64,000 nucleotides of DNA, taken from an uncultured Actinomycetes bacterium (GTDB lineage Bacteria > Actinomycetota > Thermoleophilia > Solirubrobacterales > Solirubrobacteraceae). This document shows positions 1-64,000 of the stretch, piece after piece (positions within the stretch are counted from its first letter, which is position 1; each line of letters starts with the position of its first letter). The notes beneath the pieces were generated by a model. That model ran no database searches and was not told where the DNA came from. It worked only from the letters and a program-made list of their open reading frames with translations. A program made the position numbers and the translations under genes. The DNA lies in assembly GCA_963795505.1 (NCBI GenBank), contig CAWCIB010000002.1, positions 7,480 through 71,479 of the forward strand, in the 5' to 3' direction.

Positions 1-822
1 GTTCATCACCGCTAGCCCCTTCCACCAAGGCATCGACGAGAATGGGCTCTTGGCAAGGGTCCGAAGCGCGGTCGGGACGCTGCGCCTCTCGCCAGTCTGC
101 ACCTGCGAGGCCCCGTACATGATCAACCGCCCCCCTTGTCGGAGCAACTGGTAATCCTTGCGGAAGCTCGACGGCCCAAGGGCGTCGAAGGCCACGTCGA
201 GCCCCTCGCCCCCGGTGATCCGGCGCACCTCATAGGCGAAGTCCTGGCTGCGGTAGTCGATCGCATAGTCGACCCCCTGCTCGCGGATCGCGTCGTGCTT
301 CGAGGCCGACGCGGTGCCGAATACCTCGGCGCCGATGCGCTTGGCGATCTGCGTTGCCGAGATCCCTACCCCGCCAGCGGCAGCGTGGATCAGGATCCGC
401 TCGCCCTTCTTTATCCCTGCCATCACGACCAGACCCGCCTGGGCGGTCGCGTAGTTGACCGGGAAGGCGGCGCCCTCCTCGAAGGAAAGCTGCTTGGGCA
501 ACTCGTAGACCATGTTCTCGCGCACTGTGACCAGCTCGGCCTGGCCGTTAAAGCGCGTGCCGGCGAGCACCCGATCGCCCGGCTTGACCGACTCCACCCC
601 CTCTCCCACTGACTCGACCTCGCCCGCCACCTCGTAGCCGACGACGCAGGGTACCTTCGGCGAGTCTGGGTACAGCCCGGTTCGAGCAAGGGTGTCAGCA
701 AAGTTGATCCCCGCCGCCTTAACCGTGATTCGAACCTCACCCGGCCCCACCGGCGGGTCGGGCCGCTCCTGGACCTTCAGGACCTCGGGGCCCCCGTGCT
801 CGGTGATCACTACCGCCCGCAT
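1..822 (-). CDS. Zinc-independent MDR / NADPH:quinone oxidoreductase (VAT-1-like), 3' end runs off window
   Basis: Manual translation from ATG at 822: MRAVVITEHGGPEVLKVQERPDP...AAGINFAD...VGYEVAG...ILIHAAAGGVG; missing from the ORF track because it has no stop in the window. Confidence 0.85.
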   Translation of the reverse strand, partial: MRAVVITEHGGPEVLKVQERPDPPVGPGEVRITVKAAGINFADTLARTGLYPDSPKVPCVVGYEVAGEVESVGEGVESVKPGDRVLAGTRFNGQAELVTVRENMVYELPKQLSFEEGAAFPVNYATAQAGLVVMAGIKKGERILIHAAAGGVGISATQIAKRIGAEVFGTASASKHDAIREQGVDYAIDYRSQDFAYEVRRITGGEGLDVAFDALGPSSFRKDYQLLRQGGRLIMYGASQVQTGERRSVPTALRTLAKSPFSSMPWWKGLAVMN

Positions 823-1005
823 CGCGCCGGGACTCTATGCGAATCCGAGGCGCCGCAAGCCCGCCTCAGTCCCCCCGGGCGCCTACTCGAGCAGTCCCGA
901 GCCGAGACCCGCTTTGCTCTCTCCCGCAATACTTCAAGCCGCTCCTCTCCCGGTCCCGCTAAGGTCAGACTGCAAGCTCGCTAACTCGCTCGGCCGGGAG
1001 CCCAG

Positions 1006-1458
1006 CTAATCGATTATCGGAGCTGCCGCAGCCTCCTCGACGCCGAGGGCGGCCATCTGCTCGCACGCACGCGCGACCTTCTGGCTGTCCTCGTACGCGT
1101 GGAAGTAGGCGACACGTCCGTTCCGGATCCTGAACACGTGGGTTCCCGTGTTGACGTACGGCTCGCCAGCCGCCGGCGTGACGTGGCCGATCCACTCGGC
1201 TGCGCCCCAAATGTCCCATGGAGGTCCGGAGGAGATCACGCGCCCGACCTCAAAGTGCATCTGCGGGCAGAGCCGGAACAGCCGCTCGAACCACCGCTCG
1301 ACGGCCTCGCGGCTGTGCCGCTGCCCACCGAGCGCAGAGTCGCCGGCGAACACGTGGTGGACGTCGGGAGCCAGCTGGGCGACCACCGCCTTGTAGTCCC
1401 CGGCGCTCAGGCGCGCGAAGTTCGACTCCACCCTTCGCCGGACCAGGGCTCGATACAC
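1006..1458 (-). CDS. SnoaL-like / NTF2-family protein
   Basis: Pattern LAPDVHHVFAGDSALGGQRHSREAVERWFERL...HVFRIRNGRVAYFHAYED; TATGGT 6 nt upstream of the GTG start. Confidence 0.8.
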   Translation of the reverse strand: MYRALVRRRVESNFARLSAGDYKAVVAQLAPDVHHVFAGDSALGGQRHSREAVERWFERLFRLCPQMHFEVGRVISSGPPWDIWGAAEWIGHVTPAAGEPYVNTGTHVFRIRNGRVAYFHAYEDSQKVARACEQMAALGVEEAAAAPIID

Positions 1459-1623
1459 GCCGCGACCATATCTGAGCCGATCGACCCCCGTTCTGCTTTG
1501 CGCTAGCGACGAGCATCGCGAGCGAGCTCGCGGCCGTCCGCGACGCTGTTGGCTAGCGACGCCGCCTAGGTACTGCCGCCGGCCGCGCGGCCACGCACCT
1601 GGACGCGGCCGCGCGATCTCGCC

Positions 1624-2238
1624 CTAGCCGTACAACTCGATGAAGAACGCAAGCGGCGCGGGACTGCCGCTGGTATTGACCGTTTCCACCGAGGCCTGGG
1701 TATTCGCCGGACACGCGCCTACAGCTTGGGGCACGAACAGGCCCTCCCCGGGCGTCAGGCCCCCGAGGTCGGGCGTTACCTGGGCGCCCGTGGGCGTGAA
1801 CGGGAGCCCGCTGAAGCAATAGATGTTGCTAGAGCCACCGACGACGGTAACCGAGCCCACATTCTTGGAGTCCGCCTGATTGATCACCCCCGTCGTGCTG
1901 ACCCGCGCGAATGCGACGGGCTGGGCACTCCCGGCCGTGGCTGCGCTTGCCGCGCTGGCGGCACTCCCCGCGCTCGTGGCGTACGTTGCGCTTGCCGCGC
2001 TGCCGGCACTCGTCGCGCTCGTGGCATGCGTTGCGTTGACCGCATTGGTGGCGTTCGCGATCGTCGCGTTCTTGTTGAGCTTCTTCGTCGTCACCGCACC
2101 GTTCTTTAACCGCTTTGTCCCGACGCTGTTCGTCGGGAGCTTGAACGCCGCATATCCGGTGCCGCCCATCGCGATCAGCAGTGCGATGGTCGCAATGATC
2201 AGCGCCGGGCTGGGTCGCCGGGGCCTGAACCTGGTCAT
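1624..2238 (-). CDS. Exported protein with A-x-x tripeptide low-complexity stalk
   Basis: AGGAGG upstream of ATG 2238; signal-like RRPSPALIIATIALLIAMGGTGYAA; repeat ATNAVNATHATSATSAGSAAS... Confidence 0.7.
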   Translation of the reverse strand: MTRFRPRRPSPALIIATIALLIAMGGTGYAAFKLPTNSVGTKRLKNGAVTTKKLNKNATIANATNAVNATHATSATSAGSAASATYATSAGSAASAASAATAGSAQPVAFARVSTTGVINQADSKNVGSVTVVGGSSNIYCFSGLPFTPTGAQVTPDLGGLTPGEGLFVPQAVGACPANTQASVETVNTSGSPAPLAFFIELYG

Positions 2239-2659
2239 CGTGGTCCTCCTGTTGTTTGAGTCTGCTCGACGCGCCTGCACCCCCTAAATGATGATTCAAC
2301 CATCTAGTCGGGCTATCCGCTCAGGGTCAAGACGACAGCGGCCAAGACTCGCGAGGAGCGATACCCGCCGCGATGAACCACCCCGGGTCACAGCCCGGCG
2401 GCGGTTGCGAGACCGTCTTGCTCACGCCACCGTACTTCGCGCTGTTCCATCCGAATGCCGGGATCGCGCGGAAACCAGAAGCGAACGTCGGTCCGGTTAC
2501 AGTGCCCGTCTGATCGAAAGGTAGCTATCGCCAGAGAGGCGGGCCATGTTGCTAATGCGGGTGATGGCAATCGCGCGCGAGGCCACACGAAAAAAGTCAC
2601 AACTTCGAGGCTAGCTTTCAGATAGGGTCGGTGGATGGACCACAACAATGGAGGCGGCG

Positions 2660-2920
2660 ATGCATGCGGTGCTCGTGAATGTAAAGCTCTCGGATAACCC
2701 CGACCCCACGATTCTGCGCGAGCAGGTCGTGCCGCGGGTCAAGGAGCTTCCCGGCTTTGTGGCCGGCTATTGGACCCGAGGCGACGGGGTGGGACGATCG
2801 ATGGTCGTGTTTGATTCAGAGGAGAACGCGCAGGCCGCGTCCGACCTAGTGCCGTCGCTGATTCCTTCTGGAACCACCGTCGAGAGCAATGAGGTGAGCG
2901 AGGTAGTCGCACAGGCTTAG
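2660..2920 (+). CDS. Small dimeric alpha-beta barrel (ABM-like) hypothetical protein
   Basis: GGAGG before ATG 2660; VVPRVKELPGFVAGYW...GRSMVVFDSEENAQAA pattern. Confidence 0.7.
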   Translation: MHAVLVNVKLSDNPDPTILREQVVPRVKELPGFVAGYWTRGDGVGRSMVVFDSEENAQAASDLVPSLIPSGTTVESNEVSEVVAQA

Positions 2921-3082
2921 CGACGAGCAGTCGTGCTGGCCGCCCCCGTGGTCATCTCTGACAGATGCCCTGAAGCAACCCGCTGTCGTAATTGATCGAC
3001 GACCAGCACTCTGGAGATGTGTCTGGCTGGCGAATGCGTCGCCAACCGAGAGCGATCCGCTCGGAATGCTGACGCCTCCTGT

Positions 3083-3115
3083 CACGCGATAGGAGGCGGC
3101 GGGACATGCCAGCGC
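3083..3115 (+). repeat. 33-bp direct repeat, copy 1 (partner 4785-4817)
   Basis: cacgcgataggaggcggcgggac is identical in both copies (23 bp), followed by atgccagcgc here versus ttgctagcgc. Confidence 0.85.
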
Positions 3116-3232
3116 TGGCGAGTGCCTTCGTCGCAAAGCACGCGTCCGAGCGGAGCGCCTTCAAGCGATGAAGGCGAGCGCGCGGCTTGCTGTCGCGCTC
3201 TGCAGCAGCGAGTCGGGTTGCCGGGTGTGGTG

Positions 3233-4099
3233 TCAGTGTCCGTAGTCGGTGGTGACGGGACCGAGCTTGGCCAGGTCGGGATAGTGGTCTGAGGTCCCGA
3301 AGTCCTCGGTCTGTCCAGTCTTGGCGTTGAGGATGACCGTGATCACCGAATTGTGGATTGTGTGTGAGCCCGCTGGGCTGGACTCACGCCTGCTGTATGA
3401 GCCGAACACGCCGGTGGAGCTCCATTTGAAGTGGCCGTGAATGGCGATCAGATAAGCCCAGCTCCAATCGAAGATGAGATCCGGGGAGGCGATCAAGTTG
3501 GCTTCAAATCGCGTCCCCTCAGCATGCTGGATCAAACTCGGATGCGGGTCGCCTCCGCCCGCAATCGCGCTCATCTCGATCCGCCTGATCTGCCGCTCAG
3601 ACAGGTGCGGAGCAGGTGCGGGACGGAATCGAAGAACCCGGAGCTCGTCTCTCATCAACCGGTAGTTGTGCTTGATGCTGGCCGTACGCCAGTTATTCGG
3701 CAGGACCTTGTAAGCCATCGTGATCTGGTAGGTCCCGGGCTGAAGGTCGTCGTACAGGATCAGCGACCAATAGTCGTCTGGGGGGTTCAGGATTACCGAC
3801 GAGTTCGTGAGCGAGCAGGGCACCTTGATTTCGTGAGTCCTGGTGATGGTCTTCCACCCATCAGCCTGACGCAGTTGGAGGAGAAAGCAGGACGAGATCA
3901 GGAGATCCCGGGAGGCCGGCTTGACGATCTTTACCTGAACGCTCTGACCAGCCCGAAGAGTGTGAGAGGGCAGGCGCAGATGCACAGGCGGCGATTGCCC
4001 GGTGCTGGTGGTCGGCCAGGCGGTCGCGGTCGCCGGGGCCACCAACGCCAACGCGCCCAACACGCCCAAACGCCCTCTCCACCTCATCTCCAACAGCAT
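3233..4099 (-). CDS. Hypothetical exported protein (start 4087 or 4099)
   Basis: Signal-like MRWRGRLGVLGALALVAPATATA followed by a long open frame; the upstream part of track ORF 3233..4318 overlaps the YfhO fragment and is probably not coding. Confidence 0.6.
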   Translation of the reverse strand: MLLEMRWRGRLGVLGALALVAPATATAWPTTSTGQSPPVHLRLPSHTLRAGQSVQVKIVKPASRDLLISSCFLLQLRQADGWKTITRTHEIKVPCSLTNSSVILNPPDDYWSLILYDDLQPGTYQITMAYKVLPNNWRTASIKHNYRLMRDELRVLRFRPAPAPHLSERQIRRIEMSAIAGGGDPHPSLIQHAEGTRFEANLIASPDLIFDWSWAYLIAIHGHFKWSSTGVFGSYSRRESSPAGSHTIHNSVITVILNAKTGQTEDFGTSDHYPDLAKLGPVTTDYGH

Positions 4100-4201
4100 A
4101 TGTTTCGGTGCTCCTGTTGCCAAGGCCCTGACGGCCACCTCGGTGATCAGAAGCGCTCTCGCCACGGTAGACACCCGACGCTCGAGTTCAACGGAACGCA
4201 C

Positions 4202-4576
4202 ATGCCCCCGGTCATCGAGACATCGGCACCCTCCCCCCTCAACCGTCGCGCTCGCATAACCACCGCCCGGGTGATCGACAACGGCTCGAACTCCGTCACG
4301 ATCAACGCTGTCGCCCAACAGCCTGGCTATCTGATTCTCGACGATTCCGCCTATCCAGGTTGGAGCACCTACCTAGACGGCCGATCCGTCGATTGGAAAC
4401 CAGCCAACGAGAACTTCCGCGCTGTCGCGCTACCAGCCGGCAGACACGTCGTGCGCTTCCGCTACCGGCCGACGTCCATACTGCTCGGCGCAGTCATCTC
4501 AACGGTCTCCGCGCTCGTGCTCCTAATGCTCGCCGCCGTAGGTATAAGGCGGTCGCACTTCCGTCGCGCGCGCTGA
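4202..4576 (+). pseudogene. Isolated C-terminal domain of a YfhO-family membrane protein
   Basis: GYLILDDSAYPGWSTYLDG...ANENFRAVALPAGRHVVRFRYRP plus a terminal TM helix is the typical YfhO C-terminus; the multi-TM N-terminal part is absent. Confidence 0.7.
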
Positions 4577-4784
4577 ACCGCTCCACACAATCGCGCGAAC
4601 CAGGCTGACATCCCGAAGTGTCGTGCTCTATTGAGCCCGCGCGCCGCAAGGCAAACACGAGAATGACCCAAAGCGGAACGCTCTCGGCGCATGCGTCGAC
4701 CGTCATTTCTGCGAGCTCTAGTCCGCGACCTGCCGAATCGCATGGGCCCGGCGCCCGCGCACTCGGCTCGCCGGCGCATGCCCG

Positions 4785-4817
4785 CACGCGATAGGAGGCG
4801 GCGGGACTTGCTAGCGC
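4785..4817 (+). repeat. 33-bp direct repeat, copy 2 (partner 3083-3115)
   Basis: 31 of 33 positions identical to copy 1. Confidence 0.85.
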
Positions 4818-4890
4818 GGGCGGGGCGGACTCCCGGGCCAGACGACGGTAGGCAGCACCCAGGCTCCAGCCGACGCCCTAATATCGCCAG

Positions 4891-5271
4891 ATGGCAGAGC
4901 ACCGATTTGATCTAGCCGCGTCGTCGCTGCGTGCCGACGCGTCGGACTCGCAGGCGCTGGCTGAGGCGCTCGCGGCAAAGCTAGGCGACGCCCTTCCGGA
5001 TCAGACGAGAACGCGACGCCAGGCCGCGAGGTTCCTGTCTAGGGAAAAGCGCCTAGAGCGCGTCGAGGTGCAGCTCGGTGACGAGACGTTCGTGCTGTCT
5101 CTGGCGGGGGAGACAGCGGAGACGACGCTAGAGAAGACGGTACGAGGAGTCGTCATCAAACGCCAGCAAGTGCCGCTCGATGCGTGGCTGGACGCGCTGA
5201 GCGAAGCGCTCGGTGCTGAAGCTGAGCGGTCAGAGGCCGCGCGCGTGTCGCTTGAACGGCTTCTCGGCTGA
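4891..5271 (+). CDS. Conserved actinobacterial hypothetical protein
   Basis: Coding-like ORF DLAASSLRADASD...KTVRGVVIK...LDAWL...SEAARVSLERLL; GC3-rich codons. Confidence 0.7.
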   Translation: MAEHRFDLAASSLRADASDSQALAEALAAKLGDALPDQTRTRRQAARFLSREKRLERVEVQLGDETFVLSLAGETAETTLEKTVRGVVIKRQQVPLDAWLDALSEALGAEAERSEAARVSLERLLG

Positions 5272-5296
5272 GCTCTTCGCCAGCGTTGGCGATCCG

Positions 5297-6121
5297 TTAG
5301 TCGTTGATGTCGAGGACCGGCATGATGTCCGGCAGCTTCTGATCTGACTCGGCGTGCTCGTTCGGCACTACGGCCGTGCCGATTGCGAAGAACTCGATGA
5401 CGTGGCTGCCCCAGCCGTGGTTGTTCTGGTGGAGCTTCACCTCCACGATTCCTAGGACATCGTCGCCGATCTCCTCGGCCTCTTTCTGCATGCGCTCCAT
5501 CGCCAGCTCACGCGCGTCATACAGAGCCTGGGTGTACTGCTCGAGCTCGACGTTCTGACCTGTCTGACGAAGCGATTGCATCATCCCTCGATGAGCGACG
5601 TGATACACGCAATTGCCCATGACCATGCCTACCGGGCGCTTACCGGTCTGCATCAGCGTCCAAAACGCCTGGCCACTTAGATCGGATGTGAACGGTCGCC
5701 CGTTGGGCGCGCGGTGGACCTTGCCGCCCTTGTGCTTGACAGCGGTGCCGATCGCGATGAACTCCGCCATGTCCGCGCCCCACTCGTAGCGTCCGATGTC
5801 CAGCCGGACTCCGACTATGCCGTCGGCCCCGAGTTGGTCGGCTTCTTCCTCCATGCGCGTCATGGCGAGCTCGCGGGCGGAGTACATCGCTTGGGTGAGA
5901 ACCCCCATCTCCTGGCTCGCCTTCCAGTTGGCTGCCTGAAAGCCGATGTGGTAGATGCTGGAGCCGACCACAAGCCCCACGGGCTCAAAGTCGGCCTTCT
6001 CCACGCACAGGTACTCGTTCACGGAGAGGTCGGAGGTGAACAGCCCACGGGCGTTCATCTCTAGACGCTCACTGGCGTGTGCGGCGAGGCCTTCGGTACT
6101 TGTCGGGTCGTATGTCGGCAT
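5297..6121 (-). CDS. YbjQ/UPF0145 (putative heavy-metal-binding) protein with two domains
   Basis: Two repeats of PVG.V.G...Y..RELAM.RM..EA...G.DG..GV...F.AIGTAV. Confidence 0.85.
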   Translation of the reverse strand: MPTYDPTSTEGLAAHASERLEMNARGLFTSDLSVNEYLCVEKADFEPVGLVVGSSIYHIGFQAANWKASQEMGVLTQAMYSARELAMTRMEEEADQLGADGIVGVRLDIGRYEWGADMAEFIAIGTAVKHKGGKVHRAPNGRPFTSDLSGQAFWTLMQTGKRPVGMVMGNCVYHVAHRGMMQSLRQTGQNVELEQYTQALYDARELAMERMQKEAEEIGDDVLGIVEVKLHQNNHGWGSHVIEFFAIGTAVVPNEHAESDQKLPDIMPVLDIND

Positions 6122-6148
6122 CAGGGGCTCTCCTGAAGGGTTCGTGGA

Positions 6149-7087
6149 CTAGGCACCAACGTTGATCGACATCGCTGGCATCCCCAGCGGGGCCGGATGA
6201 GGCTCATGAGCGCCGAGTCGAATCGCGGTTCCCAGCACGTGCATGGAGACGATGAAGAAGTGCTGCGCGAAACCGATGCTCTCGTACTCGTGGTGGGCGA
6301 TGTCGTGGGTAAGCGTCGAGATGACCATGTCGTTCGCACCCGCCTGGCGCGCCTGACGCGTCACCTCCTCCATCGCGAGATGGCGAGCCGCGTAGACACC
6401 TTCGGTGACCTCGGTCATCTCCTGGTTACCCCACCAGGAGCGCATCATCTGATTGGCCTGCATGCTGAGCGCCACGGCCACCACTGAGGTATGGCCGATA
6501 ACGCTCAGGGTCTCGGCTCCGATGCGGCGCAGCTTGTCGACGTCCTGAGCGGAGAGCGCGCACATCCGCGGCCCGGGACTGTCGCTCCGGGCAAGCGTGG
6601 TCTCGCGTATGGCGGTGCCGAATACCACGTATTCGACGGTTCCTGGTTCGCCGAGAAAGCTGTTAGTCGTCATCTCGATACCGATCACGGCGTCCGCGCC
6701 GGCGAATTCCGCCTCCTGCCGCAGACGGTCAAACGAACGCTCGCGCGACAGATTCCACGGCAGCGCGAACGACGGCATCTCACGGATCCCTCCCCCGTAA
6801 GAGGACCAGCCGTAGTTCTGCCAGCCGTGCTGCACCACCGAGGAGCCCATGATCTGCGCGATCGGCCTCAGACCGGAGGCATGCGCAATCGCATACTCCT
6901 TGGTGCTCAGATCGCTGCTGAAAACCGGCGAGCTCCGCCTGGCAAGCGTCTTCAGACGTTGTTCCGCTCCGAGCGGAATTCCGCCGCGCTGGATGCGGTC
7001 AAGATCAACTGCGGCCGCCTCGCGCTCTTCTGCGCTGAGCGGTGTCGGACGTTTCCCGAATAGTGGCAACAGCTGATGTTCCCACAT
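6149..7087 (-). CDS. YbjQ/UPF0145 protein with two domains (paralog)
   Basis: FSSDLS motif shared with neighbour; RLRQEAEFAGADAVIG...VFGTAI; ARHLAMEEVTRQARQAGA...VLGTAI. Confidence 0.8.
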   Translation of the reverse strand: MWEHQLLPLFGKRPTPLSAEEREAAAVDLDRIQRGGIPLGAEQRLKTLARRSSPVFSSDLSTKEYAIAHASGLRPIAQIMGSSVVQHGWQNYGWSSYGGGIREMPSFALPWNLSRERSFDRLRQEAEFAGADAVIGIEMTTNSFLGEPGTVEYVVFGTAIRETTLARSDSPGPRMCALSAQDVDKLRRIGAETLSVIGHTSVVAVALSMQANQMMRSWWGNQEMTEVTEGVYAARHLAMEEVTRQARQAGANDMVISTLTHDIAHHEYESIGFAQHFFIVSMHVLGTAIRLGAHEPHPAPLGMPAMSINVGA

Positions 7088-7513
7088 CCCGGCCACCGCT
7101 CAGCTAAATGCGCCACCGCTCCCGTCTGGCGTCACGCGGGTTCCACTGTCGCTTGCCCGATCGCATTGCGTGAGAGCCGGTCTCACCTAGGCCGTTCGCC
7201 TCTTGCGGTACAGGGTGGCCGCATGATCCCGTCGCGTTGCGAGCGTGATTTTGTCGTCGGTTTGCGGGGGCCCAAGGACCGCGACTGCTCGTCGATGCCG
7301 CTCCCGGCAGCCCTTCTATGCGGAGGCATGCGTCGTATTGACACATGGATCCGCAAAGAACGGCGGACCCGGCGGGCCGAGCGCTCCACCCGCCGCGCGC
7401 GTCTCCCTTACCTCACCCGGCCCGGCGCTCGCAACCAACGGATAGCACAAGCCGCATGTGTCATTAGCTGCGAGGATTGTGCGCCCGAAGCAATCGCCCA
7501 AAGGAGGCTCCCT

Positions 7514-7933
7514 ATGGCTGAGTTCCCGGCGCCGAAGGACGGACTACTTCTGACGCATTTCATCGTTTCGAACGACGTCGCGCGCTCGCGCCGGTTCTAC
7601 ACCGAGGTGCTCGGCGGCGAGCTTGTGATGGAGGGCGAGCCAACGATCGTTCAGCTCGCCAACGGCTGGGTGATCATCAACGTCGGCGGTGGCCCGACCG
7701 ACGACAAGCCGGCGGTGACCCTCGAGGCGCCCGGCGATCCGAACCTGGTGAGCAGCTTCCTCAACATCCGCGTGTCGGATATCGCGAAGGTCTACGAGGA
7801 TTGGGGTGCGCGCGGCGCCGAGTTTCTCACTGAGCCGAAGGATCACGGCCGCGAGATTCGCTGCTATCTGCGTGACCCGGACGGGCACCTGATCGAGGTG
7901 GGCCAGGCAACGGGAATCCTCGATAGCCCGTGA
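7514..7933 (+). CDS. VOC / glyoxalase-bleomycin resistance family protein
   Basis: AAGGAGG RBS; VSNDVARSRRFYTEVLG...CYLRDPDGHLIEVGQ. Confidence 0.9.
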   Translation: MAEFPAPKDGLLLTHFIVSNDVARSRRFYTEVLGGELVMEGEPTIVQLANGWVIINVGGGPTDDKPAVTLEAPGDPNLVSSFLNIRVSDIAKVYEDWGARGAEFLTEPKDHGREIRCYLRDPDGHLIEVGQATGILDSP

Positions 7934-8079
7934 CGCCTGGAATCACGCGAAAGCGAGCGTCGCGTTAGAGCGGGGTCCGTTCCTGGTCGATTCGCGCTGC
8001 GTCTCGCGACCTTGCTTGGGACGAGCGAGGCGGCATATAGTCGCCATGCCAATCGTGGTACGACCGCTAGGAGGCCTTG

Positions 8080-8376
8080 ATGACTGAAGACGCAGCGAGA
8101 GTCGCCCCGAACGTCTACACGGTGCTATTCGAGAACGAGCGAGTACGACTGCTCGAGGCGCGCCTCAAGCCGGGTGATAGCTCGGCGCTTCACTCGCATC
8201 CGGACTATCTCATCTACAACCTGGAGGACGGCAAGGTCAAGTTTGGCGGCCCTTCTGGGGAAGGCGACGAAGTCGAGCTCAAGGCAGGCGACGTGATGTG
8301 GCGCGATGCGGAAGAACACACCGCCGAGGGCATTGGGTCGACGGACGTTCACGCACTCCTGTTCGAGCTGAAGTAG
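8080..8376 (+). CDS. Cupin domain protein
   Basis: AGGAGG RBS; LFENERVRLLE..LKPG....LHSHP...ELKAGDVMW...H. Confidence 0.85.
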   Translation: MTEDAARVAPNVYTVLFENERVRLLEARLKPGDSSALHSHPDYLIYNLEDGKVKFGGPSGEGDEVELKAGDVMWRDAEEHTAEGIGSTDVHALLFELK

Positions 8377-8499
8377 CCCTATATCGCCTCGGCGCAAGAC
8401 CCGATCCTCGCAATCTCGGGTCTCGCCCAATGCTCACATCCGGACGAAGGCGATCGTGCACTCCGGGCCATGATCGGCGCGAGCTGGCGCGATGCTTTC

Positions 8500-8571
8500 G
8501 TCGCCAACTCAGTCGTCACGCGCGGGAGCGACGGAACGCGCAAAGCAATCGTCCGGACGGCCGCAGTCGCG
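8500..8571 (-). repeat. ~72-bp repeat, inverted partner of 10373-10443
   Basis: Reverse complement aligns to 10373-10443 with about 11 differences in 72 columns (hand alignment). Confidence 0.85.
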
Positions 8572-8789
8572 CTGATGAGTTTGGGCGAGATGGCGCTGCT
8601 GTGGCAGGGCCGCCAGACCTCCGGGCGCCCGGGCGCAGGCGCGGCATCGAGCTCACGGGGGGACGATGACCGGGGTTGGGAGCGCGGCGGCGACATCGAG
8701 TACCAGAGCCCGGAGACGGTCAACGTGCGGCCGATCCGGCCGCTCATGACAGCACAGGCAAACCGCGCTCGCGCCGGTCGGGAAGCGCC

Positions 8790-9935
8790 CTAGCGGTATC
8801 CGCGCCGCCGCAGGACATGCAGGGCGGGAGCAGGATCCGTCCACGAGAAGATCGCGTGGCTGGTGCGACGCCGGGGCCGCAGTCCGCGCACAGCCGCGGA
8901 GCGCTGGCCGCCGCGCCATGCCGCCCACAGCGATCGCGCGTCGTCGAACTCTGAGCGAAACCTGCGGCCGAGCCGTGGGACGGCCGGTCGCACCGGGCGG
9001 CCGAGGAGCAGGTCGACCCACGCCGCCGGCATGTTCGCCCCGGCCTCGACCTGGACGGCCAGGGAGTTCCACGCGCGAGGGTTGAAGTCGATCAGGAACC
9101 GGCCGCTTGGAGCATCGAGGAACTGGAGGTTAAACAGGCCCGACCAGCAAGCCTCCGCGAGCATCTCGCGGCAGCAGCGTTCGAGTTCGGGATCGGACCG
9201 GACGATGCGCCCGTAGGACAGGACGCCGCAGTCGCGTGGCCAGGTTCGGTCGCCCGTCTTCTGCGCGACGGCGACGACCTCGCCGTTCCACGCCAGCCCG
9301 TCGACCGTGCGCTGGTCGCCGACGACATAGGGCTGCACGAGGCCGTGGCCGCAGGGCAGCGCGGCGAGCGCCGAGGCGAGGCCGGGCCCGTCGGGCACGC
9401 TCAGGACCCGCCTCTGCTCAATGGTGCCGTCCGCCTGAGGGAGGTGCGAGCTGAGGGGCTTGACAACCGCCGGGAACCCGCCGTCCCAGCGGTCTGCGCT
9501 CTCGGCGGTGAGCATGCGCGTCGGCGGCGTGCGCAGACCTCCGGCGGCGGCGAGCTCGGTGAGCGAGCCCTTGGCAAGGACCCGGTCGACGACCGCGGCC
9601 GACGGGCAGCCGGCCACGACCGAGCCGGGAAGCTGGTCACGGTGATGGGCGAGCGCCCGCAGCGCAGGCTCGGTCCCGGGTAGCACGGTGGCGCCATGGC
9701 GCACCGCTACGGCCCCGACGTCCCGCACGAACGCCGCCGGGTCGCCGCTCGGGTCGTGCACGACCTCCACGGCGTGCGCCGCGCGGGAGATAGCGCCAAG
9801 AGCATCCGGGCGCGTGACCGCGGCGATCGGCGCGTCGCCGCCCGCGTGGACCGCCCGCAGAAGCGCAAGACCCGCCGGGAACTCGCTGCCGGTGACGACG
9901 ACCGGCACACGCCGGCCATGCGGGTGAAGGCTCAT
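8790..9935 (-). CDS. ATP-grasp domain protein (D-aspartate ligase / carboxylate-amine ligase-like)
   Basis: FPAVVKP, LVQPYVVG, WSGLFNLQF...FLIDFNPRAW ATP-grasp motifs. Confidence 0.85.
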   Translation of the reverse strand: MSLHPHGRRVPVVVTGSEFPAGLALLRAVHAGGDAPIAAVTRPDALGAISRAAHAVEVVHDPSGDPAAFVRDVGAVAVRHGATVLPGTEPALRALAHHRDQLPGSVVAGCPSAAVVDRVLAKGSLTELAAAGGLRTPPTRMLTAESADRWDGGFPAVVKPLSSHLPQADGTIEQRRVLSVPDGPGLASALAALPCGHGLVQPYVVGDQRTVDGLAWNGEVVAVAQKTGDRTWPRDCGVLSYGRIVRSDPELERCCREMLAEACWSGLFNLQFLDAPSGRFLIDFNPRAWNSLAVQVEAGANMPAAWVDLLLGRPVRPAVPRLGRRFRSEFDDARSLWAAWRGGQRSAAVRGLRPRRRTSHAIFSWTDPAPALHVLRRRGYR

Positions 9936-10372
9936 CGTTCGCGCAGCAGGTTGGAGTGGTCAGCCTCCATGTCGCGATGCTCATCGTTGCAGAGGTTTGC
10001 CGCGGTCTGCGCCCGATCGCTAGCCGACGATCACGTCCGCGTGCAACAGAGCGGTTTGCGGACGATACAAGCGTCGCGTCCCCGTCCCGGTCCCAGAGCT
10101 GCTGCAAATTCGCCTTGGCTTGGGTTTCCCGGGCCGGACCGTCCTCCCCAGCTCCTGAACGGGACAGTCGTCGAGCCTCACCGGACGAACCACGGTCTAT
10201 CCCGCGCCGAAGACGGAGCTCCTCGACCGCTTCCACAAGTTCCTCGCTCATGAACGACCGGCCGCGCGCCTCGCTTGCAGCCGAGAAGAATGCTACGAGG
10301 ATGCGAAGCGATGGCGCCGCGGCAGGGTGACAGCAGCGCGCGCTCACGCCCCCAATCGCTCAAACTCATCCG

Positions 10373-10443
10373 CGCGGCTGCGGCTGTCCGGACGATCGCT
10401 TTGCTCGTTCCGCCGCGCCGGGTCTGACGACCGAGTTGGCGAC
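10373..10443 (+). repeat. ~71-bp repeat, inverted partner of 8500-8571
   Basis: cgcggctgcggctgtccggacgatcgctttgctcgttccg...tgacgaccgagttggcgac. Confidence 0.85.
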
Positions 10444-10757
10444 CGTCCGGTCGCCCGGGATCACGCCCGCCCGCGGCGCCGGCTCACACTTCCGAGTTCG
10501 TCGCGTTGCACCACTCTGACCGTGATGGCGGGAGAGTGTTGAGTCTCGATCAAAGCGGCGCTCTGGGTGCCCCCGTTTTTGCGCAGGCCGCGGCGAGCGC
10601 GTCCGAGACCTGATCGTGGCTGGCGCCATTCGGGCTAGGCCGATCACCTAATCCGGATGATGCGCGTATCCGGCTCGGCCCTAGAGTCCGCGCGATGGTA
10701 CGCGGGAGCCGTCGTGCGCGACGAGATAGATGAGGCGAATTCAGAGAGGAGCAGGCG

Positions 10758-12116
10758 ATGACGAGTTTGAATACCTCGAAGGCGAGCGATTCACGATCCG
10801 AGCAGGAGCCTCAGGAGATTGCCGTCGAGGCCTACGTCTACCTGTATCCGCTCGTGATGATGGACACCACCCGTCAGCAAATGACGAACATCGAGGCGGG
10901 CGAGCGGCCGGGTTACGGGCCGATGAACACGTTCAACCACATGCGTGCGTTCCCGCCGCCGGAGTTCAAGAGCGTCCCGTGGCCCAACTTCGACACGCTG
11001 TACTCGCTGGCCTGGTTGGACCTAACCAGCGAGCCGGTGATCGTGTCCGCACCGGATACCGGTGAGCGCTACTACCTGCTGCCGCTGCAGGACATGTGGA
11101 CGGATGTGTTCGCGGTGCCCGGCAAGCGCGCCAGCGGCACCGAGGCCGGTCATTTCGCCGTCGTGCCCGCGGGCTGGCAGGGAGAGCTGCCCGCGGATGT
11201 GAGCCGCATCAATGCCCCCACGCCACATGTCTGGATCATCGGCCGCACGCAGACCAACGGCCCGGAAGACTACGACGCCGTTCACACCGTGCAGGACGGC
11301 TACGCCGTCACACCACTCTCGCGCTGGGGCGGGGAGCCGCAGCCGGTCCAGGTGGCGATTGATCCGGCGGTCGACATGACTACTCCGCCGGTCAAGCAGG
11401 TCAATGGCATGCCTGCACTGGCCTACTTTGCCCGCGCGGCCGAGTTGATGCGGCAGCATCCGCCGCACATCACGGACTGGTCCATCTTGGCGCGCATGAA
11501 GCGCATCGGCATCGTGGCTGGCCAGAGTCTTGACAGCGAGACACTCGGACCAGAGATCAAACAAGCGCTCGAAGAGGCCGCGACAACCGGCCTGCAAATG
11601 ATGCAGGCGAAAGTGCCGAAGCTTGCTCCGCTCGTCAATGGCTGGCAGGTGGCCGCTGAAACGATGGGCGTCTACGGCAACTACTACCTGAAACGCGCCA
11701 CGCTCGCGATGATCGGTCTGGGCTCAAACCCGCCGGAAGACGCGATCTACCCGCTGGCATTTGCGGACGGCGACGGAAAGCCACTCAACGGCCAGGACGA
11801 CTACGGCCTCCACTTCGACAAGCAGGAGCTGCCGCCGGTAAACGCCTTCTGGTCGGTCACCATCTACGACCGAGACGGCTTTCAGGTCGCTAACGCGCTC
11901 AACCGCTGCGCGCTCGGCGACCGCGACCCCCTGCAATACAACGCCGACGGCTCGCTCGACCTCGTCATTCAGCACGAAAACCCCGGACCCGAGCACGAGC
12001 CGAACTGGCTGCCAGCGCCACCTGGCCCGATGGCCCTCTTCCTACGCCTCTACGAGCCAAGACCGGAGGTGCTGGACGGACGCTGGAAGCCCCCCGCGGT
12101 GCGGCGGGTGACCTAA
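10758..12116 (+). CDS. DUF1254/DUF1214 domain protein
   Basis: AYVYLYPLV, PNFDTLYSLAWLDL, NAFWSVTIYD, NWLPAP signatures. Confidence 0.9.
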   Translation: MTSLNTSKASDSRSEQEPQEIAVEAYVYLYPLVMMDTTRQQMTNIEAGERPGYGPMNTFNHMRAFPPPEFKSVPWPNFDTLYSLAWLDLTSEPVIVSAPDTGERYYLLPLQDMWTDVFAVPGKRASGTEAGHFAVVPAGWQGELPADVSRINAPTPHVWIIGRTQTNGPEDYDAVHTVQDGYAVTPLSRWGGEPQPVQVAIDPAVDMTTPPVKQVNGMPALAYFARAAELMRQHPPHITDWSILARMKRIGIVAGQSLDSETLGPEIKQALEEAATTGLQMMQAKVPKLAPLVNGWQVAAETMGVYGNYYLKRATLAMIGLGSNPPEDAIYPLAFADGDGKPLNGQDDYGLHFDKQELPPVNAFWSVTIYDRDGFQVANALNRCALGDRDPLQYNADGSLDLVIQHENPGPEHEPNWLPAPPGPMALFLRLYEPRPEVLDGRWKPPAVRRVT

Positions 12117-12120
12117 GGCA

Positions 12121-12300
12121 TGCCTCGCCGGAGGAACGCCGAGCCCGGCTTGCGCTTCGGGCTACATCCAGCCGTCGGCACGGACTAACGACGGCTTCTC
12201 CAACCCGCCGAATCCGGCACTCCTCCGGACGATCGCATTCGCGATTCCGCCGCCTCGCCGCCTGCGATCGCTTCGGCGACGGAGCAGCTTAGCCGAACCT
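12121..12300 (+). repeat. Intergenic degenerate repeat, core GATCGCATTCG-N22/23-CGATC(G/C)CTT
   Basis: Core at 12231 and 12265; same two motifs at 33-34 nt offset at 12846/12879 and 14593/14627. Confidence 0.75.
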
Positions 12301-12408
12301 GTTTTGGCGGTCGGTACCGGAGCCTGTTGATGGCTCAGGGTTCCTTTATTTGCTATCGGGGCCGGCGCGATATTAGGGTTGGCCTAAGCAAACTCCGGAG
12401 GAGGTCAC

Positions 12409-12717
12409 ATGAAGTACTTCGTTAGCGCGACACCGGGCCCCATGCCGCCGGCACCTGAGCAGTTCGACGCGGCCATGAGCTGGCTTGAAGGTAAGGTCGA
12501 CGACGGGACGTTTGACTGCATCTATGGGTTCATCGAGGGCGGCGGCTTCAGCATCGCCAACGCTAATTCGCATCGCGACGTGCTCGAGCTGATGGCGGCT
12601 TATCCCCTGTTCGGGCTGGTCACGTGGGACGTACGCCCCTTGCTGGAGTTCAAGGAGGGGATCGACACGGTGCGAGCAAAGCTTGCTGAGGCGCAAGCCG
12701 CAATGGCTGGCCGGTGA
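12409..12717 (+). CDS. Small hypothetical protein, muconolactone isomerase / DUF3303-like barrel
   Basis: GGAGGAGG RBS; GGGFSIANANSHRDVLELMAAYPLFGLVTWDVRPL pattern. Confidence 0.7.
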   Translation: MKYFVSATPGPMPPAPEQFDAAMSWLEGKVDDGTFDCIYGFIEGGGFSIANANSHRDVLELMAAYPLFGLVTWDVRPLLEFKEGIDTVRAKLAEAQAAMAGR

Positions 12718-12839
12718 GGTCCTCCTTTGTCGCGGAGGCCTGAGGCGAACCCAGAGTGCGGGCTGAGGGCCCCTGGCACCGATTAAGGCGGCGGCGGTTG
12801 TGAGTACGCGCTCGGTCCGCGCGGGCACCGAAGATTCAA

Positions 12840-12900
12840 CACCGGGATCGCATTCGTCTACCCCCGCCATCCAGCGGGCGATCCCTTGGACGACCCGGCG
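12840..12900 (+). repeat. Intergenic degenerate repeat copy
   Basis: gatcgcattcgtc at 12846 and cgatcccttggacgac at 12879. Confidence 0.7.
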
Positions 12901-13003
12901 CTTGTTGGGGCGGCGTCGCCCTGCGGCGACGGTTTCGGCGGCGGACGGGCCCGCACAGTGATGGCGGCGTGGCTGGCACAGCGACAACGGGGCTGCCGGC
13001 TGC

Positions 13004-13418
13004 TCAGCTGGTCTCGCGGAGCTTGGTCGCGAACTGTGCGGGTGTGAGGATCGGCAGGTCGTCGTTCAGGACGAGCAGGTCTTTGTCGCCGGTGATCAGG
13101 TACGCGCGGCGGTCGATCGCGAGTGCGAGGAGGTAGTCGTCGTCGGGGTCGCGGGAGCCGACGGGCGGTGGGCTTGCTGGATCCTCGGCGATGCTGCCAT
13201 GAGTCGCGGACCCAGTTGGTGAAGGCGGCGGCTTTCTCGGGAGTGATCCGCTTGCGCAGCTTGGGATAGGCGAGCGTTCGCTTGAGCTCCGCGAGGAGCA
13301 ACTCAGAGACGACAAGCTCGAACTGGCCGTCGCGGCTAGCACGCAGGATCTCGGCCGACGACCCCTTGGCGGACAGCACCCCTGAGATCAGGACGTTGAC
13401 ATCAACGACCGCGCGCAC
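13004..13418 (-). pseudogene. PIN-family putative toxin, frameshifted by one extra base near 13202
   Basis: MRAVVDVNVLISG...WVRD in one frame and HGSIAEDP...RDPDDDYLLALA...LITGDKDLL in the next; removing one base (GAC-T-CAT) gives a 137-aa PIN protein. Confidence 0.85.
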
Positions 13419-13653
13419 CAGATGACCGTCGGCGAGGCCTCGTTGCGTGTTGCGCCTCCACGGCGAGCTCGGACGCCTTGGCCTCCGACATCGTCGCATT
13501 TGCCCACAACTCGTCGAGAACGTCGAGCTTGAGATCGCGGCGCAGAGATTCCTCGATCACCGCGCTGTCCGAGACGCCGGTACGCGCTGCGCGAATCTTG
13601 ACCCACTTCAGAACGTCTTCGTCGATCGTGAGCGTCGTACGTACCTTGGACAC
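13402..13653 (-). CDS. Ribbon-helix-helix (CopG-like) antitoxin
   Basis: VRTTLTIDEDVLKWVKIRAARTG.SDSAVIEESLRRDL; overlaps toxin start; TAAGAT 6 nt before GTG. Confidence 0.85.
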   Translation of the reverse strand: MSKVRTTLTIDEDVLKWVKIRAARTGVSDSAVIEESLRRDLKLDVLDELWANATMSEAKASELAVEAQHATRPRRRSSGARGR

Positions 13654-13945
13654 AAGCGCATCTTACCATCACGATGCGGAGATGCGACGATGAAACCTGT
13701 CAATCGTCAGAGATCGGGCGAACCTCCCGACGGCTTTCGCCGTTTGACGCGTGGCCGTCGCGCGGCCGCTTCTGCGACTGCGCACTCGAGCGCTACAGAG
13801 AGTTGCCCATGGCGACGAGCAGGTTCGCGCTGGCTCACGAATCGCGGCGTGCTCTCGCCTCAGCACGGGCCTACCCGGCGCACGCCCAGCTGACGAGGCG
13901 GTCCAGCAGGGCCCACTCTCTGCCGGGACCTTCTCGAGGTGCCTC

Positions 13946-14221
13946 TCAGCCCTTGATCACGTTGTGTACCCGGGCCACCATCGGCTCGCCTGGATCGGCG
14001 CCAAGTCCGGTCATTATCGGAACGAGCGTCGCCCCGAACGCCTCGAATGCCTCCTGCGACTCCCAGATGTCGAAAACCTGGATCTCGCCATTGGTCTCGA
14101 GCGCGACGTGGTACGAGCGTCCTTCAGGCGCGCCCGCACCCGCAGCCTCGAGCTTGCTAATGGCTTCGTCGTACTTGTCCTGCGTGAACCCGCTTGGGGT
14201 GAAGTAGAACCCGAGTGCCAT
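13946..14221 (-). CDS. Small ABM-like hypothetical protein
   Basis: YHVALETNGEIQVFDIWESQEAFEAFGATLVP pattern. Confidence 0.8.
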   Translation of the reverse strand: MALGFYFTPSGFTQDKYDEAISKLEAAGAGAPEGRSYHVALETNGEIQVFDIWESQEAFEAFGATLVPIMTGLGADPGEPMVARVHNVIKG

Positions 14222-14584
14222 TCGATCCCGATCCCTTCCGCACGACTCGCGCGGTCGCTTGTCATGAGTTGCGCGCCGACTCTATCGCGCCGCGGCGGAC
14301 CTCATTCGAAACCTCATCGCCATCGATCGCAGCAGCAATCACGTGATGTCTGGGCGACGAACGGGGCCCGGCCTCACTGGCCTTAGCTCGCAGCGTGGAC
14401 GTGCGGACACGATGCTCATAAAGGCATCTTCCGTCGCGTGAACCGCACGCCTGAACTGAGCTCGACACTGGTCGTATTGGTGCGGCGCACTCATGCGTTC
14501 GCGCCGGGGAAGACCTGCTCTTCGCCCGCGTCGGGCCTCGGCGGTTGTCGCTCCGAAGACCTGCCTTGCGCGGAAAGCCCGAGT

Positions 14585-14645
14585 GCGCTGACGATCGCAT
14601 TCGTCCACAACGCAGCGAACAGCTCACGATCCCTTCGGCGACATT
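14585..14645 (+). repeat. Intergenic degenerate repeat copy
   Basis: gacgatcgcattcg 14590-14603 is identical to 12228-12241; cttcggcgac follows 43 nt downstream in both. Confidence 0.8.
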
Positions 14646-14666
14646 GCGGGCGCCAGCCGGAAGCGT

Positions 14667-15188
14667 CTAGCTGCCGAAGAGCTGGAACGGCCAGGGGCCG
14701 TCGAGCACGATCCGTCCTGGCTGAGTCGGGTGCGCACTCGTCTCTAGCGTGATGAGGATCTTGCGGTAGCGCCCCAGGTGCGCGGGTAGCCGGCGCACCA
14801 CGATCACGACCGTCTTCTTCACCGGTGTCGGAAGTGCTCGGATCGACTTGACCAGGTGCGCGTGGCCCGGGCCGCTCCATAGCCACACGGCATAGACCTT
14901 CGGGGCACGGACGGGATTCAGACCCTGAGCGCCGATCTCCAGCAGGTAGCGGTGACGCGCACGCACCACCTCCCCAATTCCAAGCGCTGAGTGCTTCGCC
15001 CCGGGTGACGACAGGTTGATCTGTTGTATCGGCCGCGCCCCTGGAAACGGCGAAGGCACACAGCCGCAGCTCGGAGCCATCGCGCTGGCCGCAGCCGATG
15101 ATCCCGCAAAAGCGACCGCGAGCACAATCGCCCAGGCCACCGAAGAGAACCGCCCGGGCTGGTGGGCCGGCCGGTCGCTATCCCACAC
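14667..15188 (-). CDS. Exported protein with anti-sigma-K (RskA) C-terminal-like domain (start uncertain)
   Basis: Signal-like AWAIVLAVAFAGSSAAASA; YAVWLW...YRKILITLETSAHPTQPGRIVLDG resembles the RskA extracytoplasmic domain. Confidence 0.55.
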   Translation of the reverse strand: MWDSDRPAHQPGRFSSVAWAIVLAVAFAGSSAAASAMAPSCGCVPSPFPGARPIQQINLSSPGAKHSALGIGEVVRARHRYLLEIGAQGLNPVRAPKVYAVWLWSGPGHAHLVKSIRALPTPVKKTVVIVVRRLPAHLGRYRKILITLETSAHPTQPGRIVLDGPWPFQLFGS

Positions 15189-15197
15189 GCCGGCCCG

Positions 15198-15380
15198 TCA
15201 GCCGGATGCGCGAGATTGGGTGCTGCTCGCGGCCCGCTTAGCGGCCCGCTCGGCGGCTTCGCGCTTGAGGTCAGCCTGCTTATTCGAGATCGCCGCGATC
15301 TGTGCGGCGCGACGCTGGGCGGAGCTGGGGCGTTGGTTCGTCGGTTGGGTCGAGACCGTCAACTTGTTCTTCGCTGCCAT
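15198..15380 (-). CDS. Small basic helical protein (60 aa)
   Basis: GGAAGGA upstream of ATG; MAAKNKLTVSTQPTNQRPSSAQRRAAQIAAISNKQADLKREAAERAAKR... Confidence 0.6.
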   Translation of the reverse strand: MAAKNKLTVSTQPTNQRPSSAQRRAAQIAAISNKQADLKREAAERAAKRAASSTQSRASG

Positions 15381-15717
15381 TGGGGTGTCCTTCCGGTTCC
15401 TCTCGTCGCTCCGCGCGTAACGCAGTGGGCGAGAACAGCCCGCGCGGGTAACGGATAGGGCGTCTCCACCGGGCCGGTGAGCTAACGCCTTTAGGAATAC
15501 GGCACCGGCCCTGCAGTCAAAACCAGTGGCCCACGCCTCTCGCCTTGTGGCGCACACTGCGCCGTCGGTGGCATCCCGGCTTGGGGTGAGAATCCTGGCC
15601 GCAGGGCCAGCTCGTCAACGACTCTACTCCGATTACACCGAAGCTCAAGTTTGCCCGGGTAGGCCGGCGCCGGCGCACGCGGCGCTGAACCACCGACTGC
15701 ACCGGCCGGGCACGGAG

Positions 15718-16119
15718 CTACACGGTCGCCGAGTAGGTGTTCTTCGGGAACGCGCACGTCCCCGTGGCGCCCTTTAACGTTCCGGAGAAGGCGCCGCTGA
15801 CATGCTTCCCGGAGAACTTCCCGGAGAGCTTCACGACCGAGACGCCCGTGTGGATCGAGCCCTTGAACTTGCCGTGGTTGATCTTCAAGCTGGTCGAGAC
15901 GCCGGACTCGAGGTCGAGGCCGGCGCAGTTCGCCCCCGCGAACAGGCTGACCTTAGTGACCTTGCCGTTCTTGACCGTCAGGGTGAACGGATGCGTCGCG
16001 ATGACCCCGCTGACATGCAGCGTGCTCTTGCCGCTGTAGGTTCCGTTTGACGCCGCAGTTGCAGATGCCGCGAGCCCGAGGGCCGCGATCGCAGCTAGCG
16101 CAGCGGTCTTGCGAATCAT
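15718..16119 (-). CDS. Secreted Lys/Gly/Ser-rich beta-strand hypothetical protein
   Basis: GGAG RBS; signal peptide MIRKTAALAAIAALGLAASATA; two Cys. Confidence 0.75.
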   Translation of the reverse strand: MIRKTAALAAIAALGLAASATAASNGTYSGKSTLHVSGVIATHPFTLTVKNGKVTKVSLFAGANCAGLDLESGVSTSLKINHGKFKGSIHTGVSVVKLSGKFSGKHVSGAFSGTLKGATGTCAFPKNTYSATV

Positions 16120-16405
16120 GGCTTCTCCTAGTCCGAGGTGGCCCCGACCCGGCCACGCCGCTGATCGGGTAATGCAGGATATCCCCGCGTGGCCGCTCGC
16201 CGCGGCACAGCAGCAGCTGGCGCCGGCACATACCGCGGCCACGAGACCATCGCTCCTGGACAGCGACCATCGTCCAGTTCGCGGATCTGATCGAGGTGGG
16301 CAACCGAGTATCGCTCACGAAGGGCGGGTCTAGGACGAGCTTGACCCCGAGGCTCTCGACCCCCGAGAATGAACGATCCCAGCCCGAAATGAGGGAGGCC
16401 TCGAG

Positions 16406-17992
16406 ATGTATGACTACGTGATCGTCGGAGCCGGCTCGGCCGGATGCGTGCTTGCCGCCCGGCTGTCCGAGGACCCGGACGTGAAGGTTTGCCTGCTCGA
16501 GGCCGGCCCACCCGATCTCGCCGACGAGGTGCATCTGCCGGCGGGCTGCCTCGCGCTCGGTCAGAGCAAGTACGACTGGGCCCTCCTATCCGACCCCGAG
16601 CCAGGACTCGGCGGCCGCCAGCGAGTTCTTCCGCGGGGTCGCACGTTAGGTGGCTCCTCGTCGGTAAACGCGATGGTCTATATCCGCGGCAACCGCGCCG
16701 ACTACGACGGCTGGGCCGCGATGGGCTTCGACGGCTGGGGATGGGAAGACGTACTGCCGTACTTCATCAAGGCCGAGGACAACGAGCGCGGCGCGAGCGA
16801 ACTCCACGGTGCCGGCGGGCCGCTCCGGGTCTCTGAGAACCGGTCGCGCTACACGACATGCGCTGCGTTCATCGAGGCGGCCGTCCAGGCAGGCCTTGAT
16901 GAGAGCGAGGATTTCAACGGCCCCGAGCAGGATGGAGCCGGCTGGTATCAGGTGACCCAGCGCGACGGCCTGCGCTGCTCGGCGGCTGACGGCTACCTGC
17001 GCCCGGCGATGGAGCGCCCAAACCTGACGGTCGAAACCGACGCGTACGTGACGCGCGTGCTGTTGGACGGAACGCGCGCAGTGGGCGTCGAGGTGGACCA
17101 AGGAAACGAGCTCAAGGAGATCCGCGCCGAACGCGAGGTGATCCTCAGTGCCGGCTCCTACCAGAGCCCCCAGCTGCTCCTGCTGAGTGGGGTCGGTCCG
17201 GCCGCCGATCTCGAGCTCGCCGGCATCCCGCCGGTCCTTGACCAGCCGAAGGTCGGGACGGGGCTGCAGGACCATCCCGCCGCCTGGATCACTTACCGGA
17301 CAGGGGAGCCGTCGCTGCTGACGGCGGAGTCCCTCGAGAGCCTCGAGCTGATCCAGACGGAGGGGCGGGGCCCGCTGACGTCGAACTTCGCCGAGTCCGG
17401 GGGCTTCATCCGCACGCGCGATGGCCTCGAGGCACCCGACGTCCAGCTCCACCAGATCCCGGTCCTGTTCCCAGACGCGGGCGCCGGCGAGATCCTCGAA
17501 GACGGCTGGGCGCTGTCGGCCTGCGTGCTGCGCCCCACGAGTAGAGGCACCGTGAAGCTGCGCGCTCGCGTCCCGAGCTCGAAGCCGCGCATCCTGCACA
17601 ACTATCTGACGACCGACGAGGACCGCGCGACGATGCTCGCCGGCCTGCGCAAATGCATCGAGATCGCCGAGCAGCCCGCTCTCAAGGCGGTCACGACAGG
17701 GCCGTACGCGGCGCCGAACGGGGACGACGACGCCAGCCTGCTCGCGCACATCGAGCGCAACACGACCACGCTCTATCACCCCGTCGGCACATGCGCGATG
17801 GGCGCCGTCGTCGACTCGGAGCTGCGCGTTCTGGGACTCGAGTCGCTCCGGGTCGTCGACGCGTCGGTGATGCCAACTCTGGTGCGCGGCAACACAAACG
17901 CCCCGACGATCATGATCGCCGAGCGGGCCTCGGACCTGATCCGCGGTCGTGCGGCGGAGGCCGCCGCAGCGCCTGTTGCAGCCGAAGCCTGA
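16406..17992 (+). CDS. GMC family oxidoreductase (choline dehydrogenase-like)
   Basis: [40 protein letters not shown]...[12 protein letters not shown]. Confidence 0.95.
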
Positions 17993-18013
17993 GCGCCGCG
18001 CCTGCCCGCTTTC

Positions 18014-19165
18014 GTGGGTACGCTCTCGCGGGTGGGCCGCTTTCGCCTGATCGCCTCGGTCGCGGGAATCACCGCGCTGTTCGCGCTTGCGCCGTCGCAG
18101 GCGCTGGCGGGGACCTACAGCTGGTCCCTGCCCGGAGATCCCGGGACGTTCAACGGGGCGAACCCCGAGCAGAAGTACGGCGCGCCGTCGTGGAGCTACG
18201 CCAGTGCGGGCCCGCTGTCGGGGCCCATGACGTTCTCAAGTAGCACCTGGTCCGATTCGGCCGGCGACTCGATCGCGAGCAACGGCAGCGCGATGACGCT
18301 GAGCGCCTCGCTGGCCCACACGGTCTCGGTCGTTTGGACGAGCCCGTTCAAGACCCCCCAGCCCGTGACGGTGACGAGCACGTTTTTGCCCAGCAGCGGC
18401 GAATGCAGCCTGAACGTCCCGACTTCCACCACGGTGGGGCCGGGCGGGACGCTTTCGCTCACCCTGAGCGCGGTCCCGCCTGCGCTAGGCGGCTGCATGG
18501 CCACCGGCTCGATCAGCATCTCGGCCACAACCCCATCGGTCACCTTAACCACGCCCGCCGGCGGCGAGGCGGTTCCCGGCGGCCAGCCGCTATTCGCCGG
18601 AGGGGCTAGCGCCGCCTTCGACGCCTCAAGCACAGTCACGATCCGGGTGTACTCGGGCTCTTCTGTTTCGGGCAGTCCGGTCGAGACGATCGCCGCGGCC
18701 AACAACAACGGCTCGTACGCGGGTGCCGGGTCGAGCTCGATTGCGCCGGGCACCTACACGGCCCAGGCGGAGCAGGACGACCCCATCGGGGTGCCCAATC
18801 TGAGCGCTCCGGTCACCTTCCAGGTTGTGCCCGGGCTACTCAAGATCGCATCCCCAATCTCGCTGAGCCGGTCGGGAGTCGCCTCGATCTCGATCGGGTG
18901 TGTCGCCCCGTCGGGCACGTGCGTCGGCACGGTGCTGGCGGTGACCAAGCGCAGCTTCGGTCCGACCCCCGGCGGCCCGACGGGACCGCTCCTGGTCCTG
19001 TTTGCGTACATGCACATCAACGCCGGCCAGACTCAGACGGTGACCACGGTCCTTCCTGGACCGGTCGCGCGCGTGTTGCGCCGCGCCAAGCATCCGGCGT
19101 TGCGCGTCACGACCGCGTTCGGCAGCACGGGAGCGACCTCCGCCTCCCGCAGGCTCAAGTACTAG
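18014..19165 (+). CDS. Secreted protein with bacterial Ig-like domain
   Basis: Signal peptide ...ALFALAPSQALA; VTLTTP...PGTYTAQAEQDD..G.NLSAPVTF Ig-like segment. Confidence 0.7.
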   Translation: MGTLSRVGRFRLIASVAGITALFALAPSQALAGTYSWSLPGDPGTFNGANPEQKYGAPSWSYASAGPLSGPMTFSSSTWSDSAGDSIASNGSAMTLSASLAHTVSVVWTSPFKTPQPVTVTSTFLPSSGECSLNVPTSTTVGPGGTLSLTLSAVPPALGGCMATGSISISATTPSVTLTTPAGGEAVPGGQPLFAGGASAAFDASSTVTIRVYSGSSVSGSPVETIAAANNNGSYAGAGSSSIAPGTYTAQAEQDDPIGVPNLSAPVTFQVVPGLLKIASPISLSRSGVASISIGCVAPSGTCVGTVLAVTKRSFGPTPGGPTGPLLVLFAYMHINAGQTQTVTTVLPGPVARVLRRAKHPALRVTTAFGSTGATSASRRLKY

Positions 19166-19167
19166 CC

Positions 19168-20463
19168 GTGATCGCGCGCTACACGCGTCCCGAGCTCGGC
19201 CAGATCTGGTCTGACTACGCGCGCTTTGACGCGATGCGCGCGGTCGAGGTCGCCGCATGCGAGGAGATGGACGGCCCGACCGGAGAGGAACTCGATGCGA
19301 TCCGCCACGCGACGTTCACGGTCGAGGCGATCGCGGAGCGAGAGCGCGTCACCGACCACGACGTGGCGGCGTTCGTCGATGTGCTTGCCGGCTCGGCTGG
19401 GCCGGCAGGGAGATGGATCCACTACGGATTGACCTCGAGTGATGTGCTCGACACCGGCCTCGCGCTCCAGCTTCGGCGGGTGGCCGAGGTCGTGCTGCCC
19501 GACGCGCGCCGGCTGGTCGAGGCGCTCGCCGCCAAGGCGCGCGAGCACGTTCACACGCTGTGCGTCGGGCGGACGCATGGGATCCACGCCGAGCCGACTA
19601 CGTTTGGGATCAAGCTGGCGGGGTTTGCATTCGAGGCCGACCGGAACGCGAGCCGGCTCGAGCGAGCCTTCGAGCAGGTGACGGTCGGCGCGATCTCGGG
19701 CGCAGTCGGGACGTACGCGGCGACTTCGCCCGCTTTTGAGCAGCGAGTGCTGGCGCGGCTCGGGCTCGAGCCGGAGCCGGTCTCGACCCAGGTCGTGGCG
19801 CGCGACCGCCACGCCGAACTGCTCGAGGCGATCGCCCTCGCGGGCGCCGGCCTCGAGCGCTTCGCGACCGAGCTTCGCCATCTCGCCCGGACCGAGGTGG
19901 CCGAGGTCCGGGAGCCCTTCGGGGAGGGTCAGAAAGGCTCGAGCGCGATGCCCCACAAGCGCAACCCGATCAAGTCCGAACAGATCGCCGGGCTCGCGCG
20001 CGTACTGCGCGGCAATGCGCAGGCCGCGCTCGAGAACGTCGCGCTGTGGCACGAGCGCGACATCTCGCACTCATCCGTGGAGCGCGTGATCCTGCCCGAC
20101 TCGACGATCCTGCTCGATCACATGCAGCGCCGCGCGCTCGGGCTCGTGGAGCGAATGGTCGTTGATGCCGACCGAATGCGAGAGAACCTCGAGCTGACCT
20201 ACGGCGCATTGTTCTCACAGCGCGTCCTGCTCGCACTCGTCGAACGGGGCCACAGCCGCGACGAGGCATATCGGATCGTCCAGAGTCTGGCCCAGCGCGC
20301 GCTCGATGAGCGCATCCCGCTTCGCGAGCTGCTGGCAGCCGACGAGGCGGGTGCGGATCTCGACCTCGATCGGGTCTTCGATTACGAGCCCTACGTCCGC
20401 TACGCCGATGAGATTGTCGGTCGGCTCGACGCGATCGCTCCCCACGGTGCGCTAGTCGATTAG
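19168..20463 (+). CDS. purB: Adenylosuccinate lyase
   Basis: MIARYTRPE, IHYGLTSSD, GRTHGIHAEPTTFG, GSSAMPHKRNP, LWHERDISHSS. Confidence 0.97.
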   Translation: MIARYTRPELGQIWSDYARFDAMRAVEVAACEEMDGPTGEELDAIRHATFTVEAIAERERVTDHDVAAFVDVLAGSAGPAGRWIHYGLTSSDVLDTGLALQLRRVAEVVLPDARRLVEALAAKAREHVHTLCVGRTHGIHAEPTTFGIKLAGFAFEADRNASRLERAFEQVTVGAISGAVGTYAATSPAFEQRVLARLGLEPEPVSTQVVARDRHAELLEAIALAGAGLERFATELRHLARTEVAEVREPFGEGQKGSSAMPHKRNPIKSEQIAGLARVLRGNAQAALENVALWHERDISHSSVERVILPDSTILLDHMQRRALGLVERMVVDADRMRENLELTYGALFSQRVLLALVERGHSRDEAYRIVQSLAQRALDERIPLRELLAADEAGADLDLDRVFDYEPYVRYADEIVGRLDAIAPHGALVD

Positions 20464-21243
20464 CTTCAGCTGCGTCCGCCAGACGGCGAGCCTCCAGGCC
20501 AGCAACCCGAACGCCGCGAGCACCGCCAGGTGCAGCAAGTCGACCGTCCGCAGTCCGAATGCGGTGTGGCGCACCAACTCGACGCAGTGGTAGAGAGGAT
20601 TGACTTGGGCCAGGTCCCGCGCCCAGTGCGGTAGGCGGCTGAGCGGGAAGAAGGTCCCGGCAACCAGGAACATCGGCGTCACGACTGCGCTGATCAGGTA
20701 GCCGAAGGTGTCGAACGTCTCGACCAGAGCGCCGAACAGCATCCCCAGCGCAGCGAACCCGATCCCGGTCAGGGCGCCGATCAGCGGGACGAGCAGCATC
20801 GCCGGCGTGGGCGGAAGGCCGAACGCGAATGCGACCAGCAGCGGCGCCGACCCATACACGCCCGCGCGCACTCCGATGAACAGCACCTCGGCGGTCACGA
20901 TCTCCTCGACGTCAACGGGCGTTGCCAGCATCGCGTCGTAGACGCGCTGATAGCGGCGCTTGTAGAGCGAGTCGAACATGCCGGCAAAGATCGCGCTGAA
21001 CAGGACCGCAGTCGCGACCGTGCCGGTCCCGACGAACTGCACATAGGGGATGTGCCCGATCTTCGAGACCAGCCGTCCGAAGCCGAGGCCGAACGCGAGC
21101 AGGTAGATCGTCGGCTCGACGACAGCCGCGAACGTGCGGTTGCGCCAGAAGCGCAGGAACACGATCCATTCGCGCAGCAGGACTCCCGCCAGCGCACCCG
21201 GCTCGAGCCGCGCTGGCCGCAGCGTTTGGCCGTGGGCGCTCAC
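20452..21243 (-). CDS. ABC-2 type permease (NodJ-like)
   Basis: YLLAFGLGFG, YDAMLATP, PMFLVAGTFFPL, NPLYHCVEL; GTG start overlaps the ATPase stop. Confidence 0.9.
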   Translation of the reverse strand: MSAHGQTLRPARLEPGALAGVLLREWIVFLRFWRNRTFAAVVEPTIYLLAFGLGFGRLVSKIGHIPYVQFVGTGTVATAVLFSAIFAGMFDSLYKRRYQRVYDAMLATPVDVEEIVTAEVLFIGVRAGVYGSAPLLVAFAFGLPPTPAMLLVPLIGALTGIGFAALGMLFGALVETFDTFGYLISAVVTPMFLVAGTFFPLSRLPHWARDLAQVNPLYHCVELVRHTAFGLRTVDLLHLAVLAAFGLLAWRLAVWRTQLKLID

Positions 21244-22193
21244 CTGGCCTCCTCGCCGGTTAGAAGGACGAACACGTCCTCGAGCGTCGCGGCGCGCCGC
21301 TCTCCGGCCGGCAGCTCCGCCTCCAGCCGATCGGCATGCAGGTAGGCCAGCGCGGGCCCGCTCGAGCGCACGACGAGGCCACGCTCCTGCGCGTCTGCGC
21401 GGAGCGCTTCCAGCTCCTGGTCGTCGCGATGGGAGACCTCGTGCACTTCCCGGCCGGCGTGCTCTCGTATCAGCTGGATGGGTGATCCTTCGGCCACCAC
21501 GCGCCCCGCGGCCATGATCGCGACGCGGTCGGCGAGCCGTTGTGCTTCTTCGATGTAGTGGGTCGACATCAGCACCGTCGCCCCGCCGCGGCGCAGGCGC
21601 AGGATCAGCGACCAGATCTCCTGGCGGACCTGGGGATCCAGGCCTACCGTCGGCTCGTCGAGCAGCACCAGCTCGGGCTGATGGACGAGGCCCCGCGCGA
21701 TCAGCAGGCGCCGCTGCATGCCGCCGGACAGCGTCCCGACCCGATCCCCGGAGCGGTCGCGCAGCCCAGCGAGTTCGAGCGCGCCGCTCACCGCGGCCTC
21801 CCGCCGCGCATGCGGCACCCGGCATAGGGCCGCGAACACGCGTAGGGCTTGGGAGACGGTCAGCTCGATGTCGAGGTTGCTCTCCTGGGGCACCACGCCG
21901 ACCCGGGCGCGGGCCAGCTTCGACTGCGCGGGAATGGCGTAGTCGAGCACCCTCAGCTCGCCTGCGTCGGGCAGCGCCTGGCCGGTGAGCATCCGCATCG
22001 TGGTCGACTTGCCCGCTCCGTTCGGTCCGAGCAGGCCAAAACACGCCCCGCGCGGGATCTCGAGATCGAGGCCGTCGACCGCGGCGATCGGGCCGAAGTG
22101 CTTGACCACGCCGCGCAACGAGACGGCGGACGGGATTTGTGAGGGGACTGCGAACGACAACTGCGACCTCCGGGGAGAAGCGGACAAGCTCAC
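21240..22193 (-). CDS. ABC transporter ATP-binding protein (NodI-like)
   Basis: [40 protein letters not shown]. Confidence 0.95.
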
Positions 22194-22253
22194 CGGCGTT
22201 GCCGGCGGCTAGGACGAGTGGCGACTTACACCCAGGCGGTCATTCCAAGCTTG

Positions 22254-22282
22254 ACTGTAGCCGCGCTCCTTCGCTGCATCAA
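22254..22282 (-). promoter_or_regulatory. Putative sigma70-type promoter for the ABC pair
   Basis: Minus strand TTGATG-17 nt-TACAGT. Confidence 0.5.
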
Positions 22283-22315
22283 GTCCCGTCAGCCCCGCTC
22301 GCTAGGATCGGCCTC

Positions 22316-23194
22316 GTGACCGCCCTAGCCGATCTTCAGCTCCTTGCCTCCGGCAAGGTGCGAGAGATCTATGACCTGGACGACGAGCTTCTGATAGTCG
22401 CTTCGGATCGTGTCTCGACCTATGACGTCGTCCATCCGACGCCCGTTCCAGACAAAGGCAAGGTGCTGACGGGCGTGTCTGCGTTCTGGTTCGAGCGCAC
22501 CGCCGAGATCGTCCCCAACCACGTCATCTCGCTGACAGACGGCGTGCCGGCTGAGGCACGCGGGCGGGCGATGGTCGTCCGCAAGCTCGAGATGCTGCCT
22601 GTCGAGGCCGTCGTGCGGGGCTACCTGAGCGGCTCCGGGTGGAAGGACTATCAGCAGACCGGCACGGTCTGCGGGGTCGGGCTGCCTAGCGGCCTGCGTG
22701 AGTCCGACCGGCTGCCCGAGCCGATCTTCACGCCCGCGACCAAGGCCCAGGAGGGCCATGACGAGAACATCGACTTCGATGGCGCGGCCGACCTTATCGG
22801 GGATCGCGCGCTGGCCGAACGCGTGCGCGTGGTATCGCTGGCCGTGTACGAAGCAGCCGCTGAGCACGCTCGTGAGCGAGGGATCATCCTGGCCGACACC
22901 AAGTTCGAGTTCGGCCTTGACGGAGATGGCACGCTGACGCTCGCCGACGAGGTCTGCACGCCTGACTCGTCGCGCTTCTGGCCGGCAGATGAATACGAGC
23001 CCGGACGCTCGCAGCCGAGCTTCGACAAGCAATTCGTCCGCGATTGGGCGTCGTCGACCGGCTGGGACCGCACTCCCCCGGCCCCGGCTATCCCGGCCGA
23101 AATAGTTACGCGCACGCGCGAGAAGTACCTGGAGGCATACGAGCGGATCACGGGCGAGCCGCTCGAGGCGTGGGTGCGCCGCACGGCGGCCTGA
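22316..23194 (+). CDS. purC: SAICAR synthase
   Basis: [49 protein letters not shown]. Confidence 0.97.
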
Positions 23195-23412
23195 TGCGGG
23201 CACGGGTCCTGATCAGGCCCAAGGCGGGAATCCTCGATCCGCAGGGCCAGGTGGTCGAACGCGCGCTGCCGGCGCTCGGCTTTGAGGGCGTGAGCGATGT
23301 GCGGGTGGGGCGTCTGGTGGAGCTGGAGGTCGATGATCCGGCCCAGCTGCCAGAGATGTGCGAGCGCCTGCTCGCCAATCCGCTGATCGAGGACTACGAG
23401 ATCGAATCATGA
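23194..23412 (+). CDS. purS: FGAM synthase subunit PurS
   Basis: LDPQG...VRVGRLVELE...MCERLLANPLIEDY. Confidence 0.95.
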   Translation: MRARVLIRPKAGILDPQGQVVERALPALGFEGVSDVRVGRLVELEVDDPAQLPEMCERLLANPLIEDYEIES

Positions 23413-24056
23413 AGTTCGGTGTGGTCCAGTTCCCGGGCTCGTGCGATGACGCGGACGCGCTGGGCGCGTGCGCGAGCGTCGGCGAGGCCGTGACCCTGTG
23501 GCACGCCGATCGCGATCTTCAGGGAGTCGACGCGGTGGTGGTGCCGGGCGGCTTCTCTTACGGTGACTATTTGCGCGCCGGCGCGATCGCTCGATTCGCG
23601 CCGATCATGGACGAGGTCGCCGAGTTCGCCCGCTCCGGGGGGCTCGTGCTGGGGATATGCAACGGCTTCCAGGTGCTGTGCGAGGCCGGGCTACTGCCCG
23701 GTGCGCTGCTGCCGAACACCTCATTGAAGTTCGTATGCCGCCAAGTTCAGCTGGATGTCGTTGACCGCCAGACAGCATTCACGCGCGCGTGTGAAGCTTC
23801 GCTCTCGATTCCGGTCAAGCACACGACGGGGCGCTACTACTCCCCCGAGCCGGTCGACGTGCTGCTGCGTTACGCGCCCGGTCACAACCCGAACGGCTCG
23901 CAGGACGACATCGCCGGGGTGCGCAACGAGGCCGGAAACGTCTTTGGGCTGATGCCGCATCCCGAGCACGCGGTCGATCCGCTGACCGGCTCGAACGACG
24001 GGCTGGGGATCTTTGAGTCAATCCGGGTGGAGATCGATGAGCGCGTTGTCGTCTGA
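23409..24056 (+). CDS. purQ: FGAM synthase glutaminase subunit PurQ
   Basis: FPGS.D, PGGFSYGDYLRAGA, GICNGFQ, NPNGS, GLMPHPE. Confidence 0.95.
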   Translation: MKFGVVQFPGSCDDADALGACASVGEAVTLWHADRDLQGVDAVVVPGGFSYGDYLRAGAIARFAPIMDEVAEFARSGGLVLGICNGFQVLCEAGLLPGALLPNTSLKFVCRQVQLDVVDRQTAFTRACEASLSIPVKHTTGRYYSPEPVDVLLRYAPGHNPNGSQDDIAGVRNEAGNVFGLMPHPEHAVDPLTGSNDGLGIFESIRVEIDERVVV

Positions 24057-26152
24057 GGTGGGGGAGCGGCACCGTGCGCTCGGGCTCACCGACGACGAGT
24101 ACGAGCTGATCCTCTCCTCGCTCGGTCGCGAGCCGAACGACGTCGAGCTGGCGATGCTGTCGTTGATGTGGTCCGAACACTGCGCGTACAAGCATTCCCG
24201 GCCGCTGCTCAAGAGACTCCCGACGGAGGGTCCACACGTGCTGCTCGGCCCGGGCGAGAACTCGGGCGCGGTCGACGTCGGCGGCGGACTGGCGGTCGCG
24301 TTCAAGGTCGAGTCGCACAACCATCCGAGCGCAGTCGAGCCGTTCGAGGGCGCAGCGACGGGGGTCGGCGGAATCCTGCGTGACATCTTCGCGGTCGGCG
24401 CGCGGCCGATCGCGGTGCTCGACTCGTTGCGCTTCGGCGAGCTGAGCTCGGAGCGCTCGCGCTATCTGCTCGAGCGCGCGGTCGCCGGCATTGGCCACTA
24501 CGGGAACTCGATCGGGGTGCCGACGGTGGGCGGCGAGGTCTACTTCGAGCGCAGCTACGAGCAGAACTGCCTGATCAACGCGATGTGCCTCGGGCTCGCG
24601 CCGCACGAGCGGCTGATCCGCTCCGCGGCCGCGGGGGTGGGAAACAAGGTGGTCTTGTTGGGCGCGCTGACCGGCCGCGACGGCATCGGCGGGGCGTCGG
24701 TTCTCGCGAGCGCAGAGCTCGGCGAGGGCGACGCCGACAAGCGCCCTTCGGTCCAGATCGGCGACCCGTTCGCTGAGAAGAAGCTGATGGAGTGCTGCCT
24801 GGAGCTGCTCGACCGTGGCCTGCTTGTCTCGCTCCAAGACCTCGGCGCAGCCGGCCTGACGTCGTCGGTCAGCGAAATGGCGAGCAAGGGCGATGTCGGC
24901 ATAGACATAGACGTGTCGCGCGTCCCGCTGCGCGAGCAGCGGATGGAGCCCTTCGAGATCATGGTCTCCGAATCGCAAGAGCGGATGCTGTGCGTGGTCG
25001 AGCCCGCCCGGCTGGACGACGTGGTTGCGGTCTGCGAGCGCTGGGAGACCGGATCCGCGGTGATCGGCGAAGTGACGGACTCGGGCCACGTGCGGGTGTT
25101 AGAGGAGGGCGACGTTGTCGGCGACCTTCCCGTCGAAGTGCTGGTTGATGCGTGTCCAACCTACGAACTAGACGTTGGCCAGCGTCCGCCGCCCGTCGAC
25201 GAGAACTGCGCTCCGCGCGGATCGTCTCCGGACGGGGGACGCAGGCGAAGTCTTACTAGCTCTTCTTGGCTCGCCCAACCTGTGCTCCCGCGAGCCCCTC
25301 TATGAGCAGTACGACTGCATCGTCCAGTCAAGGACTGTCAGACGTCCTGACGAGGCCGACGCCGCCGTGCTCCAGCTGCCCGACGGATCGGCCATCGCCG
25401 TCTCGATCGATGGCAACGGCAGACGCGTTGCGTGTGACCCGCGAGCGGGCGCTGCCGAGGCGGTCTACGAGTGCGCCGCCAATCTCGCCTGCGTCGGTGC
25501 CGAGCCCCTTGGCGTGACGAACTGTCTGAACTTCGGTAATCCTGAGCGGCCCGAGATCGCGTGGCAGCTCACGGAAGCAGTCGAGGGCATAGCCGAGGCG
25601 TGCGAAGCGCTCGGCGTCCCGATCGTTGGCGGCAACGTTTCGCTCTACAACAACCAGATCGACCCGACGCCGGTGATCGGCATGGTCGGCAAGCTCCCCG
25701 ACGCCTCACGAGCCGGCCGGCTCGGATTCGCGGACGAAGGCGACCTGATCGCGCTGGTGGGCGAGTTCGAGCCTTCGTTGAACGGGTCTCAGCTGACAGA
25801 CGACGTCGGTCCCCTGCCGCCCGCAGACGCAACGGCCGTCCGTGATGCGCAAGACGCAGTCCGGGAAGGGATTCGTTCTGGGGCGCTCAAAAATGCACAC
25901 GACGTCTCCGAGGGAGGTCTGGCTGTGGCACTGGCCGATTGCTGCCTGGCCGGGGGAATCGGAGCATCCGTTGAGTGGGCCGGGGAGCTCTTCGGTGAGG
26001 CGCCCGGGCGGGCGTTCGTCGTTTCGGGTCAGGATCCCCCGGGCCAGATCATCGGCCGCGTCGGCGGCGATACGCTCGAGATTGCCGGCCAGCTGAAGCT
26101 CCCACTTTCCGGGCTGCGTTCCGCCCACGACCAGGGCCTTCGCTACGCTTGA
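24037..26152 (+). CDS. purL: FGAM synthase subunit PurL, interrupted by a 1-nt frameshift in the G5 run 25234-25238
   Basis: WSEHCAYKHS, KVESHNHPS, GRDGIGGAS, QDLGAAG, SESQERM in frame 1; YEQYD, NCLNFGNPE, GGNVSLYN, HDVSEGGL in frame 2; deleting one G gives about 704 aa. Confidence 0.92.
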
Positions 26153-26169
26153 AGCGCAGGGGTCCGGTC

Positions 26170-27606
26170 ATGTCTCTCGCCTCCGATCATCGCGATGGGC
26201 CACGCGACGAGTGCGGCGTCTTCGGGATTTACGCTCCCGGGCGCGACGTCGCCCGACTCGCGTACTTTGCGCTATACGCGCTCCAGCACCGCGGGCAGGA
26301 ATCGGCCGGAATAGCCACGTCGGCGAGCGACGGGAACATCATGGCGATCCGCGATCAGGGGCTGGTCGCGCAGGTCTTCGACGAGCACACGCTGAGCTCG
26401 CTGCTGGGCGAGAAGGCGATCGGCCACGTCCGCTACTCGACGACCGGCTCCTCACAGTGGGAGAACGCACAGCCAGTGGTGCGCGACGATTCGCGCACGC
26501 TCGCGCTCGCGCACAACGGCAACCTCATCAACGCGGTTGACCTCTACGGCGAGCTGCATGGCCAGGGCGTCCCGTTCGGCTCGACGTCGGACTCGGAGAT
26601 CATCGCGGCGTTGCTCGCGCGCCACGAGGCCGACTCGATCGAGGACGCCGTTGCCCAAGTCGTCCCACGGCTGAAAGGCGCGTTCTCGACCGTGGTCATG
26701 ACCGAGGAGGCGGTGGTCGCATTCCGCGATCCGCACGGCCTGCGTCCGCTCGCGCTCGGCGAGCTCAATGGCTCGTACTGCGTGGCGAGCGAGTCGTGCG
26801 CATTTGACCTGATCGGCGCGCGCTTCCTGCGCGAGGTTCAGCCGGGCGAGGTCATCACGCTCACCGACGGAGGCTTTCGCACGCGGATTGTCGGCGAGCC
26901 GCAGCGACACGCGATGTGCGTGTTCGAGTACATCTACTTCGCGCGGCCCGATTCGCGCATGGGCGGAACCGTGCTGCAGGTCGCTCGCGCCCGCATGGGG
27001 GAGATCCTGTGGCGCGAGGCTCCTGTTGAGGCCGACCTCGTGATCCCCGTTCCGGACTCGGGTAACGCGGCCGCCCGCGGGCTCGCCCGCGCCGCCGAGC
27101 TGCCCCAGGACGACGGCTTCATCAAGAACCGCTACGTCGCTAGGACCTTCATCCAGCCCGGCCAGGAGCTCCGTAAGCACGGGCTGCGAATGAAGTTCAA
27201 CCCGCTCCCCGAGGTCGTGGCGGGCGAGCGGCTCGTCGTCGTCGACGACTCGATCGTGCGCGGCAACACCACCCGGCAGATCGTCCAGATGCTGCGCGAG
27301 GCCGGCGCCGCCGAAATCCACCTGCGGATCTCGGCCCCGCCGATCAAGCATCCCTGCCACTACGGCATCGACATGTCCACGCGCGAGGAGATGATCGCCC
27401 ACGGACGCACCGTGGATGAGGTCGCCGCCGAGCTGGGCGCCGACTCACTCCATTACTTGTCACTGGGCGGCGTGTATGAGGCGATCGGGGCACCGCGCGA
27501 GATCCACTGCGACGCGTGCTTCAGCGGCGAGTACCCGCTGCCCGGAACCGAGCAGGCGAACGGCAAGCACGCGCTCGAGGCCGCGCTGCCGTTGGTGCGT
27601 GCCTAG
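26170..27606 (+). CDS. purF: Amidophosphoribosyltransferase
   Basis: ECGVFG, LQHRGQESAG, GHVRYST, VVVDDSIVRGNT. Confidence 0.97.
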   Translation: MSLASDHRDGPRDECGVFGIYAPGRDVARLAYFALYALQHRGQESAGIATSASDGNIMAIRDQGLVAQVFDEHTLSSLLGEKAIGHVRYSTTGSSQWENAQPVVRDDSRTLALAHNGNLINAVDLYGELHGQGVPFGSTSDSEIIAALLARHEADSIEDAVAQVVPRLKGAFSTVVMTEEAVVAFRDPHGLRPLALGELNGSYCVASESCAFDLIGARFLREVQPGEVITLTDGGFRTRIVGEPQRHAMCVFEYIYFARPDSRMGGTVLQVARARMGEILWREAPVEADLVIPVPDSGNAAARGLARAAELPQDDGFIKNRYVARTFIQPGQELRKHGLRMKFNPLPEVVAGERLVVVDDSIVRGNTTRQIVQMLREAGAAEIHLRISAPPIKHPCHYGIDMSTREEMIAHGRTVDEVAAELGADSLHYLSLGGVYEAIGAPREIHCDACFSGEYPLPGTEQANGKHALEAALPLVRA

Positions 27607-27621
27607 CGCCGCTGACGCTCG

Positions 27622-28203
27622 ATGAAGGTCGGCGTCCTGGCCTCCGGGGAGGGGACCAATCTCCAGGCGCTGCTCGACGACGGACAGATCGACGTCGTGG
27701 CGGTGGCATCGGACAAGCCGCGCGCTCGCGCGCTCGAGCGAGCGCGCGCGGCGGGGGTGGATGCGCAGGCGTTTGAGGGGCCGCGCGCCGAGCGTGACCG
27801 CGCGATCGCCGCCTGGCTCCACGAGCAGGGGGTCGAGCTGGTCGTGCTGGCCGGCTACATGCAGCTGCTGAGCGACGAGTTCCTGGCCGCGTTCCCGCAG
27901 CGCGTGATCAACGTCCACCCGGCGCTGCTACCGGCGTTTCCCGGGCTGAACGCAGTCGAGCAGGCGCTCGACTATGGCGTGAAGGTGTTCGGCGTCACCG
28001 TCCATTTCGTCGACGGAGGCGTCGACACCGGACCGGTGATCCTGCAACGCGCGATCGAGCTCCGGGACGTGAGATCGGCGAACGAAGTGCTCGAGCGCCT
28101 ACATCCGATCGAGCACGAGCTGCTCCCCGAGGCCGTCAAGCTGATCGGCTCCGGCGCTGTGCGGGTCGAGGGTCGGCGGGTCGTTGTAGAGTCGGGCTCG
28201 TGA
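27622..28203 (+). CDS. purN: Phosphoribosylglycinamide formyltransferase
   Basis: VLASGEGTNLQA, LAGYM, INVHPALLPAFPG, GVTVHFVDGGVDTGP. Confidence 0.97.
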   Translation: MKVGVLASGEGTNLQALLDDGQIDVVAVASDKPRARALERARAAGVDAQAFEGPRAERDRAIAAWLHEQGVELVVLAGYMQLLSDEFLAAFPQRVINVHPALLPAFPGLNAVEQALDYGVKVFGVTVHFVDGGVDTGPVILQRAIELRDVRSANEVLERLHPIEHELLPEAVKLIGSGAVRVEGRRVVVESGS

Positions 28204-29789
28204 GCCAGCGGGCCGTTCGGGAGGAGGTCTCGGCACCCTCCGAGGTGCGGGTCTCGCGGGCCCTGCTGTCGGTTTCCGACAAGACCGGGATCGTCGAATT
28301 CGCGCGTGGGTTGGCGGAGCTCGGGATCGAGATCGTCTCGACCGGTGGCACCGCCGGCGCGCTCGAGGACTCGGGCGTCCAGGCGCGTTCGGTCTCGGAC
28401 CTGACCGGCTTCCCCGAGATCATGGACGGGCGCGTCAAGACGCTTCACCCCAAGCTGTACGCGGGCATGCTCGCGCTGCGCAATGACCCCGCGCACATGG
28501 AAGCCGCCGGGGAGCACGACATCGAGTTCGTCGATCTCGTGTGCGTGAACCTGTACCCGTTCGAGCGGACCGCCTCGCGGCGCGGGGTCCCCGACTCCGA
28601 GGTGATCGAGAACATCGACATCGGCGGCCCGACGATGATCCGCGCCGCGGCAAAGAACCGCCAGTTCGTGGCCCCGGTCGTGAGCCCCGAGAGCTATGAC
28701 GCGGTACTCCAGGAGCTGCGCGAGTCCGAATGCCGCCTCTCACCCCAGACGCGTGAGAACCTCGCGGCCGAGGCGTTTGCCTACACGGCTCGTTACGACA
28801 CGGCGATCGCGCGCTGGTTCCAGGAGAGGGACGAGGGCTTCCCGCCGCTCTTGGTGCGCGCGTTCGAGAAGGTCCTAGACCTCTCCTACGGCGAGAACCC
28901 CCACCAGCGCGCCGCGTACTACGTCCAGGTCGGTGAGCGCACGCACGTGCTCTCGATGGTCTCGCAGCTCGGCGGCAAGCAGCTGTCGTTCAACAACCTG
29001 CTGGACCTCGATGCTGCGCGCCAGCTGCTGGGCGAGTTTCAGGTCCCGGCGTGCGTGATCGTCAAGCACAACAACCCGTGCGGCGCCGCGGTCGCGGCCG
29101 ACGTGGTCGAGGCCTATGAGCGCGCGTTCGCATCCGACCCGATGTCGGCCTTCGGCGGCATCGTGTGCCTGAACCGCCCCGTCAACAAGTCGCTGGCGGA
29201 GGCACTTGTGGGGCAGTTCATTGAGGTCTTGTACGCCCCGGGTTACGACGACGAAGCGCTTGAAGTGCTCGCGGCGAAGCCCAACATGCGGGTTCTCCAC
29301 GACCACGAGCGCCGCACCGCGCCCACGATCGAGCCCGGCCTGCGCCAGGTGGCCGGCGGGATGCTCGTCCAGGATCGCGATTGGGGTCTTGAGGAGCGCA
29401 CCGAGATGCGCGTCGTCACCAAGCTACAGCCGGATGAGTCGCAGTGGAGCGAGGCCATGTTCGCGTGGAAGGTCTGCAAGCACGTGCGCTCAAACGCGAT
29501 CGTGCTAAGCACAGAGCTCGCGACGGCCGGAATTGGCGCTGGACAGATGAGCCGCGTTGACTCGGTCCGGATCGCGCTCGAGAAGGCAGGGCAACGCGAC
29601 CTGACCGGCGCCGCGATGGCCTCGGACGCGTTCTTCCCCTTCCCCGACAGCGTCGAGCTTGCGACGGAGGCGGGCGTGAGGGTGATCGTCCAGCCCGGGG
29701 GATCGGTGCGCGACGAGCAGGTGATCGAGGCGGCCGACAAGGCGGGCGCGGCGATGATCTTCACTAGCCGGCGGCATTTCAAGCATTGA
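28200..29789 (+). CDS. purH: Bifunctional AICAR transformylase / IMP cyclohydrolase
   Basis: RALLSVSDKTG, GRVKTLHP, IDIGGP, YGENPHQ, KHNNPCG, ASDAFFPF, QPGGS. Confidence 0.97.
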   Translation: MSQRAVREEVSAPSEVRVSRALLSVSDKTGIVEFARGLAELGIEIVSTGGTAGALEDSGVQARSVSDLTGFPEIMDGRVKTLHPKLYAGMLALRNDPAHMEAAGEHDIEFVDLVCVNLYPFERTASRRGVPDSEVIENIDIGGPTMIRAAAKNRQFVAPVVSPESYDAVLQELRESECRLSPQTRENLAAEAFAYTARYDTAIARWFQERDEGFPPLLVRAFEKVLDLSYGENPHQRAAYYVQVGERTHVLSMVSQLGGKQLSFNNLLDLDAARQLLGEFQVPACVIVKHNNPCGAAVAADVVEAYERAFASDPMSAFGGIVCLNRPVNKSLAEALVGQFIEVLYAPGYDDEALEVLAAKPNMRVLHDHERRTAPTIEPGLRQVAGGMLVQDRDWGLEERTEMRVVTKLQPDESQWSEAMFAWKVCKHVRSNAIVLSTELATAGIGAGQMSRVDSVRIALEKAGQRDLTGAAMASDAFFPFPDSVELATEAGVRVIVQPGGSVRDEQVIEAADKAGAAMIFTSRRHFKH

Positions 29790-30193
29790 CGGGGCCGGTG
29801 ACCCGCCTCGGCGGCGACCCGCCTTCCCCGTACGAGGGTCGCTATGGGTTCAGCCGCGTCTTGCGCGCCGGCGACTTTGTGCTGGTCGGCGGCACGACGT
29901 CGGCCGACGAGAACGGAGTCGTGCTCGGCGAGACCCCCTACGAGCAGACCCGGATCGTCCTCGAGAAGATCGCCCACGAGCTCTCGCGCGTGGGCGCGAA
30001 CCTCAGCGACGTGATCCAGACGCGTGTCTATATGACAGACATCTCGCGGGCCAATGAGGTCGGACGGGCTCACGGCGAGTCGCTCGGCGAGGTAAGGCCG
30101 CTGATGACCGGGGTCGAGGTCAGCGCGCTGATCGACCCGCGGATGCTGATCGAGATCGAAGCGGTGGCCTACGTCGGGCGCAGCCCGAGGTAG
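29786..30193 (+). CDS. RidA/YjgF family protein
   Basis: YGFSRVLRAG..V.VGGTTS...VEVSALIDPRMLIEIEA; coupled to the purH stop. Confidence 0.9.
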   Translation: MTGPVTRLGGDPPSPYEGRYGFSRVLRAGDFVLVGGTTSADENGVVLGETPYEQTRIVLEKIAHELSRVGANLSDVIQTRVYMTDISRANEVGRAHGESLGEVRPLMTGVEVSALIDPRMLIEIEAVAYVGRSPR

Positions 30194-30999
30194 CGTCCGA
30201 GCAGCGCGAAGCCGGCGAGACATGCGAGGCCGTCGGCGATGCCGCGGAGCGCGCCGTCGTAGGGGTCCTGCTGGGCGATACCGACGGCTGCGATAGCGAG
30301 CGCGATCGCCAATGCCACAACGAGGGCAAAGCGCCACGGCCGGGCACGCAGACTCGCCGGGACGAGCCCCCCGAGGTCATCGAACAGGTCGCCTGCTCCT
30401 CCGTCTCCCAGCGGCTTGAGCCGCAGCGCGGTGGCGACGGCGGGAGTCGCGGCGACTAACCCTACCGCCCCTACACCGGCGGCGATGAAGGCAAACGTGT
30501 TGCTGGACGAGTACTCCGCTGCCACCAACGCCAGCCCCGTCATGGCTGCCACCCCGGCGACGAGCCCGACCGCCGCCCGGCGGCCGAGGATGAGCGCTTC
30601 GGCTCGCGTGACGGTCAGCATTCCGCGCAGTCGCATCGCGCGTACCGCCGCGAGGCCGCCTGACACGAGCGCGACCTGTGCGCCGAGCACCATCAGCCCG
30701 AGGCCCAACTGGGCGAGCACCGGCGGATGCCGGTGCGTGGCGGAGTAGCCCTGAACGTTGGCCAGGAAGGCCGCTCCAAAAAGCAGCCCCGCGATCGCCA
30801 GCGCGCCGAAGGACGCAAACCCCGCCCGGCGGGCGCGTACAGTCCCGAGCTCGTCGGCGAACTGGCGCGCGAGGCTGGCCGGATCGCCGAGCTCGGCGGC
30901 CGGATTACACGCGAGGTGATCTTCGAACTCGGCGAGGATCCGCCGGCGCCGCGAGGCGGGGATGCCTGCGCGGGTGAGCTCACGCTCGAGCTCCCTCAT
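30169..30999 (-). CDS. Membrane protein with HAAS-like N-terminal segment
   Basis: RRRILAEFEDHL...ELGDPASLARQFADEL followed by several TM segments; ATGA overlap with padR. Confidence 0.75.
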   Translation of the reverse strand: MRELERELTRAGIPASRRRRILAEFEDHLACNPAAELGDPASLARQFADELGTVRARRAGFASFGALAIAGLLFGAAFLANVQGYSATHRHPPVLAQLGLGLMVLGAQVALVSGGLAAVRAMRLRGMLTVTRAEALILGRRAAVGLVAGVAAMTGLALVAAEYSSSNTFAFIAAGVGAVGLVAATPAVATALRLKPLGDGGAGDLFDDLGGLVPASLRARPWRFALVVALAIALAIAAVGIAQQDPYDGALRGIADGLACLAGFALLGRYLGLRPT

Positions 31000-31307
31000 G
31001 CCAGCACCGCCTCGATGGCAGCGGCAAACGATTTCCACTCGCCGCGCCGCGTGCCCAGCTCGCGCCGCCCCGTTCGCGTCAAGCGATACACGCGCCGTCG
31101 GCGTCCGGCGTCTGACCAGGCGCTTGACAGAAACCCGGCGGCCTCGAGCCGGTGCAGCGCCGGATACACGGTGCCTTCCGGCAGCGCGACCGAGCCGCCC
31201 GACCGGCTTTTGAGCTGCTCGATGATCGCGTAGCCGTGCAGGGGCCCCGGCTCGAGCACGGCGAGGATCAGCGGATCGAGGTGTCCCTTGAGCGTTTCGG
31301 CTCGCAT
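30996..31307 (-). CDS. PadR family transcriptional regulator
   Basis: LKGHLDPLIL, HGYAII, EGTVYPALHRLE, RRRVYRLT..G. Confidence 0.95.
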   Translation of the reverse strand: MRAETLKGHLDPLILAVLEPGPLHGYAIIEQLKSRSGGSVALPEGTVYPALHRLEAAGFLSSAWSDAGRRRRVYRLTRTGRRELGTRRGEWKSFAAAIEAVLA

Positions 31308-31316
31308 TGCCTAGCA

Positions 31317-31345
31317 AGCCTATACCTCGCATTACTAGGTGTCAA
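31317..31345 (-). promoter_or_regulatory. Sigma70-type promoter of padR (leaderless or nearly so) with candidate operator
   Basis: TTGACA-17 nt-TAGGCT ending 9 nt before ATG; overlapped by CCTAG...CTAGG inverted pair (31310-31314, 31335-31339). Confidence 0.7.
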
Positions 31346-31387
31346 GCGGTCGAGGCCGGAAGGTGCGCCGCCTGTAAGCTGAAGCTG

Positions 31388-33232
31388 GTGAACGGAGAGG
31401 ACTTCCGCCGCGAGCTGGGTCAGCAACTACGGGTCGACTCGGTGCGCGCGAGCGCGGCCGCGGGCTCGGGCCATCCGACCTCGTCGATGTCCGCGGCCGA
31501 CCTGATGGCCGTGCTGCTCGACGGCTACCTGAAGCTCGATTACGCGCGTCCCGAGGACCCACACCGCGACCACGTGATCTTCTCCAAGGGCCACGCGTCG
31601 CCGCTGTATTACGCGATGCTGAAGGCCGCCGGGGGGATCGACGACGACGAGCTGCTGACCTTCCGCAAGCTCGACAGCCGGCTCGAGGGTCATCCGACGC
31701 CGCGGATTCCGCCTACCGACGTCGCGACGGGGTCGCTCGGACAGGGGCTACCGATCGGGGTCGGACTTGCGCTGGCGGGCAAGCGGCTCGACCGGCTGCC
31801 CTACCGGGTCTGGGTGCTGTGCGGCGATTCGGAGATGGCCGAAGGCTCGATCTGGGAGGCGTTCCAGCACGCCGGCTGGGAGCGGCTCGACAACCTGACT
31901 GCGATCGTCGACGTCAACCGGCTCGGCCAGACGCGCGAGACGATGCTCGGCTGGGACCTGCCCGGCTATGCCGCGCGCGCCGAGGCGTTCGGCTGGCACA
32001 CGATCGAGATCGACGGCCACGACCTGGACGCGATCGACGCCGCTTACCGGACAGCGGTCGAGACGAGCGGTAAGCCGACGGTGATCTTGGCGCGGACAAT
32101 GAAAGGCAAGGGCGTCAAGGCGGTCGAGGACCAGAACGGCTTCCACGGCAAGCCGCTGGCCGATCCGGAGGAGGCGATCGCCGAGCTGGGCGGTGAGCGC
32201 GACCTGCGCGTCGACGTGGCCGCGCCGGAGGAGACGACCGCTCCGCACCAGTTCGCGACCTCCGACGGTGAGCTGCCGCACTGGGGGCTCGGCGAGGAGG
32301 TCGCCACGCGCGAGGCTTACGGCGAGGCGCTGGCGGCGTTGGGAGGCATGCGCGGCGACGTCGTCGCGCTCGATGGGGAGGTATCGAACTCCACCCACTC
32401 GGAGCTGTTCGCCAAAGCCCACCCGGACCGCTACTTCGAGATGTTCATCGCCGAGCAGCAGATGGTCGCGGCCGCGATCGGGATGCAGGTGCGGGGCTGG
32501 GTCCCGTTCGCTTCGACGTTCGCCGCGTTCCTCTCCCGCGCGTATGACTTCATCCGAATGGCCGCGATCTCGCGCGCCAACCTGCGACTGGCGGGCTCCC
32601 ATGCCGGCGTGTCGATCGGCGAGGACGGGCCCTCGCAGATGGCGCTCGAGGACATGGCCGCGCTGCGTGCCGTACACGGCAGCGCCGTTCTCCACCCATC
32701 CGACGCGAATCAGGTTTCACCGCTGGTCGCGCAGATGGCCGACCGGCCGGGGATCTCCTACCTGCGCACGCTGCGCGGCAAGACGGTGGTGCGCACGGAC
32801 CCGAGCGAGGAGATCAGGATCGGCGGGAGCCGGATCGTGCGCTCGAGCGAGCAGGACGAAATCACGATCGTCGCCTGCGGCATCACGGTCGGCGAGGCGG
32901 AGAGCGCCGCCGAGCAGCTCGAACAGGATGGCGTCCGGGCACGCGTGCTCGACTGCTACTCAGTCAAGCCAATCGACGTCCAGGCGCTGGCTGCCACGGC
33001 GGAGGAGACGCGAGCGATCGTTACGGTCGAGGACCACTGGCCCGAAGGCGGGCTCGGCGAGGCCGTCGCGGGCGCGCTCGCCGATCACCCCGACCGTCCT
33101 CCGATCGTCCGACTCGCGGTCCGCGGCATGCCGGTGTCCGGGAAGCCTGACGAGCTGCTCCGCGCAGCGGGAATCGACGCGCGAGCGATCGTCGAGGCGG
33201 CGCGGACGCTGGTCGGCGCCGCCGCCCGCTGA
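31388..33232 (+). CDS. tkt: Transketolase (short, single-chain type)
   Basis: SGHPTSSMS, SKGHASP, ATGSLGQG, GDSEMAEGS, IAEQQMV, GEDGPSQM, VEDH. Confidence 0.95.
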   Translation: MNGEDFRRELGQQLRVDSVRASAAAGSGHPTSSMSAADLMAVLLDGYLKLDYARPEDPHRDHVIFSKGHASPLYYAMLKAAGGIDDDELLTFRKLDSRLEGHPTPRIPPTDVATGSLGQGLPIGVGLALAGKRLDRLPYRVWVLCGDSEMAEGSIWEAFQHAGWERLDNLTAIVDVNRLGQTRETMLGWDLPGYAARAEAFGWHTIEIDGHDLDAIDAAYRTAVETSGKPTVILARTMKGKGVKAVEDQNGFHGKPLADPEEAIAELGGERDLRVDVAAPEETTAPHQFATSDGELPHWGLGEEVATREAYGEALAALGGMRGDVVALDGEVSNSTHSELFAKAHPDRYFEMFIAEQQMVAAAIGMQVRGWVPFASTFAAFLSRAYDFIRMAAISRANLRLAGSHAGVSIGEDGPSQMALEDMAALRAVHGSAVLHPSDANQVSPLVAQMADRPGISYLRTLRGKTVVRTDPSEEIRIGGSRIVRSSEQDEITIVACGITVGEAESAAEQLEQDGVRARVLDCYSVKPIDVQALAATAEETRAIVTVEDHWPEGGLGEAVAGALADHPDRPPIVRLAVRGMPVSGKPDELLRAAGIDARAIVEAARTLVGAAAR

Positions 33233-33347
33233 AGCGGGCGAGAGGACCGCGTCGGCGAGCGCTGGAGTCGCCCGCGGTGTGAACGCTGACGTTCCCCTTG
33301 ACGTCGGATCCACGCGGGTATATATAGAGGGCTCCGGAGGAGAGAAA

Positions 33348-34013
33348 TTGAACGGCAGCGCCAAGCGCTTGGTCGGCGTCGTTGTCTGCACCGTAGTCGC
33401 AGCTGCGGCGATCGGCCTTTACATAGGGCTGTATCTGACAAACGTTCCCGGGTCGGTCGCCGCGACCACCGATGCTTCGGGCGCGCATCTGTACCTCGCC
33501 ACGGTCCCGGCCGCGGAAGCGTCAGATCCCCACAACACGTGGGTGTCGTTCTACGCAGTCGACGCGAATGCGGGCAACTGGCGCCACGACTCGACATACG
33601 TCGTCCCCGCGAACACGGTCCTGACCGTGACGATCTATCAGTACGACTCAGCGTCGGGGCTGCGTAACGAGTTCCTGAGCCAGGCCACCGGGACGCAGGG
33701 CGGGACGTTCGCGCTCGACGGCAAGGCGGTGCCCGACATCGATCCGACGCAGGCCGCGCACGGGTTCGCGGTCCCGCAGTGGGGTCTCTCGGTCCCGCTC
33801 TACGGCGTCTCGACAAGCGCCAAGAATCCTTGTAGTCAGGCGCCCTGCTCGCTGAGCAACGACCATCACACGATCACGTTCACGATCAGGACCCCGGGCA
33901 AGGGCTTGTATCGCTGGCAGTGCATCGTGCCGTGCGCCGCGGGCTTCATCCAGGGCTATGGAGGGCCGATGCAGACGGTCGGCTATATGGGCGGCTTCTT
34001 CAAGGTCGTATGA
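33348..34013 (+). CDS. Membrane-anchored cupredoxin-like protein with H...C-x3-C...M-x5-M motif
   Basis: TTG start after GGAG; N-terminal TM; AAHGFAVP and TFTIRTPGKGLYRWQCIVPCAAG...GPMQTVGYMGGFFKVV C-terminus; stop overlaps the subunit II start. Confidence 0.7.
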   Translation: MNGSAKRLVGVVVCTVVAAAAIGLYIGLYLTNVPGSVAATTDASGAHLYLATVPAAEASDPHNTWVSFYAVDANAGNWRHDSTYVVPANTVLTVTIYQYDSASGLRNEFLSQATGTQGGTFALDGKAVPDIDPTQAAHGFAVPQWGLSVPLYGVSTSAKNPCSQAPCSLSNDHHTITFTIRTPGKGLYRWQCIVPCAAGFIQGYGGPMQTVGYMGGFFKVV

Positions 34014-34855
34014 CAGACCAGCGGCCCCACTGGCGAAATGTCGTGTTGCTGTGGCTGCTGGCCAACGTGATCATGCTGCCGATCGTCGTGTTCGTGCTCG
34101 GCCCCGGGCTACCGCCGGGCAACGGGACGGTCGAGTCTCACGGGCAGGTTGTCGACAACACCGTGCTGCTGACAATGGCGACGCCGTTCGCGCTGGCGGT
34201 GCTCGTCTACTTTGCGTACGCGATCTGGGCGTTCCGTGAGCGTGAGCCAGATGTTTACGTGGACGGACCGGCGGTCCGCGGCCACTCCGGTGTGCAGTTC
34301 TGGTGGCTGATGATCACGACGACGACGGTGCTCATTCTCGCCGCCTACGGTTCTGTCAGGCTGCTGGCCGATGGCTCCGGGGGCGGCCAGGGCCCGAATC
34401 CGATCGGCGTGCCGGCGGCGGCCAAGACCCATGCCCCGCTCCAGGTCCAGGTGATCGGCCAGCAGTGGTTCTTCACCTATCGCTTCCCGGGCTACGGCGG
34501 TGTAGAAACGCGCGACCTCGAGCTCCCGACCGGCACCACGGTCGAGTTCCACGTCACGTCGCTTGACGTCATCCACTCCTTCTGGGCCTACCAGCTCGGC
34601 GTCAAGGCCGACGCCAACCCAGGCATCGACAACATCGCTTACGTGACGACGCGCGGCCCGCTGACGTTCAACGTGCGCTGCGCCGAGCTGTGCGGCGTCT
34701 GGCACGGCTACATGTTCAACTCGGGCGTCGTGGTGCCCAAGGCGCAGTTCGCCACCTGGATCGCACAACAGCAGCAGCAGAACGCCCCAGCGACCAAGAA
34801 CCTGCTGCCGTACTCGAAGCAGTACTTCCCGACCCCGTTGAGGAGGGCTGGATGA
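34010..34855 (+). CDS. coxB: Cytochrome c oxidase subunit II
   Basis: Two TM helices; DVIHSFW and CuA motif CAELCGVWHGYM. Confidence 0.95.
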   Translation: MTDQRPHWRNVVLLWLLANVIMLPIVVFVLGPGLPPGNGTVESHGQVVDNTVLLTMATPFALAVLVYFAYAIWAFREREPDVYVDGPAVRGHSGVQFWWLMITTTTVLILAAYGSVRLLADGSGGGQGPNPIGVPAAAKTHAPLQVQVIGQQWFFTYRFPGYGGVETRDLELPTGTTVEFHVTSLDVIHSFWAYQLGVKADANPGIDNIAYVTTRGPLTFNVRCAELCGVWHGYMFNSGVVVPKAQFATWIAQQQQQNAPATKNLLPYSKQYFPTPLRRAG

Positions 34856-36741
34856 GCACGATCGCCGCCTCTGTGCCGGCCCCGCGCGCGGGCTTCAGAC
34901 AGTTCTTCGGCTTCAACATGCTGACCGGGATCTTGCTCGGGATTGGCGGCTGGTTCCTGGGCTACTTCATCGGCACCCACCTCCACGGGGTCGGGCTGAA
35001 GTACTACACGGCCACGGCCGGCGAGAACGACATCGGGATCATGCTCGGCTACTTCCTCGGCGTGGTCGGCTTCCTCGTTGGCCTCGGGTTCGCGAACTAC
35101 CCGCTCAAGCGGATGCTGGGCCACCCTGCGAGCCTCGCCGAGCGCGAGGCGAAGGAGTTCGGCCTGCTGCGGTACTTCAGCTTGTCGACCGACCACAAGG
35201 TCGTCGCGAAGCAGTACATGGTCGGAATCGGGGTGTTCTTCTTCGTCGGTGGGCTGAACGCGATGCTGATCCGCTCAGAGCTCCTGCAGCCCAACGTGCA
35301 CGTGTTCGGCGCCAACCAGTACCTGACGCTGGTTGGGCTGCACGGCTCGATGATGATGGGGATCATGACCTCGGGGATCCTCGGCCCATTCGCGAACTGG
35401 CTCGTTCCCGTGATGATCGGCGCCCGGCGGATGGCGTTCCCGCGGATCGAGGCGCTCACGTTCTGGATCCTGATGGCCGGCGCGGTGATCCTGATCACGA
35501 CGATCTTCTTCGGGGGCTTCCAGACCGGCTGGACGGGCTATCAGCCGCTCGGCGACCAGGGCACCGCCGGCTACGACGCATACATCGGGTTCTTCTCGTG
35601 CGTCGGCATCTCGATGACGCTTTTCGGCTTCAATCTGGTGGCGACGATCATCACGATGCGGGCGCCCGGGATGACCTGGTCGCGACTGCCAATCTTCGTC
35701 TGGGCTACGTTCGCGACCGCCATCCTGATGATGCTGGCGGCGCCGATGCTCGTTTCCGCGCTGCTTATGGGGGCGATGGACCGCACCGCGCAGACCGCGT
35801 TCTACATCGCCGGTCAGGGCGGAAGCTCATATCTGTTCCAGAACTTATTCTGGGTATTCGGACATCCCGAGGTGTACATCCTGGCGTTGCCCGGCTTCGG
35901 GATCGTGCTGGAGCTGTTGCCCGTGTTCGCGCGCAAGCCGCTGTGGGGCTACCGGCTTGCGGTGGCCGGGTTGCTGGGCGTCAGCCTGCTGAGCTTCTTC
36001 GTCTGGCAGCACCATCTGTTCGTATCGGGCATCAACGCCGACCTGCGGCCGTTCTACATGCTCTCGACCGAGCTGATCTCGCTGCCGACGGGATTCATCT
36101 TCCTGTGCGCGATGGGAACACTGTGGCGCGGGCGAATACGTCTGACGGTGCCGATGCTGTTCTGCTTAGCGTGGGCGTTCAACTTCCTGTGGGGTGGGAT
36201 CTCGGGTGTCTTCAACTCCGACACCCCGAGCGACGTCACCACGCACGGGAGCTTCTTTGTGATGGCGCACTTCCACTACACGATCATGGGCGGGCTCGTG
36301 TTCGCGTTCTTCGCCGGGATCTACTACTGGGTACCCAAGATGTACGCCGTCAAGTTCAACGAGCGGCTGGCCAAACTGCACTTCTGGGTGATGTTCATCG
36401 CCTTTAACTGCACGTTCGCGCCGCTGTTCGCGCTCGGTTTCCTGGGCATGCCACGACGCGTTGTCACCTACCCGGTCAGCTTCCAAGCCCTCAACGACTG
36501 GGTGTCGGTGTCGGCGTACGTGCTCGGGAGCTCGATGCTGATCTTCCTGGTCAACGTGGTCTGGTCGGTAGTGCTCAAGCGCGAGCCGGCGGAGGAGAAC
36601 CCATGGCACGCCAAGTCGACCGAATGGCAGCTCCCGACACCGGTCCCGCTGCACGACTTTGACCGTATCCCACGATTCGAGCCAGACCCCTACCCATACG
36701 GGGTCGAGCCCGCGCCGGCGCTTGCGGGCGGGAGCGAGTAA
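34852..36741 (+). CDS. coxA: Heme-copper oxidase subunit I (A-family, two extra N-terminal TM helices)
   Basis: LHGSMM, GHPEVY, WQHHLF, AHFHY, GMPRR. Confidence 0.97.
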   Translation: MSTIAASVPAPRAGFRQFFGFNMLTGILLGIGGWFLGYFIGTHLHGVGLKYYTATAGENDIGIMLGYFLGVVGFLVGLGFANYPLKRMLGHPASLAEREAKEFGLLRYFSLSTDHKVVAKQYMVGIGVFFFVGGLNAMLIRSELLQPNVHVFGANQYLTLVGLHGSMMMGIMTSGILGPFANWLVPVMIGARRMAFPRIEALTFWILMAGAVILITTIFFGGFQTGWTGYQPLGDQGTAGYDAYIGFFSCVGISMTLFGFNLVATIITMRAPGMTWSRLPIFVWATFATAILMMLAAPMLVSALLMGAMDRTAQTAFYIAGQGGSSYLFQNLFWVFGHPEVYILALPGFGIVLELLPVFARKPLWGYRLAVAGLLGVSLLSFFVWQHHLFVSGINADLRPFYMLSTELISLPTGFIFLCAMGTLWRGRIRLTVPMLFCLAWAFNFLWGGISGVFNSDTPSDVTTHGSFFVMAHFHYTIMGGLVFAFFAGIYYWVPKMYAVKFNERLAKLHFWVMFIAFNCTFAPLFALGFLGMPRRVVTYPVSFQALNDWVSVSAYVLGSSMLIFLVNVVWSVVLKREPAEENPWHAKSTEWQLPTPVPLHDFDRIPRFEPDPYPYGVEPAPALAGGSE

Positions 36742-36744
36742 ACC

Positions 36745-37371
36745 ATGGAAGCATCAGCCTCAGCCCCCGCCTCCTCCGCAGTCGAGACCGAGCCACTCGA
36801 GTGGCAGCCGCGCGCGGTCTGGCTCTCCGGGCGGTTGCTGTGCGGCTCGATCTCGTTCTTCTTCGCCTCGTTCCTGTTCGCCTACTTCTATCTCCAGGCG
36901 CTCGATGAAAATCACAACTGGAAGATCGGTGCCGTGCACCCGTCGAAGGGTCTCGGCGTCGCGATCATGGCGCTGTTCCTGTTCGGGGCGATCGTCTACC
37001 GGATGTCTGTCAGCCGTCCCGAGGTCGACGCGGTGGCCGCCGGCGCGATCGCAGTCATCTTTGCGCTGATCGCGATCGGGCTCCAGTTCTACGAGTACAC
37101 GACGCTCGGCTTCGGCGCCGCTTCAGGCGGCTACGCGGCGGTCTTCTACGGCTGGACGTCGCTGTATGCGATCGTCGGCCTGATGGGCGCCTACTGGATC
37201 GAAATCCAGGTAGCCAGTCTGTGGCGCATGCGGCGTGAGGGCCCGCGGGACACCGACATCCCCGCCGGCGAGCAAGAGCTCATCCGGGCGGGCATCGAGT
37301 CGTCCTCGTTCTACTGGGCGTATTTCGTCGCGATCGGCGTGCTCGCCTACATCGTCCTCTACATCGTCTAA
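36745..37371 (+). CDS. Short cytochrome c oxidase subunit III-like protein
   Basis: FFASFLFAYFY, LQFYEY..LGF.....GYAAVFYGWT, FYWAY; position after subunit I. Confidence 0.8.
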   Translation: MEASASAPASSAVETEPLEWQPRAVWLSGRLLCGSISFFFASFLFAYFYLQALDENHNWKIGAVHPSKGLGVAIMALFLFGAIVYRMSVSRPEVDAVAAGAIAVIFALIAIGLQFYEYTTLGFGAASGGYAAVFYGWTSLYAIVGLMGAYWIEIQVASLWRMRREGPRDTDIPAGEQELIRAGIESSSFYWAYFVAIGVLAYIVLYIV

Positions 37372-37376
37372 GAGCG

Positions 37377-38189
37377 ATGCTCTCCCGCTGGTCGCTCGAT
37401 CCGGGTCTCGTCTACGTCGTGATCTCGGCGGTGTTGTATGCGCTCGGCGCGCGCGGCCGCTTGAGGCCCAAGCCGCTCGAGGCGGTCTCGTTCTATGCCG
37501 GGCTTGTGGCGATCGTGGTCGCGCTCGACTCACCGATCGACTCCTATGCAGATCAGCTGTTCTGGGTCCACATGCTCCAGCACATACTGCTGCTGACGAT
37601 CGCGCCTCCGCTGATCCTGCTCGGGCGTCCGTGGCCGCGGATGTGGCGAGCGCTGCCGCTCGGCCCTCGCACGTCGCTGGCACGGACCGTTGCACACGCG
37701 CGCTGGGCGGCGCCGCTCCGCGGGCTCTCGCACCCCATTCCGGCGTGGATCCTGTTCAACGCGACCGTCATCGGCTGGCACATTCCGGCCGCCTACGACG
37801 CGACGCTCACCAACGGCGCCGTCCATGCCGTCGAGCACGCGATGTTCTTCTTCGCGGGGCTCCTGTTCTGGGCACGCGTGATCGATCCTGGCCCGTTGCG
37901 CCCCAGGCTCGTGTGGCCGGTGCGGGTCGCATACGCGGTCGGCGCGATGGTCGTGGGCTGGGTGCTCGCGATCACGCTGGTCGTGGTGCCCCACGCGGTC
38001 TACGGCTACTACGCTGCGCTTCAGACGCGCCCCGGCGGTATCAGCGCGGTCACCGACCAGCAGCTGGCCGCCGGCATGATGTGGGTCCCCGGATCGCTCT
38101 CATACACGATTACTTTCCTGATCGGCTTCTACCGCTGGCTCGAACCGGATCATGCGGGTAGCGGGCCGCGGCCTGCAGTCACTACATGA
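37377..38189 (+). CDS. ctaG: Caa3-type CtaG cytochrome oxidase assembly protein
   Basis: LFWVHMLQHILLL.IAPPLILLG, WHIPAAYD, HAVEH...GLLFW, DQQLAAGMMW. Confidence 0.9.
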   Translation: MLSRWSLDPGLVYVVISAVLYALGARGRLRPKPLEAVSFYAGLVAIVVALDSPIDSYADQLFWVHMLQHILLLTIAPPLILLGRPWPRMWRALPLGPRTSLARTVAHARWAAPLRGLSHPIPAWILFNATVIGWHIPAAYDATLTNGAVHAVEHAMFFFAGLLFWARVIDPGPLRPRLVWPVRVAYAVGAMVVGWVLAITLVVVPHAVYGYYAALQTRPGGISAVTDQQLAAGMMWVPGSLSYTITFLIGFYRWLEPDHAGSGPRPAVTT

Positions 38190-38199
38190 GGAGGAAAAT

Positions 38200-38403
38200 G
38201 TGCCAATGATCCCAATCGCAGCCTTCCTCGCCGGCTCACTTCTGACGCTGCTGCTGCCCACTGGCATGCTGATTGCGCTCGCTATCTGGTACACGGTCAC
38301 GGTGCGTCGTGCGCCGGAGGCGGCGGATCTGCCGCAGGATGAGCCGGTTCTCGAAAGCCCCCTGGTCGACAGCGGCTCGGGGACTCCGCGCGGCCAGGAC
38401 TGA
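38200..38403 (+). CDS. Small single-TM protein, possible oxidase accessory subunit
   Basis: GAGGAGG RBS; hydrophobic N-terminal helix then acidic tail; 10 nt after ctaG. Confidence 0.65.
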   Translation: MPMIPIAAFLAGSLLTLLLPTGMLIALAIWYTVTVRRAPEAADLPQDEPVLESPLVDSGSGTPRGQD

Positions 38404-38510
38404 GCGCCCCAACGGCCTCTCACAACATCCTTACGCTTTTGCAAGCCCGGTCTTCGAGGCGTGGGGAAAGCTATATGCGAATCATCAAACCCTCGATCCA
38501 GGAGAGTGGG

Positions 38511-38693
38511 ATGACCGCGATAGTGATACTCAACGTCTTGTTCATCACGCTGGTAGTTGTCGGAATCGTGGGCCTCTGCGGCCACGCGATCTATAGGGAC
38601 CGCAAGCACGTCGAGCGCATCCGCGTCTTTCGCGCTCGCAAGGCTCGCCGCCAGCGGCAGGCGCTCGCGCTGCGGCCCATCCGCGGGCACTAG
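38511..38693 (+). CDS. Small single-TM protein with basic tail
   Basis: GGAG RBS; MTAIVILNVLFITLVVVGIVGLCGHAI then an Arg/Lys-rich tail. Confidence 0.6.
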   Translation: MTAIVILNVLFITLVVVGIVGLCGHAIYRDRKHVERIRVFRARKARRQRQALALRPIRGH

Positions 38694-38739
38694 CTGGCGG
38701 GGCGGCGTCGCCCAGGGGGCGGCGCCGCTCGCGCTATTC

Positions 38740-39039
38740 CTACGGCTCGTAGGTCTCGATCACCTCGTAGACGCCGGCGACGTGCTCGTTCTCGACGAAC
38801 GCCGACATGTTGTCGACGCGCGAGTTCTCCTGCGCGTCGGCTTCCTCGCGCCAGCGGCGGTAGTCGTCGATCGTCGCGTCGAACAGGCCGAACGAGATCA
38901 CCTCGTCCTCGTCGCGGATGTTGCGCACGTGGTAGGCGCGCTGGAAGCCCGGGGGCGGGTCGTCGCCGGGGTCCCACGCCTCTCGGAACTGTTCCCACGC
39001 GCCAGGCTTCAGACGGCGGGCGCTGAGCATCACGAGCAT
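38740..39039 (-). CDS. ABM-like hypothetical protein
   Basis: GAGGAGG RBS; [15 protein letters not shown]...EVISFG pattern. Confidence 0.75.
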
Positions 39040-39089
39040 CTCGGTCCTCCTCGGTTGATGAGCGCGGCCAGCCTATAGCTTTCCGTCTG

Positions 39090-39785
39090 GTGCTCGGCCT
39101 GCCTGAAACCGTGAGCGCGTGCCTGTTCGACCTCGACGGCGTGCTGACGCAGACCGCCAAGGTTCATGCCGCCGCCTGGAAGCAGATGTTCGACGAGTTC
39201 CTGCGGGAGCGGCCTGAGCAGTTTGTGCCCTTCGACTCGGTCCGCGACTACGACGAGTACGTCGATGGCAAGCCGCGCGATGACGGGGTGCGCTCGTTCC
39301 TGACCGCGCGCGGGATCGAGCTCGACGACGGCGAGGTGAAGTCGCTCGGGACCAAGAAGAACGAGATCGTGCTGCGAATGATCCGTGACGACGGCGTGCA
39401 GCCATACGACGGGTCGGTGCGCTACGTCAAGGCCGCGCGCGCCGCCGGCCTGCGGAGGGCGGTTGTCTCGTCGAGCACCAACGCGCACGATGTGTTGGCC
39501 GCGGCGGGGATCCTGGAGTTGTTCGAGCAGGTGATCGACGGCCACGTCGCCGAGCGCGAGCGCCTTCAAGGCAAGCCCGCGCCGGACACGTTCCTGGCCG
39601 GTGCACGGGCGCTCGGCGTCGGCCCCGACGCGGCGGCCGTCTACGAAGACGCGCTCGCCGGGGTGCAGGCGGGGCGTGAGGGGCGCTTCGCGTTCGTCGT
39701 GGGGGTCGACCGGGTAGGGCAGGCCGACGCGCTCAAGGACCACGGAGCCGACGTAGTCGTCAAAGACCTGGACGAGCTGCTGTGA
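39090..39785 (+). CDS. Beta-phosphoglucomutase-family HAD hydrolase
   Basis: [31 protein letters not shown]. Confidence 0.92.
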
Positions 39786-42136
39786 TCCAGCACCCGGCCT
39801 TCCGAGTGGAGCCGTGGGTCGTGCGCGAGGCGGAGCTTCACCTCGACACGCTCGCCCAGACCGAGTCGGTGTTCGCGCTTGCGAACGGTCACATCGGGCT
39901 GCGCGGGAACCTCGATGAGGGCGAGCCGTTCGGGCTGCCCGGCACATACCTCAATGGTTTCTACGAGCTACGCCCGCTGCCCTATGCCGAGGCCGGCTAT
40001 GGCAACCCCGAGTCTGGTCAGACGGTGCTCAACGTCACCAACGGCAAGCTGATCCGGCTGCTGGTCGAGGACGAGCCGTTCGACCTGCGCTATGGCGAGC
40101 TCCGACGGCACGAGCGGGTGCTCGACCTGCGGGCGGGTGTTCTGCGCCGGGTGGCCGAGTGGGTCTCCCCCACAGGGCGCGCCGTGCGCGTCTCTTCGAC
40201 GCGGCTCGTGTCGTTCACGCAACGGGCGGTGGCCGCGATCTCATACGAGGTCGAGCCGCTCGACGGCCCGACGCCCATCGTGATCCAGTCGGAGCTGGTG
40301 GCGAACGAGTCGATGCCCGAAACGGAGGCCGATCCCAGAGCCGCGGCGGCGCTCGTGTCCCCGCTCCGATCCGAGGACTACTTGGGGCTCGACACGCGCG
40401 CGATTCTCACCCATACGACCACCGCCAGCGGCCTGCGGATGTCGGCCGCGATGGACCACGAGATTGACGGACCGGATGGTATCGATGTGAAATGCGAAGC
40501 CCTCGAGGACATGGCTCGTTTGACGGTCACGGCCGACGTCTCGCCCGGTCAGCCGCTGCGGCTCGTGAAGTTCCTCGCCTACGGCTGGTCCGCTCAGCGC
40601 TCGCTGTCGGCGGTGCGCGACCAGACCGGGGCGGCGCTGGCGGAGGCCGTACATCGCGGCTGGGAGCGTTTACTCGCGGAGCAGCGCGCCTATCTGGACG
40701 ATTTTTGGGATGCGGCAGATGTCGAGATCGAGGGCGACGCCGAGCTTCAGCAGGCGGTTCGGTTCGCGCTGTTTCACACCCTCCAGGCCGGTGCGCGCGC
40801 CGAGCAGCGGGCGATCGCGGCCAAAGGGCTGACCGGTACGGGTTATGACGGACACGCGTTCTGGGACACCGAGATGTTCGTACTGCCGGTCCTGGCCTAC
40901 ACGGCGCCCCACGCCGCTGCCGATGCTCTGCGCTGGCGGCATGCGACGCTGGAGCAAGCGCGAGGCAGGGCCAAACAGCTCGGGCTCAGCGGGGCGGCGT
41001 TCCCATGGAGGACGATCGAAGGCCAGGAGTGCTCGGGCTACTGGCCGGCGGGCACCGCCGCGTTTCACATCAACGCCGACATTGCCGACGCGGTGATCCG
41101 ATACGTCGGCGTGACCGAGGACGAAGAGTTCGAGCGCGAGGTGGGCGCCGAGCTATTGGTCGAGACCGCGCGGTTGTGGCGGTCGCTCGGGCACCACGAC
41201 GCCGCCGGCCGGTTCAGGATCGACGGTGTCACCGGTCCCGACGAATACAGCGCGATCGCGGACAACAACGTCTACACGAACCTCATGGCACAGCGTAACC
41301 TTCATTACGCCGCCGAGGCGGTCGCGCGCCACCCGCAGGTTGCGGCGGCGCTCGGCGTCGACGAGGAGGAGGCCGCTGGATGGCGCGACGCCGCTGAGCG
41401 GATCGTGATCCCGTACGACTCAGAACTCGGCGTTCATTCCCAGGCCGAGGGCTTCACGACGCATGATCGCTGGGATTTCGAGCACACCTCGCCCGAGCAG
41501 TACCCGCTGCTGTTGCACTTTCCCTACTACGACCTGTACCGCAAGCAGGTCGTCAAGCAGGCGGATCTGGTGCACGCGATGTTCGTGCGCAGCGACGCGT
41601 TCACGGACGAGCAGAAGGAGCGTAACTTCGCCTACTACGAGGGGCTCACGGTCCGCGATTCGTCGCTTTCGGCTTCGATTCAGGCCGTGGTCGCGGCGGA
41701 GGTCGGGCACGTGGAGCTCGCCTACGACTACTTTGCCGAGGCGGCGCTGATGGACCTCGACGACCTCGAGCACAACACCCGGGATGGACTCCATATCGCG
41801 TCGCTGGCCGGGGCGTACATCGCAGCGGTGTCGGGATTCGGCGGTGCTCGCGACAAGGGAGGGCGGCTGAGCTTTACGCCGCGACTCCCACAGGCGCTCA
41901 GCCGGCTGGCATTCAGGTTCAACATCCGCGGATGTCGGCTGCTGGTCAATGTTCGCCCGACCCAGGTGCGCTACACGCTGATACATGGCGAGCGGCTCGA
42001 GATCGTGCATTACGGACAGGAGGCGACGGTCGAGGCCGGTCATCCGCTGACGCGCCGGATTCCCGAGGCGCGGCAGCTCGTGGCTCCCACGCAGCCGCCG
42101 GGCCGGGCCCCGGCCCGGCGAGTCGCGCCGCGATGA
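39782..42136 (+). CDS. Glycoside hydrolase family 65 (trehalose/maltose/kojibiose phosphorylase-like)
   Basis: [48 protein letters not shown]. Confidence 0.95.
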
Positions 42137-42149
42137 GTAGGATCGCAAT

Positions 42150-42569
42150 GTGATGACCACGTCGCCGATCGAGGAGTTCCTCGCCGCCTTCGACCGTCTC
42201 GATATCGATGCGGCGATGTCTTCAATGGCTCCCGGCGTCCAGCTTTTGACCGCCGACGGCCGCCGAGCCCAGGGCAGCGATGCGGTGCGTGAGCTGATCG
42301 CCGAGTTCATGGGCCCGCTCCGTACGACCGAACACAAGATCACTGCGCAGTGGCACGAGGACGACGTGTGGATCGCCGAAGTTGAGGCGACCTACGAGCT
42401 CCAGGACTGGCTGAAGCTAAACGCGCTGCCGCGGGCGTTCATCGCGCGGATGGGCACCGACGGGATCGCGGACCTCCGTGCCTACGGCGCCCACGAGCAT
42501 CCGCTCACCGACCACCGCACCGGCGAGGAGGGGATGTTGATCGGCACACGGTGGATGCCGCCGCTTTAG
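42150..42569 (+). CDS. SnoaL-like / NTF2-family protein
   Basis: IEEFLAAFDRLD.DA......A......DG....G.DAVR pattern. Confidence 0.75.
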   Translation: MMTTSPIEEFLAAFDRLDIDAAMSSMAPGVQLLTADGRRAQGSDAVRELIAEFMGPLRTTEHKITAQWHEDDVWIAEVEATYELQDWLKLNALPRAFIARMGTDGIADLRAYGAHEHPLTDHRTGEEGMLIGTRWMPPL

Positions 42570-42579
42570 CTGAGCGCTC

Positions 42580-42834
42580 TTACTGGAGGTAGCGTTCGAC
42601 CGTATCGGAGTCGCGGGCCTGTGCTTCGTCGGGGTCCTGCTTGAACTCTTCGCGCGCGCGGCGCTGGCGGAGCAGGTCCCAGCAGCGGTCGAGCTCGAGC
42701 TTGACTGCCTCAAGCCGCCGCTTGTCCTCGTCGAGTCGGTCAAGGTTCCCGCTGTCATCCTGCTCGCGGCGACGGAGCTCATTCTCCTCGGCCACCAGAT
42801 TCTCGATATGCGCTGTGATGCTTTCGTCGCTCAT
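42580..42834 (-). CDS. DUF2630 family protein
   Basis: LVAEE.ELR...LDRCWDLLRQRRAREE...DPD.A..R...VE.YLQ. Confidence 0.9.
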   Translation of the reverse strand: MSDESITAHIENLVAEENELRRREQDDSGNLDRLDEDKRRLEAVKLELDRCWDLLRQRRAREEFKQDPDEAQARDSDTVERYLQ

Positions 42835-42904
42835 GAGCGCAATCGTATTCAGCTGACACCGGAGCGCGTCAGGCGGCTTGAACGCCGCGGCTAGGCTAGG
42901 ACAC

Positions 42905-44557
42905 ATGAGCGAGCAGCGGCGCGCCAGGATCCTGGTCGTCGACGACGAGCCGGCGGTGCTGGCTGCCGTCGCACGAGATCTGCGAGGCAAGTTCGGTGAG
43001 CGATACCGGATCGTGCGCGCCGGCTCGGGCGAGGAAGGGCTCGATGTCCTACGGGAGCTCGTGCGCCGCGGCGAGCAGGTGGCTCTCCTGATCGCCGATC
43101 AGCGCATGCCCGGCCTGTCCGGGACCGAATTCCTCGTACAGGCGCGCCAGATCGTTCCGACGGCTAAGCGCATGCTGCTCACGGCGTACGCCGATACCGA
43201 GGCCGCGATTGACGCGATCAACGAGGTCGATCTCGATTACTACCTGCTCAAGCCCTGGGACCCGCCAGAGGAGAAGCTGTTTCCGGCCGTCGATGACCAG
43301 CTGCATGTCTGGGAGGCCGGTGCCGCACTCGAGTCCGGCGGCGTTCGACTGATCGGCCACCGCTTCTCGCGCTCGACCCACGAGCTGCGCGATTTCCTCG
43401 CCCGCAACCAGGTCCCGGCGCGCTGGCTGGATGTCGAGCGCGACGCCGAAGCCCGTCAGCTGCTCAAGGTGGCGGGCGTCGAGGACGACCGGCTGCCGGT
43501 AGCGCTAATGGAGGACGGCCATGTGCTCGAGCGCCCGACGGTGCTCGAGCTCGCCGAACGGCTCGGCGTTGCCGGCCAACCCGCGTCCGAGCACTACGAC
43601 CTCGTGATCGTCGGCGGCGGGCCCGCGGGCCTGGCGGCCGCCGTCTACGGGGCTTCCGAGGGACTGAAGACGATCATGGTCGAGCGCGAGGCGCCCGGCG
43701 GCCAGGCCGGGCAGTCGAGCCGGATCGAGAACTACCTGGGCTTTCCGCGCGGACTGAGCGGCTCGGAGCTGACTCAACGGGCCACGATCCAGGCGCGTCG
43801 TCTCGGCGCCGAGCTCCTGACACTCCAGGACACGACGGCCTTGCGCGTCGAGGGAGCGGGGCGGATCGTCGAGCTCGCCGACGGCGGCACGCTCAGCGCC
43901 TCGAGCGTGCTGATCGCCTCAGGCGTCTCCTACCGCCAGCTCGACACGCCCGGTTTCCCGGAGCTGACGGGACAGGGGATCTATTACGGGGCCGCGGTCA
44001 ACGAGGCGCGCGATTGCCGGGACCAGCACGTCGTGGTCATCGGCGGTGCCAACTCGGCGGGCCAGGCGGCGGTGTATTTCTCGCAGTGGGCCGGACGCGT
44101 GACGCTCCTCGTGCGCGGCGACTCGCTCGAGAAGTCGATGTCGCACTACCTGATCGAGCAGATCAGCGCGCTCGACGGGGTCGAGGTTCGTACCCACACA
44201 GAGGCCATCGGCGCCGAAGGGAACGGCCATCTGGAGACGCTGAGGATCCGCAACGGAGATGGGTCGGAGTCGGTCGAGAAGGCCGATGCCTGCTTCGTGT
44301 TCATCGGTGCGCGGCCGCTGACCGATTGGCTCGAGGGCGTTGTCGCCCGCGATGAGCGCGGCTACATCCTCGCGGGCCTCGACGTCAAGCAGGCCGCCTG
44401 GCCGCTGGCCCGCGACCCGTTCCCGCTCGAGACCAATGTGCCTGGGGTGTTCGTTGCGGGCGACGTACGGGCCCGCTCGATCAAGCGCGTCGCCAGCGCC
44501 GTCGGCGAAGGATCGATGGCCGTGTCGCTTGTTCATCAATATTTGGCGGAGGCATGA
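42905..44557 (+). CDS. Response-regulator receiver fused to thioredoxin-reductase-like FAD oxidoreductase
   Basis: VVDDEP, IADQRMPG, LLKPW; GGGPAGLAAA, SSRIENYLGFP, GGANSAGQAA, VFVAGD. Confidence 0.93.
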   Translation: MSEQRRARILVVDDEPAVLAAVARDLRGKFGERYRIVRAGSGEEGLDVLRELVRRGEQVALLIADQRMPGLSGTEFLVQARQIVPTAKRMLLTAYADTEAAIDAINEVDLDYYLLKPWDPPEEKLFPAVDDQLHVWEAGAALESGGVRLIGHRFSRSTHELRDFLARNQVPARWLDVERDAEARQLLKVAGVEDDRLPVALMEDGHVLERPTVLELAERLGVAGQPASEHYDLVIVGGGPAGLAAAVYGASEGLKTIMVEREAPGGQAGQSSRIENYLGFPRGLSGSELTQRATIQARRLGAELLTLQDTTALRVEGAGRIVELADGGTLSASSVLIASGVSYRQLDTPGFPELTGQGIYYGAAVNEARDCRDQHVVVIGGANSAGQAAVYFSQWAGRVTLLVRGDSLEKSMSHYLIEQISALDGVEVRTHTEAIGAEGNGHLETLRIRNGDGSESVEKADACFVFIGARPLTDWLEGVVARDERGYILAGLDVKQAAWPLARDPFPLETNVPGVFVAGDVRARSIKRVASAVGEGSMAVSLVHQYLAEA

Positions 44558-45969
44558 GCGCGACGGCAGTGACACTCCACGATCTACGACGGATCGATCT
44601 GTTCGACGATCTCGACGACGACGAGCTCGCCAAGTGGGTGGAGGTCGCGCAGTGGCACGAGGCCGAAGCCGGCGGGGTGGTGATCGAAGGGGGACACGAA
44701 CCCGACGGCCTCATATGCCTGCTCGAAGGCATCCTTCAGATGCAGGTGCCCGACGGGCAGCGGCTCCAGGTGGTCGGGCGCCAGACGGCGCCAACGTGGA
44801 TCGGGGCCGTCCCGACGCTCACCGAGGCAAAGGTCGCCGCGCGCATGATCGCGGTCACCGATGTGCGCTGGGCGCTGATCCCAGCGGTCGAGTTCCGCCA
44901 CCTCGTGCTCGCCAATCCGGACCTCCACCAACGGATCATGCGCCAGGTCGGACCAGTGGTCAGGCGCATAACCGAGATGGAGCAGAACAGGGAGCGTCTG
45001 GCTGCGCTCGGCACGATGGCCGCCGGCCTGGCGCACGAGCTCAACAACCCGGCCGCGGCGGCGCGCAGCGCCGCGGGTCAGCTCTCCACAGCCCTCCAGG
45101 TGATCGGCTCGACGTTGCGGGAGTTCGTCCAGGCCGGTGTCGAGCGCGAGGACGCAGCTCGGATCGCCGACCTTCGCGATCAGGCGGTGAGTCAGGCTGC
45201 CGCGCGCGAGGAGTTCTCGGGCCTTGAGGCATCCGACGCCGTCGACGACATGCTCGACCGCCTCGAGGCGATGGAGATCGGGGGCGCGTCGCAGATCGCC
45301 GAGCCCCTGGCGCTCGCGGGGGTCGATCAGGAGTGGCTCGACAAGGTCCAATCACTCGCCGGACCCGCCACTCCCGCCGCGCTGCGGTCGGTCGCCGTGT
45401 CAATCGACGCCCAGAAGCTCGTCGACGAGCTGTGTGAGTCGACCCAGCGCATGAGCTCGCTCGTCGGCGCCGTCAAGGCCTACGCATACATGGACCGCGG
45501 TGGCGTCGTGAAGGTAGACATCCACGAAGGGCTCGACACGACGCTCACCATCCTTCACCACAAGCTCAAGCACACAAAGATCGCGGTCAAGCGCCAGTAC
45601 GACCGCAGCCTTCCCCAGCTCATGATCTACGGCTCAGAGCTGAACCAGGTCTGGACCAACCTGCTCGTCAACGCGATCCAGGCGCTCGGCCAGAGCGGCA
45701 CGATCACGATTGCCACCGAGCGCGATGGCGACTGCGTCCTTGTGAATATCTCCGACGACGGCCCCGGAATCCCCGAGGACGTCCGCGAGCGCGTGTTCGA
45801 ACCTTTCTTCACGACCAAGGGCGTGGGCGAGGGCACTGGCCTCGGCCTCGACACCGCCAAGCGGATCGTCGAGGACCGCCACGGCGGCTCGATCACGTTC
45901 GACACGGGCGAGCACGGCACCAGCTTCCATGTCTGGCTTCCCATCAAAGAAACGGAGAAGGCGAAATGA
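44554..45969 (+). CDS. cNMP-binding domain sensor histidine kinase
   Basis: N-terminal cNMP-like domain; LAHELNNP, NQVWTNLL.NA, DDGPGI, FFTTK, GTGLGL. Confidence 0.93.
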   Translation: MSATAVTLHDLRRIDLFDDLDDDELAKWVEVAQWHEAEAGGVVIEGGHEPDGLICLLEGILQMQVPDGQRLQVVGRQTAPTWIGAVPTLTEAKVAARMIAVTDVRWALIPAVEFRHLVLANPDLHQRIMRQVGPVVRRITEMEQNRERLAALGTMAAGLAHELNNPAAAARSAAGQLSTALQVIGSTLREFVQAGVEREDAARIADLRDQAVSQAAAREEFSGLEASDAVDDMLDRLEAMEIGGASQIAEPLALAGVDQEWLDKVQSLAGPATPAALRSVAVSIDAQKLVDELCESTQRMSSLVGAVKAYAYMDRGGVVKVDIHEGLDTTLTILHHKLKHTKIAVKRQYDRSLPQLMIYGSELNQVWTNLLVNAIQALGQSGTITIATERDGDCVLVNISDDGPGIPEDVRERVFEPFFTTKGVGEGTGLGLDTAKRIVEDRHGGSITFDTGEHGTSFHVWLPIKETEKAK

Positions 45970-46283
45970 GTGGCTGTAGCCACCTGGACACGATCACTGT
46001 CTTCGAGCTCCCCGAAAGCGTCACCGGCTGCGAGGACTGTCTGCGCGAGGGCAGCGTCTGGATGCACCTGCGGATCTGCCTGAGCTGCGGTCACGTCGGG
46101 TGCTGCGACGACTCGCCCAACAAGCACGCCAGCGCTCACCACCACGACTCCGGCCACGCGCTGATCCGCTCGCTCGAGCCCGGCGAGGATTGGAGCTGGT
46201 GCTTCGAGGACGAGCTGGCGATGCGGATCACCGACATCCGCGGCGAGACTCGGATCCCGCCCTCGCCGATGCTCAGCGGCTGA
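45966..46283 (+). CDS. UBP-type zinc finger protein
   Basis: CSH...CEDC...LRICL.CGHVGCCD.SP.KHA..H...H...EDW.WC. Confidence 0.92.
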   Translation: MSGCSHLDTITVFELPESVTGCEDCLREGSVWMHLRICLSCGHVGCCDDSPNKHASAHHHDSGHALIRSLEPGEDWSWCFEDELAMRITDIRGETRIPPSPMLSG

Positions 46284-46881
46284 CCTGTCGCCTGAGGCGC
46301 AGCGCGAGCACACCGCCCGCGACGAGCACCGCGACGACTCCAAGCGCAATCGGGAGCGCCGCCGAGCCGCCGCCGCCTCCGCCGGCCGTGTCCGATGTGT
46401 GGCCGATCGGGTGTCCCGCCGCCTTGGCCAGCCGCGGCACGGCGGCGATCGCCGCTCGGACCAGATCGTCGCTTTGTGTACCGGTTGGCTTCGGGAGCGA
46501 GATCGTCGGTAGCCCCCGCGTTCCGTATCCGTCGGACATCACGACCAGCAGCGGTGCGCGCGCGACGACAAAGCTCAGCTCCTGGTAGAGGAACTTGGCG
46601 TACGTCTGGGGCTTGCCGAAGAAGCTCGGCACGGCGCCGAGGTCGGTCGGGGAATCGATCAGCGCGATTTTGATCGGGAAGTGGGCGCGCTGGGCGGCGA
46701 TCGCCTCCGCGTTGAGCGCCTTCGCGAGCGCGGTCGAAACGGGAGGGCTGTATGGGTAGAACACCTGGGCGCCGAGCAGCACGTCGCTGGCGGGGTCCGC
46801 GTCGGCGAGCGCTGTCGCCGGGAGCACCGCGAAGAGCGCCGCCGCGATGATCGCCGACAGCCCCCTAGCCACCGAACGCAT
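46273..46881 (-). CDS. Exported, C-terminally anchored hypothetical protein (D.DPASD family, paralog A)
   Basis: Signal peptide ...PATALA|DADPASDVL; C-terminal TM plus RLRR. Confidence 0.75.
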   Translation of the reverse strand: MRSVARGLSAIIAAALFAVLPATALADADPASDVLLGAQVFYPYSPPVSTALAKALNAEAIAAQRAHFPIKIALIDSPTDLGAVPSFFGKPQTYAKFLYQELSFVVARAPLLVVMSDGYGTRGLPTISLPKPTGTQSDDLVRAAIAAVPRLAKAAGHPIGHTSDTAGGGGGGSAALPIALGVVAVLVAGGVLALRLRRQVSR

Positions 46882-48433
46882 AGCTCGCGATGTCCCCGTC
46901 GAGCGTCCCTTGCGACACGTACTGGCCCGTGTGTACGTACGCGACCTTGCCGGTCCGGCCGATGAAGACTGTCGTCGGATAGCCGATCACTCCGCCGGGG
47001 ACGATCGAAGGGAGGTTGGTTCTGCTGGCCTGGTAGCTCGGGTAGCTGACCAGGTGGGCCGCGAGGAACGCGCGCGCGTCGCCGGAAGTGTCGTCGGTGT
47101 CGGCGCCGAGGAATGCGACCTGGCGGCCGTAGCGGGTAGACGCCGAGGCAAACAGCCCAAACTCGGCCTTGCACGGCGGGCACCACGATGCCCAGACGTT
47201 GAGCACGATCGGGTAGCCCTTGAGCGCTCGGATCCGCGCGGCGAGCGCGGGCTCGCTGCCGAGCAGTTGGCTTGACTGGTCGTGAAGGCCGGCCAGCAGC
47301 GGCGGTGAGCCGGCGAGCGCCGCCTTGGCGTTCGCGGGCGGTCCGGCCGCGCGCGCAAGGGCCTCCTTGACCCGGGCGACGAGCTTGGCCTCGGTTGGCC
47401 AGCCCAGCGTGGAGACGTCGTAGTACCAGGCGATCTGCCCGCTCGAGGACGTGACCATCAGCCACGGCAGATCCTGGACCTCGTAGCCGTCGCCGAGGCG
47501 CCCGTCCCGATCGCTTGCGATCGCATAAGGCAGCGGACTGCGCCATGTGGTCTCAAAGCGCTGGAGCGCTCCTGGTGGCTCGACGCTGGTCTCGTCTATC
47601 GCCTCGACCCGAGGCAGGCCGTGGGTGCGCGCGAACGCGTCGTAATGGGCGAGTCCCTCAAGGCCCGCACGCAGCGAGGTGACCTCCTGATCCCAGGTTG
47701 CAAAGAACAGATACAACCGCGGCGGCCCCGGCCGCGGCGCGATCCCCTTGATCCGGGTGTAGCTCAAACGCGAATTGACGGGCGGGCGGGCCGGCAAGAG
47801 CGTCGAGATCTCCTGAGCGACGACCTGCCCGAGCTGCCCCACGGCCGCGTAGGACTGCTGGGTCACATACAGCCGGGCGAGGTGTCCGTTCGGCCCGATC
47901 ACGAACAGCGCCGGCGTATGGTCGATCTGCCCCGCATTGATCGCGACATCTATGCCATACGCCTTCCAGACGCGCTCGAGCTGCGGACGCGGCGCGGTCA
48001 GGAACTGCCAAGCGTGGAGCATGCCGTGAAGTTCCGAGTAGGAGAACACGTCCTTCACGGCGGTCGCGGTCGGATTAGCGTCGATGCCCAGGAGTTGCAC
48101 GCTCCGCCCGGCACGCCCGAGCATCGCCTTGGCGTCGAGCATCGCGGTCGTCGTGAGCGGGCAGATCGTCGTGCACTCGGAGTCGTTGAAGGCCAGCACT
48201 ACGACCTTGCCGTGGAACGAGCGGAGCGACACGGGGTGCCCGAACTGATCGGTGAGCGTGAAGTCGGGCGCGGGTCGCGACAGCGGCGTACCTGGGTCGA
48301 GGTAGGGGTTGCTGGCCAGGCCGGCGTTGGACGAGGTACCCGCCGTCCCCGCCACGATCAGCGCGACGATCGCGGCGACCACCACGACGGCGAGCCCGCT
48401 GGTAACCGCGATCCTTGGGCGCCCGAATCTCAT
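46865..48433 (-). CDS. SCO1/SenC domain + degenerate thioredoxin domain + TlpA-like redoxin
   Basis: N-terminal anchor; DFTLTDQFG, CTTICP (CxxxC), IDHT; central FFATWD; WASWCPPC. Confidence 0.88.
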   Translation of the reverse strand: MRFGRPRIAVTSGLAVVVVAAIVALIVAGTAGTSSNAGLASNPYLDPGTPLSRPAPDFTLTDQFGHPVSLRSFHGKVVVLAFNDSECTTICPLTTTAMLDAKAMLGRAGRSVQLLGIDANPTATAVKDVFSYSELHGMLHAWQFLTAPRPQLERVWKAYGIDVAINAGQIDHTPALFVIGPNGHLARLYVTQQSYAAVGQLGQVVAQEISTLLPARPPVNSRLSYTRIKGIAPRPGPPRLYLFFATWDQEVTSLRAGLEGLAHYDAFARTHGLPRVEAIDETSVEPPGALQRFETTWRSPLPYAIASDRDGRLGDGYEVQDLPWLMVTSSSGQIAWYYDVSTLGWPTEAKLVARVKEALARAAGPPANAKAALAGSPPLLAGLHDQSSQLLGSEPALAARIRALKGYPIVLNVWASWCPPCKAEFGLFASASTRYGRQVAFLGADTDDTSGDARAFLAAHLVSYPSYQASRTNLPSIVPGGVIGYPTTVFIGRTGKVAYVHTGQYVSQGTLDGDIASYAFGG

Positions 48434-48440
48434 CGCTCTA

Positions 48441-49430
48441 TCAAAGCGCGACCGCAGCGGCGGGGGCCACCTCGCGCTCGTCGTAAAGGCGGAACACCAT
48501 CAGGACCAGGCTCGCAGCGCAGCCCAGCGCCAGCACCGCGGCGGTGCGGGCCACAAACGCCGGCACGGCGATCAGCACGAAGCCGTTGGTCAGGGTCGGA
48601 ATCAGCTCAAGCCCTTCCCAGAGCGCCACGACTGCGATCACGAGGTACGAGAAGAAGCCGGGGCGTCGAAACGCAACGTGGATAAGTCCCCATGCAACGA
48701 AGACGAGCACGAGCACGAGCTCGATCAGCTGACCGACCGAGACGGATGGGCGTCCATGGAGTCCGAGCCCGACAGCCGCGACCGCGATGGCGGCCAGGGC
48801 GGCGAGAGCGAGCATGCGGGCGATAGCGCGGTCGAGCGCCGCGTTCTTGACACGCCAGGCCGCGAGCATGCACAGAATCAACACCGCGATCGGCCAGAAC
48901 CAGACGATCGATGGTGCGCCCGCGTGCCACAGCCCGCCTGTGATCGCGCTCAAGCTGCCGTTGACCAGGATCGGTACGCGCCAGGTGCCGACAAACGATG
49001 CTCCAGGCGCCAGCGCGACTGCCGCTAGGGCATGCAGCCGGCCGTCGTGCCAGCGGTACTGGTGCGCGTTGGTCACCATCCGCCACTCCGGGGGCGTCTG
49101 CGGGCCGAGGCTGGGCGGCGGTGTCTGAGCGACCGGGCTCTGGTTGAGGTAGTACATCGCCGAGTTGTGGTTGACCTCGACGCCCGCCGGCGAGAAACGC
49201 AGATAAGGGGCGCCGCGGTAGTCGAGCACGACGACTGTGTCGGAAGCCGGTGCGTGCAGCCACATCAGCTGGTCGCCGTCGATGACCTTCGCACCCAAGC
49301 CGGGCGGAATGGCTTGGGCCCGCGCTTGGTAGTCGAGCCCGACAGGCGCGATCGGTCCGTGCGCCTGCGCGGCGGCCGGGAGTGCCAACATCACCAACAG
49401 TGAGCCGATCGCTACCGCGCGCCCTCGCAT
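48441..49430 (-). CDS. Exported/membrane hypothetical protein with predicted mature N-terminal His
   Basis: Signal ...LPAAAQA|HGP; YRWHDGRLH motif; about five C-terminal TM helices. Confidence 0.75.
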   Translation of the reverse strand: MRGRAVAIGSLLVMLALPAAAQAHGPIAPVGLDYQARAQAIPPGLGAKVIDGDQLMWLHAPASDTVVVLDYRGAPYLRFSPAGVEVNHNSAMYYLNQSPVAQTPPPSLGPQTPPEWRMVTNAHQYRWHDGRLHALAAVALAPGASFVGTWRVPILVNGSLSAITGGLWHAGAPSIVWFWPIAVLILCMLAAWRVKNAALDRAIARMLALAALAAIAVAAVGLGLHGRPSVSVGQLIELVLVLVFVAWGLIHVAFRRPGFFSYLVIAVVALWEGLELIPTLTNGFVLIAVPAFVARTAAVLALGCAASLVLMVFRLYDEREVAPAAAVAL

Positions 49431-50014
49431 TGCTCGCCATGTTGGCACTCGTCGCCGGTCTCTCAGCCGGTCCTGCTCGAGCCGACGGCGACCCAGCCTC
49501 GGACGTACTCGCGACGCAGTCGCTGTTTCTGCCCCAGGACGCAGGCGTCCCGGCAGGCCAGCAGGCGCAGCTTCAGGCGCTGCTCGGCGAGGCCGGGCGC
49601 GCCGGTTATCCGATTCGCGTGGCGCTGGTCGCCTCAGCAACGGATCTAGGCTCCATCACCGCCCTCTGGCGCCAGCCGCAGCTATATGCAAGGTTTCTTG
49701 GCCAGGAACTGTCGCTCGTCTACCGCGGCCCCCTGGTGGTCGTGATGCCGACCGGCATCGGCGTGTACAACGCCCATCTTTCGAGCGCCCCTGGCGGATC
49801 CGGCCTCGCAGGCGCGGCCGAGGCCGTCGTCATACGCCTTGCGGCTGATGCCGGCCACTCGCTGGCGACCCCTTACGCGCCGCTCTCGAGGGGGAGGAAC
49901 CGGAGCGACGCGACGCCATGGATCGCGTTCGCGATCGGCGCGGCGCTGGTCGCCCTGGCTTGGGGCTTGAGCCTCCGGGCGCGTCCGCTGCGCCTCAGTG
50001 CAGGCGGATCTTGA
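49400..50014 (+). CDS. Exported, C-terminally anchored hypothetical protein (D.DPASD family, paralog B); start 49400 or 49439
   Basis: ...GPARA|DGDPASDVL; shares PI..AL..S.TDLG, PQ.YA.FL.QEL and VVM..G.G with paralog A. Confidence 0.75.
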   Translation: MSRSLPRALALLAMLALVAGLSAGPARADGDPASDVLATQSLFLPQDAGVPAGQQAQLQALLGEAGRAGYPIRVALVASATDLGSITALWRQPQLYARFLGQELSLVYRGPLVVVMPTGIGVYNAHLSSAPGGSGLAGAAEAVVIRLAADAGHSLATPYAPLSRGRNRSDATPWIAFAIGAALVALAWGLSLRARPLRLSAGGS

Positions 50015-50079
50015 TCGTCTTGACTTTGCACGAGCGAATCTAAGCCTTCAGTTTCCCGACCTGCCTTAAACTCGCCACA

Positions 50080-50673
50080 GTGACCGGAGCGAGCGAACTG
50101 GCGGACGCCCTGCTGCCGAAGACGAAGGCCGCGATCGCGTACGCCGAGCGCAAACACTCGGGCCAGCAGCGCTCCGACGGCAGCCCATTCATCAAGCACC
50201 CGCTCGAGGTCGCGTCAGTCCTGCAAGACGCGGGGGCTCCGGATCATCTGGTTGCCGCCGGCGTTCTGCACGACGTGCTCGAAAAGACCGACGTCAGCGT
50301 CTCGGCGCTCAAGCGCCACTTCGGCACCAAGACGGCGCTGCTCGTCGCGGCCGTCAGCGACGACGACTCGATCGCGAGCTACGCAAAGCGCAAGGCGGCA
50401 CTTCGCCGCCAGGCCGCCGCGGCGGGTGACGAGGCACTTACGCTGTTCGCCGCCGACAAGCTCTCAAAGATGCGCGAACTGCACCGCGAGGCAGAGCGTG
50501 GCCGGGATGCGGGCAGGCAGGTCCGCGTGCTTCGCGCACGGCGCATCAAGCACTATCAGCGGTCGCTCGCAATGGTCGAGGAGCGCATCCCCGACTCGCC
50601 AGTCGTCGGGGCACTACGGGACGAGTACCGCGCGCTGCTGGAGCTGCGCGGGACCACACCCGCCATGCCCTGA
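50080..50673 (+). CDS. Stand-alone HD-domain protein (RelA/SpoT HD, Mesh1/SAH-like)
   Basis: H.GQ.R..G.PFI.HPLEVA, LHDVLEKT, ADKL. Confidence 0.88.
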   Translation: MTGASELADALLPKTKAAIAYAERKHSGQQRSDGSPFIKHPLEVASVLQDAGAPDHLVAAGVLHDVLEKTDVSVSALKRHFGTKTALLVAAVSDDDSIASYAKRKAALRRQAAAAGDEALTLFAADKLSKMRELHREAERGRDAGRQVRVLRARRIKHYQRSLAMVEERIPDSPVVGALRDEYRALLELRGTTPAMP

Positions 50674-50687
50674 GCGTTCGCCGGGAG

Positions 50688-51341
50688 TCAGCTCGGCGAG
50701 GCGATGAGCTCGCTTTCCGCGCCGATTCGAGCGAGAGTCGTGGCGTCGCCTTCGTAGCTGACCCCTGCCGCTTCCGCGTCGGCTAGCTGAAGTAGTCCGA
50801 TCAGGAGACCCATGATCGGCATGTGAGGTCCGGAAAGCGTGACGTCGGCGCTGTCCGCCGAGCCGAGGCGGGTATGGATCGCGCCGTCTCGCGTCTCGAT
50901 CACGATCGGCTGATCGCCGGTCTGTAGCTCGACGATGACGGGGGACGCCTCCGGCTGGCGGTCGATGAGCATCAGCTCGAGCGCGGCCGCTAGCCACTGG
51001 CTGTGGACGGCGTCGCCGGGCTTGTGCTCGGCCATCAGCGGCATGCCCCAGCGGGCCAGGTCATCGAGCACCGAGCGTAGCTGCTTGCCGCGCGCGGTCA
51101 GGCGAAAGAGGGTGGTCGCGATCGGTGGTGGCGCCTCCTCGCGTTCGATGACGCCGGCGTGCTCGAGTTCCCGGAGGCGCTGGGCGAGGAGGTTTGAAGC
51201 AATGCCAGGCAGCCCGTTGCGCAGGTCTGTGTAGCGACACGCCCCGCGCTCGACAAGCTCGCGCACGATCAACAGCGTCCAACGATCGCCGACCACGTCG
51301 AGCGATTTAGCAATCGAGCAGTACTGGTCGTAGGACTTCAT
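50688..51341 (-). CDS. HxlR-family winged-helix regulator with SCP2-like C-terminus
   Basis: YDQYCSIAKSLDVVGDRWTLLIVREL...CRY.DLR..LPGI.SNLL..RLRELE. Confidence 0.92.
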   Translation of the reverse strand: MKSYDQYCSIAKSLDVVGDRWTLLIVRELVERGACRYTDLRNGLPGIASNLLAQRLRELEHAGVIEREEAPPPIATTLFRLTARGKQLRSVLDDLARWGMPLMAEHKPGDAVHSQWLAAALELMLIDRQPEASPVIVELQTGDQPIVIETRDGAIHTRLGSADSADVTLSGPHMPIMGLLIGLLQLADAEAAGVSYEGDATTLARIGAESELIASPS

Positions 51342-51453
51342 GGGGGCCTACTTTAGCAAGTTGCTTGACTGTCTGCATCAATTACTTGACTTTCTTGTCT
51401 TCTTAGTTTAGAACTTGTTCCCATCTTGTCAGCCGTGCTCCGTAGGAGGAGTC
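51342..51453. promoter_or_regulatory. AT-rich divergent control region with candidate HxlR operator
   Basis: Palindrome AGCAA-G-TTGCT 51355-51365; TTGACT at 51365 and 51386; TAAAGT just upstream of the hxlR ATG. Confidence 0.5.
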
Positions 51454-53022
51454 ATGAACCGGAAGCCCTTAATTCTGATCTCGCTGCTGCTGGCGGCGTT
51501 CGTGATCAATGTCGACACGACGATCGTCAACGTCGCGCTGCCCACGCTGGTGCGCCAGCTGCGCGCGTCGACCTCGCAGCTGCAATGGATCGTCGACGCC
51601 TTCAACCTGTTGTTCGCCGGGTCTGTGCTCGCCGCTGGCAGCCTCTCGGACCGATTCGGGCGCAAGGGGATGCTCCTCACAGGGCTTTCGGTGTTCGGTC
51701 TGGCGAGCTTTGCGGGCGGGCTGACGGACAGTCCCGGAGCCCTGATCGCCGCTCGCGCGGTGATGGGCGTGGGTGCGGCGATGGTGTTCCCCTCGACGCT
51801 GTCGCTGCTGACGAACGCGTTCACGCAGCGGCGCGAGCGCGCGCTCGCGATTGGCTTGTGGGGGGCGATCACCGGCGTTGCGATCGCGCTCGGTCCGATC
51901 GTCGGCGGCTGGCTGCTCCAGGCATTCGATTGGCGCGCGATCTTCTTCGCGATGACGCCGGTCGCCGGCGTCGCCGGCGTCCTGACAGCGCGGTACGTGC
52001 AGACCTCGCGTGACCCGCAAGCGCCCAGGACCGACCGCGCGGGATTCGCGCTGTCAACCGCGGTGATCAGCCTGCTGATCTTCACGATCATCGAGGCTCC
52101 GACCCACGGGTGGGGAAGCGCCCGAACCCTCGGCGGCTTCGCACTGACGGCGGTGCTGGCGGCCGGGTTCGTCGCTTGGGAGCGTCGCACCGAGCAACCG
52201 ATGCTCGACTTGAGCCTGTTCGGAAACCCGAGGTTCACCGCGGCCAGCGCATCGGTCGCGATCTCGTTCTTCGCGCTATCCGGGTTCATCTTCCTCGTGA
52301 CCCAGTACTTCCAGTTCCTCAAGGGCTACGGCCCGCTGTCGACGGGCGTCCGCCTGCTACCGGTGGCGAGCTGCGTGGCGATCTCCTCGATCCTTGGCGC
52401 CAGGCTCGCGGTGCGAATCGGGACGAAGCTCGTCGTCGCGTCCGGGTTGATGTTGATGGCCGCGTTCTACCTGTGGGTGACCACCGTCGCCGTCACCACC
52501 AGCTACGGGACGATCGCGGCGCAGATGGTCGTGCTGGGGACGGGCATGGGTCTCACCAGCGCGCCGGCGACCGAGGCGATCATGGGCGTGGTCCCGAAGG
52601 CCCGGGCCGGTGTGGGGTCGGCGGTCAACGACGCCACACGCCTACTGGGCGCCACGCTCGGCGTGGCCGTGATCGGCAGCGTGTACGCGTCGCTGTACGC
52701 CAGCCGTCTCACGAGTGCGGTCACGGTCCGCTTGCCGGCCGCTGCCGCGCGGACCGCACACGCGTCGATCGGTGCGGCGCTCACCGTCGCAGCCAAGCTC
52801 GCCCATGCCGGTCATGCAGCGCTCGCCGCGGCAATCCACAACGGTGCCAGCGCCGCCTTCTTCCACGGCTTCCACGCCGGCAACTACGTCTCGGCCGGGG
52901 TCGCCACCGCGGGCGCGTTAATGGCGCTCTGGCTGCTGCCTGCCCACCCGACCGTTGGCGCCGACGAGGGGGCTGAGGCCCAAGCAATTGGCGCGCCCGC
53001 CACAGCCTCGGCGCACAGCTGA
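51454..53022 (+). CDS. DHA2 (EmrB/QacA-like) MFS transporter
   Basis: AGGAGG RBS; DTTIVNVALP, LSDRFGRK, LGPIVGGWL; about 14 TM segments. Confidence 0.95.
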   Translation: MNRKPLILISLLLAAFVINVDTTIVNVALPTLVRQLRASTSQLQWIVDAFNLLFAGSVLAAGSLSDRFGRKGMLLTGLSVFGLASFAGGLTDSPGALIAARAVMGVGAAMVFPSTLSLLTNAFTQRRERALAIGLWGAITGVAIALGPIVGGWLLQAFDWRAIFFAMTPVAGVAGVLTARYVQTSRDPQAPRTDRAGFALSTAVISLLIFTIIEAPTHGWGSARTLGGFALTAVLAAGFVAWERRTEQPMLDLSLFGNPRFTAASASVAISFFALSGFIFLVTQYFQFLKGYGPLSTGVRLLPVASCVAISSILGARLAVRIGTKLVVASGLMLMAAFYLWVTTVAVTTSYGTIAAQMVVLGTGMGLTSAPATEAIMGVVPKARAGVGSAVNDATRLLGATLGVAVIGSVYASLYASRLTSAVTVRLPAAAARTAHASIGAALTVAAKLAHAGHAALAAAIHNGASAAFFHGFHAGNYVSAGVATAGALMALWLLPAHPTVGADEGAEAQAIGAPATASAHS

Positions 53023-53054
53023 CGAACCACCAGATCAGACAGGAGACAGCAACC

Positions 53055-53636
53055 ATGGCAATCCAGCAACCCACGCCGCCCGCGACCACAGAAGCGGACG
53101 ATCCGACCGAGGCGAACATCGATGTCGCGCTCGAGCGCAACCGCGCCTTCGCGGCCGCCGGTGGCCACCACGGGGCGGTCGTGTTTCCCAACATGCGTCT
53201 CTTCGTGGTCACGTGTCTGGATCCGCGCGTCGACCCGGCGCACTTCCTCGGCCTCGGCCTCAGCGACGCGATGGTCGTCCGGAACGTCGGCGGGCAAGTC
53301 ACGCCGGAGGTGATCAACGACGCGGCGTTCATCGAGCAGCTCGCCGGGAACGCGCTGCCCGAGGGGCCGCTGTTCGAGGTAGCCGTGATCCACCACACCC
53401 AGTGCGGAACCGGGGCATTCGCCGACGAAGCGTTCCGACGCCGGTACGCCGAGCGGATCGGCGCCGAGGAGTCGGCGTTGCGCGAGCGCGCGATCCTCGA
53501 CCCCGCGGCCACGGTCACGCGCGACGTCGCGCGCCTCCGCACCGCACTGGGGATCGAAACGCGTGTGAGTGTGTCCGGCCACGTCTACGACGTGGTTACG
53601 GGCCTGATGAAGACGACCGTCCACGCTCACCACTGA
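53055..53636 (+). CDS. Beta-carbonic anhydrase-like protein
   Basis: Zn ligands CLDPR and HHTQCG; RNVGG. Confidence 0.9.
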   Translation: MAIQQPTPPATTEADDPTEANIDVALERNRAFAAAGGHHGAVVFPNMRLFVVTCLDPRVDPAHFLGLGLSDAMVVRNVGGQVTPEVINDAAFIEQLAGNALPEGPLFEVAVIHHTQCGTGAFADEAFRRRYAERIGAEESALRERAILDPAATVTRDVARLRTALGIETRVSVSGHVYDVVTGLMKTTVHAHH

Positions 53637-53672
53637 CCAAACGCACAATCACGCCCAAGGAGGCAAAACATC

Positions 53673-53885
53673 ATGAGTACCGCCGTTCCCATTGACCTCG
53701 AGTCCGACCAACCCGATCGCACGCCGACCGAACTATCCGTCGTCGAAGCGACGCAGCAATCGCCGGACGCGTACGCCGTGGACGCCACCCAAGGACGGCA
53801 AGCCGGGTCCGCCCCGTTCGACGATGCGACCCAGGGAAAGCAGATTGGGTTCCGGCCATACGACGACGCGACCCAAGCCCGGTAG
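53673..53885 (+). CDS. 70-aa peptide with four (D/E)ATQ repeats
   Basis: AGGAGG RBS; VEATQQ / VDATQG / DDATQG / DDATQA, the last three at 14-aa period. Confidence 0.7.
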   Translation: MSTAVPIDLESDQPDRTPTELSVVEATQQSPDAYAVDATQGRQAGSAPFDDATQGKQIGFRPYDDATQAR

Positions 53886-54040
53886 ACGCTCACCGGAGCC
53901 TGTCAGCGGGCGGCGGCGTTGCCGTCGCCCGCTGCGATATCGGCTTCGGCGACCTGAAGCATCCCGGCCGTTCGTCGCCTAGGATTCTGGACACGCGGGT
54001 AGCAATGCCCGCGATCCAGGTCATATGAAAGGGAGGAAAT

Positions 54041-55036
54041 ATGCAGTGCGATGGACGGAGGTCTGTCCGGACCGTGGCCGTTCTCGGTGCGTTGCTCGCC
54101 TTGGGCGCGTTGCCATCGGTGGCCGGCGCCAAGGCCGTGTCGCCCGGTCACATTCGCGGGATCGTGACCGCCAATACGAGCGGGGGCAGGGCGCTGGCAT
54201 CCAAGCTGGCGCATCGGGGTCTGTCGATCGGAACCAGCAGCTCCGGCAACCTGCAGTACAACGGCGGGCCGGTGATGCACTCGGACGCAAACTACGCCAT
54301 CTACTGGGAACCGTCCGGTTACAGCACCACGGCGACGTTCAAGAGCATCGTCAATAGCTATTTCACGAATGTTGCCGCGGCCAGCGGGGCCACCAACAAC
54401 AACTACTCGGTGGCCACCCAGTACTACGACGGGTCGGGCAACATCGTCTACAAGGCATCGTCCGGCGGGGCGATCGTGGACACGGACCCCTACCCATCGC
54501 TCGGCTGTGTCTCGACGACGCTCGGCCCGTGCATCAACGACTCGCAGCTGCAGACCGAGCTGGCCAACCTGATTGCCAGCAAGGGCCTGCCGACGGGCTT
54601 GGGGACGGAGTACTTCGTGTACTTCCCACCGGGTGTCACGACCTGCACGAGCTCGGCCAGCTACGAGTGCTCGGGCACGATCTATTGCGCCTACCACAGC
54701 TCGATGGGGTCGGGAGCCTCAACCGTGCTGTACGCCGACATGCCCTACGACGGAGTCTCGGGCTGTGAGAGCGGCGAGTATCCGAACGGCGACACAGGTG
54801 GCGACTCTGAGCTGAACGTCACCAGCCACGAGAACATCGAGACGCTGACCGACCCGCTCGGAACTGCGTGGTACGACTCCAGCGGCAACGAGATCGGGGA
54901 CAAGTGCAACTTCACCTTCGGGTCCCCACTCGGAGGTGCGTCGGGCGCGGAGTACAACGAGCAGATCAGCAGCGGCGACTACTACCTCCAGGAGGAGTGG
55001 AGCAACGCCGCGTCGGGCTGCGTCCAGCGACCGTGA
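54041..55036 (+). CDS. Secreted Cys-rich protein, PHI-1/EXORDIUM-like
   Basis: GGGAGG RBS; signal peptide; LQYNGGPVM, CAYHS, SHE..E.LTDP, EIGDKC, YLQEEWSN. Confidence 0.75.
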   Translation: MQCDGRRSVRTVAVLGALLALGALPSVAGAKAVSPGHIRGIVTANTSGGRALASKLAHRGLSIGTSSSGNLQYNGGPVMHSDANYAIYWEPSGYSTTATFKSIVNSYFTNVAAASGATNNNYSVATQYYDGSGNIVYKASSGGAIVDTDPYPSLGCVSTTLGPCINDSQLQTELANLIASKGLPTGLGTEYFVYFPPGVTTCTSSASYECSGTIYCAYHSSMGSGASTVLYADMPYDGVSGCESGEYPNGDTGGDSELNVTSHENIETLTDPLGTAWYDSSGNEIGDKCNFTFGSPLGGASGAEYNEQISSGDYYLQEEWSNAASGCVQRP

Positions 55037-55101
55037 ACCAACCCTGACCGACAGCGCCGGCGGAGGTATGCACCTTCGCCGGCGCCGATCGCGGACGAAG
55101 G

Positions 55102-55114
55102 CGATGGCGAGACC
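55102..55114 (-). repeat. 13-bp copy of the tRNA-Phe 3' end (att-like)
   Basis: cgatggcgagacc is identical to 55844-55856. Confidence 0.55.
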
Positions 55115-55341
55115 GAGGCGATTCGCGGATCGCCTCGCGAGCGTTCGCCTTCGCCCACGCATCTTCGCCTGCGTCGAGCTCTCCTCCGGGAGCTCGGGCT
55201 TCCAGGTACGCGTCAAGCGCGGCGTTGGCTCGGACAAACCGTGAGCGCGCACGATCGAGATCGAGCCCGCCCCAGTGCACCGATGACTTGCGCGACAAAC
55301 CGTGGTCTTTGCTTGTACTGACCACGTCCACGGAGGAACCC

Positions 55342-55677
55342 ATGACAAACCACCTGCCACACGGAACTTTGCCCGGAAGCGACACCGCCGAGGTTTTCCA
55401 CGGCCATGAACACGGCGACGTCCCAATCTCGATGTTCCTCGTCCACAACCGCCCCGGTGACGGGCCCGAGCTACATCGCCACCCCTACCCGGAGATCTTC
55501 GTCGTCCACCGCGGGCAAGCTCGATTTGAACTCGACGGCGCCGCCCTCACCGCGGAACCCGGCGACGTCGTGATCGCCCCGGCCGGAGCCGCTCACCGCT
55601 TCACGAACACGGGCTCCGACGAGCTATCGATGACCTGCGTTCACGCCGCCAGCGAGATGGCGACCGATTGGCTGTGA
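55342..55677 (+). CDS. Cupin domain protein
   Basis: GGAGG RBS; GPELHRHPYPEIFVV..G.A.F...PGDVVIAPAG..H.F.N. Confidence 0.9.
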   Translation: MTNHLPHGTLPGSDTAEVFHGHEHGDVPISMFLVHNRPGDGPELHRHPYPEIFVVHRGQARFELDGAALTAEPGDVVIAPAGAAHRFTNTGSDELSMTCVHAASEMATDWL

Positions 55678-55846
55678 CTCGCACTGATTCCAATGTTCAA
55701 AGGCTTTCAGCACACGATCGTCGATATCGGCACTTACGATGCCTACGCCCGTAACTCCCGGCTTGTCCCTCGGGCGACGGTGAGCATTTGCAGGAAGAAC
55801 TTTTGCGAACAATTTTGAACGCGAACTTTCGCGACCAACTCCTCGA

Positions 55847-55919
55847 TGGCGAGACCCGGAATCGAACCGGGGACACCACGATTTTCAGTCGTGTGCTCTA
55901 CCAACTGAGCTATCTCGCC
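55847..55919 (-). tRNA. tRNA-Phe (GAA), CCA not encoded
   Basis: GGCGAGATAGCTCAGTTGGTAGAGCACACGACTGAAAATCGTGGTGTCCCCGGTTCGATTCCGGGTCTCGCCA; full cloverleaf, anticodon loop CTGAAAA. Confidence 0.97.
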
Positions 55920-55977
55920 GCGCGGGTGGGCTGATCGCCGAGCGACATCCCCCCGACGCGCCGATGCTAGCGGCAGA

Positions 55978-56484
55978 ATGCAGTCGATGCCCGCGGGTTC
56001 CAAGCGCCTTTACGTCCTTCGCCACGCCAAGTCGAGCTGGGACGATCCGGGCCTCGAAGACCGCGAGCGCCCGCTGAGCGGCCGCGGGCGCAGATCGGCC
56101 CAGCTGATCTCCGAGCACCTCCGCAAGGAGGGGATCGAGCCCGACCTGGTCCTGTGTTCATCCGCACGCCGAACAAAGGAGACGCTCGAGCTCGTGGACC
56201 CCACCGGGGAGCGGTTGGTCGAGGACGAGCTATACGGAGCGAGCGCGGGCGAATGGATCGAGCGGCTCAAGCAGGTCCCGAGCGAGACGGGATCGGTCCT
56301 GGTGATCGGCCACAACCCGTCGCTCCAGAAGCTCGTACTGGGGTTAGGCGGGCCCGACGGATCGGTCCAGGACAAGTTCCCGACGGCGGCCCTCGCGACG
56401 CTCGAGTTGACCGGTGCGTGGGATGCGCTCGAGCCCGGAGGGGCGAGCCTGACGGGGCTCGTGCGACCCAGGGACTTGGCCTGA
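55978..56484 (+). CDS. sixA: SixA-like histidine phosphatase
   Basis: LRHAKSSW, D.ERPLS.RG, CSSARRT.ET, IGHNP. Confidence 0.9.
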   Translation: MQSMPAGSKRLYVLRHAKSSWDDPGLEDRERPLSGRGRRSAQLISEHLRKEGIEPDLVLCSSARRTKETLELVDPTGERLVEDELYGASAGEWIERLKQVPSETGSVLVIGHNPSLQKLVLGLGGPDGSVQDKFPTAALATLELTGAWDALEPGGASLTGLVRPRDLA

Positions 56485-56500
56485 GGCAAGATTCACGCTC

Positions 56501-57238
56501 GTGACCACGGATGTGGAGGGGCCGATCGCCGCCGGTCGGGACTTAGAGAAGCACTACGGACACGGGCCGACCGCGGTCCATGCCTTGAGGGGCGTCAGCG
56601 TGGAACTCGAAAAGGGCAGCTTTACCGCGGTCATGGGGCCGTCCGGGTCGGGCAAGTCGACGCTGATGCACCTGCTCGCCGGGCTGGACCGGCCCACGAG
56701 CGGAGAGGTCTGGCTCGGCGGCACAGCGCTGGCCGGGCTGGATGACGGTGAGCTGACGCGATTGCGCCGCAGGTGCGTGGGCTTCGTGTTTCAGTCCTAC
56801 AACCTGCTTCCGACGCTCACGGTCGCGGAGAACGTGGTGCTGCCGCTGCGGATCGCCGGCGAGGAGATCGACCGCGACTGGGCGGAGGAGCTCCTCACCG
56901 CGGTCGGGCTCGAGGAGCGGCGCAAGCACCGCCCGCCGGAGCTGTCCGGTGGCGAGCAGCAGCGCGTCGCCCTCGCGCGAGCGCTCGTGACCCGGCCGGC
57001 GGTCGTGTTCGCCGACGAGCCGACGGGCAATCTCGACTCGCACGCGACCGAGGTGCTGCTGTACATGCTCCGCCGCGCGGTCCAGGCCATCGGACAGACG
57101 ATCATGCTCGTGACCCACGATCCGCTCGCTGCCAGCCGGACGGATCGGATTGTGTTCCTCCGCGATGGACAGATCGTGCGCGAGACGGGTCCGCTGTCGG
57201 CCGCCGAGGTGGTCGACGCGGTCGCCGCCGTGCGCTAG
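56501..57238 (+). CDS. ABC transporter ATP-binding protein (LolD/MacB-like)
   Basis: GPSGSGKST, LSGGEQQRVA, ADEPTGNLD, VTHD. Confidence 0.95.
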   Translation: MTTDVEGPIAAGRDLEKHYGHGPTAVHALRGVSVELEKGSFTAVMGPSGSGKSTLMHLLAGLDRPTSGEVWLGGTALAGLDDGELTRLRRRCVGFVFQSYNLLPTLTVAENVVLPLRIAGEEIDRDWAEELLTAVGLEERRKHRPPELSGGEQQRVALARALVTRPAVVFADEPTGNLDSHATEVLLYMLRRAVQAIGQTIMLVTHDPLAASRTDRIVFLRDGQIVRETGPLSAAEVVDAVAAVR

Positions 57239-57240
57239 CC

Positions 57241-59769
57241 GTGAAGCGGGTCGTCTTTCGCAGCCTGCTCGCCCGCCGGCGCCGCACCGCTCTGAGCGCG
57301 CTATCAGTGCTCGTCGGCGTGGCGATGATCTCTGGCGCGTACGTTTTTGCCGACACGATCAGGGCGGCGCTGCGAGATGTTGTCTCCACTCAGTCGACTG
57401 GCGCCCAGATCGTGGTCTCCAGCCCGCAAGGGCTGTACTCGCCTACCAATCCTCCGGCCAGCATGCCCGCGTCGCTTGCCACCCAGGTCGGGAGGCTCCC
57501 GGGCGTCACCGCCGCCCAGGGTCAGGTCGTTGACGTCGCGACCGTCGTGGGCCACAACGGTCGGCCGCTCAAGCGCTCGGGCTCGCCGACGCTCGCGATC
57601 TCCTACCTGCCTCCCCCGCTCGGCGGAGTGCGATTCGTGGCCGGCGGGCCGCCGCGTTATCCCGGGCAAGTCGCGCTCGATCAGTCGACCGCGTCCGCCG
57701 GGCACTACCGCGTCGGCGATCTCGTCCCGGTGCTCACCGACCAGGAGGCGCTGCGCTTCCGGATCTCGGGGATCGCGCGTGTCGGGAGCGCGTCGCTCGG
57801 CGGCGCGACGCTGGCCATCTTCGATTTGCACACCGCGCAGACGCTGTACGACAAGTCGGGGCTGCTCGATGCGATCTACGTCGCGGGCGCCCGCGGAAGC
57901 CGGTCCAGCGCGCTCGTGCGCGAGATCGAGCCCCTGCTCCCAGCGGGATTGACCGCCCAGCCAGTGCCGCGGGCGGTCGACACGGACCTCGCGCAGCTGT
58001 CCGACCAGCTCGGGGTTGTGACCGGCGGGCTCGAGGCGTTTGGCTTCATCGCGATGTTCGTCGGCGGGTTCGTGATCTTCAACACGCTCGCGATCACAGT
58101 CGCGCAGCGGACCAGGGAGCTTGCGCTGCTGCGCGCGCTGGGTGCGACCGAAGGCCAGGTGCTCGCCTCGGTGGTCGTCGAGGCCGGTGCGATCGGCGCG
58201 GTCTCATCGCTCGCCGGGCTGCTCGTTGGTCCGGCAGTCGCGCTGCTTGCACGCGCGGTGTTGAAAGCTGCCGGGGTCGTGGTGCCCTCGACCGCACTTA
58301 CGATCGAGCCGCGGACCGTGATCATCGCCCTCGCCGTCGGGATCGGGGTGACACTCGCGGCGGGCCTGCTGCCGGGGATCCGCGCTACGCGCGTGAGCCC
58401 GATCGAGGGCTTACGGATCGGCGCTGGAGCGCAAGGGCAGCGGCGCCCCGGGTTCGGCACCGCCGCGATGGCGCTGCTGCTTGCGTTCATCGGCGCCGGA
58501 GTGGGGCTGACCGGCTCTGGATCGAGCAGCTCGCGCCTGGCGACTAGCACGGTCGGCGCAGTCGTGATGCTGCTGGCGGGGGTCATGCTCGTGCCGCTGC
58601 TCGTGCCGGTCGTGGTCCGGATCTTCGCGTGGCCACTCGAGCGCACCGGGGGAGTCGTGCCGAAGCTCGCACGCGAGAACGCCGCGCGCACGCCGGCGCG
58701 CACGGCGATTACAGCGTCGTCGCTGATGATCGGGCTCGCGCTCGTGCTGTTCGTGTCGGTCTACATCACGGGCTTTCGCACCGCCACGCGACGGGCGATT
58801 GACCGCACGTTCGTGGCCGACTTCGCGATCGGCAGCGCCGACGGCTCGAGCTCGATCCCACCTGTGAGCGCGCGCGCTCTCGCGCTCGTGCCGAGCGTGC
58901 TTGCCATCTCGAGCATCAGGACCGCGAACGCGCAGGTGCCGGGCGCGGGCAAGCTGAGCGTCGCGGGGATCGACACGACCTCGATCGGTCAGGTCTACCG
59001 CTTCGCGTGGACCGGGCCGGCGCAGCCCGACCCTACGACGCTCGGTGCGGGGGACGTGCTGCTCGAGCGCTCGACCGCCCGCGCTACCGGGCGCCGCGTG
59101 GGGCAGCAACTGACGCTCTCGAGTCCGGACGGGCTGACGGCGAGGTTGACGGTCCGGGGCATCTATACCGATCGTGCACTGCTGCGCGGCCTCGCGCTCC
59201 CGCTCGAATCCTTCGATCGCCTCTTTCACCAGACGCGCCTGCAGCAGGTGTTCGTCAAGGTCACGCCGGGCGCGGATATCAGCGCGGTCGAGGCGCAGCT
59301 CCAGCAGGCACTCGCCGGCCTACCCGGGGTCGTGCTGCGCTCAGAGCGCCAGCTCGCCGACAAGACCGCGAGCCAGGTCAACGCCGTGCTCGTCCTGTTC
59401 TACGCGCTGCTCGCGATGGTCGCCTTGATGGCGCTCATCGGCCTCCTGAACGCGCTCACGCTCCAGGTCCACGAGCGCACGCGCGAGCTCGGGATCCTGC
59501 GCGCGATCGGCTTGACGCGCCGCCAGGCCCGCTCACTGATCCGCCACGAGTGCCTGATCATCGCCGTGCTCGGGACGCTGGTCGGAACCGGCCTGGGGGT
59601 CCTGCTCGCCTGGGCGGTCAGCTCGTCGGGCGACATCGCGTTCGCGGTGCCCTGGGTGCAGCTGGGGCTGACCGTGGCCGTCGGGCTCGCGGTTGGCGTG
59701 CTCGCGTCACTGCCGCTGGCACGGCGGGCGGGCCGGCTAGATCTCGTCACCGCGCTCGCGCACGAGTAG
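57241..59769 (+). CDS. FtsX-like ABC permease (double MacB/FtsX architecture)
   Basis: GTG 2 nt after the ATPase stop; QRTRELALLRALGA and ERTRELGILRAIG repeats. Confidence 0.9.
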   Translation: MKRVVFRSLLARRRRTALSALSVLVGVAMISGAYVFADTIRAALRDVVSTQSTGAQIVVSSPQGLYSPTNPPASMPASLATQVGRLPGVTAAQGQVVDVATVVGHNGRPLKRSGSPTLAISYLPPPLGGVRFVAGGPPRYPGQVALDQSTASAGHYRVGDLVPVLTDQEALRFRISGIARVGSASLGGATLAIFDLHTAQTLYDKSGLLDAIYVAGARGSRSSALVREIEPLLPAGLTAQPVPRAVDTDLAQLSDQLGVVTGGLEAFGFIAMFVGGFVIFNTLAITVAQRTRELALLRALGATEGQVLASVVVEAGAIGAVSSLAGLLVGPAVALLARAVLKAAGVVVPSTALTIEPRTVIIALAVGIGVTLAAGLLPGIRATRVSPIEGLRIGAGAQGQRRPGFGTAAMALLLAFIGAGVGLTGSGSSSSRLATSTVGAVVMLLAGVMLVPLLVPVVVRIFAWPLERTGGVVPKLARENAARTPARTAITASSLMIGLALVLFVSVYITGFRTATRRAIDRTFVADFAIGSADGSSSIPPVSARALALVPSVLAISSIRTANAQVPGAGKLSVAGIDTTSIGQVYRFAWTGPAQPDPTTLGAGDVLLERSTARATGRRVGQQLTLSSPDGLTARLTVRGIYTDRALLRGLALPLESFDRLFHQTRLQQVFVKVTPGADISAVEAQLQQALAGLPGVVLRSERQLADKTASQVNAVLVLFYALLAMVALMALIGLLNALTLQVHERTRELGILRAIGLTRRQARSLIRHECLIIAVLGTLVGTGLGVLLAWAVSSSGDIAFAVPWVQLGLTVAVGLAVGVLASLPLARRAGRLDLVTALAHE

Positions 59770-62029
59770 CGCTCATCCGCCGCAGCAGCTCGAGCGCGCC
59801 ACGCTTTGAGAGAGGCTCGTTGAGGTTGCCGCACTTCGGCGACTGGACGCACGAGGGGCAGCCGTCGGCGCACGGGCACTCGCCGATCAGCCTGGCCGCG
59901 TCGGCCGACAGGCGCTCGAACTGGTCAAACCCCCGCCGTGTCAGTCCGACACCGCCGGGGTGGCCGTCGTAGATGAAGATCGTCGGGACGCCGGTCTGGG
60001 GGTGGGCGTTGGTGGACAGCCCGCCGATGTCCCAGCGGTCGCACATCGCGATCAGCGGCAGGACCGCGATCTGGGCGTGCTCGAGCGCGTGCAGCGACCC
60101 GAGCAGGTCCTGCGCGAGCGGCCAGCCGACCATCAGCCCCTCGAGCTCGTACCAGAGCGCGCGGGTCTGGAACTCGACCGGGGGCAGCACGAGCCCTTCG
60201 AACCCGATCGCCTCCTGATCGTTGAGGCGCTTGCGCTGGTAGCCGAGCACGGTCTCCTCGACGACCACCGAGCCGAAGGACAGCTTGACCCCGAGTGCCT
60301 CGCGCTGCTCGTAGAGCTGCTCGATGTGGGTGATTGAGTCCTTCTTGGCCTGCGTGTAGTAATCGCCGTCGAATGGCTCTAGCAGGGCCCGGCGGCCGCC
60401 GAGGTCGAGCTCGCGAACATGGTAGGAGCGCCCGAGGTGCAGGTAGACCGCCCCCGCGTGAACGGTCGAGTACGCGCGCGAGGCTTCGATCGTGCCGACG
60501 ACCTCGCCCGAGCCTCCGTCGATCAGAACGAACGAGTCCGCCGACGCCGAGCGCAAGGGGACCCGCGCGGCCGGGTAGTCGTCGGCGCGCTTGGGCACGA
60601 AGCCGGTTGCACGCTCGCGCAGATAGCCGGTCTCGGCAAGCTGGCGCGCCGTGCTCTCAACGTCGCCTCCTAGGATCGGTTGGTCCGCAGCGCTGAGCGG
60701 CGCCTCGTGGGCCGCGCACACGAGGTGCCAGGCGTAGATCTCGGGGCTCTCGGGGTCGATGATCGCCGCCTCGACCGGCCGGTTGAGGAACTCGTCGGGA
60801 TGGCGGCAGAAGAACTGATCGAGCGCGTCCTCGCCGGCGACGTAGAGGGCGAGGCCCCGGCCGCGGCGCCCCGCCCGGCCCCACATCTGCTTGAGGCTCG
60901 CAGCCGTCCCGGGATAGGTCACGCAGATCGCGGCATCGAGCGAGCCGATGTCGATCCCGAGCTCGAGTGCGTCGGTCGCGACTACGCCGAGCAGCTCGCC
61001 GCTAGTCAGTCGCTGCTGGATCTCTTGGCGCTGGGCCGGGGTGTAACCGGCGCGATACGGAGCGATCCGCTTCGCGAGCGCCGGCTCGAGCAGCGTCGTC
61101 GCGTGCCGCGTGATCAGCTCGATCCCCTTGCGCGACTTCATGAAGCAGATCGTGCGGGCGCCCTGGCTGATCAGGCCCGAGAACAGCTCGGCGGCCTGAT
61201 ACAGCGGCGAAGCGCGCAGCCCGAGGCTCTCGTCGAGCAGCGGCGGATTCCACATCGCGGTGCGACGCGCGGCGTGGGGCGCGCCGTCGCTGTCGATCAG
61301 GCGAAAGCCGTCGACTCCGGTCAGGCCCTCGGCCAGCTCGACCGGGTTGGCGATCGTCGCGCTCGCCATCAGGAAGCGAGGATTGGAGCCGTGGATTGCA
61401 GCCGCGCGCCGCAGACGGCGAAGAACGTTGGCGACGTGCGAGCCGAACACGCCGCGATAGGTGTGGGCCTCGTCAACGACGACGAACGCCAGGTTCGCGA
61501 GCAGCTCATCCCACGAGTGGTGGTGGGGGAGGATCCCCACGTGGAGCATGTCTGGGTTGGTGAGGATGAGGTTGCTCCGCTTGCGGATCGCCGAGCGCTG
61601 CGACCGCGGCGTGTCGCCGTCATAGATTGCGGGCCTCACGTGCGGGAGGCCAAAGGCGGTGATCGCGCGCGCCTGGTCCTGGGCAAGCGCCTTGGTCGGG
61701 TACAGGTAGAGCGCACGCGCGAGCCGGTCCTGGGTGAGGACTTCGAGCGTCGGCAGCTGGAAGCAGAGCGACTTGCCCGACGCTGTCCCGGTCGTGACGA
61801 TCAGCGGGCCGTCGAACGCGGCGCGGACCGCTTCGGCCTGGTGCTCGTAGAGCGCGGTGATTCCTGCGTTCTCGAGCGCCGCCTTTACGGGCGACGCGAA
61901 CTCGTCGGGGATCTCGGCCAGACGCGCTTCGCGCGGTTCGTCTGACGACTCGTGCACCAGCCGTTCGTCGGCGCGGCCTGCATCGAGCACGTCGGCCCAG
62001 GGTTCGGCTTCACGCGCGGTCGTGGACAC
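59747..62029 (-). CDS. DEAH helicase with C-terminal DUF1998 Zn-binding domain (MrfA/YprA/SftH-like)
   Basis: TGTASGKS, PTKALAQDQ, DEAH, SATIAN, GRAGR, CPCADGCPSC. Confidence 0.93.
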   Translation of the reverse strand: MSTTAREAEPWADVLDAGRADERLVHESSDEPREARLAEIPDEFASPVKAALENAGITALYEHQAEAVRAAFDGPLIVTTGTASGKSLCFQLPTLEVLTQDRLARALYLYPTKALAQDQARAITAFGLPHVRPAIYDGDTPRSQRSAIRKRSNLILTNPDMLHVGILPHHHSWDELLANLAFVVVDEAHTYRGVFGSHVANVLRRLRRAAAIHGSNPRFLMASATIANPVELAEGLTGVDGFRLIDSDGAPHAARRTAMWNPPLLDESLGLRASPLYQAAELFSGLISQGARTICFMKSRKGIELITRHATTLLEPALAKRIAPYRAGYTPAQRQEIQQRLTSGELLGVVATDALELGIDIGSLDAAICVTYPGTAASLKQMWGRAGRRGRGLALYVAGEDALDQFFCRHPDEFLNRPVEAAIIDPESPEIYAWHLVCAAHEAPLSAADQPILGGDVESTARQLAETGYLRERATGFVPKRADDYPAARVPLRSASADSFVLIDGGSGEVVGTIEASRAYSTVHAGAVYLHLGRSYHVRELDLGGRRALLEPFDGDYYTQAKKDSITHIEQLYEQREALGVKLSFGSVVVEETVLGYQRKRLNDQEAIGFEGLVLPPVEFQTRALWYELEGLMVGWPLAQDLLGSLHALEHAQIAVLPLIAMCDRWDIGGLSTNAHPQTGVPTIFIYDGHPGGVGLTRRGFDQFERLSADAARLIGECPCADGCPSCVQSPKCGNLNEPLSKRGALELLRRMSATRARAR

Positions 62030-62047
62030 TGTGCAGCCAGTATTGCG

Positions 62048-62845
62048 ATGCGTTGTCTGTACGTCGATCTCGATGGGACCCTGCTCGGCCCCGGCGGCTC
62101 GCTGTTGCGGGGAGCCGACGGCCGGTTTTCGCTTGATGGCGTGCGGGCGCTCCAGGCGTGCGACCGCGCGGGCGCCGAGGTAGTGCTCTATTCCGGCCGC
62201 CGCGAGCGCAGCGTGTTCGACGACGCACGCCTGCTCGGGATTACGTCGTATTCGTTCGAGCTCGGGTGCGGCCTGGTCCTCGACGGCGAGCTCGAGTGGC
62301 TGACCGACGGCGTTGTGCCCTCAGAGTCGGCGGGCACGATCTACGAGCAGATCGAGCGATCGGGGGCACCGCAGCTGCTGCTCGAGCGGTTCGAGGGGCG
62401 GTTGGAGTACCACACGCCGTGGTCGGCGGGGCGCGAGGTATCACATTTGTTCAGGGGGCTGATCGACCTCGATGACGCGAATGAGGTGGTCGCTCCCGCT
62501 GGCATGCGCCTGGTCGACAACGGGATCGTTCACGAGCACATCGGCCAGATGGGCGACCTTCCTCTCGTGCGCGCCTATCACCTGATCCCGGCCGCGGCCT
62601 CGAAGGCACGCTCGGTCGCGCGGCACATGCAGGCCCGTGGCTACACGGCGGAGGACTGCATCGCCGTGGGCGACTCGCGCGAGGACATGGACGCCTCTGA
62701 AGTGGTGGGCACCTTCTGGCTCGTCGCCAACGCGGTCGAGAAAGATCCGACGCTGTCGCCTGGTGAGGGCGTGCGGGTGGCTTCCGCTGGATATGGCGCC
62801 GGCGTCTACGAGGCGGTGGTGACGACGCTGGCGGAGGGCGGGTAG
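62048..62845 (+). CDS. HAD-superfamily hydrolase (Cof-like)
   Basis: YVDLDGTL, YSGR, SKA, AVGDSREDMDA. Confidence 0.85.
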   Translation: MRCLYVDLDGTLLGPGGSLLRGADGRFSLDGVRALQACDRAGAEVVLYSGRRERSVFDDARLLGITSYSFELGCGLVLDGELEWLTDGVVPSESAGTIYEQIERSGAPQLLLERFEGRLEYHTPWSAGREVSHLFRGLIDLDDANEVVAPAGMRLVDNGIVHEHIGQMGDLPLVRAYHLIPAAASKARSVARHMQARGYTAEDCIAVGDSREDMDASEVVGTFWLVANAVEKDPTLSPGEGVRVASAGYGAGVYEAVVTTLAEGG

Positions 62846-62863
62846 GGTCCCGCTCGCTCGCTG

Positions 62864-62969
62864 GGGCGGCAGCGGCCCCGCTCGGGCTGGGCTGGGCGGC
62901 AGCGGCCCGCGCTCGGGAGGGGCGGCAGCGGTCTCCGCTCGGGACCGGGCGGCGCGGCCTCCGCTCGGG
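62864..62969 (+). repeat. Four imperfect tandem 23-24-bp units GGGCGGCAGCGG...CGCTCGGG
   Basis: Units begin near 62864, 62894, 62919 and 62947; linkers only 2-7 nt. Confidence 0.8.
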
Positions 62970-62974
62970 ACCTG

Positions 62975-63088
62975 CACAAGGGCACAAATCGGCACGCCGG
63001 CCTGGGGTTTTGTGCCGTTAAGCATGCATAGCCTGCTCAAGGTCACATTTCGGCCCGGGCTTCGTCGGGATTGTGCCGTTAAGCATGC
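62975..63088 (+). repeat. Degenerate ~61-bp tandem duplication ending in an identical 18-mer
   Basis: ttgtgccgttaagcatgc at 63010-63027 and 63071-63088; internal inverted pair ggcacaaa/tttgtgcc. Confidence 0.8.
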
Positions 63089-63768
63089 TGCTCGTAGTCC
63101 ATCGCGCCGACGACTCCGCCCGCCAGCGCTCGCTGCGCCAACAGCAGTCGCTTCTGGCTCTGCGCCGCGTCTTCCAGCCCGAAACGCGCGAACAGCATTC
63201 GCAAGTGACCCTTGACCGCCGACAGACTCAGCACGAGCTCGCCGGCGATCGCATCGTTCGTGGCCGGCGCGCCACGCTCGCCCTCGACGATCGGGCGGCA
63301 CAAGGCGACCAGGACGCGGCGCTGGGCTTCCGACACCCGAGGCTCGGCAACCGTCGGCACCGACACCGTTGCCGCAACCCGCGGGCTCGGGTCGCGAAAG
63401 CCGAGCAGCGTGTCGCCGAGCTGGATCACGTCGCCGTCCTTGAGCGTGCGCCGGCCACGGACACGCTGTCCAGCGACGAAGGTTCCATTGCGCGACAGGC
63501 CGTCATCCTCGATCACCCAGCGCGGCCCGCGGCGCTCCAGATACGCGTGGATGCCAGATACGCGGGGATCCCAGGCGATCTCGATGTCGTTCCCGGGCGC
63601 CCGCCCGAGCACCGCGCGCTCGCCCCAGAGACTTACCAGGCGCTGGCCGCCGTCACCGTCGCGCAGAAACAGGAATGGGTGGGCCTCGCGGGCCGCCGCG
63701 TCGAGCGCCCGCAGTTCGGCCGGGCTCGCATCGATTCCGAGAACGGCTTTCTCTTGCGCGCGCGTCAA
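63079..63768 (-). CDS. FHA domain protein with C-terminal LuxR-like HTH
   Basis: LGR.PGNDI...D..VS..HA...SRNGTFV; QRRVLVALCRP...TNDAIA.EL.LS..AVKGHL; TTG start overlaps upstream TGA. Confidence 0.88.
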   Translation of the reverse strand: MTRAQEKAVLGIDASPAELRALDAAAREAHPFLFLRDGDGGQRLVSLWGERAVLGRAPGNDIEIAWDPRVSGIHAYLERRGPRWVIEDDGLSRNGTFVAGQRVRGRRTLKDGDVIQLGDTLLGFRDPSPRVAATVSVPTVAEPRVSEAQRRVLVALCRPIVEGERGAPATNDAIAGELVLSLSAVKGHLRMLFARFGLEDAAQSQKRLLLAQRALAGGVVGAMDYEQHA

Positions 63769-64000
63769 AGCCTCGCCGCCGCCGCGGCGATCTGCCGCTC
63801 GTCGCCGCTGATCGCGTGTGCGGCCCGGCTGTAGGCCGACCGATTCGCCGACCGAGCGGCTGCCGACAGCGCCTCCCACGCTCGCGACTCGGCGGCCAGA
63901 GCAGCCTGGACCGCCGCCGCCCCGTGCACAGCTGATGCGCGGCGCGCCGCGCCCGCGTAGGTGCTGCCCAGGCTTGCGTAGACGGCCGACTGCTGAGCCC
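63765..64000 (-). CDS. 3' end of an Ala-rich helical protein (partial)
   Basis: Open frame AQQSAVYASL...ERQIAAAAARL* ending in TTGA overlap with the FHA gene. Confidence 0.55.
   Translation of the reverse strand, partial: AQQSAVYASLGSTYAGAARRASAVHGAAAVQAALAAESRAWEALSAAARSANRSAYSRAAHAISGDERQIAAAAARL

Follow-up and report, generated by a model that had tools for sequence, protein, structure and literature searches.

A clustered intergenic repeat of Solirubrobacterales and its association with a small tyrosine recombinase

The window analysed here, a stretch of 64,000 nucleotides, carries five copies of one repeat family, hereafter E, set among accessory genes and all confined to 8.49-14.66 kb. 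An earlier note on this DNA had marked the span 1490-14670 as an array of single-gene cassettes separated by degenerate repeats. The right half of that span is indeed an E array, whereas 1490-8400 holds no E copy, and the only further repeat in that part is a 61-nt sequence present as two direct copies (3060-3120 vs 4762-4822). The gene content named in the note was broadly confirmed by Pfam, with the cupin and ABM matches lying below the Pfam cut-offs. An ATP-grasp gene (8790..9935, minus strand, Pfam ATPgrasp_Ter) lies between the outward-facing ends of the E copies L and R, and upstream of it a possible 77-aa open reading frame can be read from the sequence (10021-10251, minus strand, no Pfam match). 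A DUF1254/DUF1214 gene (10758..12116, plus strand, Pfam) lies between R and copy c1, and a 102-aa DUF3303-like gene (12409..12717, plus strand), a homologue of which is named DUF3303 in a source, between c1 and c2. These are followed by a PIN toxin gene (13004..13418, minus strand, Pfam PIN_3), an RHH (CopG-type) antitoxin gene (13402..13653, minus strand, Pfam RHH_1) and a 91-aa ABM-like gene (13946..14221, minus strand, weak Pfam ABM match). As had been noted from the letters alone, the genes lie on both strands and no tyrosine recombinase was found in the window.

The RHH and PIN genes form a type II toxin-antitoxin (TA) pair of the RHH-PIN, VapBC-like kind, and the antitoxin has more than 1900 close homologues in soil data. 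The PIN gene is split into two overlapping frames by one extra base near 13203, a base missing from the contigs of four out of four metagenome runs. An intact 137-aa PIN gene is present in a related locus, L209, where the RHH and PIN genes overlap (10001-10252 and 10236-10649). The window copy is either a pseudogene or an assembly error.

The bipartite motif GATCGCATTCG-N22/23-CGATC(G/C)CTT on which the earlier note was built occurs exactly, and always on the plus strand, at 12231, 12846 and 14593; no copy is expected, and no match was found across 100 dinucleotide shuffles. The 14-mer and the CTTCGGCGAC placed 43 nt downstream are identical between two copies, as claimed. The pair reported at 8500/10373 exists as well, but it is an inverted pair (8443-8588 vs 10356-10502; 148 nt, 73% identity, with a core of 64 nt at 88%), and alignment places it in one family with the three bipartite copies. 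Furthermore, an nhmmer profile built without any window copy, from copies of other genomes only, detected exactly five copies within the 64 kb (E-values 6e-14 to 6e-7), with the next best match at 0.005. Chance as the origin of E is ruled out by the shuffles and by this window-independent profile. E is a real, non-coding repeat family of 70-105 nt, which separates single accessory genes and a TA pair.

Two of the five copies are of a long form: L (8488..8570, minus strand, E-value 2.7e-10), whose boxes B and A, described below, lie at 8500-8516 and 8548-8560 and whose likeness to R spans 8443-8625, and R (10374..10456, plus strand, E-value 2.5e-13, pattern match 10394-10443), located in the spacer from which the ATP-grasp operon and the DUF1254 gene diverge. 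The other three contain the exact bipartite motif and lie on the plus strand. Copy c1 (12217..12285, E-value 6e-14) is placed between the DUF1254/DUF1214 and DUF3303-like genes; c2 (12823..12906, significant nhmmer match) lies 98 nt past the stop codon of PIN, in antisense to the TA pair; and c3 (14568..14655, E-value 1.6e-12) lies in a 446-nt spacer from the ABM-like gene to a 173-aa gene with a weak RskA_C match. The weaker copies suspected near 8440 and 13700-13900 are at most degenerate fragments: a box-A-only stretch adjoining L (8437..8469, minus strand, E-value 0.17), matching GATCGCATTCG with one mismatch, and a possible sixth copy (13725..13788, plus strand, E-value 0.35, alone not significant). 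Those suspected at 2440-2510 and 55091 are chance resemblances outside the family, and the 13-mer pair at 2921/7282 is at chance level, with two or more matches in 14 of 100 shuffles.

In its architecture, E consists of two conserved boxes about 36 nt apart around approximately 24 variable nt, namely box A (..GAC-GATCGC(A/T)TT) and box B ((G/A)CGA(T/C)CnnKT(T/C)GGCGAC), often with a third CGATC box after box B. The ends are conserved across many species, whereas the middle is variable even inside one genome, and the mean column identity among the five window copies is 65%. Symmetry between the boxes is weak only. No conserved hairpin was found: single-copy folds had z values from -2.1 to +1.7, RNAalifold on the 56-copy consensus gave -0.4 kcal/mol and no consensus fold, pairing between boxes A and B was no better than in shuffles (170/500), and a forced A-B stem displayed no covariation, with uncompensated changes in 16 of the 56 copies. 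Several other identities of E were considered and rejected. A structured RNA or known RNA family is discarded on the lack of a consensus fold and on an Rfam search that returned tRNA-Phe only; a coding sequence, on copy lengths that differ by 1-2 nt and L and R arms that translate differently; precursor peptides for the ATP-grasp enzyme, on a reading frame not kept between the arms; a promoter or terminator, on the absence of either at E copies; and a HIP1-like octamer bias, on a merely twofold enrichment of GCGATCGC.

Scanning a genome collection gave at least 120 E-pattern blocks, and about 57 of those listed come from Solirubrobacterales-type metagenome-assembled genomes (MAGs) with one common consensus. 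The copies are not evenly scattered. The rest of the window (58 kb), about 52 kb of core-type loci from relatives, the loci L121-128 and, as a control, 481 kb of soil loci obtained via DUF1254 homologues yielded no copy, and 2.9 million viral contigs gave only weak, pattern-forced matches. Conversely, 8-kb blocks with two or three copies are common in relatives, which were seen as 8-20-kb pieces with the repeat-bearing blocks chosen for containing E, and an element-gene-element pattern appears among accessory genes (Schlafen/AlbA_2, GmrSD, RibD_C, ODP). Nor do relatives share the synteny of the enclosed genes; even scatter and conserved synteny were two of the outcomes that the earlier note had set against its own reading. 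E is specific to Solirubrobacterales, in whose soil MAGs it is common, and marks hotspots of accessory, defence and TA genes.

The earlier note had also proposed looking for a tyrosine or serine recombinase near such arrays. In relatives, E is tightly linked to a small tyrosine recombinase of the Phage_integrase family, 235 aa long, Xer/Fim-like and reduced to the catalytic domain. Its relatives are present in 5 of the 57 repeat-bearing blocks, and in L100 the gene lies between inverted E copies. When loci were fetched via the recombinase protein alone, one E copy preceded the gene by about 110-140 nt on its own strand and a second, inverted, followed about 60-130 nt downstream. This bracketing holds in L220, L221 (twice), L222-224, L225-234 and L235-244. 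The general order of the unit is E(+), an optional TA pair, the recombinase, an optional small cargo gene and E(-), after which more E copies of like orientation with single genes between them may come, as in L225/L229, where three direct copies stand after the recombinase. The slot between E and the recombinase is occupied by two unrelated TA families, RHH-PIN and PemK. A capture system would require such a link to a recombinase.

The intact 235-aa proteins keep the catalytic residues R, K, HxxR, H and Y, and judging by these the recombinase looks functional. It scored 62 and 49.5 bits against the two integron-integrase models (cut-offs 265 and 435), 99 bits (cut-off 335) against XerC, to which its likeness is limited to the catalytic domain, and 48 bits (cut-off 222) against the Fim-type invertase model, with a full-length match (10-187 of 198). 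Within one unit the two E ends have different middles, and neither direct repeats or a target duplication flanking the E-recombinase units nor a core shared by both ends was found. A phage or plasmid origin was rejected, on the weak viral matches and on a recombinase with no plasmid relative. Some of the upstream E copies beside the recombinase are weak (E-values 0.002-0.03).

Compared with these relatives, the window keeps the left arm of the TA-recombinase unit, that is c2, PIN and RHH, and the recombinase is absent. The segment formed by RHH-PIN and then an antisense E is 85-91% identical at the nucleotide level with L209 and L210, with different outer neighbours, and c2 has the same position and orientation in L209, L210-219 and L220. 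Homology to L209, L210 and L220 ends at 13693-13708. Beyond this point, the degenerate fragment 13725-13788 sits exactly at the expected start of the recombinase gene, and the ABM-like gene occupies the slot that the recombinase gene has in relatives. No E(+)...E(-) pair in the canonical orientation exists among the five window copies.

A second kind of element was found at E. In two genomes (L041, L042), the non-coding end of an IS110-family element encoding a DEDD transposase butts against box A, and positions 12800-12845 at c2 resemble an IS110-family element end, that is an insertion scar; the IS110 copies seen are all truncated. REPs, transposon ends and attC sites are known targets of IS110 relatives, and here IS110 targets E as a parasite. 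The scar at c2, and not recombinase exchange, accounts for the loss of homology between the window and L209 at box A. More generally, homology breaks at box A were given up in part as proof of crossover, since two of the three cases are IS110 insertions and only L222/L224 remains; these two loci have at least 9 kb in common at 99.9% identity, and the common stretch starts within a degenerate box A that precedes the recombinase.

Public metagenome runs held at most 11-20% of the window's words, with contigs at a depth of about 2-4, and did not cover the source strain. They gave no sign of a gene-plus-repeat unit being excised or inserted, whether as a circle, an inversion or an empty site. The apparent joints 10417>12267, 12858>12260 and 10406>14627 in metagenome contigs were rejected as other copies of the family.

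Taken together, we give a probability of roughly 0.55 to the reading that the window array is the recombinase-less relic of a site-specific recombination hotspot. In such a hotspot, E would be the predicted binding and recombination site of the 235-aa recombinase, and accessory DNA may have been inserted, exchanged or inverted there by site-specific recombination. The recombinase gene and the right end of the window unit would then have been replaced, and four orphan E copies lie between accessory genes. A copy of the recombinase elsewhere in the genome could perhaps still act on the array in trans. The "cassette-capture system" of the earlier note is in part upheld by these data: the family, its clustering, the non-conserved neighbours and the recombinase link stand, while the features that define an integron do not.

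A bolder and less probable reading is that E and the 235-aa recombinase constitute an undescribed gene-module exchange system of Solirubrobacterales, of which the window array could still be a substrate through a recombinase elsewhere in the genome. If so, E would be the place at which modules of one or two genes (TA pairs, defence genes, small enzymes) are inserted, excised or inverted, in a functional counterpart of integrons or dif modules within dominant, barely cultured soil actinobacteria.

The first alternative to the relic reading, possible but in our opinion unlikely, is that E is a passive REP- or MITE-like repeat, selfish or structural, piling up in the long spacers of flexible regions; the recombinase unit and IS110 would merely prefer it as a target, and the "cassettes" would be ordinary genes. 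E copies are in fact intergenic, upstream, downstream or between divergent genes, in all orientations and at irregular distances from them, but every independent locus obeys the orientation rule around the recombinase, and the adjacent E(+)E(-) doublets without a recombinase that a target-pair model needs were not seen in the repeat-bearing blocks. The IS110 ends at box A in L041 and L042, the scar at c2, the presence of the enclosed genes elsewhere without E and the lack of a recombination product in runs of such limited coverage are all consistent with a passive repeat. Against it, E is strongly clustered and not dispersed in the loci covered, lacks the hairpin of REPs and, unlike MITEs, varies in its middle within one genome with no target duplication seen around the units. 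The same variable middle between ends conserved across species, together with the weak A/B symmetry, the 65% mean identity and the lack of direct repeats flanking the units, disagrees with the decayed MITE family that the earlier note had offered as an option.

We regard it as quite improbable that the locus works as a genuine cassette system of the integron or Acinetobacter dif-module type, in which a gene together with one E would leave as a circle through recombination of direct E copies and re-enter at a different E; the window would then be an integrase-less, attC-like cluster. Four direct copies (R, c1, c2, c3) delimit units of one or two genes, and in L225/L229 the recombinase is followed by three direct E copies with single small genes between them; however, the genes are found on either strand and at irregular distances from E. 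The RHH-PIN+E unit and a DUF7668 gene beside an E recur with different outer neighbours, and every enclosed gene has other neighbours in related strains, yet of the 194 proteins encoded next to E, recurrence is limited to the recombinase, PIN and a few pairs. Co-mobility of gene and repeat is not supported for DUF3303, found in three other contexts, none with E, or for DUF1254, whose nearest relatives are at most 73% identical and lack E. Neither a circle nor an empty-site junction was seen in the metagenome runs described above, whose joints between copies are other family members.

A cis-regulatory role of E (operator of a global regulator, promoter, or small RNA gene common to many accessory genes) is very improbable: its two or three boxes, conserved at fixed spacing and each with CGATCG, could fit binding by a dimeric protein, but position and orientation relative to gene starts are not fixed, the copies lack a sigma-70-like promoter, a terminator, an Rfam match and a conserved RNA structure, and a paired inverted placement around one recombinase gene is unexpected for an operator.

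The Solirubrobacterales count among the most abundant actinobacteria of soils, and to our knowledge the build of their flexible genome is essentially undescribed; a repeat or recombinase of this kind did not come up for the order in our literature search. A lineage-wide repeat tied to a miniature tyrosine recombinase is a testable candidate for accessory-gene assembly in Solirubrobacterales, and the 235-aa protein with its well-defined candidate site of about 70 nt would be compact enough to suit biochemical work.

Classical integrons are rare in Actinobacteria. With integrons and CALINs, the locus has in common short sites with conserved ends and a variable middle, placed between small accessory genes and TA pairs, and a tyrosine recombinase tied to the sites (here in relatives), the window corresponding to a recombinase-less array. 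It differs in that E has no selected hairpin and no attC boxes R''(RYYYAAC)...R'(GTTRRRY), neither of which appears in the 56-copy consensus; in that the E-linked recombinase has 235 aa, lacks an N-terminal domain and falls below both IntI cut-offs; in that the genes, on both strands, do not follow the one-orientation rule with attC at the 3' end; and in that E sites flank the recombinase on both sides, inverted. By attC, IntI and cassette orientation alike, the region is not an integron.

In Acinetobacter plasmids, dif modules are bounded by pdif sites and rely on the host XerC/XerD (PMC6449649, PMC13141974), and an IS family specifically targets the pdif sites (PMC10132070), as IS110 targets E here. 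The two resemble each other in modules of one or two genes, often TA pairs, bounded by sites of the Xer-recombinase type, which for E is a predicted role, those of dif being shuffled between replicons. However, pdif is 28 bp (11-6-11) and served by the host XerCD, whereas E is 70-105 nt, with no 11-6-11 core evident in its consensus, and has its own miniature recombinase; moreover, the E system is chromosomal.

Like REPtrons, E is a short intergenic repeat accompanied by the gene of the enzyme presumed to act on it, bracketed by two inverted copies, but this gene encodes a Phage_integrase-family recombinase and not an HUH Y1 transposase (RAYT), and E is neither a palindrome nor a hairpin and is clustered in the loci covered, while REPs, imperfect palindromes of 20-40 nt, are spread genome-wide. 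Fim-type invertases, invertons and shufflons have in common with this system a short tyrosine recombinase without a core-binding domain and inverted sites that bracket a DNA segment. Here, by contrast, the recombinase is far below the family cut-off, the segment holds the recombinase with a TA pair or cargo gene instead of a promoter, and E has many orphan and direct copies. Finally, the IS110-family ends at box A in two genomes and the scar at c2 recall the IS1111-attC/IS110 elements, with the difference that IS110 is a parasite of E and not E itself.

The bipartite motif described in the earlier note occurs exactly three times in the window, always on the plus strand, and was matched 0 times in 100 shuffles. 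The reported 72-bp pair is also real, but it is in fact inverted, about 148 nt long, and flanks the ATP-grasp gene. When aligned, the pair and the three motif copies have the same ends (GGAC-GATYGCWTT, 24-26 nt, CGAYnnnKTnGRCGAC) and are thus five copies of one unit, here called repeat E, in which boxes A and B surround a variable middle. A profile built from non-window copies only found exactly these five, at 8488-8570(-), 10374-10456(+), 12217-12285(+), 12823-12906(+) and 14568-14655(+), with E-values from 6e-14 to 6e-7 and the next match at 0.005. By profile and shuffles, the other copies proposed earlier and a 13-mer pair were non-members or within chance, and the proposed array does not extend back to 1490, as the profile found no copy in 1.5-8.4 kb.

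A species-representative genome collection was scanned once with a degenerate E pattern, which matched at least 120 blocks. Among the 120 listed, about 57 share one consensus and come from Solirubrobacterales, Solirubrobacteraceae or soil MAGs with a generic actinobacterial label; the others are sporadic chance matches, most of which fall in coding sequence from other phyla. Drawn from 56 copies, the consensus spans about 65 nt (short form) or about 105 nt (long form) and reads ..CGnCCGGCTGCCGCnGTCCGCAC-GATCGC(T/A)TT, ~24 variable nt, GCGATCGCGTTGGCGAC, in many cases with another CGATC box after it. Since copy lengths vary by single nucleotides, the repeat is not coding. Identical E-bearing sequence was present in a 'Myxococcaceae' MAG and a Solirubrobacterales MAG (L065 and L088), and one of the two deposits is probably a binning error.

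The repeat lacks a conserved secondary structure: its individual folds were no better than those of shuffles, and RNAalifold gave -0.4 kcal/mol for a conserved fold. The sole conceivable stem, box A CGATCGC with box B GCGATCG, paired no better than column shuffles, with uncompensated changes in 16/56 copies. No Rfam family matched the repeat, and no promoter- or terminator-like signals were found at its copies, which are intergenic, take all orientations with respect to the adjacent genes and keep no fixed distance from them.

The profile found 0 copies in 481 kb of soil-metagenome loci gathered via DUF1254 homologues, 0 in eight close Solirubrobacteraceae loci gathered via the DUF3303 gene (~52 kb non-redundant, thiG-purH core region included), and only weak, pattern-forced matches in viral contigs. 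Conversely, E-bearing 8-kb blocks frequently hold second and third copies, usually as element-gene-element, and the genes between them are of accessory type (Schlafen/AlbA_2, GmrSD, RibD_C, ODP, hydrolases, unknowns). Given this absence from control loci and the multiple copies among accessory genes, repeat E is clustered in flexible regions of the genome pieces examined, and the even scatter of an ordinary REP, core genes included, which the earlier note had set against its own proposal, was not seen.

In the leftmost 15 kb of the window the G+C is 0.61-0.67, lower than the 0.67-0.71 of the remainder. Pfam bears out its description as mostly lone small genes, finding mainly single small genes there: SnoaL_2 at 1006-1458(-), a VOC/glyoxalase gene, a cupin (weak match), ATP-grasp at 8790-9935(-), DUF1254/DUF1214 at 10758-12116(+), a PIN/RHH toxin-antitoxin (TA) pair at 13004-13653(-) and ABM at 13946-14221(-, weak match), together with two adjacent YbjQ_1-domain genes (5297-6121 and 6149-7096, two matched stretches in each). 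A DUF3303-like gene of 102 aa lies at 12409-12717(+), and four ORFs had no Pfam match.

Several other features of the window were recorded. The two YbjQ_1 genes show many internal 70-430-nt skips in metagenome contigs, which suggests repeat-length variation within them. Soil-metagenome contig depth is 200-390 at 15401-15950 and 220-330 at 5500-6050, against <10 nearby, so high that both stretches are taken to be conserved widely across soils. Pfam matched none of the ORFs at 15.4-16.0 kb. A possible 77-aa ORF at 10021-10251(-), also without Pfam match, immediately precedes the ATP-grasp gene in the same direction and may encode a partner or a substrate peptide. A short imperfect tandem repeat (1925-2014; 9- and 36-nt spacing) falls within a 218-aa ORF (1624-2280(-)) without family match. 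A 61-nt direct repeat of 79% identity (3060-3120 and 4762-4822), containing GATAGGAGGCGGCGGGAC and then a start codon, flanks a 361-aa ORF (3233-4318(-)) without family match, and had no match in all the fetched loci. At 55077-55173, within a low-GC spacer of 800 nt next to tRNA-Phe (55847-55919(-)), lies a near-palindrome of 97 nt (74% self-complementary). It partly resembles the antitoxin gene region of locus L225 (78% over 55 nt); despite its GATCGC richness, it is not a member of the E family.

The window RHH antitoxin has >1900 close homologues, including those of the fetched loci L209 (98% amino-acid identity) and L210-219 (95%). These loci keep the window unit, namely RHH, PIN and an antisense repeat E ~95 nt past the PIN stop, with different genes on both outer sides, and carry a small tyrosine recombinase gene divergently adjacent to the antitoxin gene. 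In L210-219 a three-recombinase element has inserted into this gene and split it, and reading through the split retrieves intact 235-aa proteins with up to 93% identity. Judged by its sequence, the 235-aa protein belongs to the Xer/integron-integrase/Fim group and consists of the catalytic domain alone; it scores below every curated family cut-off, and its catalytic residues are intact. Its relatives number thousands in soil data and are present, at 55-90% identity, in 5/57 of the E-bearing blocks listed; in block L100 two inverted E copies enclose the gene. The inserted element (L210 734-4918, also in L211-219) encodes tyrosine recombinases of 402, 308 and 335 aa, is of the recombinase-in-trio type, and entered after ..HGKGD; in L209 a 78-aa C-terminal remnant (9433-9669) is all that is left of such an element.

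As noted earlier, the window holds no recombinase, neither of the small type nor of any other tested kind. Its homology to the relatives breaks off 40-55 nt before the antitoxin start, precisely at the expected recombinase start, and a degenerate, non-significant repeat-like stretch (13725-13788) lies where that gene should begin. Relative to the contigs of all four soil runs, the window PIN gene carries one extra base at 13203, which divides it between two frames; either the gene is a pseudogene or the long-read assembly is in error here.

Loci L220-L244 were fetched via the recombinase protein and are hence independent of the repeat. They showed one layout throughout, with the upstream E invariably on the strand of the recombinase and the downstream E invariably inverted: E(+), PIN-RHH, recombinase, E(-) in L220; E(+), recombinase, OGG gene, E(-), plus a second E(+), recombinase, in L221; recombinase, E(-) in L222-224; E(+), PemK-type TA pair, recombinase, E(-), 81-aa gene, E(-), two genes, E(-) in L225-234; and E(+, weak), recombinase, CMD gene, E(-) in L235-244. 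The two E ends of one unit differ in the variable middle, and around the units neither target duplications nor common outer flanks were found. To the right of a point 253 nt upstream of the recombinase, L222 matches L224 at 99.9% identity over at least 9 kb; to its left the two are unrelated, and the break falls inside a degenerate box A.

The best-supported reading (probability about 0.55) is that E is the site of the small recombinase and that the window is a recombinase-less relic. This is based on the fixed inverted placement around a recombinase whose catalytic residues are intact, on the interchangeable TA/cargo slots and same-oriented E runs beside the unit, on the clustering in accessory DNA and on the island boundary at box A. 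The main rival, which we consider rather unlikely in view of the same placement, is that E is a passive repeat, merely a target used by the recombinase unit and by IS110. An IS110 element targets E as well: in L041 and L042 a truncated IS110-family transposase gene (Pfam DEDD_Tnp_IS110) has its ~235-nt non-coding end against box A of two different copies, and the window copy at 12823-12906 retains the last 30-45 nt of this end. Two of the three breaks at box A are explained in this way, the L222/L224 break being the third; the one between window and L209 was rejected as evidence of exchange, being an IS110 insertion scar.

A full cassette-exchange system at E appears less probable still. The cassette-capture proposal of the earlier note agrees with the four direct copies in the window, which delimit one- or two-gene units, with the recurrence of the TA-plus-E unit and of a DUF7668 gene next to E (L081/L119) beside different outer neighbours, and with contigs of related soil strains, where the ATP-grasp, TA and ABM genes have neighbours other than the window's. 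Against it, DUF3303 homologues of 80-90% identity lie in three other contexts, none with E, DUF1254 homologues also lack E, and hardly any of 194 E-adjacent proteins recur apart from the recombinase and PIN. Apparent joints between E copies in public-run contigs (fragments of related strains) were other family members, not recombination products. Finally, every tested defining feature of an attC site or a REP palindrome fails.

A second, different type of small-gene array is present in the Solirubrobacteraceae lineage. L127 and L128, two nearly identical contigs, are told apart by an insertion of 2.78 kb that carries three single genes (AOC-like, SnoaL, polyketide cyclase) and is bounded and internally split by 53-100-nt direct repeats (L127 11933-12034, 13269-13321, 14715-14815; L128 11933-12033) that resemble a tRNA 3' end (..GGTTCGAATCC..).

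If E is the recombinase's site, boxes A and B would be the putative binding sites and DNA would be exchanged near box A. The window would then have lost the recombinase and kept one left arm (the 12823-12906 copy, the frameshifted PIN, and RHH) and four orphan E sites. Literature searches returned nothing on an E-like repeat or such a recombinase in the Solirubrobacterales lineage. What E represents is a family of repeats tied to a site-specific recombinase; the window probably holds a relic only, yet points to a widespread, testable system. Its closest functional likenesses would be the dif modules of Acinetobacter (PMC6449649, PMC13141974, PMC10132070) and integrase-less integron arrays; it is not an integron array and is probably not a dif module either. 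The layout of the unit is that of a REPtron, but a tyrosine recombinase replaces the RAYT, and the unit does not belong to that class.

Follow-up and report, generated by a model that had tools for sequence, protein, structure and literature searches.

Introduction

Very few classes of copper site serve electron transfer in nature, namely type 1, CuA and a small number of variants, and every further natural variant has taught how proteins tune copper. In their hosts, the single-domain carriers rusticyanin, auracyanin and sulfocyanin are associated with the membrane and donate electrons to terminal oxidases. The chaperones of CuA assembly include Sco, whose ligands are a C-x3-C motif plus one histidine, and PCuAC, which combines His/Met ligands with a cupredoxin-like sandwich.

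With AcoP, sulfocyanin and auracyanin, oxidase-associated membrane-anchored cupredoxins are already known. AcoP from Acidithiobacillus ferrooxidans (PDB 7Z3B and others) is a single-domain cupredoxin with a transmembrane (TM) anchor, whose genes reside in cox clusters. The papers on this protein describe its binding to the oxidase and to cytochrome c, and report that its variant H166A becomes a Cu(I) protein; whether it serves as electron donor, as protective chaperone-like factor or as both, as has been proposed, is still debated. In a preprint on COX evolution, the K-channel-less COX1 of acidophilic iron oxidisers groups with COX1 from metagenome-assembled genomes (MAGs) of Actinobacteria and Chloroflexi, and a cupredoxin gene termed 'cup', which we take to be AcoP, is located directly 5' of COX2 in the Acidithiobacillus rus operon.

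We became interested in a gene with a similar location in the genome of an uncultured Actinomycetes bacterium (GCA_963795505.1 CAWCIB010000002.1:7480-71479), contained in a stretch of 64,000 nucleotides whose entirety is referred to as the window. A sequence-only reading of the window had described its product as a cupredoxin-like protein with a non-standard metal site and had proposed that it serves as electron donor or copper chaperone of the oxidase encoded downstream. Here we have characterized this protein and its homologues with respect to gene context, predicted structure and conservation.

Results

A gene for a membrane-anchored protein heads an oxidase operon

The gene at 33348-34013, whose product we call by the working name CUP, encodes 221 residues between a TTG start at 33348 and a TGA stop at 34011-34013 (Table 1). 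Start, Shine-Dalgarno sequence, stop and codon GC together confirm the open reading frame initially proposed, and the GC content at the three codon positions (0.59/0.52/0.84, in a genome of 68% GC and a window of 65-70% GC), with its high value at the third position, identifies it as a genuine gene. It is followed on the same strand by coxII, coxI, a coxIII-like gene and ctaG, thus confirming that it heads an oxidase operon. The stop codon of CUP overlaps with the ATG of coxII at 34010 (ATGA, 34010-34013), and coxII and coxI overlap in the same manner (ATGA, 34852-34855). The gap of 115 nt between the preceding transketolase gene and CUP contains a candidate promoter. A promoter and terminator scan of the oxidase operon detected nothing above chance; the candidate was missed by this consensus scan because its -10 element lacks the T at position 6.

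Table 1. Features of the CUP gene and the adjoining oxidase operon, with positions counted from the first nucleotide of the window.
Feature	Position	Strand	Basis and remarks
Possible promoter, TTGACG-N17-TATATA	33298..33326	+	Read from the sequence; putative
Shine-Dalgarno sequence, GGAGGAG	33336..33342	+	Read from the sequence; 5 nt ahead of the CUP TTG start
CUP gene (221-aa membrane-anchored cupredoxin)	33348..34013	+	ORF reading, homologues, model, codon GC
TM helix codons (about residues 8-31)	33369..33440	+	AlphaFold helix; column identity
H138 codon	33759..33761	+	120/120; counterpart of the N-terminal His ligand in type-1 and CuA sites; aligns to the AcoP His and the CoxII CuA His (IHSFW)
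C162-SQAP-C167 loop	33831..33848	+	Optional Cys pair
Ligand loop, C192-IVP-C196...GGP-M208-QTVGY-M214	33921..33989	+	C192, P195, C196, M208 and M214 120/120; top conservation
coxII (281 aa)	34010..34855	+	Pfam COX2, TIGR02866; complete CuA motif CAELCGVWHGYM
coxI (629 aa), A-family	34852..36741	+	GHPEVY kept; Ile at K-channel Lys; about 100-aa extra N-terminus
coxIII-like membrane subunit (208 aa)	36745..37371	+	Weak Pfam COX3 match; same position in all loci
ctaG (Caa3_CtaG family), cytochrome c oxidase assembly factor	37377..38189	+	Pfam PF09678, E 7e-57
Small membrane ORF	38206..38403	+	3' of ctaG; tblastn matches in the same place in about 30 related loci

The small ORF at the end of this block has no match to a Pfam family. 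On its 5' side, the operon is flanked by the transketolase gene and by genes for a PadR regulator and purine biosynthesis, and on its 3' side by genes for a HAD hydrolase and a GH65 phosphorylase. The oxidase operon therefore constitutes a self-contained block headed by the CUP gene. Within the window, we found neither a second copy of CUP nor an upstream electron donor for the oxidase. A search of sequencing runs returned matches in soil metagenomes only, each covering at most 11% of words, with no RNA runs among the matches.

CUP is coupled to a distinctive A-family oxidase

The association of CUP with the oxidase was investigated in 86 related loci, which comprise those of 80 Solirubrobacterales-type genomes and locus L001, all analysed by tblastn, and loci L082-L086 from distant lineages, analysed by gene calls, with L082 originating from Ktedonobacterales and L083 and L084 from Actinomycetota. 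CUP is located directly 5' of coxII in all 86 cases. The order CUP-coxII-coxI-coxIII-ctaG is found in the 80 genome loci and in L001, and intergenic distances mostly range between -4 and 30 nt. Two contigs stop right past coxII, a 56-aa ORF intervenes in L083 and L084, and in L086 ctaG is encoded on the other strand and sco upstream, with CUP still joined to coxII-coxI-coxIII. The genes for Sco, CtaA and CtaB are variable in their presence and are located either 5' or 3' of the operon. CUP shows about the same degree of sequence identity between loci as CoxII (50% compared to 50-54% in L078-L081, for example). The CuA motif of CoxII is complete in 81 of 83 loci, with the two exceptions appearing to be frameshifted.

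As judged from its sequence, the oxidase itself is a distinctive subtype of the A-family. Neither the general aa3 model nor the actinobacterial one gives CoxI a score that reaches its trusted cut-off. CoxI retains the GHPEVY motif, which carries the D-channel glutamate, and contains Ile, Thr or Val at the position where CtaD of M. smegmatis has the lysine of 'PTGIKFF', which is the K-channel lysine. The N-terminal extension of CoxI, encompassing about 100 residues, is conserved in the distant lineages too.

A large family of hypothetical proteins

Homologues of CUP form 2,039 clusters at 90% identity. A profile search of a library at 50% identity detected 604 representatives, 343 of which at E<=1e-10, numbers that place CUP far beyond a chance ORF. 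In a scan of species-representative genomes we confirmed at least 593 CUP loci, the best 80 of which all belong to MAGs of the Solirubrobacterales/Thermoleophilia type, whereas distant members with 29-40% identity were found in Ktedonobacterales (Chloroflexota), in unclassified Actinomycetota and in one MAG labelled Streptosporangiaceae. All named homologues are annotated as "hypothetical protein", with the close ones labelled Solirubrobacteraceae, and we found no description of the family in the literature.

Searched on its own, the window protein did not match any entry in Pfam, NCBIfam or the sequences of the PDB. A scan of 37 members of the family against Pfam at E<=1 returned scattered noise, with 23 families matched by any member, including one member each for Cupredoxin_1 (0.02) and COX2 (0.032) and none for SCO1-SenC or PCuAC (PF04314). 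The homologue P0119 matches Pfam SoxE_N with 25.1 bits, which is below the cut-off of 27 and confined to the TM and linker segment; the window protein does not match this family.

CUP is predicted to be a cupredoxin pinned to the outer membrane face

An initial AlphaFold model of CUP, based on 35 close homologues, was mediocre (pLDDT 75) and was replaced by a final model built from a diverse alignment (pLDDT 88, pTM 0.81). In this model, a single N-terminal helix (residues 3-31) precedes a β-sandwich, whose first strand starts about five residues past the TM helix. When compared to the PDB with Foldseek, the top 50 matches of the model were all copper cupredoxin domains, with rusticyanin as best match (E 6e-5, probability 1.00), and the weaker first model had provided the same picture. 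Further matches include Thermus laccase, NirK, the CuA domain of N2O reductase, auracyanin and subunit II of the ba3, caa3, plant, yeast and mycobacterial oxidases. Model and structural matches both place CUP among the Greek-key β-sandwiches of the cupredoxin superfamily, thus bearing out the fold that had been proposed from the sequence, and the predicted helix supports the proposed membrane anchor.

The residues K6 and R7 ahead of the helix indicate an N-in topology, which should place the domain of CUP on the outside, like the CuA domain of CoxII. Conservation within the helix is unequal: the mean column identity is 0.77 for residues 21-31 compared to 0.44 for residues 8-20, and the pattern GLYIGLYLxNVPGS in the outer half is conserved among close relatives, which suggests that this half is engaged in specific packing. 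Together with the short linker that follows the helix, this conservation argues for a fixed, docked domain rather than a tethered shuttle. Rusticyanin, auracyanin and sulfocyanin, whose fold CUP resembles (rusticyanin as best structural match, auracyanin in both sequence and fold searches), have long and flexible linkers compared to the short one in CUP, and they contain the type-1 set of His, Cys, His and Met, which is incomplete in CUP. The protein is thus probably not a mobile shuttle of their kind. An anchoring of CUP as lipoprotein was considered and rejected, as it lacks a lipobox and as C14 is not conserved.

An invariant set of one histidine, two cysteines and two methionines

Conservation was quantified in 120 intact sequences, comprising the window protein, about 30 diverse representatives with 29-50% identity from other phyla and the genes from related loci; many representatives at the 50% level, which are frameshifted fragments from high-GC assemblies, were left out of the counts. 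In this set, H138, C192, P195, C196, M208, M214 and G216 are invariant (120/120), and W190, G205, G206, P207, G212 and Y213 are nearly so. The homologue alignment that had been proposed as a check thus finds His, both Cys and both Met preserved down to about 30% identity. Conservation peaks in residues 192-221, with a mean column identity of 0.90 compared to 0.71-0.77 for the sandwich.

The motifs quoted in the sequence-only reading are all present in the window protein, namely AHGF with H138, TFTIRTPGKGLYRWQCIVPC with C192-x3-C196, GPMQTVGYMGGFFKVV with M208 and M214, and CSQAPC with C162 and C167, and there is indeed no Glu between C192 and C196 and no His after C196. The pattern C-x3-C-x11-M-x5-M of the window protein generalizes to C-x3-C-x(7-18)-M-x5-M in the family, where the spacing between M208 and M214 is constant at five residues and the distance between C196 and M208 is usually 11. 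In the model, H138 is located within the strand 136-142, C192 right after the strand 186-191 and M214 right before the strand 215-220. They thus occupy the canonical ligand positions of a cupredoxin, one in a core strand, one where the penultimate strand ends and one where the last strand begins. The loop itself is modelled with low confidence (pLDDT 53-59 for residues 191-210, below 50 for residues 197-202), which may reflect the missing metal, real flexibility or simply novelty.

The site differs from each of the copper sites with which it was compared. A histidine in the loop after the cysteine, as in type-1 sites, is found neither in the window protein nor conserved anywhere in the family. 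The bridging cysteines of CuA have their equivalent in C192-x3-C196, which aligns to CAELC of CoxII, and the axial methionine in M214, whose GYM aligns to HGYM of CoxII. Of the two terminal histidines, by contrast, only H138 is present, and the position of the second is occupied by V211, which is V, L or I in nearly all sequences, V, L, I, T, M or R overall and never His. Finally, the C-x3-C plus His motif of Sco is accompanied by a thioredoxin fold, whereas CUP is a cupredoxin, and the genomes encode Sco separately, in or near most operons. Whereas a Sco-like chaperone fails on these grounds, the ligand pattern and the fold uphold the view that the site is neither type 1 nor canonical CuA nor Sco. 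We think that the set of one His, two Cys and two Met, a combination for which we found no description in the literature, probably constitutes a copper site. H62, H80 and H173, which vary outside the close clade, were rejected as ligands.

The cysteines of the CSQAPC motif had also been listed as part of the unusual site. The pair is present in the window protein as described, yet it belongs to a lineage-specific loop: both residues are found in 101 sequences, both are absent in 19, and a single one never occurs. Such behaviour implies that they probably form a disulphide in an optional loop and are not part of the site. This disulphide, and the absence of the canonical second His, would also fit a metal-free structural subunit, a degenerate paralogue of CoxII in which C192 and C196 would be linked by a disulphide and which would stabilise or shield the oxidase. 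Exported proteins of Actinomycetota are often disulphide-bonded, and subunit II of quinol oxidases is an example of a cupredoxin domain from which the copper has disappeared. However, the invariance of H138, M208 and M214 in all 120 sequences at canonical ligand positions, and the exceptional conservation of the ligand loop, would be left unexplained, and we thus consider a structural subunit of this kind improbable. An even smaller likelihood is assigned to a thiol-disulphide oxidoreductase that would keep the cysteines of CuA or Sco reduced, similar to TlpA but on another scaffold. The paired cysteines beside a conserved proline (C-x-x-P-C) resemble such a protein, and a divergently transcribed CcdA/thioredoxin pair adjoins the operon in one distant locus. 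Still, the fold is that of a cupredoxin and not of a thioredoxin, the spacing is C-x3-C instead of C-x2-C, the invariance of His and Met would not be accounted for, and dedicated thioredoxin/Redoxin genes are encoded nearby, which makes this activity highly improbable.

Relationship to CuA domains and AcoP

A comparison of the CUP profile with local CoxII sequences by HMMER gave a marginal result (E about 0.01), which required a profile-profile alignment with HHalign including reversed and shuffled controls. Aligned to the neighbouring CoxII family, the CUP family obtained a score of 36.1 (E 1.7e-4, probability 49.5%), compared to scores of 11-25.7 for one reversed and eight column-shuffled controls. 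In the resulting register, a relationship that the sequence-only reading had not drawn, SH138tF of CUP is paired with IHSFW of CoxII, which contains the CuA histidine, C192-f-v-P-C196-G with C-A-E-L-C-G, which contains the CuA cysteine pair, and G-Y-M214 with H-G-Y-M, which contains the axial methionine. The alignment also displays an insertion of about 11 residues in CUP, which ends in the invariant GGPM208 just ahead of V211.

CUP has thus in common with the CuA domains of CoxII and N2O reductase the cupredoxin fold and, in register, the His, the C-x3-C followed by Gly or Ala, and the Gly-Tyr-Met, and it shares with subunit II of the ba3 oxidase, which is among its Foldseek matches, the architecture of a single TM helix plus domain. 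Conversely, CuA sites contain a second terminal His (C-x3-C-x3-H) and a Glu between the cysteines where CUP has V, L or I and no Glu, they lack the inserted GGPM loop, and CUP is encoded by a gene of its own next to that of a complete CoxII. In the simplest reading of these alignments, CUP would be a diverged paralogue of CuA-type cupredoxins in which one terminal His has disappeared and a loop carrying a Met has been added.

Among the sequences of the PDB, the best match of the CUP family profile is AcoP, followed by auracyanins and NirK. This match is weak (E 0.019, 17.9 bits), and the top 50 Foldseek matches of the model do not include AcoP. H138 and C192 fall on the His and Cys ligands of AcoP in the profile alignment. 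Each of the two proteins consists of a single cupredoxin domain that is anchored by an N-terminal TM helix and has an unusually long ligand loop, and each is encoded directly 5' of coxB/coxII. Their CoxI partners also resemble each other in being K-channel-less, in case of CUP by sequence and in case of AcoP by the grouping described in the preprint. The two differ in their site, which in AcoP is a mononuclear green type-1 site composed of His85, Cys159, His166 and Met171 (C-x6-H-x4-M), whereas CUP has no His in the loop, and in their hosts, which are acidophilic Proteobacteria for AcoP and neutral-soil Actinomycetota and Chloroflexota for CUP. The analogy to AcoP drawn in the sequence-only reading is therefore a good one with respect to TM anchor, gene position and rank among the sequence matches. 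By this analogy, CUP is the positional and architectural counterpart of AcoP on a related oxidase, with a different predicted metal site.

Electron relay or copper delivery

Taken together, we regard CUP as probably a copper-binding, stoichiometric partner of the oxidase. Its mechanism as described below is inferred with respect to copper binding and copper stoichiometry, physical contact with the oxidase, and both the existence and the direction of electron transfer. In the favoured explanation, CUP would be a copper-binding accessory subunit of the distinctive A-family haem-copper oxidase, produced together with CoxII by translational coupling at the ATGA overlap of stop and start. Its domain would be pinned to the outer face of the membrane by the TM helix and the very short linker, on the side of the CuA domain of CoxII. 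The site would keep H138, C192/C196 and M214 of CuA, with V211 replacing the second His and M208 contributed by the inserted loop, and it would most likely form a CuA-like, thiolate-bridged centre with two coppers. From there, a fixed relay would hand electrons to the CuA of CoxII.

A relay is favoured because CUP is encoded at the front of the operon, accompanies the structural genes and retains the register of the CuA ligands. We nevertheless hold this assignment of its job, in preference to copper delivery or protection, tentatively and with slightly less than even confidence. The full proposal of a natural CuA-type dinuclear centre, in which a terminal His has been exchanged for a loop Met to yield a His-Cys2-Met2 set, appears rather unlikely at this stage. 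Cupredoxins with a redox function usually hold their site rigidly, and a flexible loop rich in Gly is found more typically in proteins that transfer metal; the ligand loop of CUP, with its low pLDDT and a C196-M208 length of 7-18 residues, looks flexible. The solvent-exposed C-terminal His that serves as the usual electron port of cupredoxins is absent in CUP. A site rich in Cys2-Met2 would strongly favour Cu(I). With a complete CuA in CoxII itself, the need for another relay site is not obvious, and the window shows no upstream electron donor. The similarity of CUP to both AcoP (E 0.02) and CoxII (HHalign 49.5%) is weak. These observations speak against the favoured explanation.

Several of them can be accommodated if CUP were instead a Cu(I) chaperone or guardian, a close rival that we consider somewhat less likely than the relay. 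It would bind Cu(I) in the soft Cys2-Met2-His site on its flexible loop and dock on apo-CoxII by way of its CoxII-like fold, likened to the docking of CCS to SOD1, to deliver or protect the copper of CuA, and CUP would work alongside Sco as a functional analogue of PCuAC/PcuC or of CtaK from Bacillus. Its resemblance to Sco and PCuAC, which both act on CoxII at the outer face, consists in the C-x3-C plus His of the former and the cupredoxin-like sandwich of the latter. Such a role would be consistent with thiolate- and thioether-rich ligands lacking a second His, with a Gly-rich loop of variable length and low model confidence, and with the missing His port beside an already complete CuA. Neither CUP nor the scanned operon genes showed a match to a PCuAC-type family, and the operons are full of assembly genes (CtaG, Sco, CtaA and CtaB, with a CcdA/thioredoxin pair in some loci). 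The chaperone-like, protective role proposed for AcoP and the Cu(I) binding of its H166A variant point in the same direction. Conversely, the CUP gene leads the operon and is coupled in translation to coxII, with known assembly genes being located downstream or mobile, and most operons already have a Sco gene within them or nearby. The CoxII-like conservation and the conserved half of the TM helix suggest a stable docking in stoichiometric amounts, although this would be compatible with a chaperone that is a resident subunit.

Discussion

Our study has identified a family of membrane-anchored cupredoxins that is encoded next to an unusual oxidase. What is new about this family, as far as sequences tell, appears to be the invariant His-Cys2-Met2 set, the apparent derivation from CuA and its size despite the lack of annotation. 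Equally new is that, in Actinomycetota and Chloroflexota that are abundant in soil, CUP is strictly coupled to an A-family oxidase that is K-channel-less and N-extended. Since CUP is small and its soluble domain should express easily, the question of its metal site is directly testable.

These properties bear on the route by which electrons, or else copper, arrive at a second oxidase of a non-canonical aa3 type in bacteria that are not known to contain soluble cytochrome c, and on the debated role of AcoP-type partner proteins of oxidases. If copper is bound as predicted, CUP would either extend the CuA family to a His-to-Met variant or provide a cupredoxin-based chaperone for oxidases of the Gram-positive type. 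Should the dinuclear His-Cys2-Met2 site be true, two thiolate-bridged copper centres would be arranged in series on two paralogous cupredoxin subunits, and both this class of natural copper site and this architecture for the entry of electrons into haem-copper oxidases would be new.

Translational coupling and upstream sequence of the oxidase operon

The genes of CUP, the membrane-anchored cupredoxin heading the oxidase operon, and of the subunits CoxII and CoxI are connected by two successive ATGA overlaps of stop and start codons (34010-34013 for CUP/coxII and 34852-34855 for coxII/coxI), which suggests that the synthesis of the three proteins is matched. Upstream of CUP, the stretch TTGACG-N17-TATATA (33298-33326) forms an AT-rich segment within surroundings of 68% GC and ends 21 nt before the start codon; it was not called in a consensus promoter scan. 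The segment encompassing the transmembrane region and linker of the CUP homologue P0119 (residues 8-45) matches the Pfam family SoxE_N, the N-terminal region of sulfocyanin, with an E-value of 1.6e-5 and a score of 25.1 bits, which is below the cut-off of 27. This match may be compositional, and none was found in CUP of the window.

Features of the window discussed in this part
Feature	Position	Strand	Remark
coxI	34852-36741		
Small hydrophobic ORF	38206-38403		Immediately 3' of ctaG
Response-regulator receiver domain fused to pyridine-nucleotide-disulphide oxidoreductase	42878-44557		
Histidine kinase with cyclic-nucleotide-binding domain	44554-45969		Next after the receiver-oxidoreductase fusion
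Sco1/SenC and Redoxin fusion protein	46865-48433	minus	

Subtype of CoxI and a putative small subunit

In an alignment, the lysine of the K-channel is absent from CoxI of the window, which contains the sequence PTGFIFL, compared to PTGIKFF in CtaD of M. smegmatis. The same position is occupied by I, T or V in CoxI of related loci and by K in none, and the GHPEVY motif is retained. A preprint has grouped the K-channel-less COX1 of acidophilic iron oxidisers with COX1 of MAGs from Actinobacteria and Chloroflexi. At its N-terminus, CoxI carries an extension of about 100 residues that looks, from its sequence, like two additional transmembrane helices and whose conservation reaches the distant lineages represented by the loci L083, L085 and L086. 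The small ORF following ctaG, for which no Pfam family was found, keeps its position in about 30 related loci and could encode a small oxidase subunit.

Regulatory and thiol-redox genes in the neighbourhood

The receiver-oxidoreductase fusion and the adjacent histidine kinase constitute a signalling pair of unusual type. In at least two related loci (L001, 6112-7837; L085, 6588-8517), a two-component system consisting of a HisKA kinase and an OmpR-type regulator is divergent from the CUP-cox operon, at a place where the window contains genes for a transketolase and a PadR regulator.

The gene of the Sco fusion, which in many related genomes is located directly behind the oxidase operon, is found 9 kb away from it in the window, flanked by two unannotated proteins in a region (46273-49984) that may constitute a copper-handling module. 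The protein encoded at 46273-46881 has a paralogue of 42% identity at 49475-49984 (plus strand), and the protein encoded at 48441-49640 appears, as judged from its primary structure, to combine a signal peptide, a mature N-terminus starting with HGPIAP and a C-terminal transmembrane bundle. In the distant actinomycetotal locus L083, the stretch 6284-7668 is transcribed divergently from the CUP-cox operon and encodes a DsbD_TM protein of the CcdA type together with a thioredoxin/AhpC-TSA protein; in L085 and L086, the operon is adjoined by Redoxin genes. These neighbours fit a requirement for reduced ligand cysteines on the extracytoplasmic side.

Follow-up and report, generated by a model that had tools for sequence, protein, structure and literature searches.

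The roles of D132, N139 and K362 (R. sphaeroides numbering) are central to the debate on how A-type oxidases pump protons and, to our knowledge, have until now been probed in engineered mutants almost exclusively. In R. sphaeroides, D132N abolishes pumping, N139D uncouples the enzyme and full pumping returns in the double mutant D132N/N139D (PMC7196763); D132N/N139T regains fast uptake without an acid (PMC3840923). In E. coli bo3, an Asp placed at 139 or 142 rescues D135N (PMC3840923). Among natural enzymes, "2TM" subclades of A-family COX1 with modified, hybrid or KC-type K-channels have been catalogued by Degli Esposti et al. 2021 (Tables S1 and S3 of PMC8239418; preprint 10.1101/2020.03.01.968255), and the D channel of 2TM oxidases is described in both sources as essentially conserved. 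Members of this 2TM/CtaG lineage have extra N-terminal TM helices, Caa3_CtaG and the motif HPEVY, replace K354 (P. denitrificans numbering) by Ile, Val or Leu, and substitute E78 of COX2 (PMC8239418). The "Solirubrobacterales" subclade of the same study is an A2-type paralog with intact Lys (like L002 here), not the gene considered below. A further described system is CoxBACD, the aa3 oxidase that acidophilic iron oxidisers encode in their rus operon; the member compared here is that of Acidiferrobacter thiooxydans, whose COX1 (WP_065972084.1) is 39% identical over 568 aa to the subunit I studied here. Our search of the literature on Solirubrobacterales or Thermoleophilia oxidases and on natural D132 variants returned nothing specific.

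The window, by which is meant the whole stretch of 64,000 nucleotides analysed from an uncultured member of the Solirubrobacteraceae, carries the subunit I gene within a five-gene cassette on the forward strand (cupredoxin-like, II, I, III-like, CtaG) that is translationally coupled. The cassette is kept in 79-80 of 80 related loci (tblastn), and its five genes are all that these Solirubrobacterales loci have in common, the flanking genes not being conserved. First stands a membrane-anchored, cupredoxin-like ORF (33348..34013, +), whose stop overlaps the subunit II start; it matches no Pfam or NCBIfam profile, and tblastn places it immediately before subunit II in 79 of the 80 related loci, as also in L006-L015. 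Subunit II (34010..34855, +; PF00116, E 1.3e-15) is of the CuA type without a cytochrome c domain, has its CuA ligands H..CAELCGVWHGYM intact (pattern H..CxELCGxxHxxM), and scores 120 bits against TIGR02866, under the cut-off of 147.7. Its stop is overlapped by ATGA with the ORF of subunit I (34852..36741, +; 629 aa; PF00115, E 1e-123). There follow a short subunit III-like membrane protein of 208 aa (36745..37371, +), found in 80 of 80 loci and matching PF00510 weakly (E 0.003; 17.9 bits, under the gathering score), and a Caa3-type CtaG assembly factor (37377..38189, +; PF09678, E 6.9e-57), found in 79 of 80. Heme A synthase is encoded in the same genome. The Acidiferrobacter locus likewise has an unannotated ORF directly upstream of COX2, then a short COX3-like gene, and Caa3_CtaG. 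The cupredoxin-like ORF occupies the position of AcoP, upstream of coxB, in the rus operon; in BLASTP, neither it nor the III-like protein matches its Acidiferrobacter counterpart significantly (E 0.069 and 0.074, respectively). The rus operon also holds cyc2-like, cyc1 and rusticyanin-like genes, whereas the conserved cassette of the Solirubrobacterales loci has no cyc2, cyc1 or rusticyanin homolog.

The AF2 model of subunit I (pLDDT 82, pTM 0.87) shows the A-family 12-TM fold and is matched by Foldseek to the enzymes of P. denitrificans (7ate) and R. sphaeroides (1m56) with rmsd 2.1 A and prob 1.00; the CuA-bearing subunit II encoded beside it is likewise an A-family trait. Of the 14 predicted TM helices, two (residues 23-42 and 60-78 of the model) are an N-terminal addition, and these align with the N-terminus of Acidiferrobacter COX1. 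Conservation was counted over 120 cluster representatives and 80 species loci. As the sequence-only reading had held, the six His ligands are kept (H164, H338, H387, H388, H473 and H475; two for heme a, one for heme a3 and three for CuB; invariant in 120 homologs), and so are the terminal D-channel Glu (E286) and cross-linking Tyr (Y288), present as E340-V-Y342 of GHPEVY (35869..35877, +; 120/120). This helix VI Glu, in place of a YS motif, assigns the protein to the A1 subtype, despite the fact that the nearest deeper branches are A2-type and read YSHPAVY. It is hardly to be expected that chemistry at the binuclear site has changed, for example to NO reduction, so as to make O2-type proton channels dispensable. 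Several heme-copper oxidase families turned NO reductases do have altered channels, one with a conserved Glu in a new position, but those families have lost the cross-linked Tyr or changed a CuB ligand (PMC11214002), whereas strict conservation here extends to CuA, the Tyr and the three His of CuB.

The genome holds four COX1 paralogs including this gene, which has the lowest PF00115 score among them (418 bits against 490-550; the canonical paralog is L001). It passes the PF00115 cut-off, reaches 545.9 bits against TIGR02891 (CtaD_CoxA equivalog; cut-off 670.75) and falls below every NCBIfam equivalog cut-off. Such scores might be expected of a decaying or non-catalytic paralog whose odd residues are the noise of relaxed selection. 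However, the variant residues are invariant across the 120 clusters and 80 species, which excludes decay for practical purposes and leaves this explanation with next to no probability; all metal ligands are intact, no relative found has an internal stop, and the five genes stay together as a translationally coupled operon. A pseudogene or an artefact was also considered, and is ruled out by the same conservation. Nor can the substitutions be put down to chance, because the Arg pair at 192-193, E407 and the HG of the Mg site each occur in 120 of 120 representatives, E200 in 117, and Lys never at position 416.

The features of the 2TM/CtaG lineage are all found here: two N-terminal TM helices, a hydrophobic residue at K354 (I416) together with a change at E78 of subunit II (Gln), CtaG, and placement in the tree. 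The column scheme of PMC8239418 gives Y-L-I-T-C-E-G-A-G-S for the protein, and Gln for COX2, a pattern of the "modified" class. The protein departs from the account of the lineage in its D channel, stated to be conserved, with Arg for the entry Asp and Glu for N139. Among solved structures the best match is M. smegmatis CtaD of the bcc-aa3 supercomplex (6adq; E 2.5e-118, about 41% identity), which shares GAR at positions 190-192 with this protein. The M. smegmatis enzyme, in contrast, is a canonical aa3 served by QcrC; its channel residues are D, N, K and S, and it lacks the N-terminal 2-TM extension.

Both substitutions named in the sequence-only reading, Asp to Arg at residue 193 and Lys to Ile at 416, hold at the codons (CGG, 35428-35430, and ATC, 36097-36099) and in an HMMER alignment to M. 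smegmatis CtaD (PDB 6adq_F) that is gap-free across both motifs. At the D-channel mouth, GA-R192-R193-M stands in place of GAPDM and PRI-E200 in place of PRxN ("igaRRmafprIEa" against "igaPDvafprLNa"). Codon 192 is also Arg, and the resulting pair (35425..35430, +), in which R193 replaces R. sphaeroides D132, is found in 120/120 representatives and 80/80 species; the deepest branches read KK or RQ at these two positions. The canonical D-channel set is altered at three places, D132 (R193), N139 (E200) and S201 (M255), and N121, N207, S200 and E286 are kept. Of these, N121 corresponds to N182 (35395..35397, +), which is T or Q in sub-clades, and N207 to N261 (35632..35634, +), invariant in alignment A1. 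The body of the pathway (T113, Y122, N182, S254, N261 and E340) is retained and its mouth is rebuilt, a basic pair taking the place of the surface Asp. A pair of Arg at the entrance would be expected to hinder the capture of protons. In this gene a carboxylate would lie deeper by roughly one and a half turns of the helix, at E200 of the "asparagine gate" (35449..35451, +; Glu in 117/120), a candidate for a relocated D-pathway acid that may take up protons and feed E340. That E200 falls exactly on R. sphaeroides N139, that the Glu of STEL is residue 407, and that other K-channel landmarks are lost as well, had not been pointed out in the sequence-only reading.

Position 200 is Glu in 58 and Ser in 22 of the 80 species loci, so that E200 is not obligatory, about a quarter of the close relatives having Ser there. 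Position 182 co-varies with it: the combination S200/T182/S197, with no carboxylate at the mouth, occurs in 21-22 of 80 close species, from which it follows that the invariant feature of the mouth is the Arg pair and not E200. The only sub-clade-specific columns are 176, 182, 197, 200, 215 and 267, concentrated at the channel mouth. A rule by which one carboxylate is always kept at the mouth fits one relative (L014), in which Q200 occurs together with an Asp at 261 (N207), but was discarded because the 21-22 S200/T182/S197 loci have no new acid anywhere. Acids of the N-terminal linker (E97/E99/E101) were likewise rejected as clade-specific partners of the Arg pair, since sister clades with D132 intact have comparable acidic linkers. 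An independent-pairs tree test of D loss against an acid at 200 had no power. The likeness to the laboratory double mutants is that the surface Asp is gone and a carboxylate (E200), or in the sub-clade a hydroxyl (S200), stands at 139; the natural enzyme differs in its residues at 132 (Arg, not Asn) and 139 (Glu, not Asp), and the K-channel Lys, kept in all those mutants, is absent.

In the K-pathway region PTGF-I416 replaces PTGxK ("ptgfIfl" against "ptgiKff" in M. smegmatis CtaD), and position 416 is I, T or V in the 120 representatives. Among K362, T359, S299, S365 and E101 of subunit II, only T359 is kept: in 36088..36108 (+) T413 preserves T359, I416 has displaced K362 and C419 has displaced S365, L353 (35908..35910, +) replaces S299, and the entry Glu of subunit II (R. 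sphaeroides E101) is Gln (34295-34297), within a motif VQFWW that is conserved across the clade, as against LEIGW in Lys-keeping paralogs. The canonical K path is dismantled (K362 to I416, S299 to L353, S365 to C419, subunit II E101 to Gln), and no relocated K-channel Lys was found. This loss is accompanied by new polar positions. E407-L-I-S410 in TM8 (36070..36081, +), above the lost Lys, contributes a new conserved Glu, the glutamate of STEL nine residues before I416, and a Ser; both are found in 120/120 and are fixed in the 19-row Lys-less clade. N444 in TM9 (36181..36183, +; 120/120 and fixed in the same clade) is canonically Leu or Met, and T477 in TM10 (36280..36282, +), canonically Val and two residues after the heme a ligand H475, co-occurs with E407 and N444. 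Positions of R193, E200, E340, E407, N444, T477 and Y342 in the membrane were taken from alignment, helix limits and helical periodicity. By this placement N444, judged from helix limits, would sit about as deep in the membrane as the lost Lys did, and E407, some 180 degrees from 416 by periodicity, may point away from the channel lumen, towards TM9. In a published MD study (PMC10341450) the K channel is bounded by the R. sphaeroides residues A356 and G327, the equivalents of S410 and S381. The canonical path thus gives way to a Lys-free polar set of E407, S410, T413, S381, N444 and T477, placed around the N-side edge of heme a3; it would provide a substitute path for reductive-phase protons, or else the D pathway would deliver all protons. 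A co-evolution test of K loss against E407 gave 2-3 concordant and 0 opposite among 5 independent pairs (sign test, p 0.25-0.5; no power); the association rests on only 2-3 independent events. The sequence-only reading had proposed either re-routing, with the Glu residues of RIEA and STEL as candidates, or a poorly pumping oxidase. The comparison lends support to re-routing: E200 occupies the N139 site, for which laboratory rescue is a precedent, and E407 is invariant in the Lys-less bacterial clade. E200 itself is not obligatory. Of the shifted charges that by that reading might restore the canonical channels, an equivalent is found for the D channel, at E200, and none for the K channel.

The Mg/Mn site (H465-G466, 36244..36249, +) keeps its His and has lost its Asp, so that the earlier observation of HG for HD is borne out in 120/120 ("tHGsffvmahfhy" against "vtDsyfviahfhy" of 6adq_F). 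HG is common to the sister representatives P0124 and P0126, and the Asp is retained in A2-type Lys-less relatives. In the tree, a quick IQ-TREE search with SH-aLRT supports and no bootstrap, the changes map to three nested clades: 19 rows that are Lys-less with E407/N444/T477 (SH-aLRT 98), 13 rows with HG and E340 (100), and 11 rows in which 193 is basic and 200 is Glu (99). The sisters P0124 and P0126 retain D and N, and the 19-row clade includes P0135, the 50%-identity cluster representative of WP_065972084.1. Read from the tree, an older layer is the loss of K362, S299 and subunit II E101 with gain of E407/S410/N444/T477, and a younger layer, mainly of Solirubrobacterales, is D132 to Arg with N139 to Glu. 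The older K-loss layer is common to the rus-operon oxidase of Acidiferrobacter, which falls in the same Lys-less clade, has the two extra N-terminal TM helices, is hydrophobic at K362, and has E407, S410, N444, T477 and GHPEVY. That oxidase also has no D132, but reads N121Y, D132T and N139L, with neither the basic pair nor a Glu at 139, and its Mg site is HN where ours is HG. The residue combination is therefore not unique to this gene, its K-loss layer having been tabulated for 2TM/CtaG oxidases (PMC8239418). The variant belongs to a Lys-less lineage already noted in iron-oxidising acidophiles.

The present data are probably best accommodated by a model in which the cassette encodes a functional accessory A-family O2 reductase (aa3-like and CuA-dependent) that has no Lys in its K region and a D pathway remodelled at the mouth, and that would still pump. 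An uncoupled oxidase that reduces O2 with cytoplasmic protons only and does not pump, whether to scavenge O2, to act as a redox valve or to be the terminal oxidase of a high-potential donor delivered by the cupredoxin-like partner, is a less likely but serious alternative. The textbook way to uncouple the enzymes of R. sphaeroides, P. denitrificans and yeast is a carboxylate at N139 (PMC7196763); however, D132N/N139D pumps normally in that work, so that uncoupling need not follow from a Glu at 139 once D132 is gone. The loss of the K-channel set together with the Mg-site Asp also speaks for uncoupling, as do the patchy occurrence of the gene (8 of 121 genomes of the family), always in genomes with further COX1 paralogs, and the clade shared with the Acidiferrobacter rus COX1, itself without D132, N139 and N121. 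Against uncoupling, the branching Glu of the E286 type is needed for pumping in A1 enzymes, and E340 is strictly kept here though related A2-type branches have no Glu. The acidophile rus-type oxidases offer an analogy for uncoupling because their driving force is small, and the conserved cupredoxin-like gene at the AcoP position would fit it. Also against uncoupling, the conserved cassette has no homolog of cyc2, cyc1 or rusticyanin, and the cupredoxin-like protein is not significantly similar to the ORF at the AcoP position of Acidiferrobacter.

A further proposal may be put forward only tentatively: in this widespread soil-actinobacterial oxidase a single D pathway, gated by the Arg pair and a buried Glu or hydroxyl, would carry all proton traffic, there would be no Lys-based K pathway, and E407/N444/T477 would form a new internal relay by heme a3. 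If true, heme-copper oxidases would have a third natural way of delivering protons; it may suit a high-potential donor from the cupredoxin-like partner, with a pumping stoichiometry that is altered or zero. The clade, found as it is in at least 80 soil species, is a natural and strongly conserved counterpart of laboratory channel mutants and unites four changes: Asp to Arg at the D entrance, an Asn gate occupied by a carboxylate or hydroxyl, a K-channel set lost completely and an Mg site without its Asp. Whether an A-type oxidase works and pumps with one remodelled pathway is a question that it can answer. The hosts are actinobacteria of neutral soil here and acidophiles in the case of the rus-operon oxidase, which extends the "acidophile" lineage to neutral-soil Solirubrobacterales and thereby weakens the view that the channel changes are an adaptation to acid. 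Nor is the D channel conserved in every member of the 2TM lineage, contrary to the published statement; the Acidiferrobacter accession used in that literature itself has Y/T/L at N121/D132/N139.

The third of five closely packed genes in the window (34852-36741, + strand) encodes a heme-copper oxidase subunit I of 629 aa (PF00115, E 1e-123) that falls under the cut-off of every curated NCBIfam equivalog, e.g., TIGR02891 (545.9 bits vs 670.75). In this protein, by its own numbering, codons 192-193 read CGG CGG (Arg-Arg) and codon 416 reads ATC (Ile). Aligned with M. smegmatis CtaD by HMMER (PDB 6adq_F, E 2.5e-118), the protein shows no gap in any of the three motifs, and R193 falls at the D-channel Asp, I416 at the K-channel Lys and G466 at the Mg-site Asp. 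Codons and alignment together thus confirm the sequence-only reading that the D-channel Asp, the K-channel Lys and the Asp of the HD Mg-site pair are missing, as well as its observation that the six His ligands, the cross-linking Tyr (Y342) and the A1-type Glu (E340) are kept, all being invariant in 120 homologs. A switch to another reaction, for instance NO reduction, is unlikely given that the enzyme retains the Tyr, CuA and all three CuB His (PMC11214002). An AlphaFold2 model (pLDDT 82, pTM 0.87) fits subunit I of P. denitrificans and of R. sphaeroides with an rmsd of 2.1 Å and has two additional TM helices at the N-terminus. By sequence comparison, two further clade-specific changes adjoin the active site: N331 (35842-35844), where Asn replaces the near-universal His of QHLFWFFGH, and Q386 (36007-36009), where WAHH reads WQHH immediately ahead of the CuB ligands, each in 120/120.

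Alteration of the D pathway is confined to its mouth. The body is kept (T113, Y122, N182, S254, N261 and E340, equivalent to R. sphaeroides T24, Y33, N121, S200, N207 and E286; PMC10341450), and E200 of 'PRIEA' aligns exactly with the Asn-gate residue N139 of R. sphaeroides. In a set of 120 cluster representatives (78-88% identity), R192-R193, E407, S410 and the H465-G466 Mg-site pair (HG) are each present in 120/120 and E200 in 117/120, while position 416 is I, T or V and never K; such conservation excludes a decaying paralog. A one-genome-per-species scan gave 210 relatives; the best 80 come without exception from soil MAGs, whose labels are Solirubrobacterales, Solirubrobacteraceae or just Actinomycetes/Actinomycetota, and the Arg pair is present in 80/80. 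About three quarters of the close species, the window's gene included, combine E200 with N or Q182, the remainder having S200/T182/S197; the E200 loci with Q182 number 9, and a deep-branch relative (L014) pairs Q200 with Asp at the N207 position. The T182/S197/S200 sub-clade, about 80% identical, keeps the Arg pair at a D-channel mouth without a carboxylate (L034, L036-L039, L042-L045, L048, L051, L052, L054-L056, L058, L059, L061, L063, L065 and L068). Since every sub-clade-specific difference sits at the channel mouth or entrance, functional tuning is a better reading of the pattern than drift. What does not vary at the mouth is the basic pair, which could possibly tune the pKa of E200, act as a lid, or form an anionic lipid or fatty acid binding site.

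Laboratory precedent exists for both arrangements. In R. sphaeroides numbering, D132N nearly abolishes activity and pumping and N139D uncouples, but the D132N/N139D double mutant pumps fully again (PMC7196763); E. coli bo3 D135N is rescued when Asp is moved to 139 or 142, and D132N/N139T regains fast proton uptake without any acid (PMC3840923). The natural oxidase fits both double mutants, E200 with N/Q182 resembling the former and S200/T182/S197 the latter. The main rival reading is an uncoupled, non-pumping oxidase, for which the carboxylate at the Asn gate speaks. The earlier proposal that proton pathways are re-routed is supported for the D channel by these comparisons and mutants; for the K region it is plausible only.

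In the K region there is no relocated Lys. Other landmarks are also lost (S299 to L353, S365 to C419), and in subunit II the entry Glu (E101) is Gln, with the CuA ligands intact; loss of this K set and of the Mg-site Asp again favors a non-pumping enzyme. COX1 of the clade without the Lys gain E407 (the STEL glutamate) and S410 in TM8, S381 in TM7, N444 in TM9 and T477 in TM10. The R. sphaeroides counterparts of S410 and S381 are A356 and G327, at the K-channel volume boundary in a published MD study (PMC10341450). N444 lies at about the membrane depth of the lost Lys, judging from helix limits, and E407 may be oriented away from the classical lumen by helical periodicity. These five residues could make up a polar ladder that needs no Lys, or else a relay confined to the surroundings of heme a3; a different possibility is that the D pathway delivers all protons.

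A tree of 79 diverse COX1 sequences (quick maximum-likelihood search, no bootstraps, SH-aLRT support) orders the changes. A 19-row clade (98) has lost the Lys and fixed E407, S410, N444 and T477; nested within it, a 13-row clade (100) has HG and E340, and within that an 11-row clade (99) is basic at position 193 (RR, KK or RQ), with Glu at position 200. Both canonical residues, Asp and Asn, persist in the immediate sisters (P0124, P0126). Together with the nesting, this makes loss of the K-channel Lys the old step, with Asp-to-Arg and Asn-to-Glu following later, mainly in Solirubrobacterales. Covariation tests of the changes were without statistical power. A separate archaeal Lys-less group (including the Marsarchaeota/Hydrothermarchaeota COX1 P0185, P0209 and P0219) has Arg-Gly or Asn-Gly as its Mg-site pair. 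Thr-Glu stands at the 406-407 position in 3/6 of its representatives, which suggests that Glu at 407 recurs upon Lys loss.

The 19-row clade also includes P0135, the cluster representative for Acidiferrobacter thiooxydans COX1 WP_065972084.1 (L102:6001-7887, CP080624.1). The Acidiferrobacter gene belongs to an operon of rus type (cyc2-like, cyc1, unannotated ORF, COX2, COX1, COX3-like, UbiA, rusticyanin-like, CtaG), and its product is 39% identical to the window's subunit I over 568 aa by direct BLASTP. It shares E407, N444, T477 and a hydrophobic residue at 416, and likewise lacks the D-channel entry, but by N121Y, D132T and N139L. Kinship with rus-type enzymes is a further point for a non-pumping oxidase. 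Ferguson and Ingledew (2008) reportedly discussed the non-canonical channels of the Acidithiobacillus oxidase against its small driving force. Many A-family subclades in which K354 (P. denitrificans numbering) and E78 of COX2 are substituted appear in tables by Degli Esposti and co-workers, among them '2TM' Caa3_CtaG-associated clades and rus-operon oxidases (PMC8239418 supplementary tables; preprint); the authors described the D channel as essentially conserved in them. Judged from residue alignments, that description fails for the window's clade and, by BLASTP, for the listed Acidiferrobacter accession. The window's oxidase is a new variant (Arg pair, Asn-gate Glu, Mg-site HG) inside a known Lys-less A-family lineage, which is abundant in neutral soils. 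It is not a new kind of enzyme but a natural test case for the D/K-channel model.

The cassette, all on the + strand, comprises a membrane-anchored cupredoxin-like ORF (about 33348-34013; no Pfam/NCBIfam family match), CuA-type subunit II (34010-34855), subunit I, a short protein resembling subunit III (36745-37371; sub-threshold PF00510 hit, E 0.003) and Caa3-type CtaG (37377-38189; PF09678 E 6.9e-57), with ATGA overlaps joining the first three. It is kept in 79-80 of the best 80 loci, which do not have their flanking genes in common. The cupredoxin-like ORF lies directly 5' of subunit II in 79/80, the AcoP position of the rus operon; BLASTP found no significant similarity between it and the Acidiferrobacter ORF at that position, nor between the subunit III-like proteins. 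After CtaG, an 83-aa single-TM peptide ORF (38152-38403), present in only 21/80 related loci, could encode a small accessory subunit, or be no gene.

The ortholog is patchy, occurring in 8/121 sampled family genomes (4/51 genera) and 12/401 genomes sampled phylum-wide. As each carrier holds three to six COX1-like candidates in a first-look search, the gene appears to be co-resident with other COX1-like genes, and its product looks like an accessory oxidase, a status that also speaks for a non-pumping enzyme. The window's own genome has a heme A synthase gene and four COX1 paralogs: the present gene, a canonical A1 aa3 (L001), a caa3 of A2 type that has a comparable N-terminal 2-TM extension and keeps the Lys (L002), and a caa3 in which Gln replaces the Lys (L003). 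L002 (G000:C10:19177-23511) reads YSHPAVY and has SQ as its Mg-site pair. In L003 (G000:C8:334103-338443; COX1 ORF 1048-2949, - strand), which adjoins a subunit II carrying a cytochrome c domain, IPSAIQLF has Gln instead of Lys and Ser-Ala instead of Thr-Gly. The clade to which L003 belongs is large; its proteins, roughly 680-860 aa long, have Gln at the Lys position (His in one, Ala in another), and in many of them the N207 position is Glu and the N121 position Ile or Met.

Follow-up and report, generated by a model that had tools for sequence, protein, structure and literature searches.

A four-gene locus of a soil actinobacterium as the probable local half of an extracytoplasmic set for copper capture and copper-enzyme maturation

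Except in a few models, the route by which copper reaches extracytoplasmic enzymes in bacteria is incompletely known, and hardly any work exists on soil Thermoleophilia. In B. subtilis, YcnI binds Cu(II) via an N-terminal histidine (PMC8424229) and YcnJ supports oxidase function when copper is scarce (PMC13344008). On permeases, domains that start with a His bind Cu(II) as well; Ang domains do so via a mono-histidine brace, and Ang-2 is found only in Actinomycetota (PMC12537917). In Bradyrhizobium and Rhodobacter, CuA maturation relies on Sco and TlpA (plus PCuAC), and in Streptomyces an operon combines sco with the genes for a chaperone, a CopCD-type transporter and a DyP peroxidase (PMC4736821). 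The function of TPM domains is unsettled: several TPM proteins serve membrane complexes as accessory or assembly factors, and at least one, AscF, binds no metal (PMC13456599).

We analysed a cluster of four genes (A to D) of a soil actinobacterium (Solirubrobacterales), contained in a stretch of 64,000 nucleotides that we refer to as the window. As judged by sequence comparison, these genes probably (at about 0.7) represent the local half of a Thermoleophilia-wide extracytoplasmic set for copper capture and copper-enzyme maturation. The features are as follows.

33348–38189, plus strand: oxidase operon, candidate client, with cupredoxin partner, COX2, COX1, subunit III-like gene and Caa3_CtaG (Pfam)
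46273–46881, minus strand: gene A, exported, C-terminally anchored DPASD-family protein, 202 aa (ORF, GC3 0.87)
46783–46803, minus strand: gene A, predicted mature end DADPASD
46865–48433, minus strand: gene B, membrane-anchored, three domains, 522 aa (Pfam, NCBIfam and PDB Sco1/CycY/ResA matches)
46919–47311, minus strand: gene B, TlpA/ResA-like domain, with WCPPC at 47171–47185
47339–47836, minus strand: gene B, Cys-less thioredoxin-like domain
47867–48289, minus strand: gene B, Sco domain, with CxxxC at 48161–48175
48441–49430, minus strand: gene C, 329 aa, start probably ATG at 49430
48477–48914, minus strand: gene C, predicted five-helix membrane domain
48915–49361, minus strand: gene C, beta-sandwich domain, with WHDGRLH at 49032–49052
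49359–49361, minus strand: gene C, codon of the predicted mature N-terminal His24
49362–49430, minus strand: gene C, signal peptide
49382–50014, plus strand: gene D, second DPASD-family paralogue, 210 aa from GTG at 49382
49400, plus strand: gene D, alternative GTG start
49484–49504, plus strand: gene D, predicted mature end DGDPASD

Genes C, B and A follow each other in a tight operon, with a gap of 7 bp between C and B and an overlap of 17 bp between B and A, and D is divergent from C. The four genes of the original prediction were confirmed by open reading frames at these coordinates, a coding-type GC3 (0.78–0.87 in all four), domains and motifs. The motifs are invariant or nearly so in homologue alignments and are therefore not due to chance. 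A scan for promoters found none. At related loci, genes were called by GC3 and not as longest ORFs; the ORFs x236, x187, y306 and y372, conserved neighbours according to longest-ORF lists, turned out to be Arg-rich wrong-frame artefacts of high-GC DNA.

Gene B encodes the predicted three-domain protein, with a Sco domain containing CxxxC and His, a Cys-less thioredoxin domain and a WCPPC redoxin. Residues 56–184 matched Pfam SCO1-SenC (PF02630; 51.5 bits, cut-off 22.8) and residues 402–504 matched Redoxin (PF08534; 61.4 bits, cut-off 26.6); the redoxin domain, which follows a single N-terminal membrane helix, is predicted to be extracytoplasmic. The protein has only four cysteines, C87 and C91 in the CxxxC motif (CTTIC), and C418 and C421 in WCPPC (residues 417–421). 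In the alignment with B. subtilis Sco1 (PDB 1on4), QIDHT falls on QVIHQ, with H172 as the Sco copper-ligand His, and the predicted copper ligands, both the CxxxC pair and the distal His, appear intact. The Cys-less middle region (about residues 200–365) is colinear with the TlpA-like domain (hhalign P = 4e-4, 115 columns), and its ATWDQEV falls over ASWCPPC. The third domain scored best against the ResA, DsbE and CycY families (NCBIfam, PDB) and reached 32.8 bits against NCBIfam NF047696 (equivalog cut-off 230); by these scores it is TlpA-like and not a TlpA orthologue. Judged by its domain matches, B combines a Sco copper chaperone with a TlpA-like thiol reductase in a single membrane-anchored protein. 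Sco is thus accompanied by a thiol reductase as in Bradyrhizobium and Rhodobacter. Unlike in these organisms and Streptomyces, the two are parts of one protein that also contains a Cys-less thioredoxin-like domain, DPASD proteins of a TPM-like kind accompany them, and the lineage lacks PCuAC/ECuC (PCuAC: 0 of 21 genomes of the lineage).

Genes A and D encode paralogues (42% identity over 176 residues, E = 4e-26), which are exported and anchored and begin with D-x-DPASD, as had been proposed. Both contain AxA↓D(A/G)DPASDVL (↓, predicted cleavage), a C-terminal Gly/Ser linker and one hydrophobic helix, and a third copy is located on another contig of the genome. There are more than 1,385 DPASD homologues, which are called 'hypothetical' wherever a name exists. 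Searches with A/D against Pfam, NCBIfam and PDB sequences at lenient thresholds yielded noise only, and the TPM model PF04536 matched none of 30 family members at E ≤ 10 and nothing in the whole genome. The AlphaFold2 model of A (pLDDT 83) has an alpha/beta fold. When it was compared with the PDB using Foldseek, the check suggested with the original prediction, seven of the best nine matches were TPM domains (probability up to 0.98; E-values 0.02–0.3; TM-scores 0.3–0.55). An hhalign comparison with untrimmed sequences gave a TPM probability of 94.7%, which was inflated by signal peptides; the trimmed comparison, a weak one, fell to P = 0.003 (shuffles: 0.09–0.84). Because of this drop, we grade the link as probable: the fold of A/D is probably that of a diverged TPM domain. 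As in the TPM family (PF04536: TLP18.3, Psb32, MOLO-1, AscF; PMC13456599), the predicted architecture consists of signal peptide, domain, flexible linker and C-terminal membrane helix (alignment, AlphaFold2). Unlike the described TPM proteins, A/D have an invariant D-x-DPASD mature end and a Sco fusion, and the Pfam model misses them.

The signal peptide of C ends in AAAQA↓HGP (cleavage inferred by the AxA rule), which places His24 at position +1. That the mature N-terminus would be His was supported across the wider family: position −1 is Ala in 79/79 cluster representatives and position +1 is His in 72, with Asp replacing it in the other 7. The AxA↓H pattern is kept even in relatives of 29–38% identity. 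In a histidine brace, Cu is chelated through the amine and imidazole of His1, with or without another His; candidate copper ligands conserved in the alignment are His24, His128 (94/105), Asp53 and Asn87, and WH(D/E)xR is also conserved. The AlphaFold2 model (mean pLDDT 82) consists of a beta-sandwich (residues 34–170) and five long helices (175–328), with an N-terminal segment of pLDDT < 50. The family comprises ~2,200 clusters at 50% identity and has two forms, a short one with a single anchor and a long five-helix membrane form; distant short-form members (29–38% identity) again adjoin CopCD, YcnI, CtaG or COX1/COX2.

Searches with C against Pfam, NCBIfam and PDB sequences at lenient thresholds gave noise only, and a whole-chain fold search of the PDB gave no match at E < 0.4; the top fold matches (TARP, CD47, four-helix copper storage proteins) were either generic helix bundles or proteins that merely look alike in architecture. 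We considered C as a diverged YcnI (PF07987; no Pfam match; hhalign against 48 YcnI of the same loci 10.3, below shuffles), as CopC (PF04234) or CopD (PF05425) (no Pfam match; hhalign 10.0 and 15.7, within the shuffled range) and as Ang-2/HupE-UreJ (PF13795 absent in 33 members at E ≤ 10), and rejected each. Like YcnI, C has a conserved His directly after the signal peptide, and its short form has one C-terminal anchor; unlike YcnI, CopC and CopD, it shows no sequence or profile similarity to them, and the C of the window has a five-helix membrane domain. With Ang-1/Ang-2 on HupE/UreJ-2 permeases (PMC12537917; RbAng-1a, PDB 9GCE) it shares signal peptide, His1, beta-sandwich and polytopic membrane domain. 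However, against an actinobacterial Ang-2-type protein (hhalign) only the signal peptide and the His aligned, and Ang-2 is found with metallophosphatases whereas C is found with copper chaperones and oxidases. Because no homology to YcnI, CopC, CopD or Ang-2/HupE-UreJ was detected, the putative copper site of C is an analogy. Of the two undescribed families that had been proposed, C stands, and neither C nor A/D has a Pfam or NCBIfam match; for A/D, the claim is qualified by the probable TPM fold.

We examined 80 related loci for synteny. A D-type gene was divergent from C in 76 of them, and by this conservation C and D are a conserved divergent pair. Genes for YcnI (DUF1775) and CopC-CopD-YtkA (YcnJ-type) were located downstream of C in 48/80 loci, which supports the copper reading independently. 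A B-type gene occurred ≤10 kb from C in 33 loci and A in 34. Of the 45 Sco reading frames at these loci, 34 had a DPASD domain fused N-terminally to Sco (20 DPASD-Sco-mid-TlpA and 14 DPASD-Sco), and 11 had none; the expected co-occurrence with Sco is thereby upheld. The DPASD-Sco fusion has two membrane helices, and therefore both parts would be outside the cell. An apparent C-DPASD-Sco triple fusion in locus L033 was discarded as a stop-free overlapping frame. As reconstructed from synteny, the ancestral order is D, divergent from C, then two small genes, YcnI, CopC-CopD-YtkA, a His-rich lipoprotein, DPASD-Sco-Trx-TlpA and A. The genome has a second locus on another contig with YcnI, CopC-CopD-YtkA and a 779-aa DPASD-fused Sco-Trx-TlpA. 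We conclude that the cluster of the window is half of a larger set and not self-contained, its YcnI/YcnJ half being on the other contig.

In relatives, C, D, A and the Sco fusion thus surround true YcnI and CopC-CopD-YtkA, which connects them with the YcnI/YcnJ and Sco system of B. subtilis (PMC8424229, PMC13344008, bioRxiv 10.1101/2025.05.23.655588); both systems do without PCuAC. Unlike in B. subtilis, Sco shares its chain with a TlpA-like reductase and, among relatives, with a DPASD domain as well, and a YcnK-type regulator was not found here. As in the sco-ecuc-SLI_4212-dtpA cluster of Streptomyces lividans (PMC4736821), where the genes beside sco encode a CopCD-type transporter and a DyP-type peroxidase, a gene for a DyP-like protein (DUF7405) is present in some relatives.

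The original prediction also named the oxidase 8 kb upstream as the probable client. Its operon is separated from the cluster by eight unrelated genes, and its COX2 contains the CuA motif CAELCGVWHGYM. We used the cupredoxin partner gene (33348–34013) as marker of this oxidase type for the suggested phylogenetic profiling. Long-form C and the marker occurred together in 10/10 genomes of the class sample. In the family sample they did so in 5/6, and the DPASD family was present in 9/10 marker genomes (Fisher p = 9e-6 to 3e-5, uncorrected for phylogeny); long-form C was accompanied by the DPASD family in 10/10 and 6/6 genomes. Exceptions were one genus having the marker without long-form C and one genome with the reverse. 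An oxidase operon was located within 10 kb of the cluster in only 4/80 loci. The link to the oxidase is statistical and not obligate, and adjacency is rare.

The same data bear on other explanations. The genes could confer copper tolerance by sequestering periplasmic Cu(II) and repairing copper-damaged thiols: the CopC-CopD genes beside C were historically termed 'copper resistance' genes, thiol reductases can repair copper-induced disulfide stress, and neither a copper-efflux nor a supply-specific regulator was found near the cluster. We regard tolerance as unlikely, given that Sco is a CuA assembly factor to which DPASD is fused, that CopC-CopD-YtkA has the architecture of YcnJ, which supports the oxidase when copper is limiting (PMC13344008), that the genes co-occur with the oxidase marker, and that the cluster has no CopA/CopZ/CsoR-type genes. 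Unlikely, too, is a general module for extracytoplasmic thiol-disulfide exchange or cytochrome c maturation, with C and A/D handling Ni, Fe, Ca or no metal. The ResA, DsbE and CycY matches of the TlpA-like domain would fit it, as would CcmE and CcmF close to the second locus, the P19/EfeO-like and DyP-like (iron-type) genes that replace CopCD in 9/80 relatives and the binding of Ni or Fe by Ang domains (PMC12537917). However, the reductase forms one covalent chain with a Sco domain whose CxxxC-His site is apparently intact, the neighbouring genes code mainly for the copper proteins YcnI and CopCD, and ccm genes were not found in the window.

That C-D and B-A form two modules with no common task, brought together by rearrangement and near the oxidase by coincidence, is very unlikely. 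In most relatives, ~5 kb of other genes lie between C and B/A, the flanking genes are not conserved, and a nearby oxidase operon is rare. Yet what lies in between is again copper genes; C, B, A and D keep the same order and neighbourhood in dozens of genomes, the two families co-occur as given above, and C-B-A are closely packed here.

Taken together, Sco fusions, YcnI/CopCD synteny and oxidase co-occurrence support the predicted dedicated system for copper delivery and maturation. In this system, cleavage of the signal peptide would expose His1 of C, which together with the His of WH(D/E)xR and Asp53 or Asn87 may bind Cu(II) at the outer membrane face, by analogy with YcnI, CopC and Ang domains. 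C might act as donor or recipient of copper towards the YcnI/YcnJ route and Sco. Both the CxxxC of Sco and the cysteines that form CuA in subunit II would be held in the reduced state by the TlpA-like domain, and Sco would load CuA of oxidases, among them probably the alternative oxidase 8 kb upstream. The TPM-like DPASD domain, anchored in the membrane, could be a Sco-bound partner, as scaffold or metal-handling accessory, in a lineage without PCuAC. We propose only tentatively, and with more doubt than belief, the joint claim that C founds a new family of N-terminal-His copper-binding ectodomains and that DPASD is an obligate Sco partner replacing the missing chaperone or scaffold for alternative-oxidase CuA assembly in this PCuAC-less lineage.

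Our findings provide two testable candidates. One is a large family without a name, in which the N-terminal His is conserved and whose genes accompany those for YcnI, CopCD or an oxidase; the other is a TPM-like domain fused to Sco repeatedly in evolution. The arrangement of Sco-Trx-TlpA on a single chain is a natural constraint on interaction partners. A function for the DPASD-Sco fusion would place TPM domains in a concrete biochemical context, which they largely lack, and would also reveal the way in which CuA is assembled where PCuAC is missing.

The cluster lies in a 3.8-Mb genome of the order Solirubrobacterales (Thermoleophilia). It comprises four genes, all of them (4/4) with coding-type GC3:

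46273–46881, minus strand: gene A, protein with a D-x-DPASD-starting (DPASD) domain
46865–48433, minus strand: gene B, Sco-Trx-TlpA protein
48441–49430, minus strand: gene C, His-terminal membrane protein (ATG start, protein begins MRGRAV...)
49382–50014, plus strand: gene D, DPASD protein, divergent from C

C and B are separated by 7 bp, and B and A overlap by 17 bp. The 5′ ends of the longest C and D reading frames overlap by 31–49 bp (49382–49430), with D starting at a GTG (49382 or 49400) and C at an ATG (49430). The overlap recurs in relatives, e.g. at locus L005, and suggests leaderless or interleaved divergent transcription of C and D; a promoter scan gave no match. Immediately upstream, 42878–46283 encodes a receiver-TrxB-like fusion and a kinase carrying a cNMP-binding domain, as well as a zf-UBP protein whose gene end overlaps that of A convergently by 11 bp. 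A is followed by a zf-UBP homologue in three relatives too (L038, L066, L080).

In B, SCO1/SenC (residues 56–184) and Redoxin (residues 402–504) were matched above the Pfam cut-offs. The protein contains exactly four cysteines, C87 and C91 in CxxxC and C418 and C421 in WCPPC, and its Sco ligand His aligned to that of Bacillus subtilis Sco1. The C-terminal domain aligns with the CycY, ResA, DsbE and TlpA structures; it scored far below the cut-off of the TlpA equivalog model and is therefore termed TlpA-like. The middle region had no database match. Its profile is colinear with the TlpA-like domain, placing ATWDQEV over ASWCPPC (P=4×10−4), which fits a degenerate, Cys-less thioredoxin-like duplicate, in line with the original prediction.

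No match to C was found in Pfam, NCBIfam or the PDB sequences. The AlphaFold2 model (pLDDT 82) shows a beta-sandwich (residues 34–170) followed by five long helices, and a PDB fold search with the whole chain gave nothing better than E=0.4. Searching at E≤1×10−3 gave 2217 family representatives, each standing for one 50 %-identity cluster. We scored residue conservation on the best 150 of these, with denominators that differ by position. Ala was found at −1 in 79/79 and at −3 in 77/79 sequences, and His at +1 in 72/79, the remaining seven having Asp. Trp127 (103/106), His128 (94/105), Arg131 (103/105), Asn87 (99/102) and Asp53 (77/88) were also conserved. By the AxA rule, the signal peptide would be cut before the His, in agreement with the mature N-terminus predicted earlier. 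The AxA↓H end and a WHDHR-type motif are still kept in relatives that belong to other families of the class and are only 29–38 % identical. Most of these are short forms (ectodomain plus one anchor helix), the same architecture as that of YcnI. Homology of C to YcnI, CopC or Ang domains was undetectable. Within the family to which the window belongs, ~50 of 91 genomes carry short forms, and only six have the long form seen in the window.

A and D are paralogues, as had been proposed (42 % identity, E=4×10−26), and a third copy is present on another contig of the same genome. In the family alignment the mature end AxA↓D(G/A)DPASD is invariant; DLG, PxxYA and VVM-x-GYG blocks are conserved, and the members also share an AAAGHP motif and end in a Gly/Ser linker with one helix. 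Pfam models matched 0/30 family members. With the AlphaFold2 model of A (pLDDT 83), seven of the nine best PDB fold matches were TPM domains [2kpt, 5anp (two chains), 3pvh, 3ptj, 2kw7, 8c7i and 7tbr; probability ≤0.98, E=0.02–0.3, TM-score 0.3–0.55]. Comparison with 11 actinobacterial PF04536 domains, signal peptides trimmed, gave P=0.003 over 101 colinear columns, against 0.09–0.84 in 20 shuffled controls. The untrimmed value was inflated by signal peptides. TPM sequences are very divergent (PMC13456599), and A and D probably adopt a diverged TPM fold. The DPASD family was detected in 20/151 genomes of the class; sampling 301 genomes across the phylum yielded six carriers, every one a member of the class. 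In these samples it was found only there.

We compared 80 loci carrying C relatives, with 10-kb flanks. D is divergent from C in 76. Of the other genes, CopC-CopD-YtkA occurs at 48 loci, a His-rich lipoprotein (y287) at 42, A at 34, B at 33 and oxidase genes at four. At L016 the order is D, divergent from C, then two small genes, YcnI (DUF1775), CopC-CopD-YtkA, the lipoprotein, a DPASD-Sco-Trx-TlpA fusion (769 aa) and A. The two small genes (L016: 10987–11580 and 11659–12264) encode a lipoprotein-like product of 197 aa and a membrane protein of 201 aa with His motifs, neither matched by Pfam; they are conserved between C and YcnI in relatives, and homologues are missing from the window's cluster. 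Across all frames of the 80 loci we counted 113 stand-alone DPASD, 20 DPASD-Sco-mid-TlpA and 14 DPASD-Sco frames; another 11 frames had Sco but no DPASD domain. The fusions run from signal peptide and DPASD domain through a helix, a basic cytoplasmic loop and a second helix to Sco, so that both parts face outward.

In nine of the 80 relatives, P19/EfeO-like and DyP-like (DUF7405) genes replace CopCD, sometimes with a Caa3_CtaG gene. The cassette (L005: 13773–16789 and eight other loci) encodes a DUF7405 DyP-like protein and a protein whose C-terminal domain is PF10634/DUF7350 (P19/Fe2+-transport). It calls to mind both EfeO/EfeB and the sco-dtpA operon of Streptomyces (PMC4736821). In other families, short-form C adjoins CopCD, YcnI or CtaG genes or sits downstream of COX2-COX1. 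At L101 and L102 (genomes G159 and G147, another Thermoleophilia genus) it directly follows a distant COX2-COX1 pair, whose COX1 is 22–25 % identical to the window's.

A second locus of the window's genome (L084; contig C8: 619000–638999) contains a 779-aa DPASD-Sco-Trx-TlpA fusion adjoining the His-rich lipoprotein, CopC-CopD-YtkA and YcnI/DUF1775. Its features include:

10675–11538, minus strand: His-rich lipoprotein, 287 aa, no Pfam match
14049–14708, minus strand: unknown protein, 219 aa

CcmE and CcmF lie further along. With YcnI, CopC-CopD-YtkA and the fusion on contig C8, the ancestral set is split over two loci in this genome. PCuAC (PF04314) was found in 0/21 genomes (the window's and 20 relatives), whereas the same search detected it in four control genomes; Sco and TlpA-like domains are present in the PCuAC-less genomes.

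The cluster had been proposed to serve the oxidase encoded upstream (33348–38189), whose COX2 carries a CuA motif and therefore needs a Sco-type loader. Eight unrelated genes, among them HAD hydrolase, GH65, SnoaL, DUF2630, receiver-TrxB fusion, kinase and zf-UBP genes, separate operon and cluster. As marker we took the cupredoxin partner gene of that operon. It occurred in 17 of 151 genomes of the class, in all 10 with long-form C, and 13 of the 17 had DPASD (genus-level Fisher tests, P=1×10−4 to 2×10−7, not phylogeny-corrected). Among the 91 family genomes, 10 carried the marker, including five of the six with long-form C (P=3×10−5), and nine of the 10 had DPASD (P=9×10−6). DPASD was present in all six long-form genomes (P=1.5×10−4; none of the three values phylogeny-corrected), but any-form C showed no association with it (P=0.63). 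Genus g56 has all three features in two genomes, none in one and DPASD alone in one, and genus g168 and genome G307 are exceptions. We regard the association with the oxidase as real, though not obligate.

Taken together, the observations behind the original prediction are confirmed, and, as far as computation can tell, its interpretation as a copper delivery and maturation system is supported. Three independent lines of evidence underlie this putative function: B has Sco/TlpA-like chemistry, synteny is conserved with YcnI and YcnJ, which are experimentally characterized copper-protein families, and DPASD is fused to Sco. By analogy with YcnI, CopC and Ang domains (PMC8424229, PMC12537917), C would capture Cu(II) through its His1 site, and, given the fusions as well, A and D may act as Sco partners. 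Two undescribed families had been expected: C is indeed sequence-novel, whereas A and D form a strongly diverged family that is TPM-like by fold search and trimmed profile.
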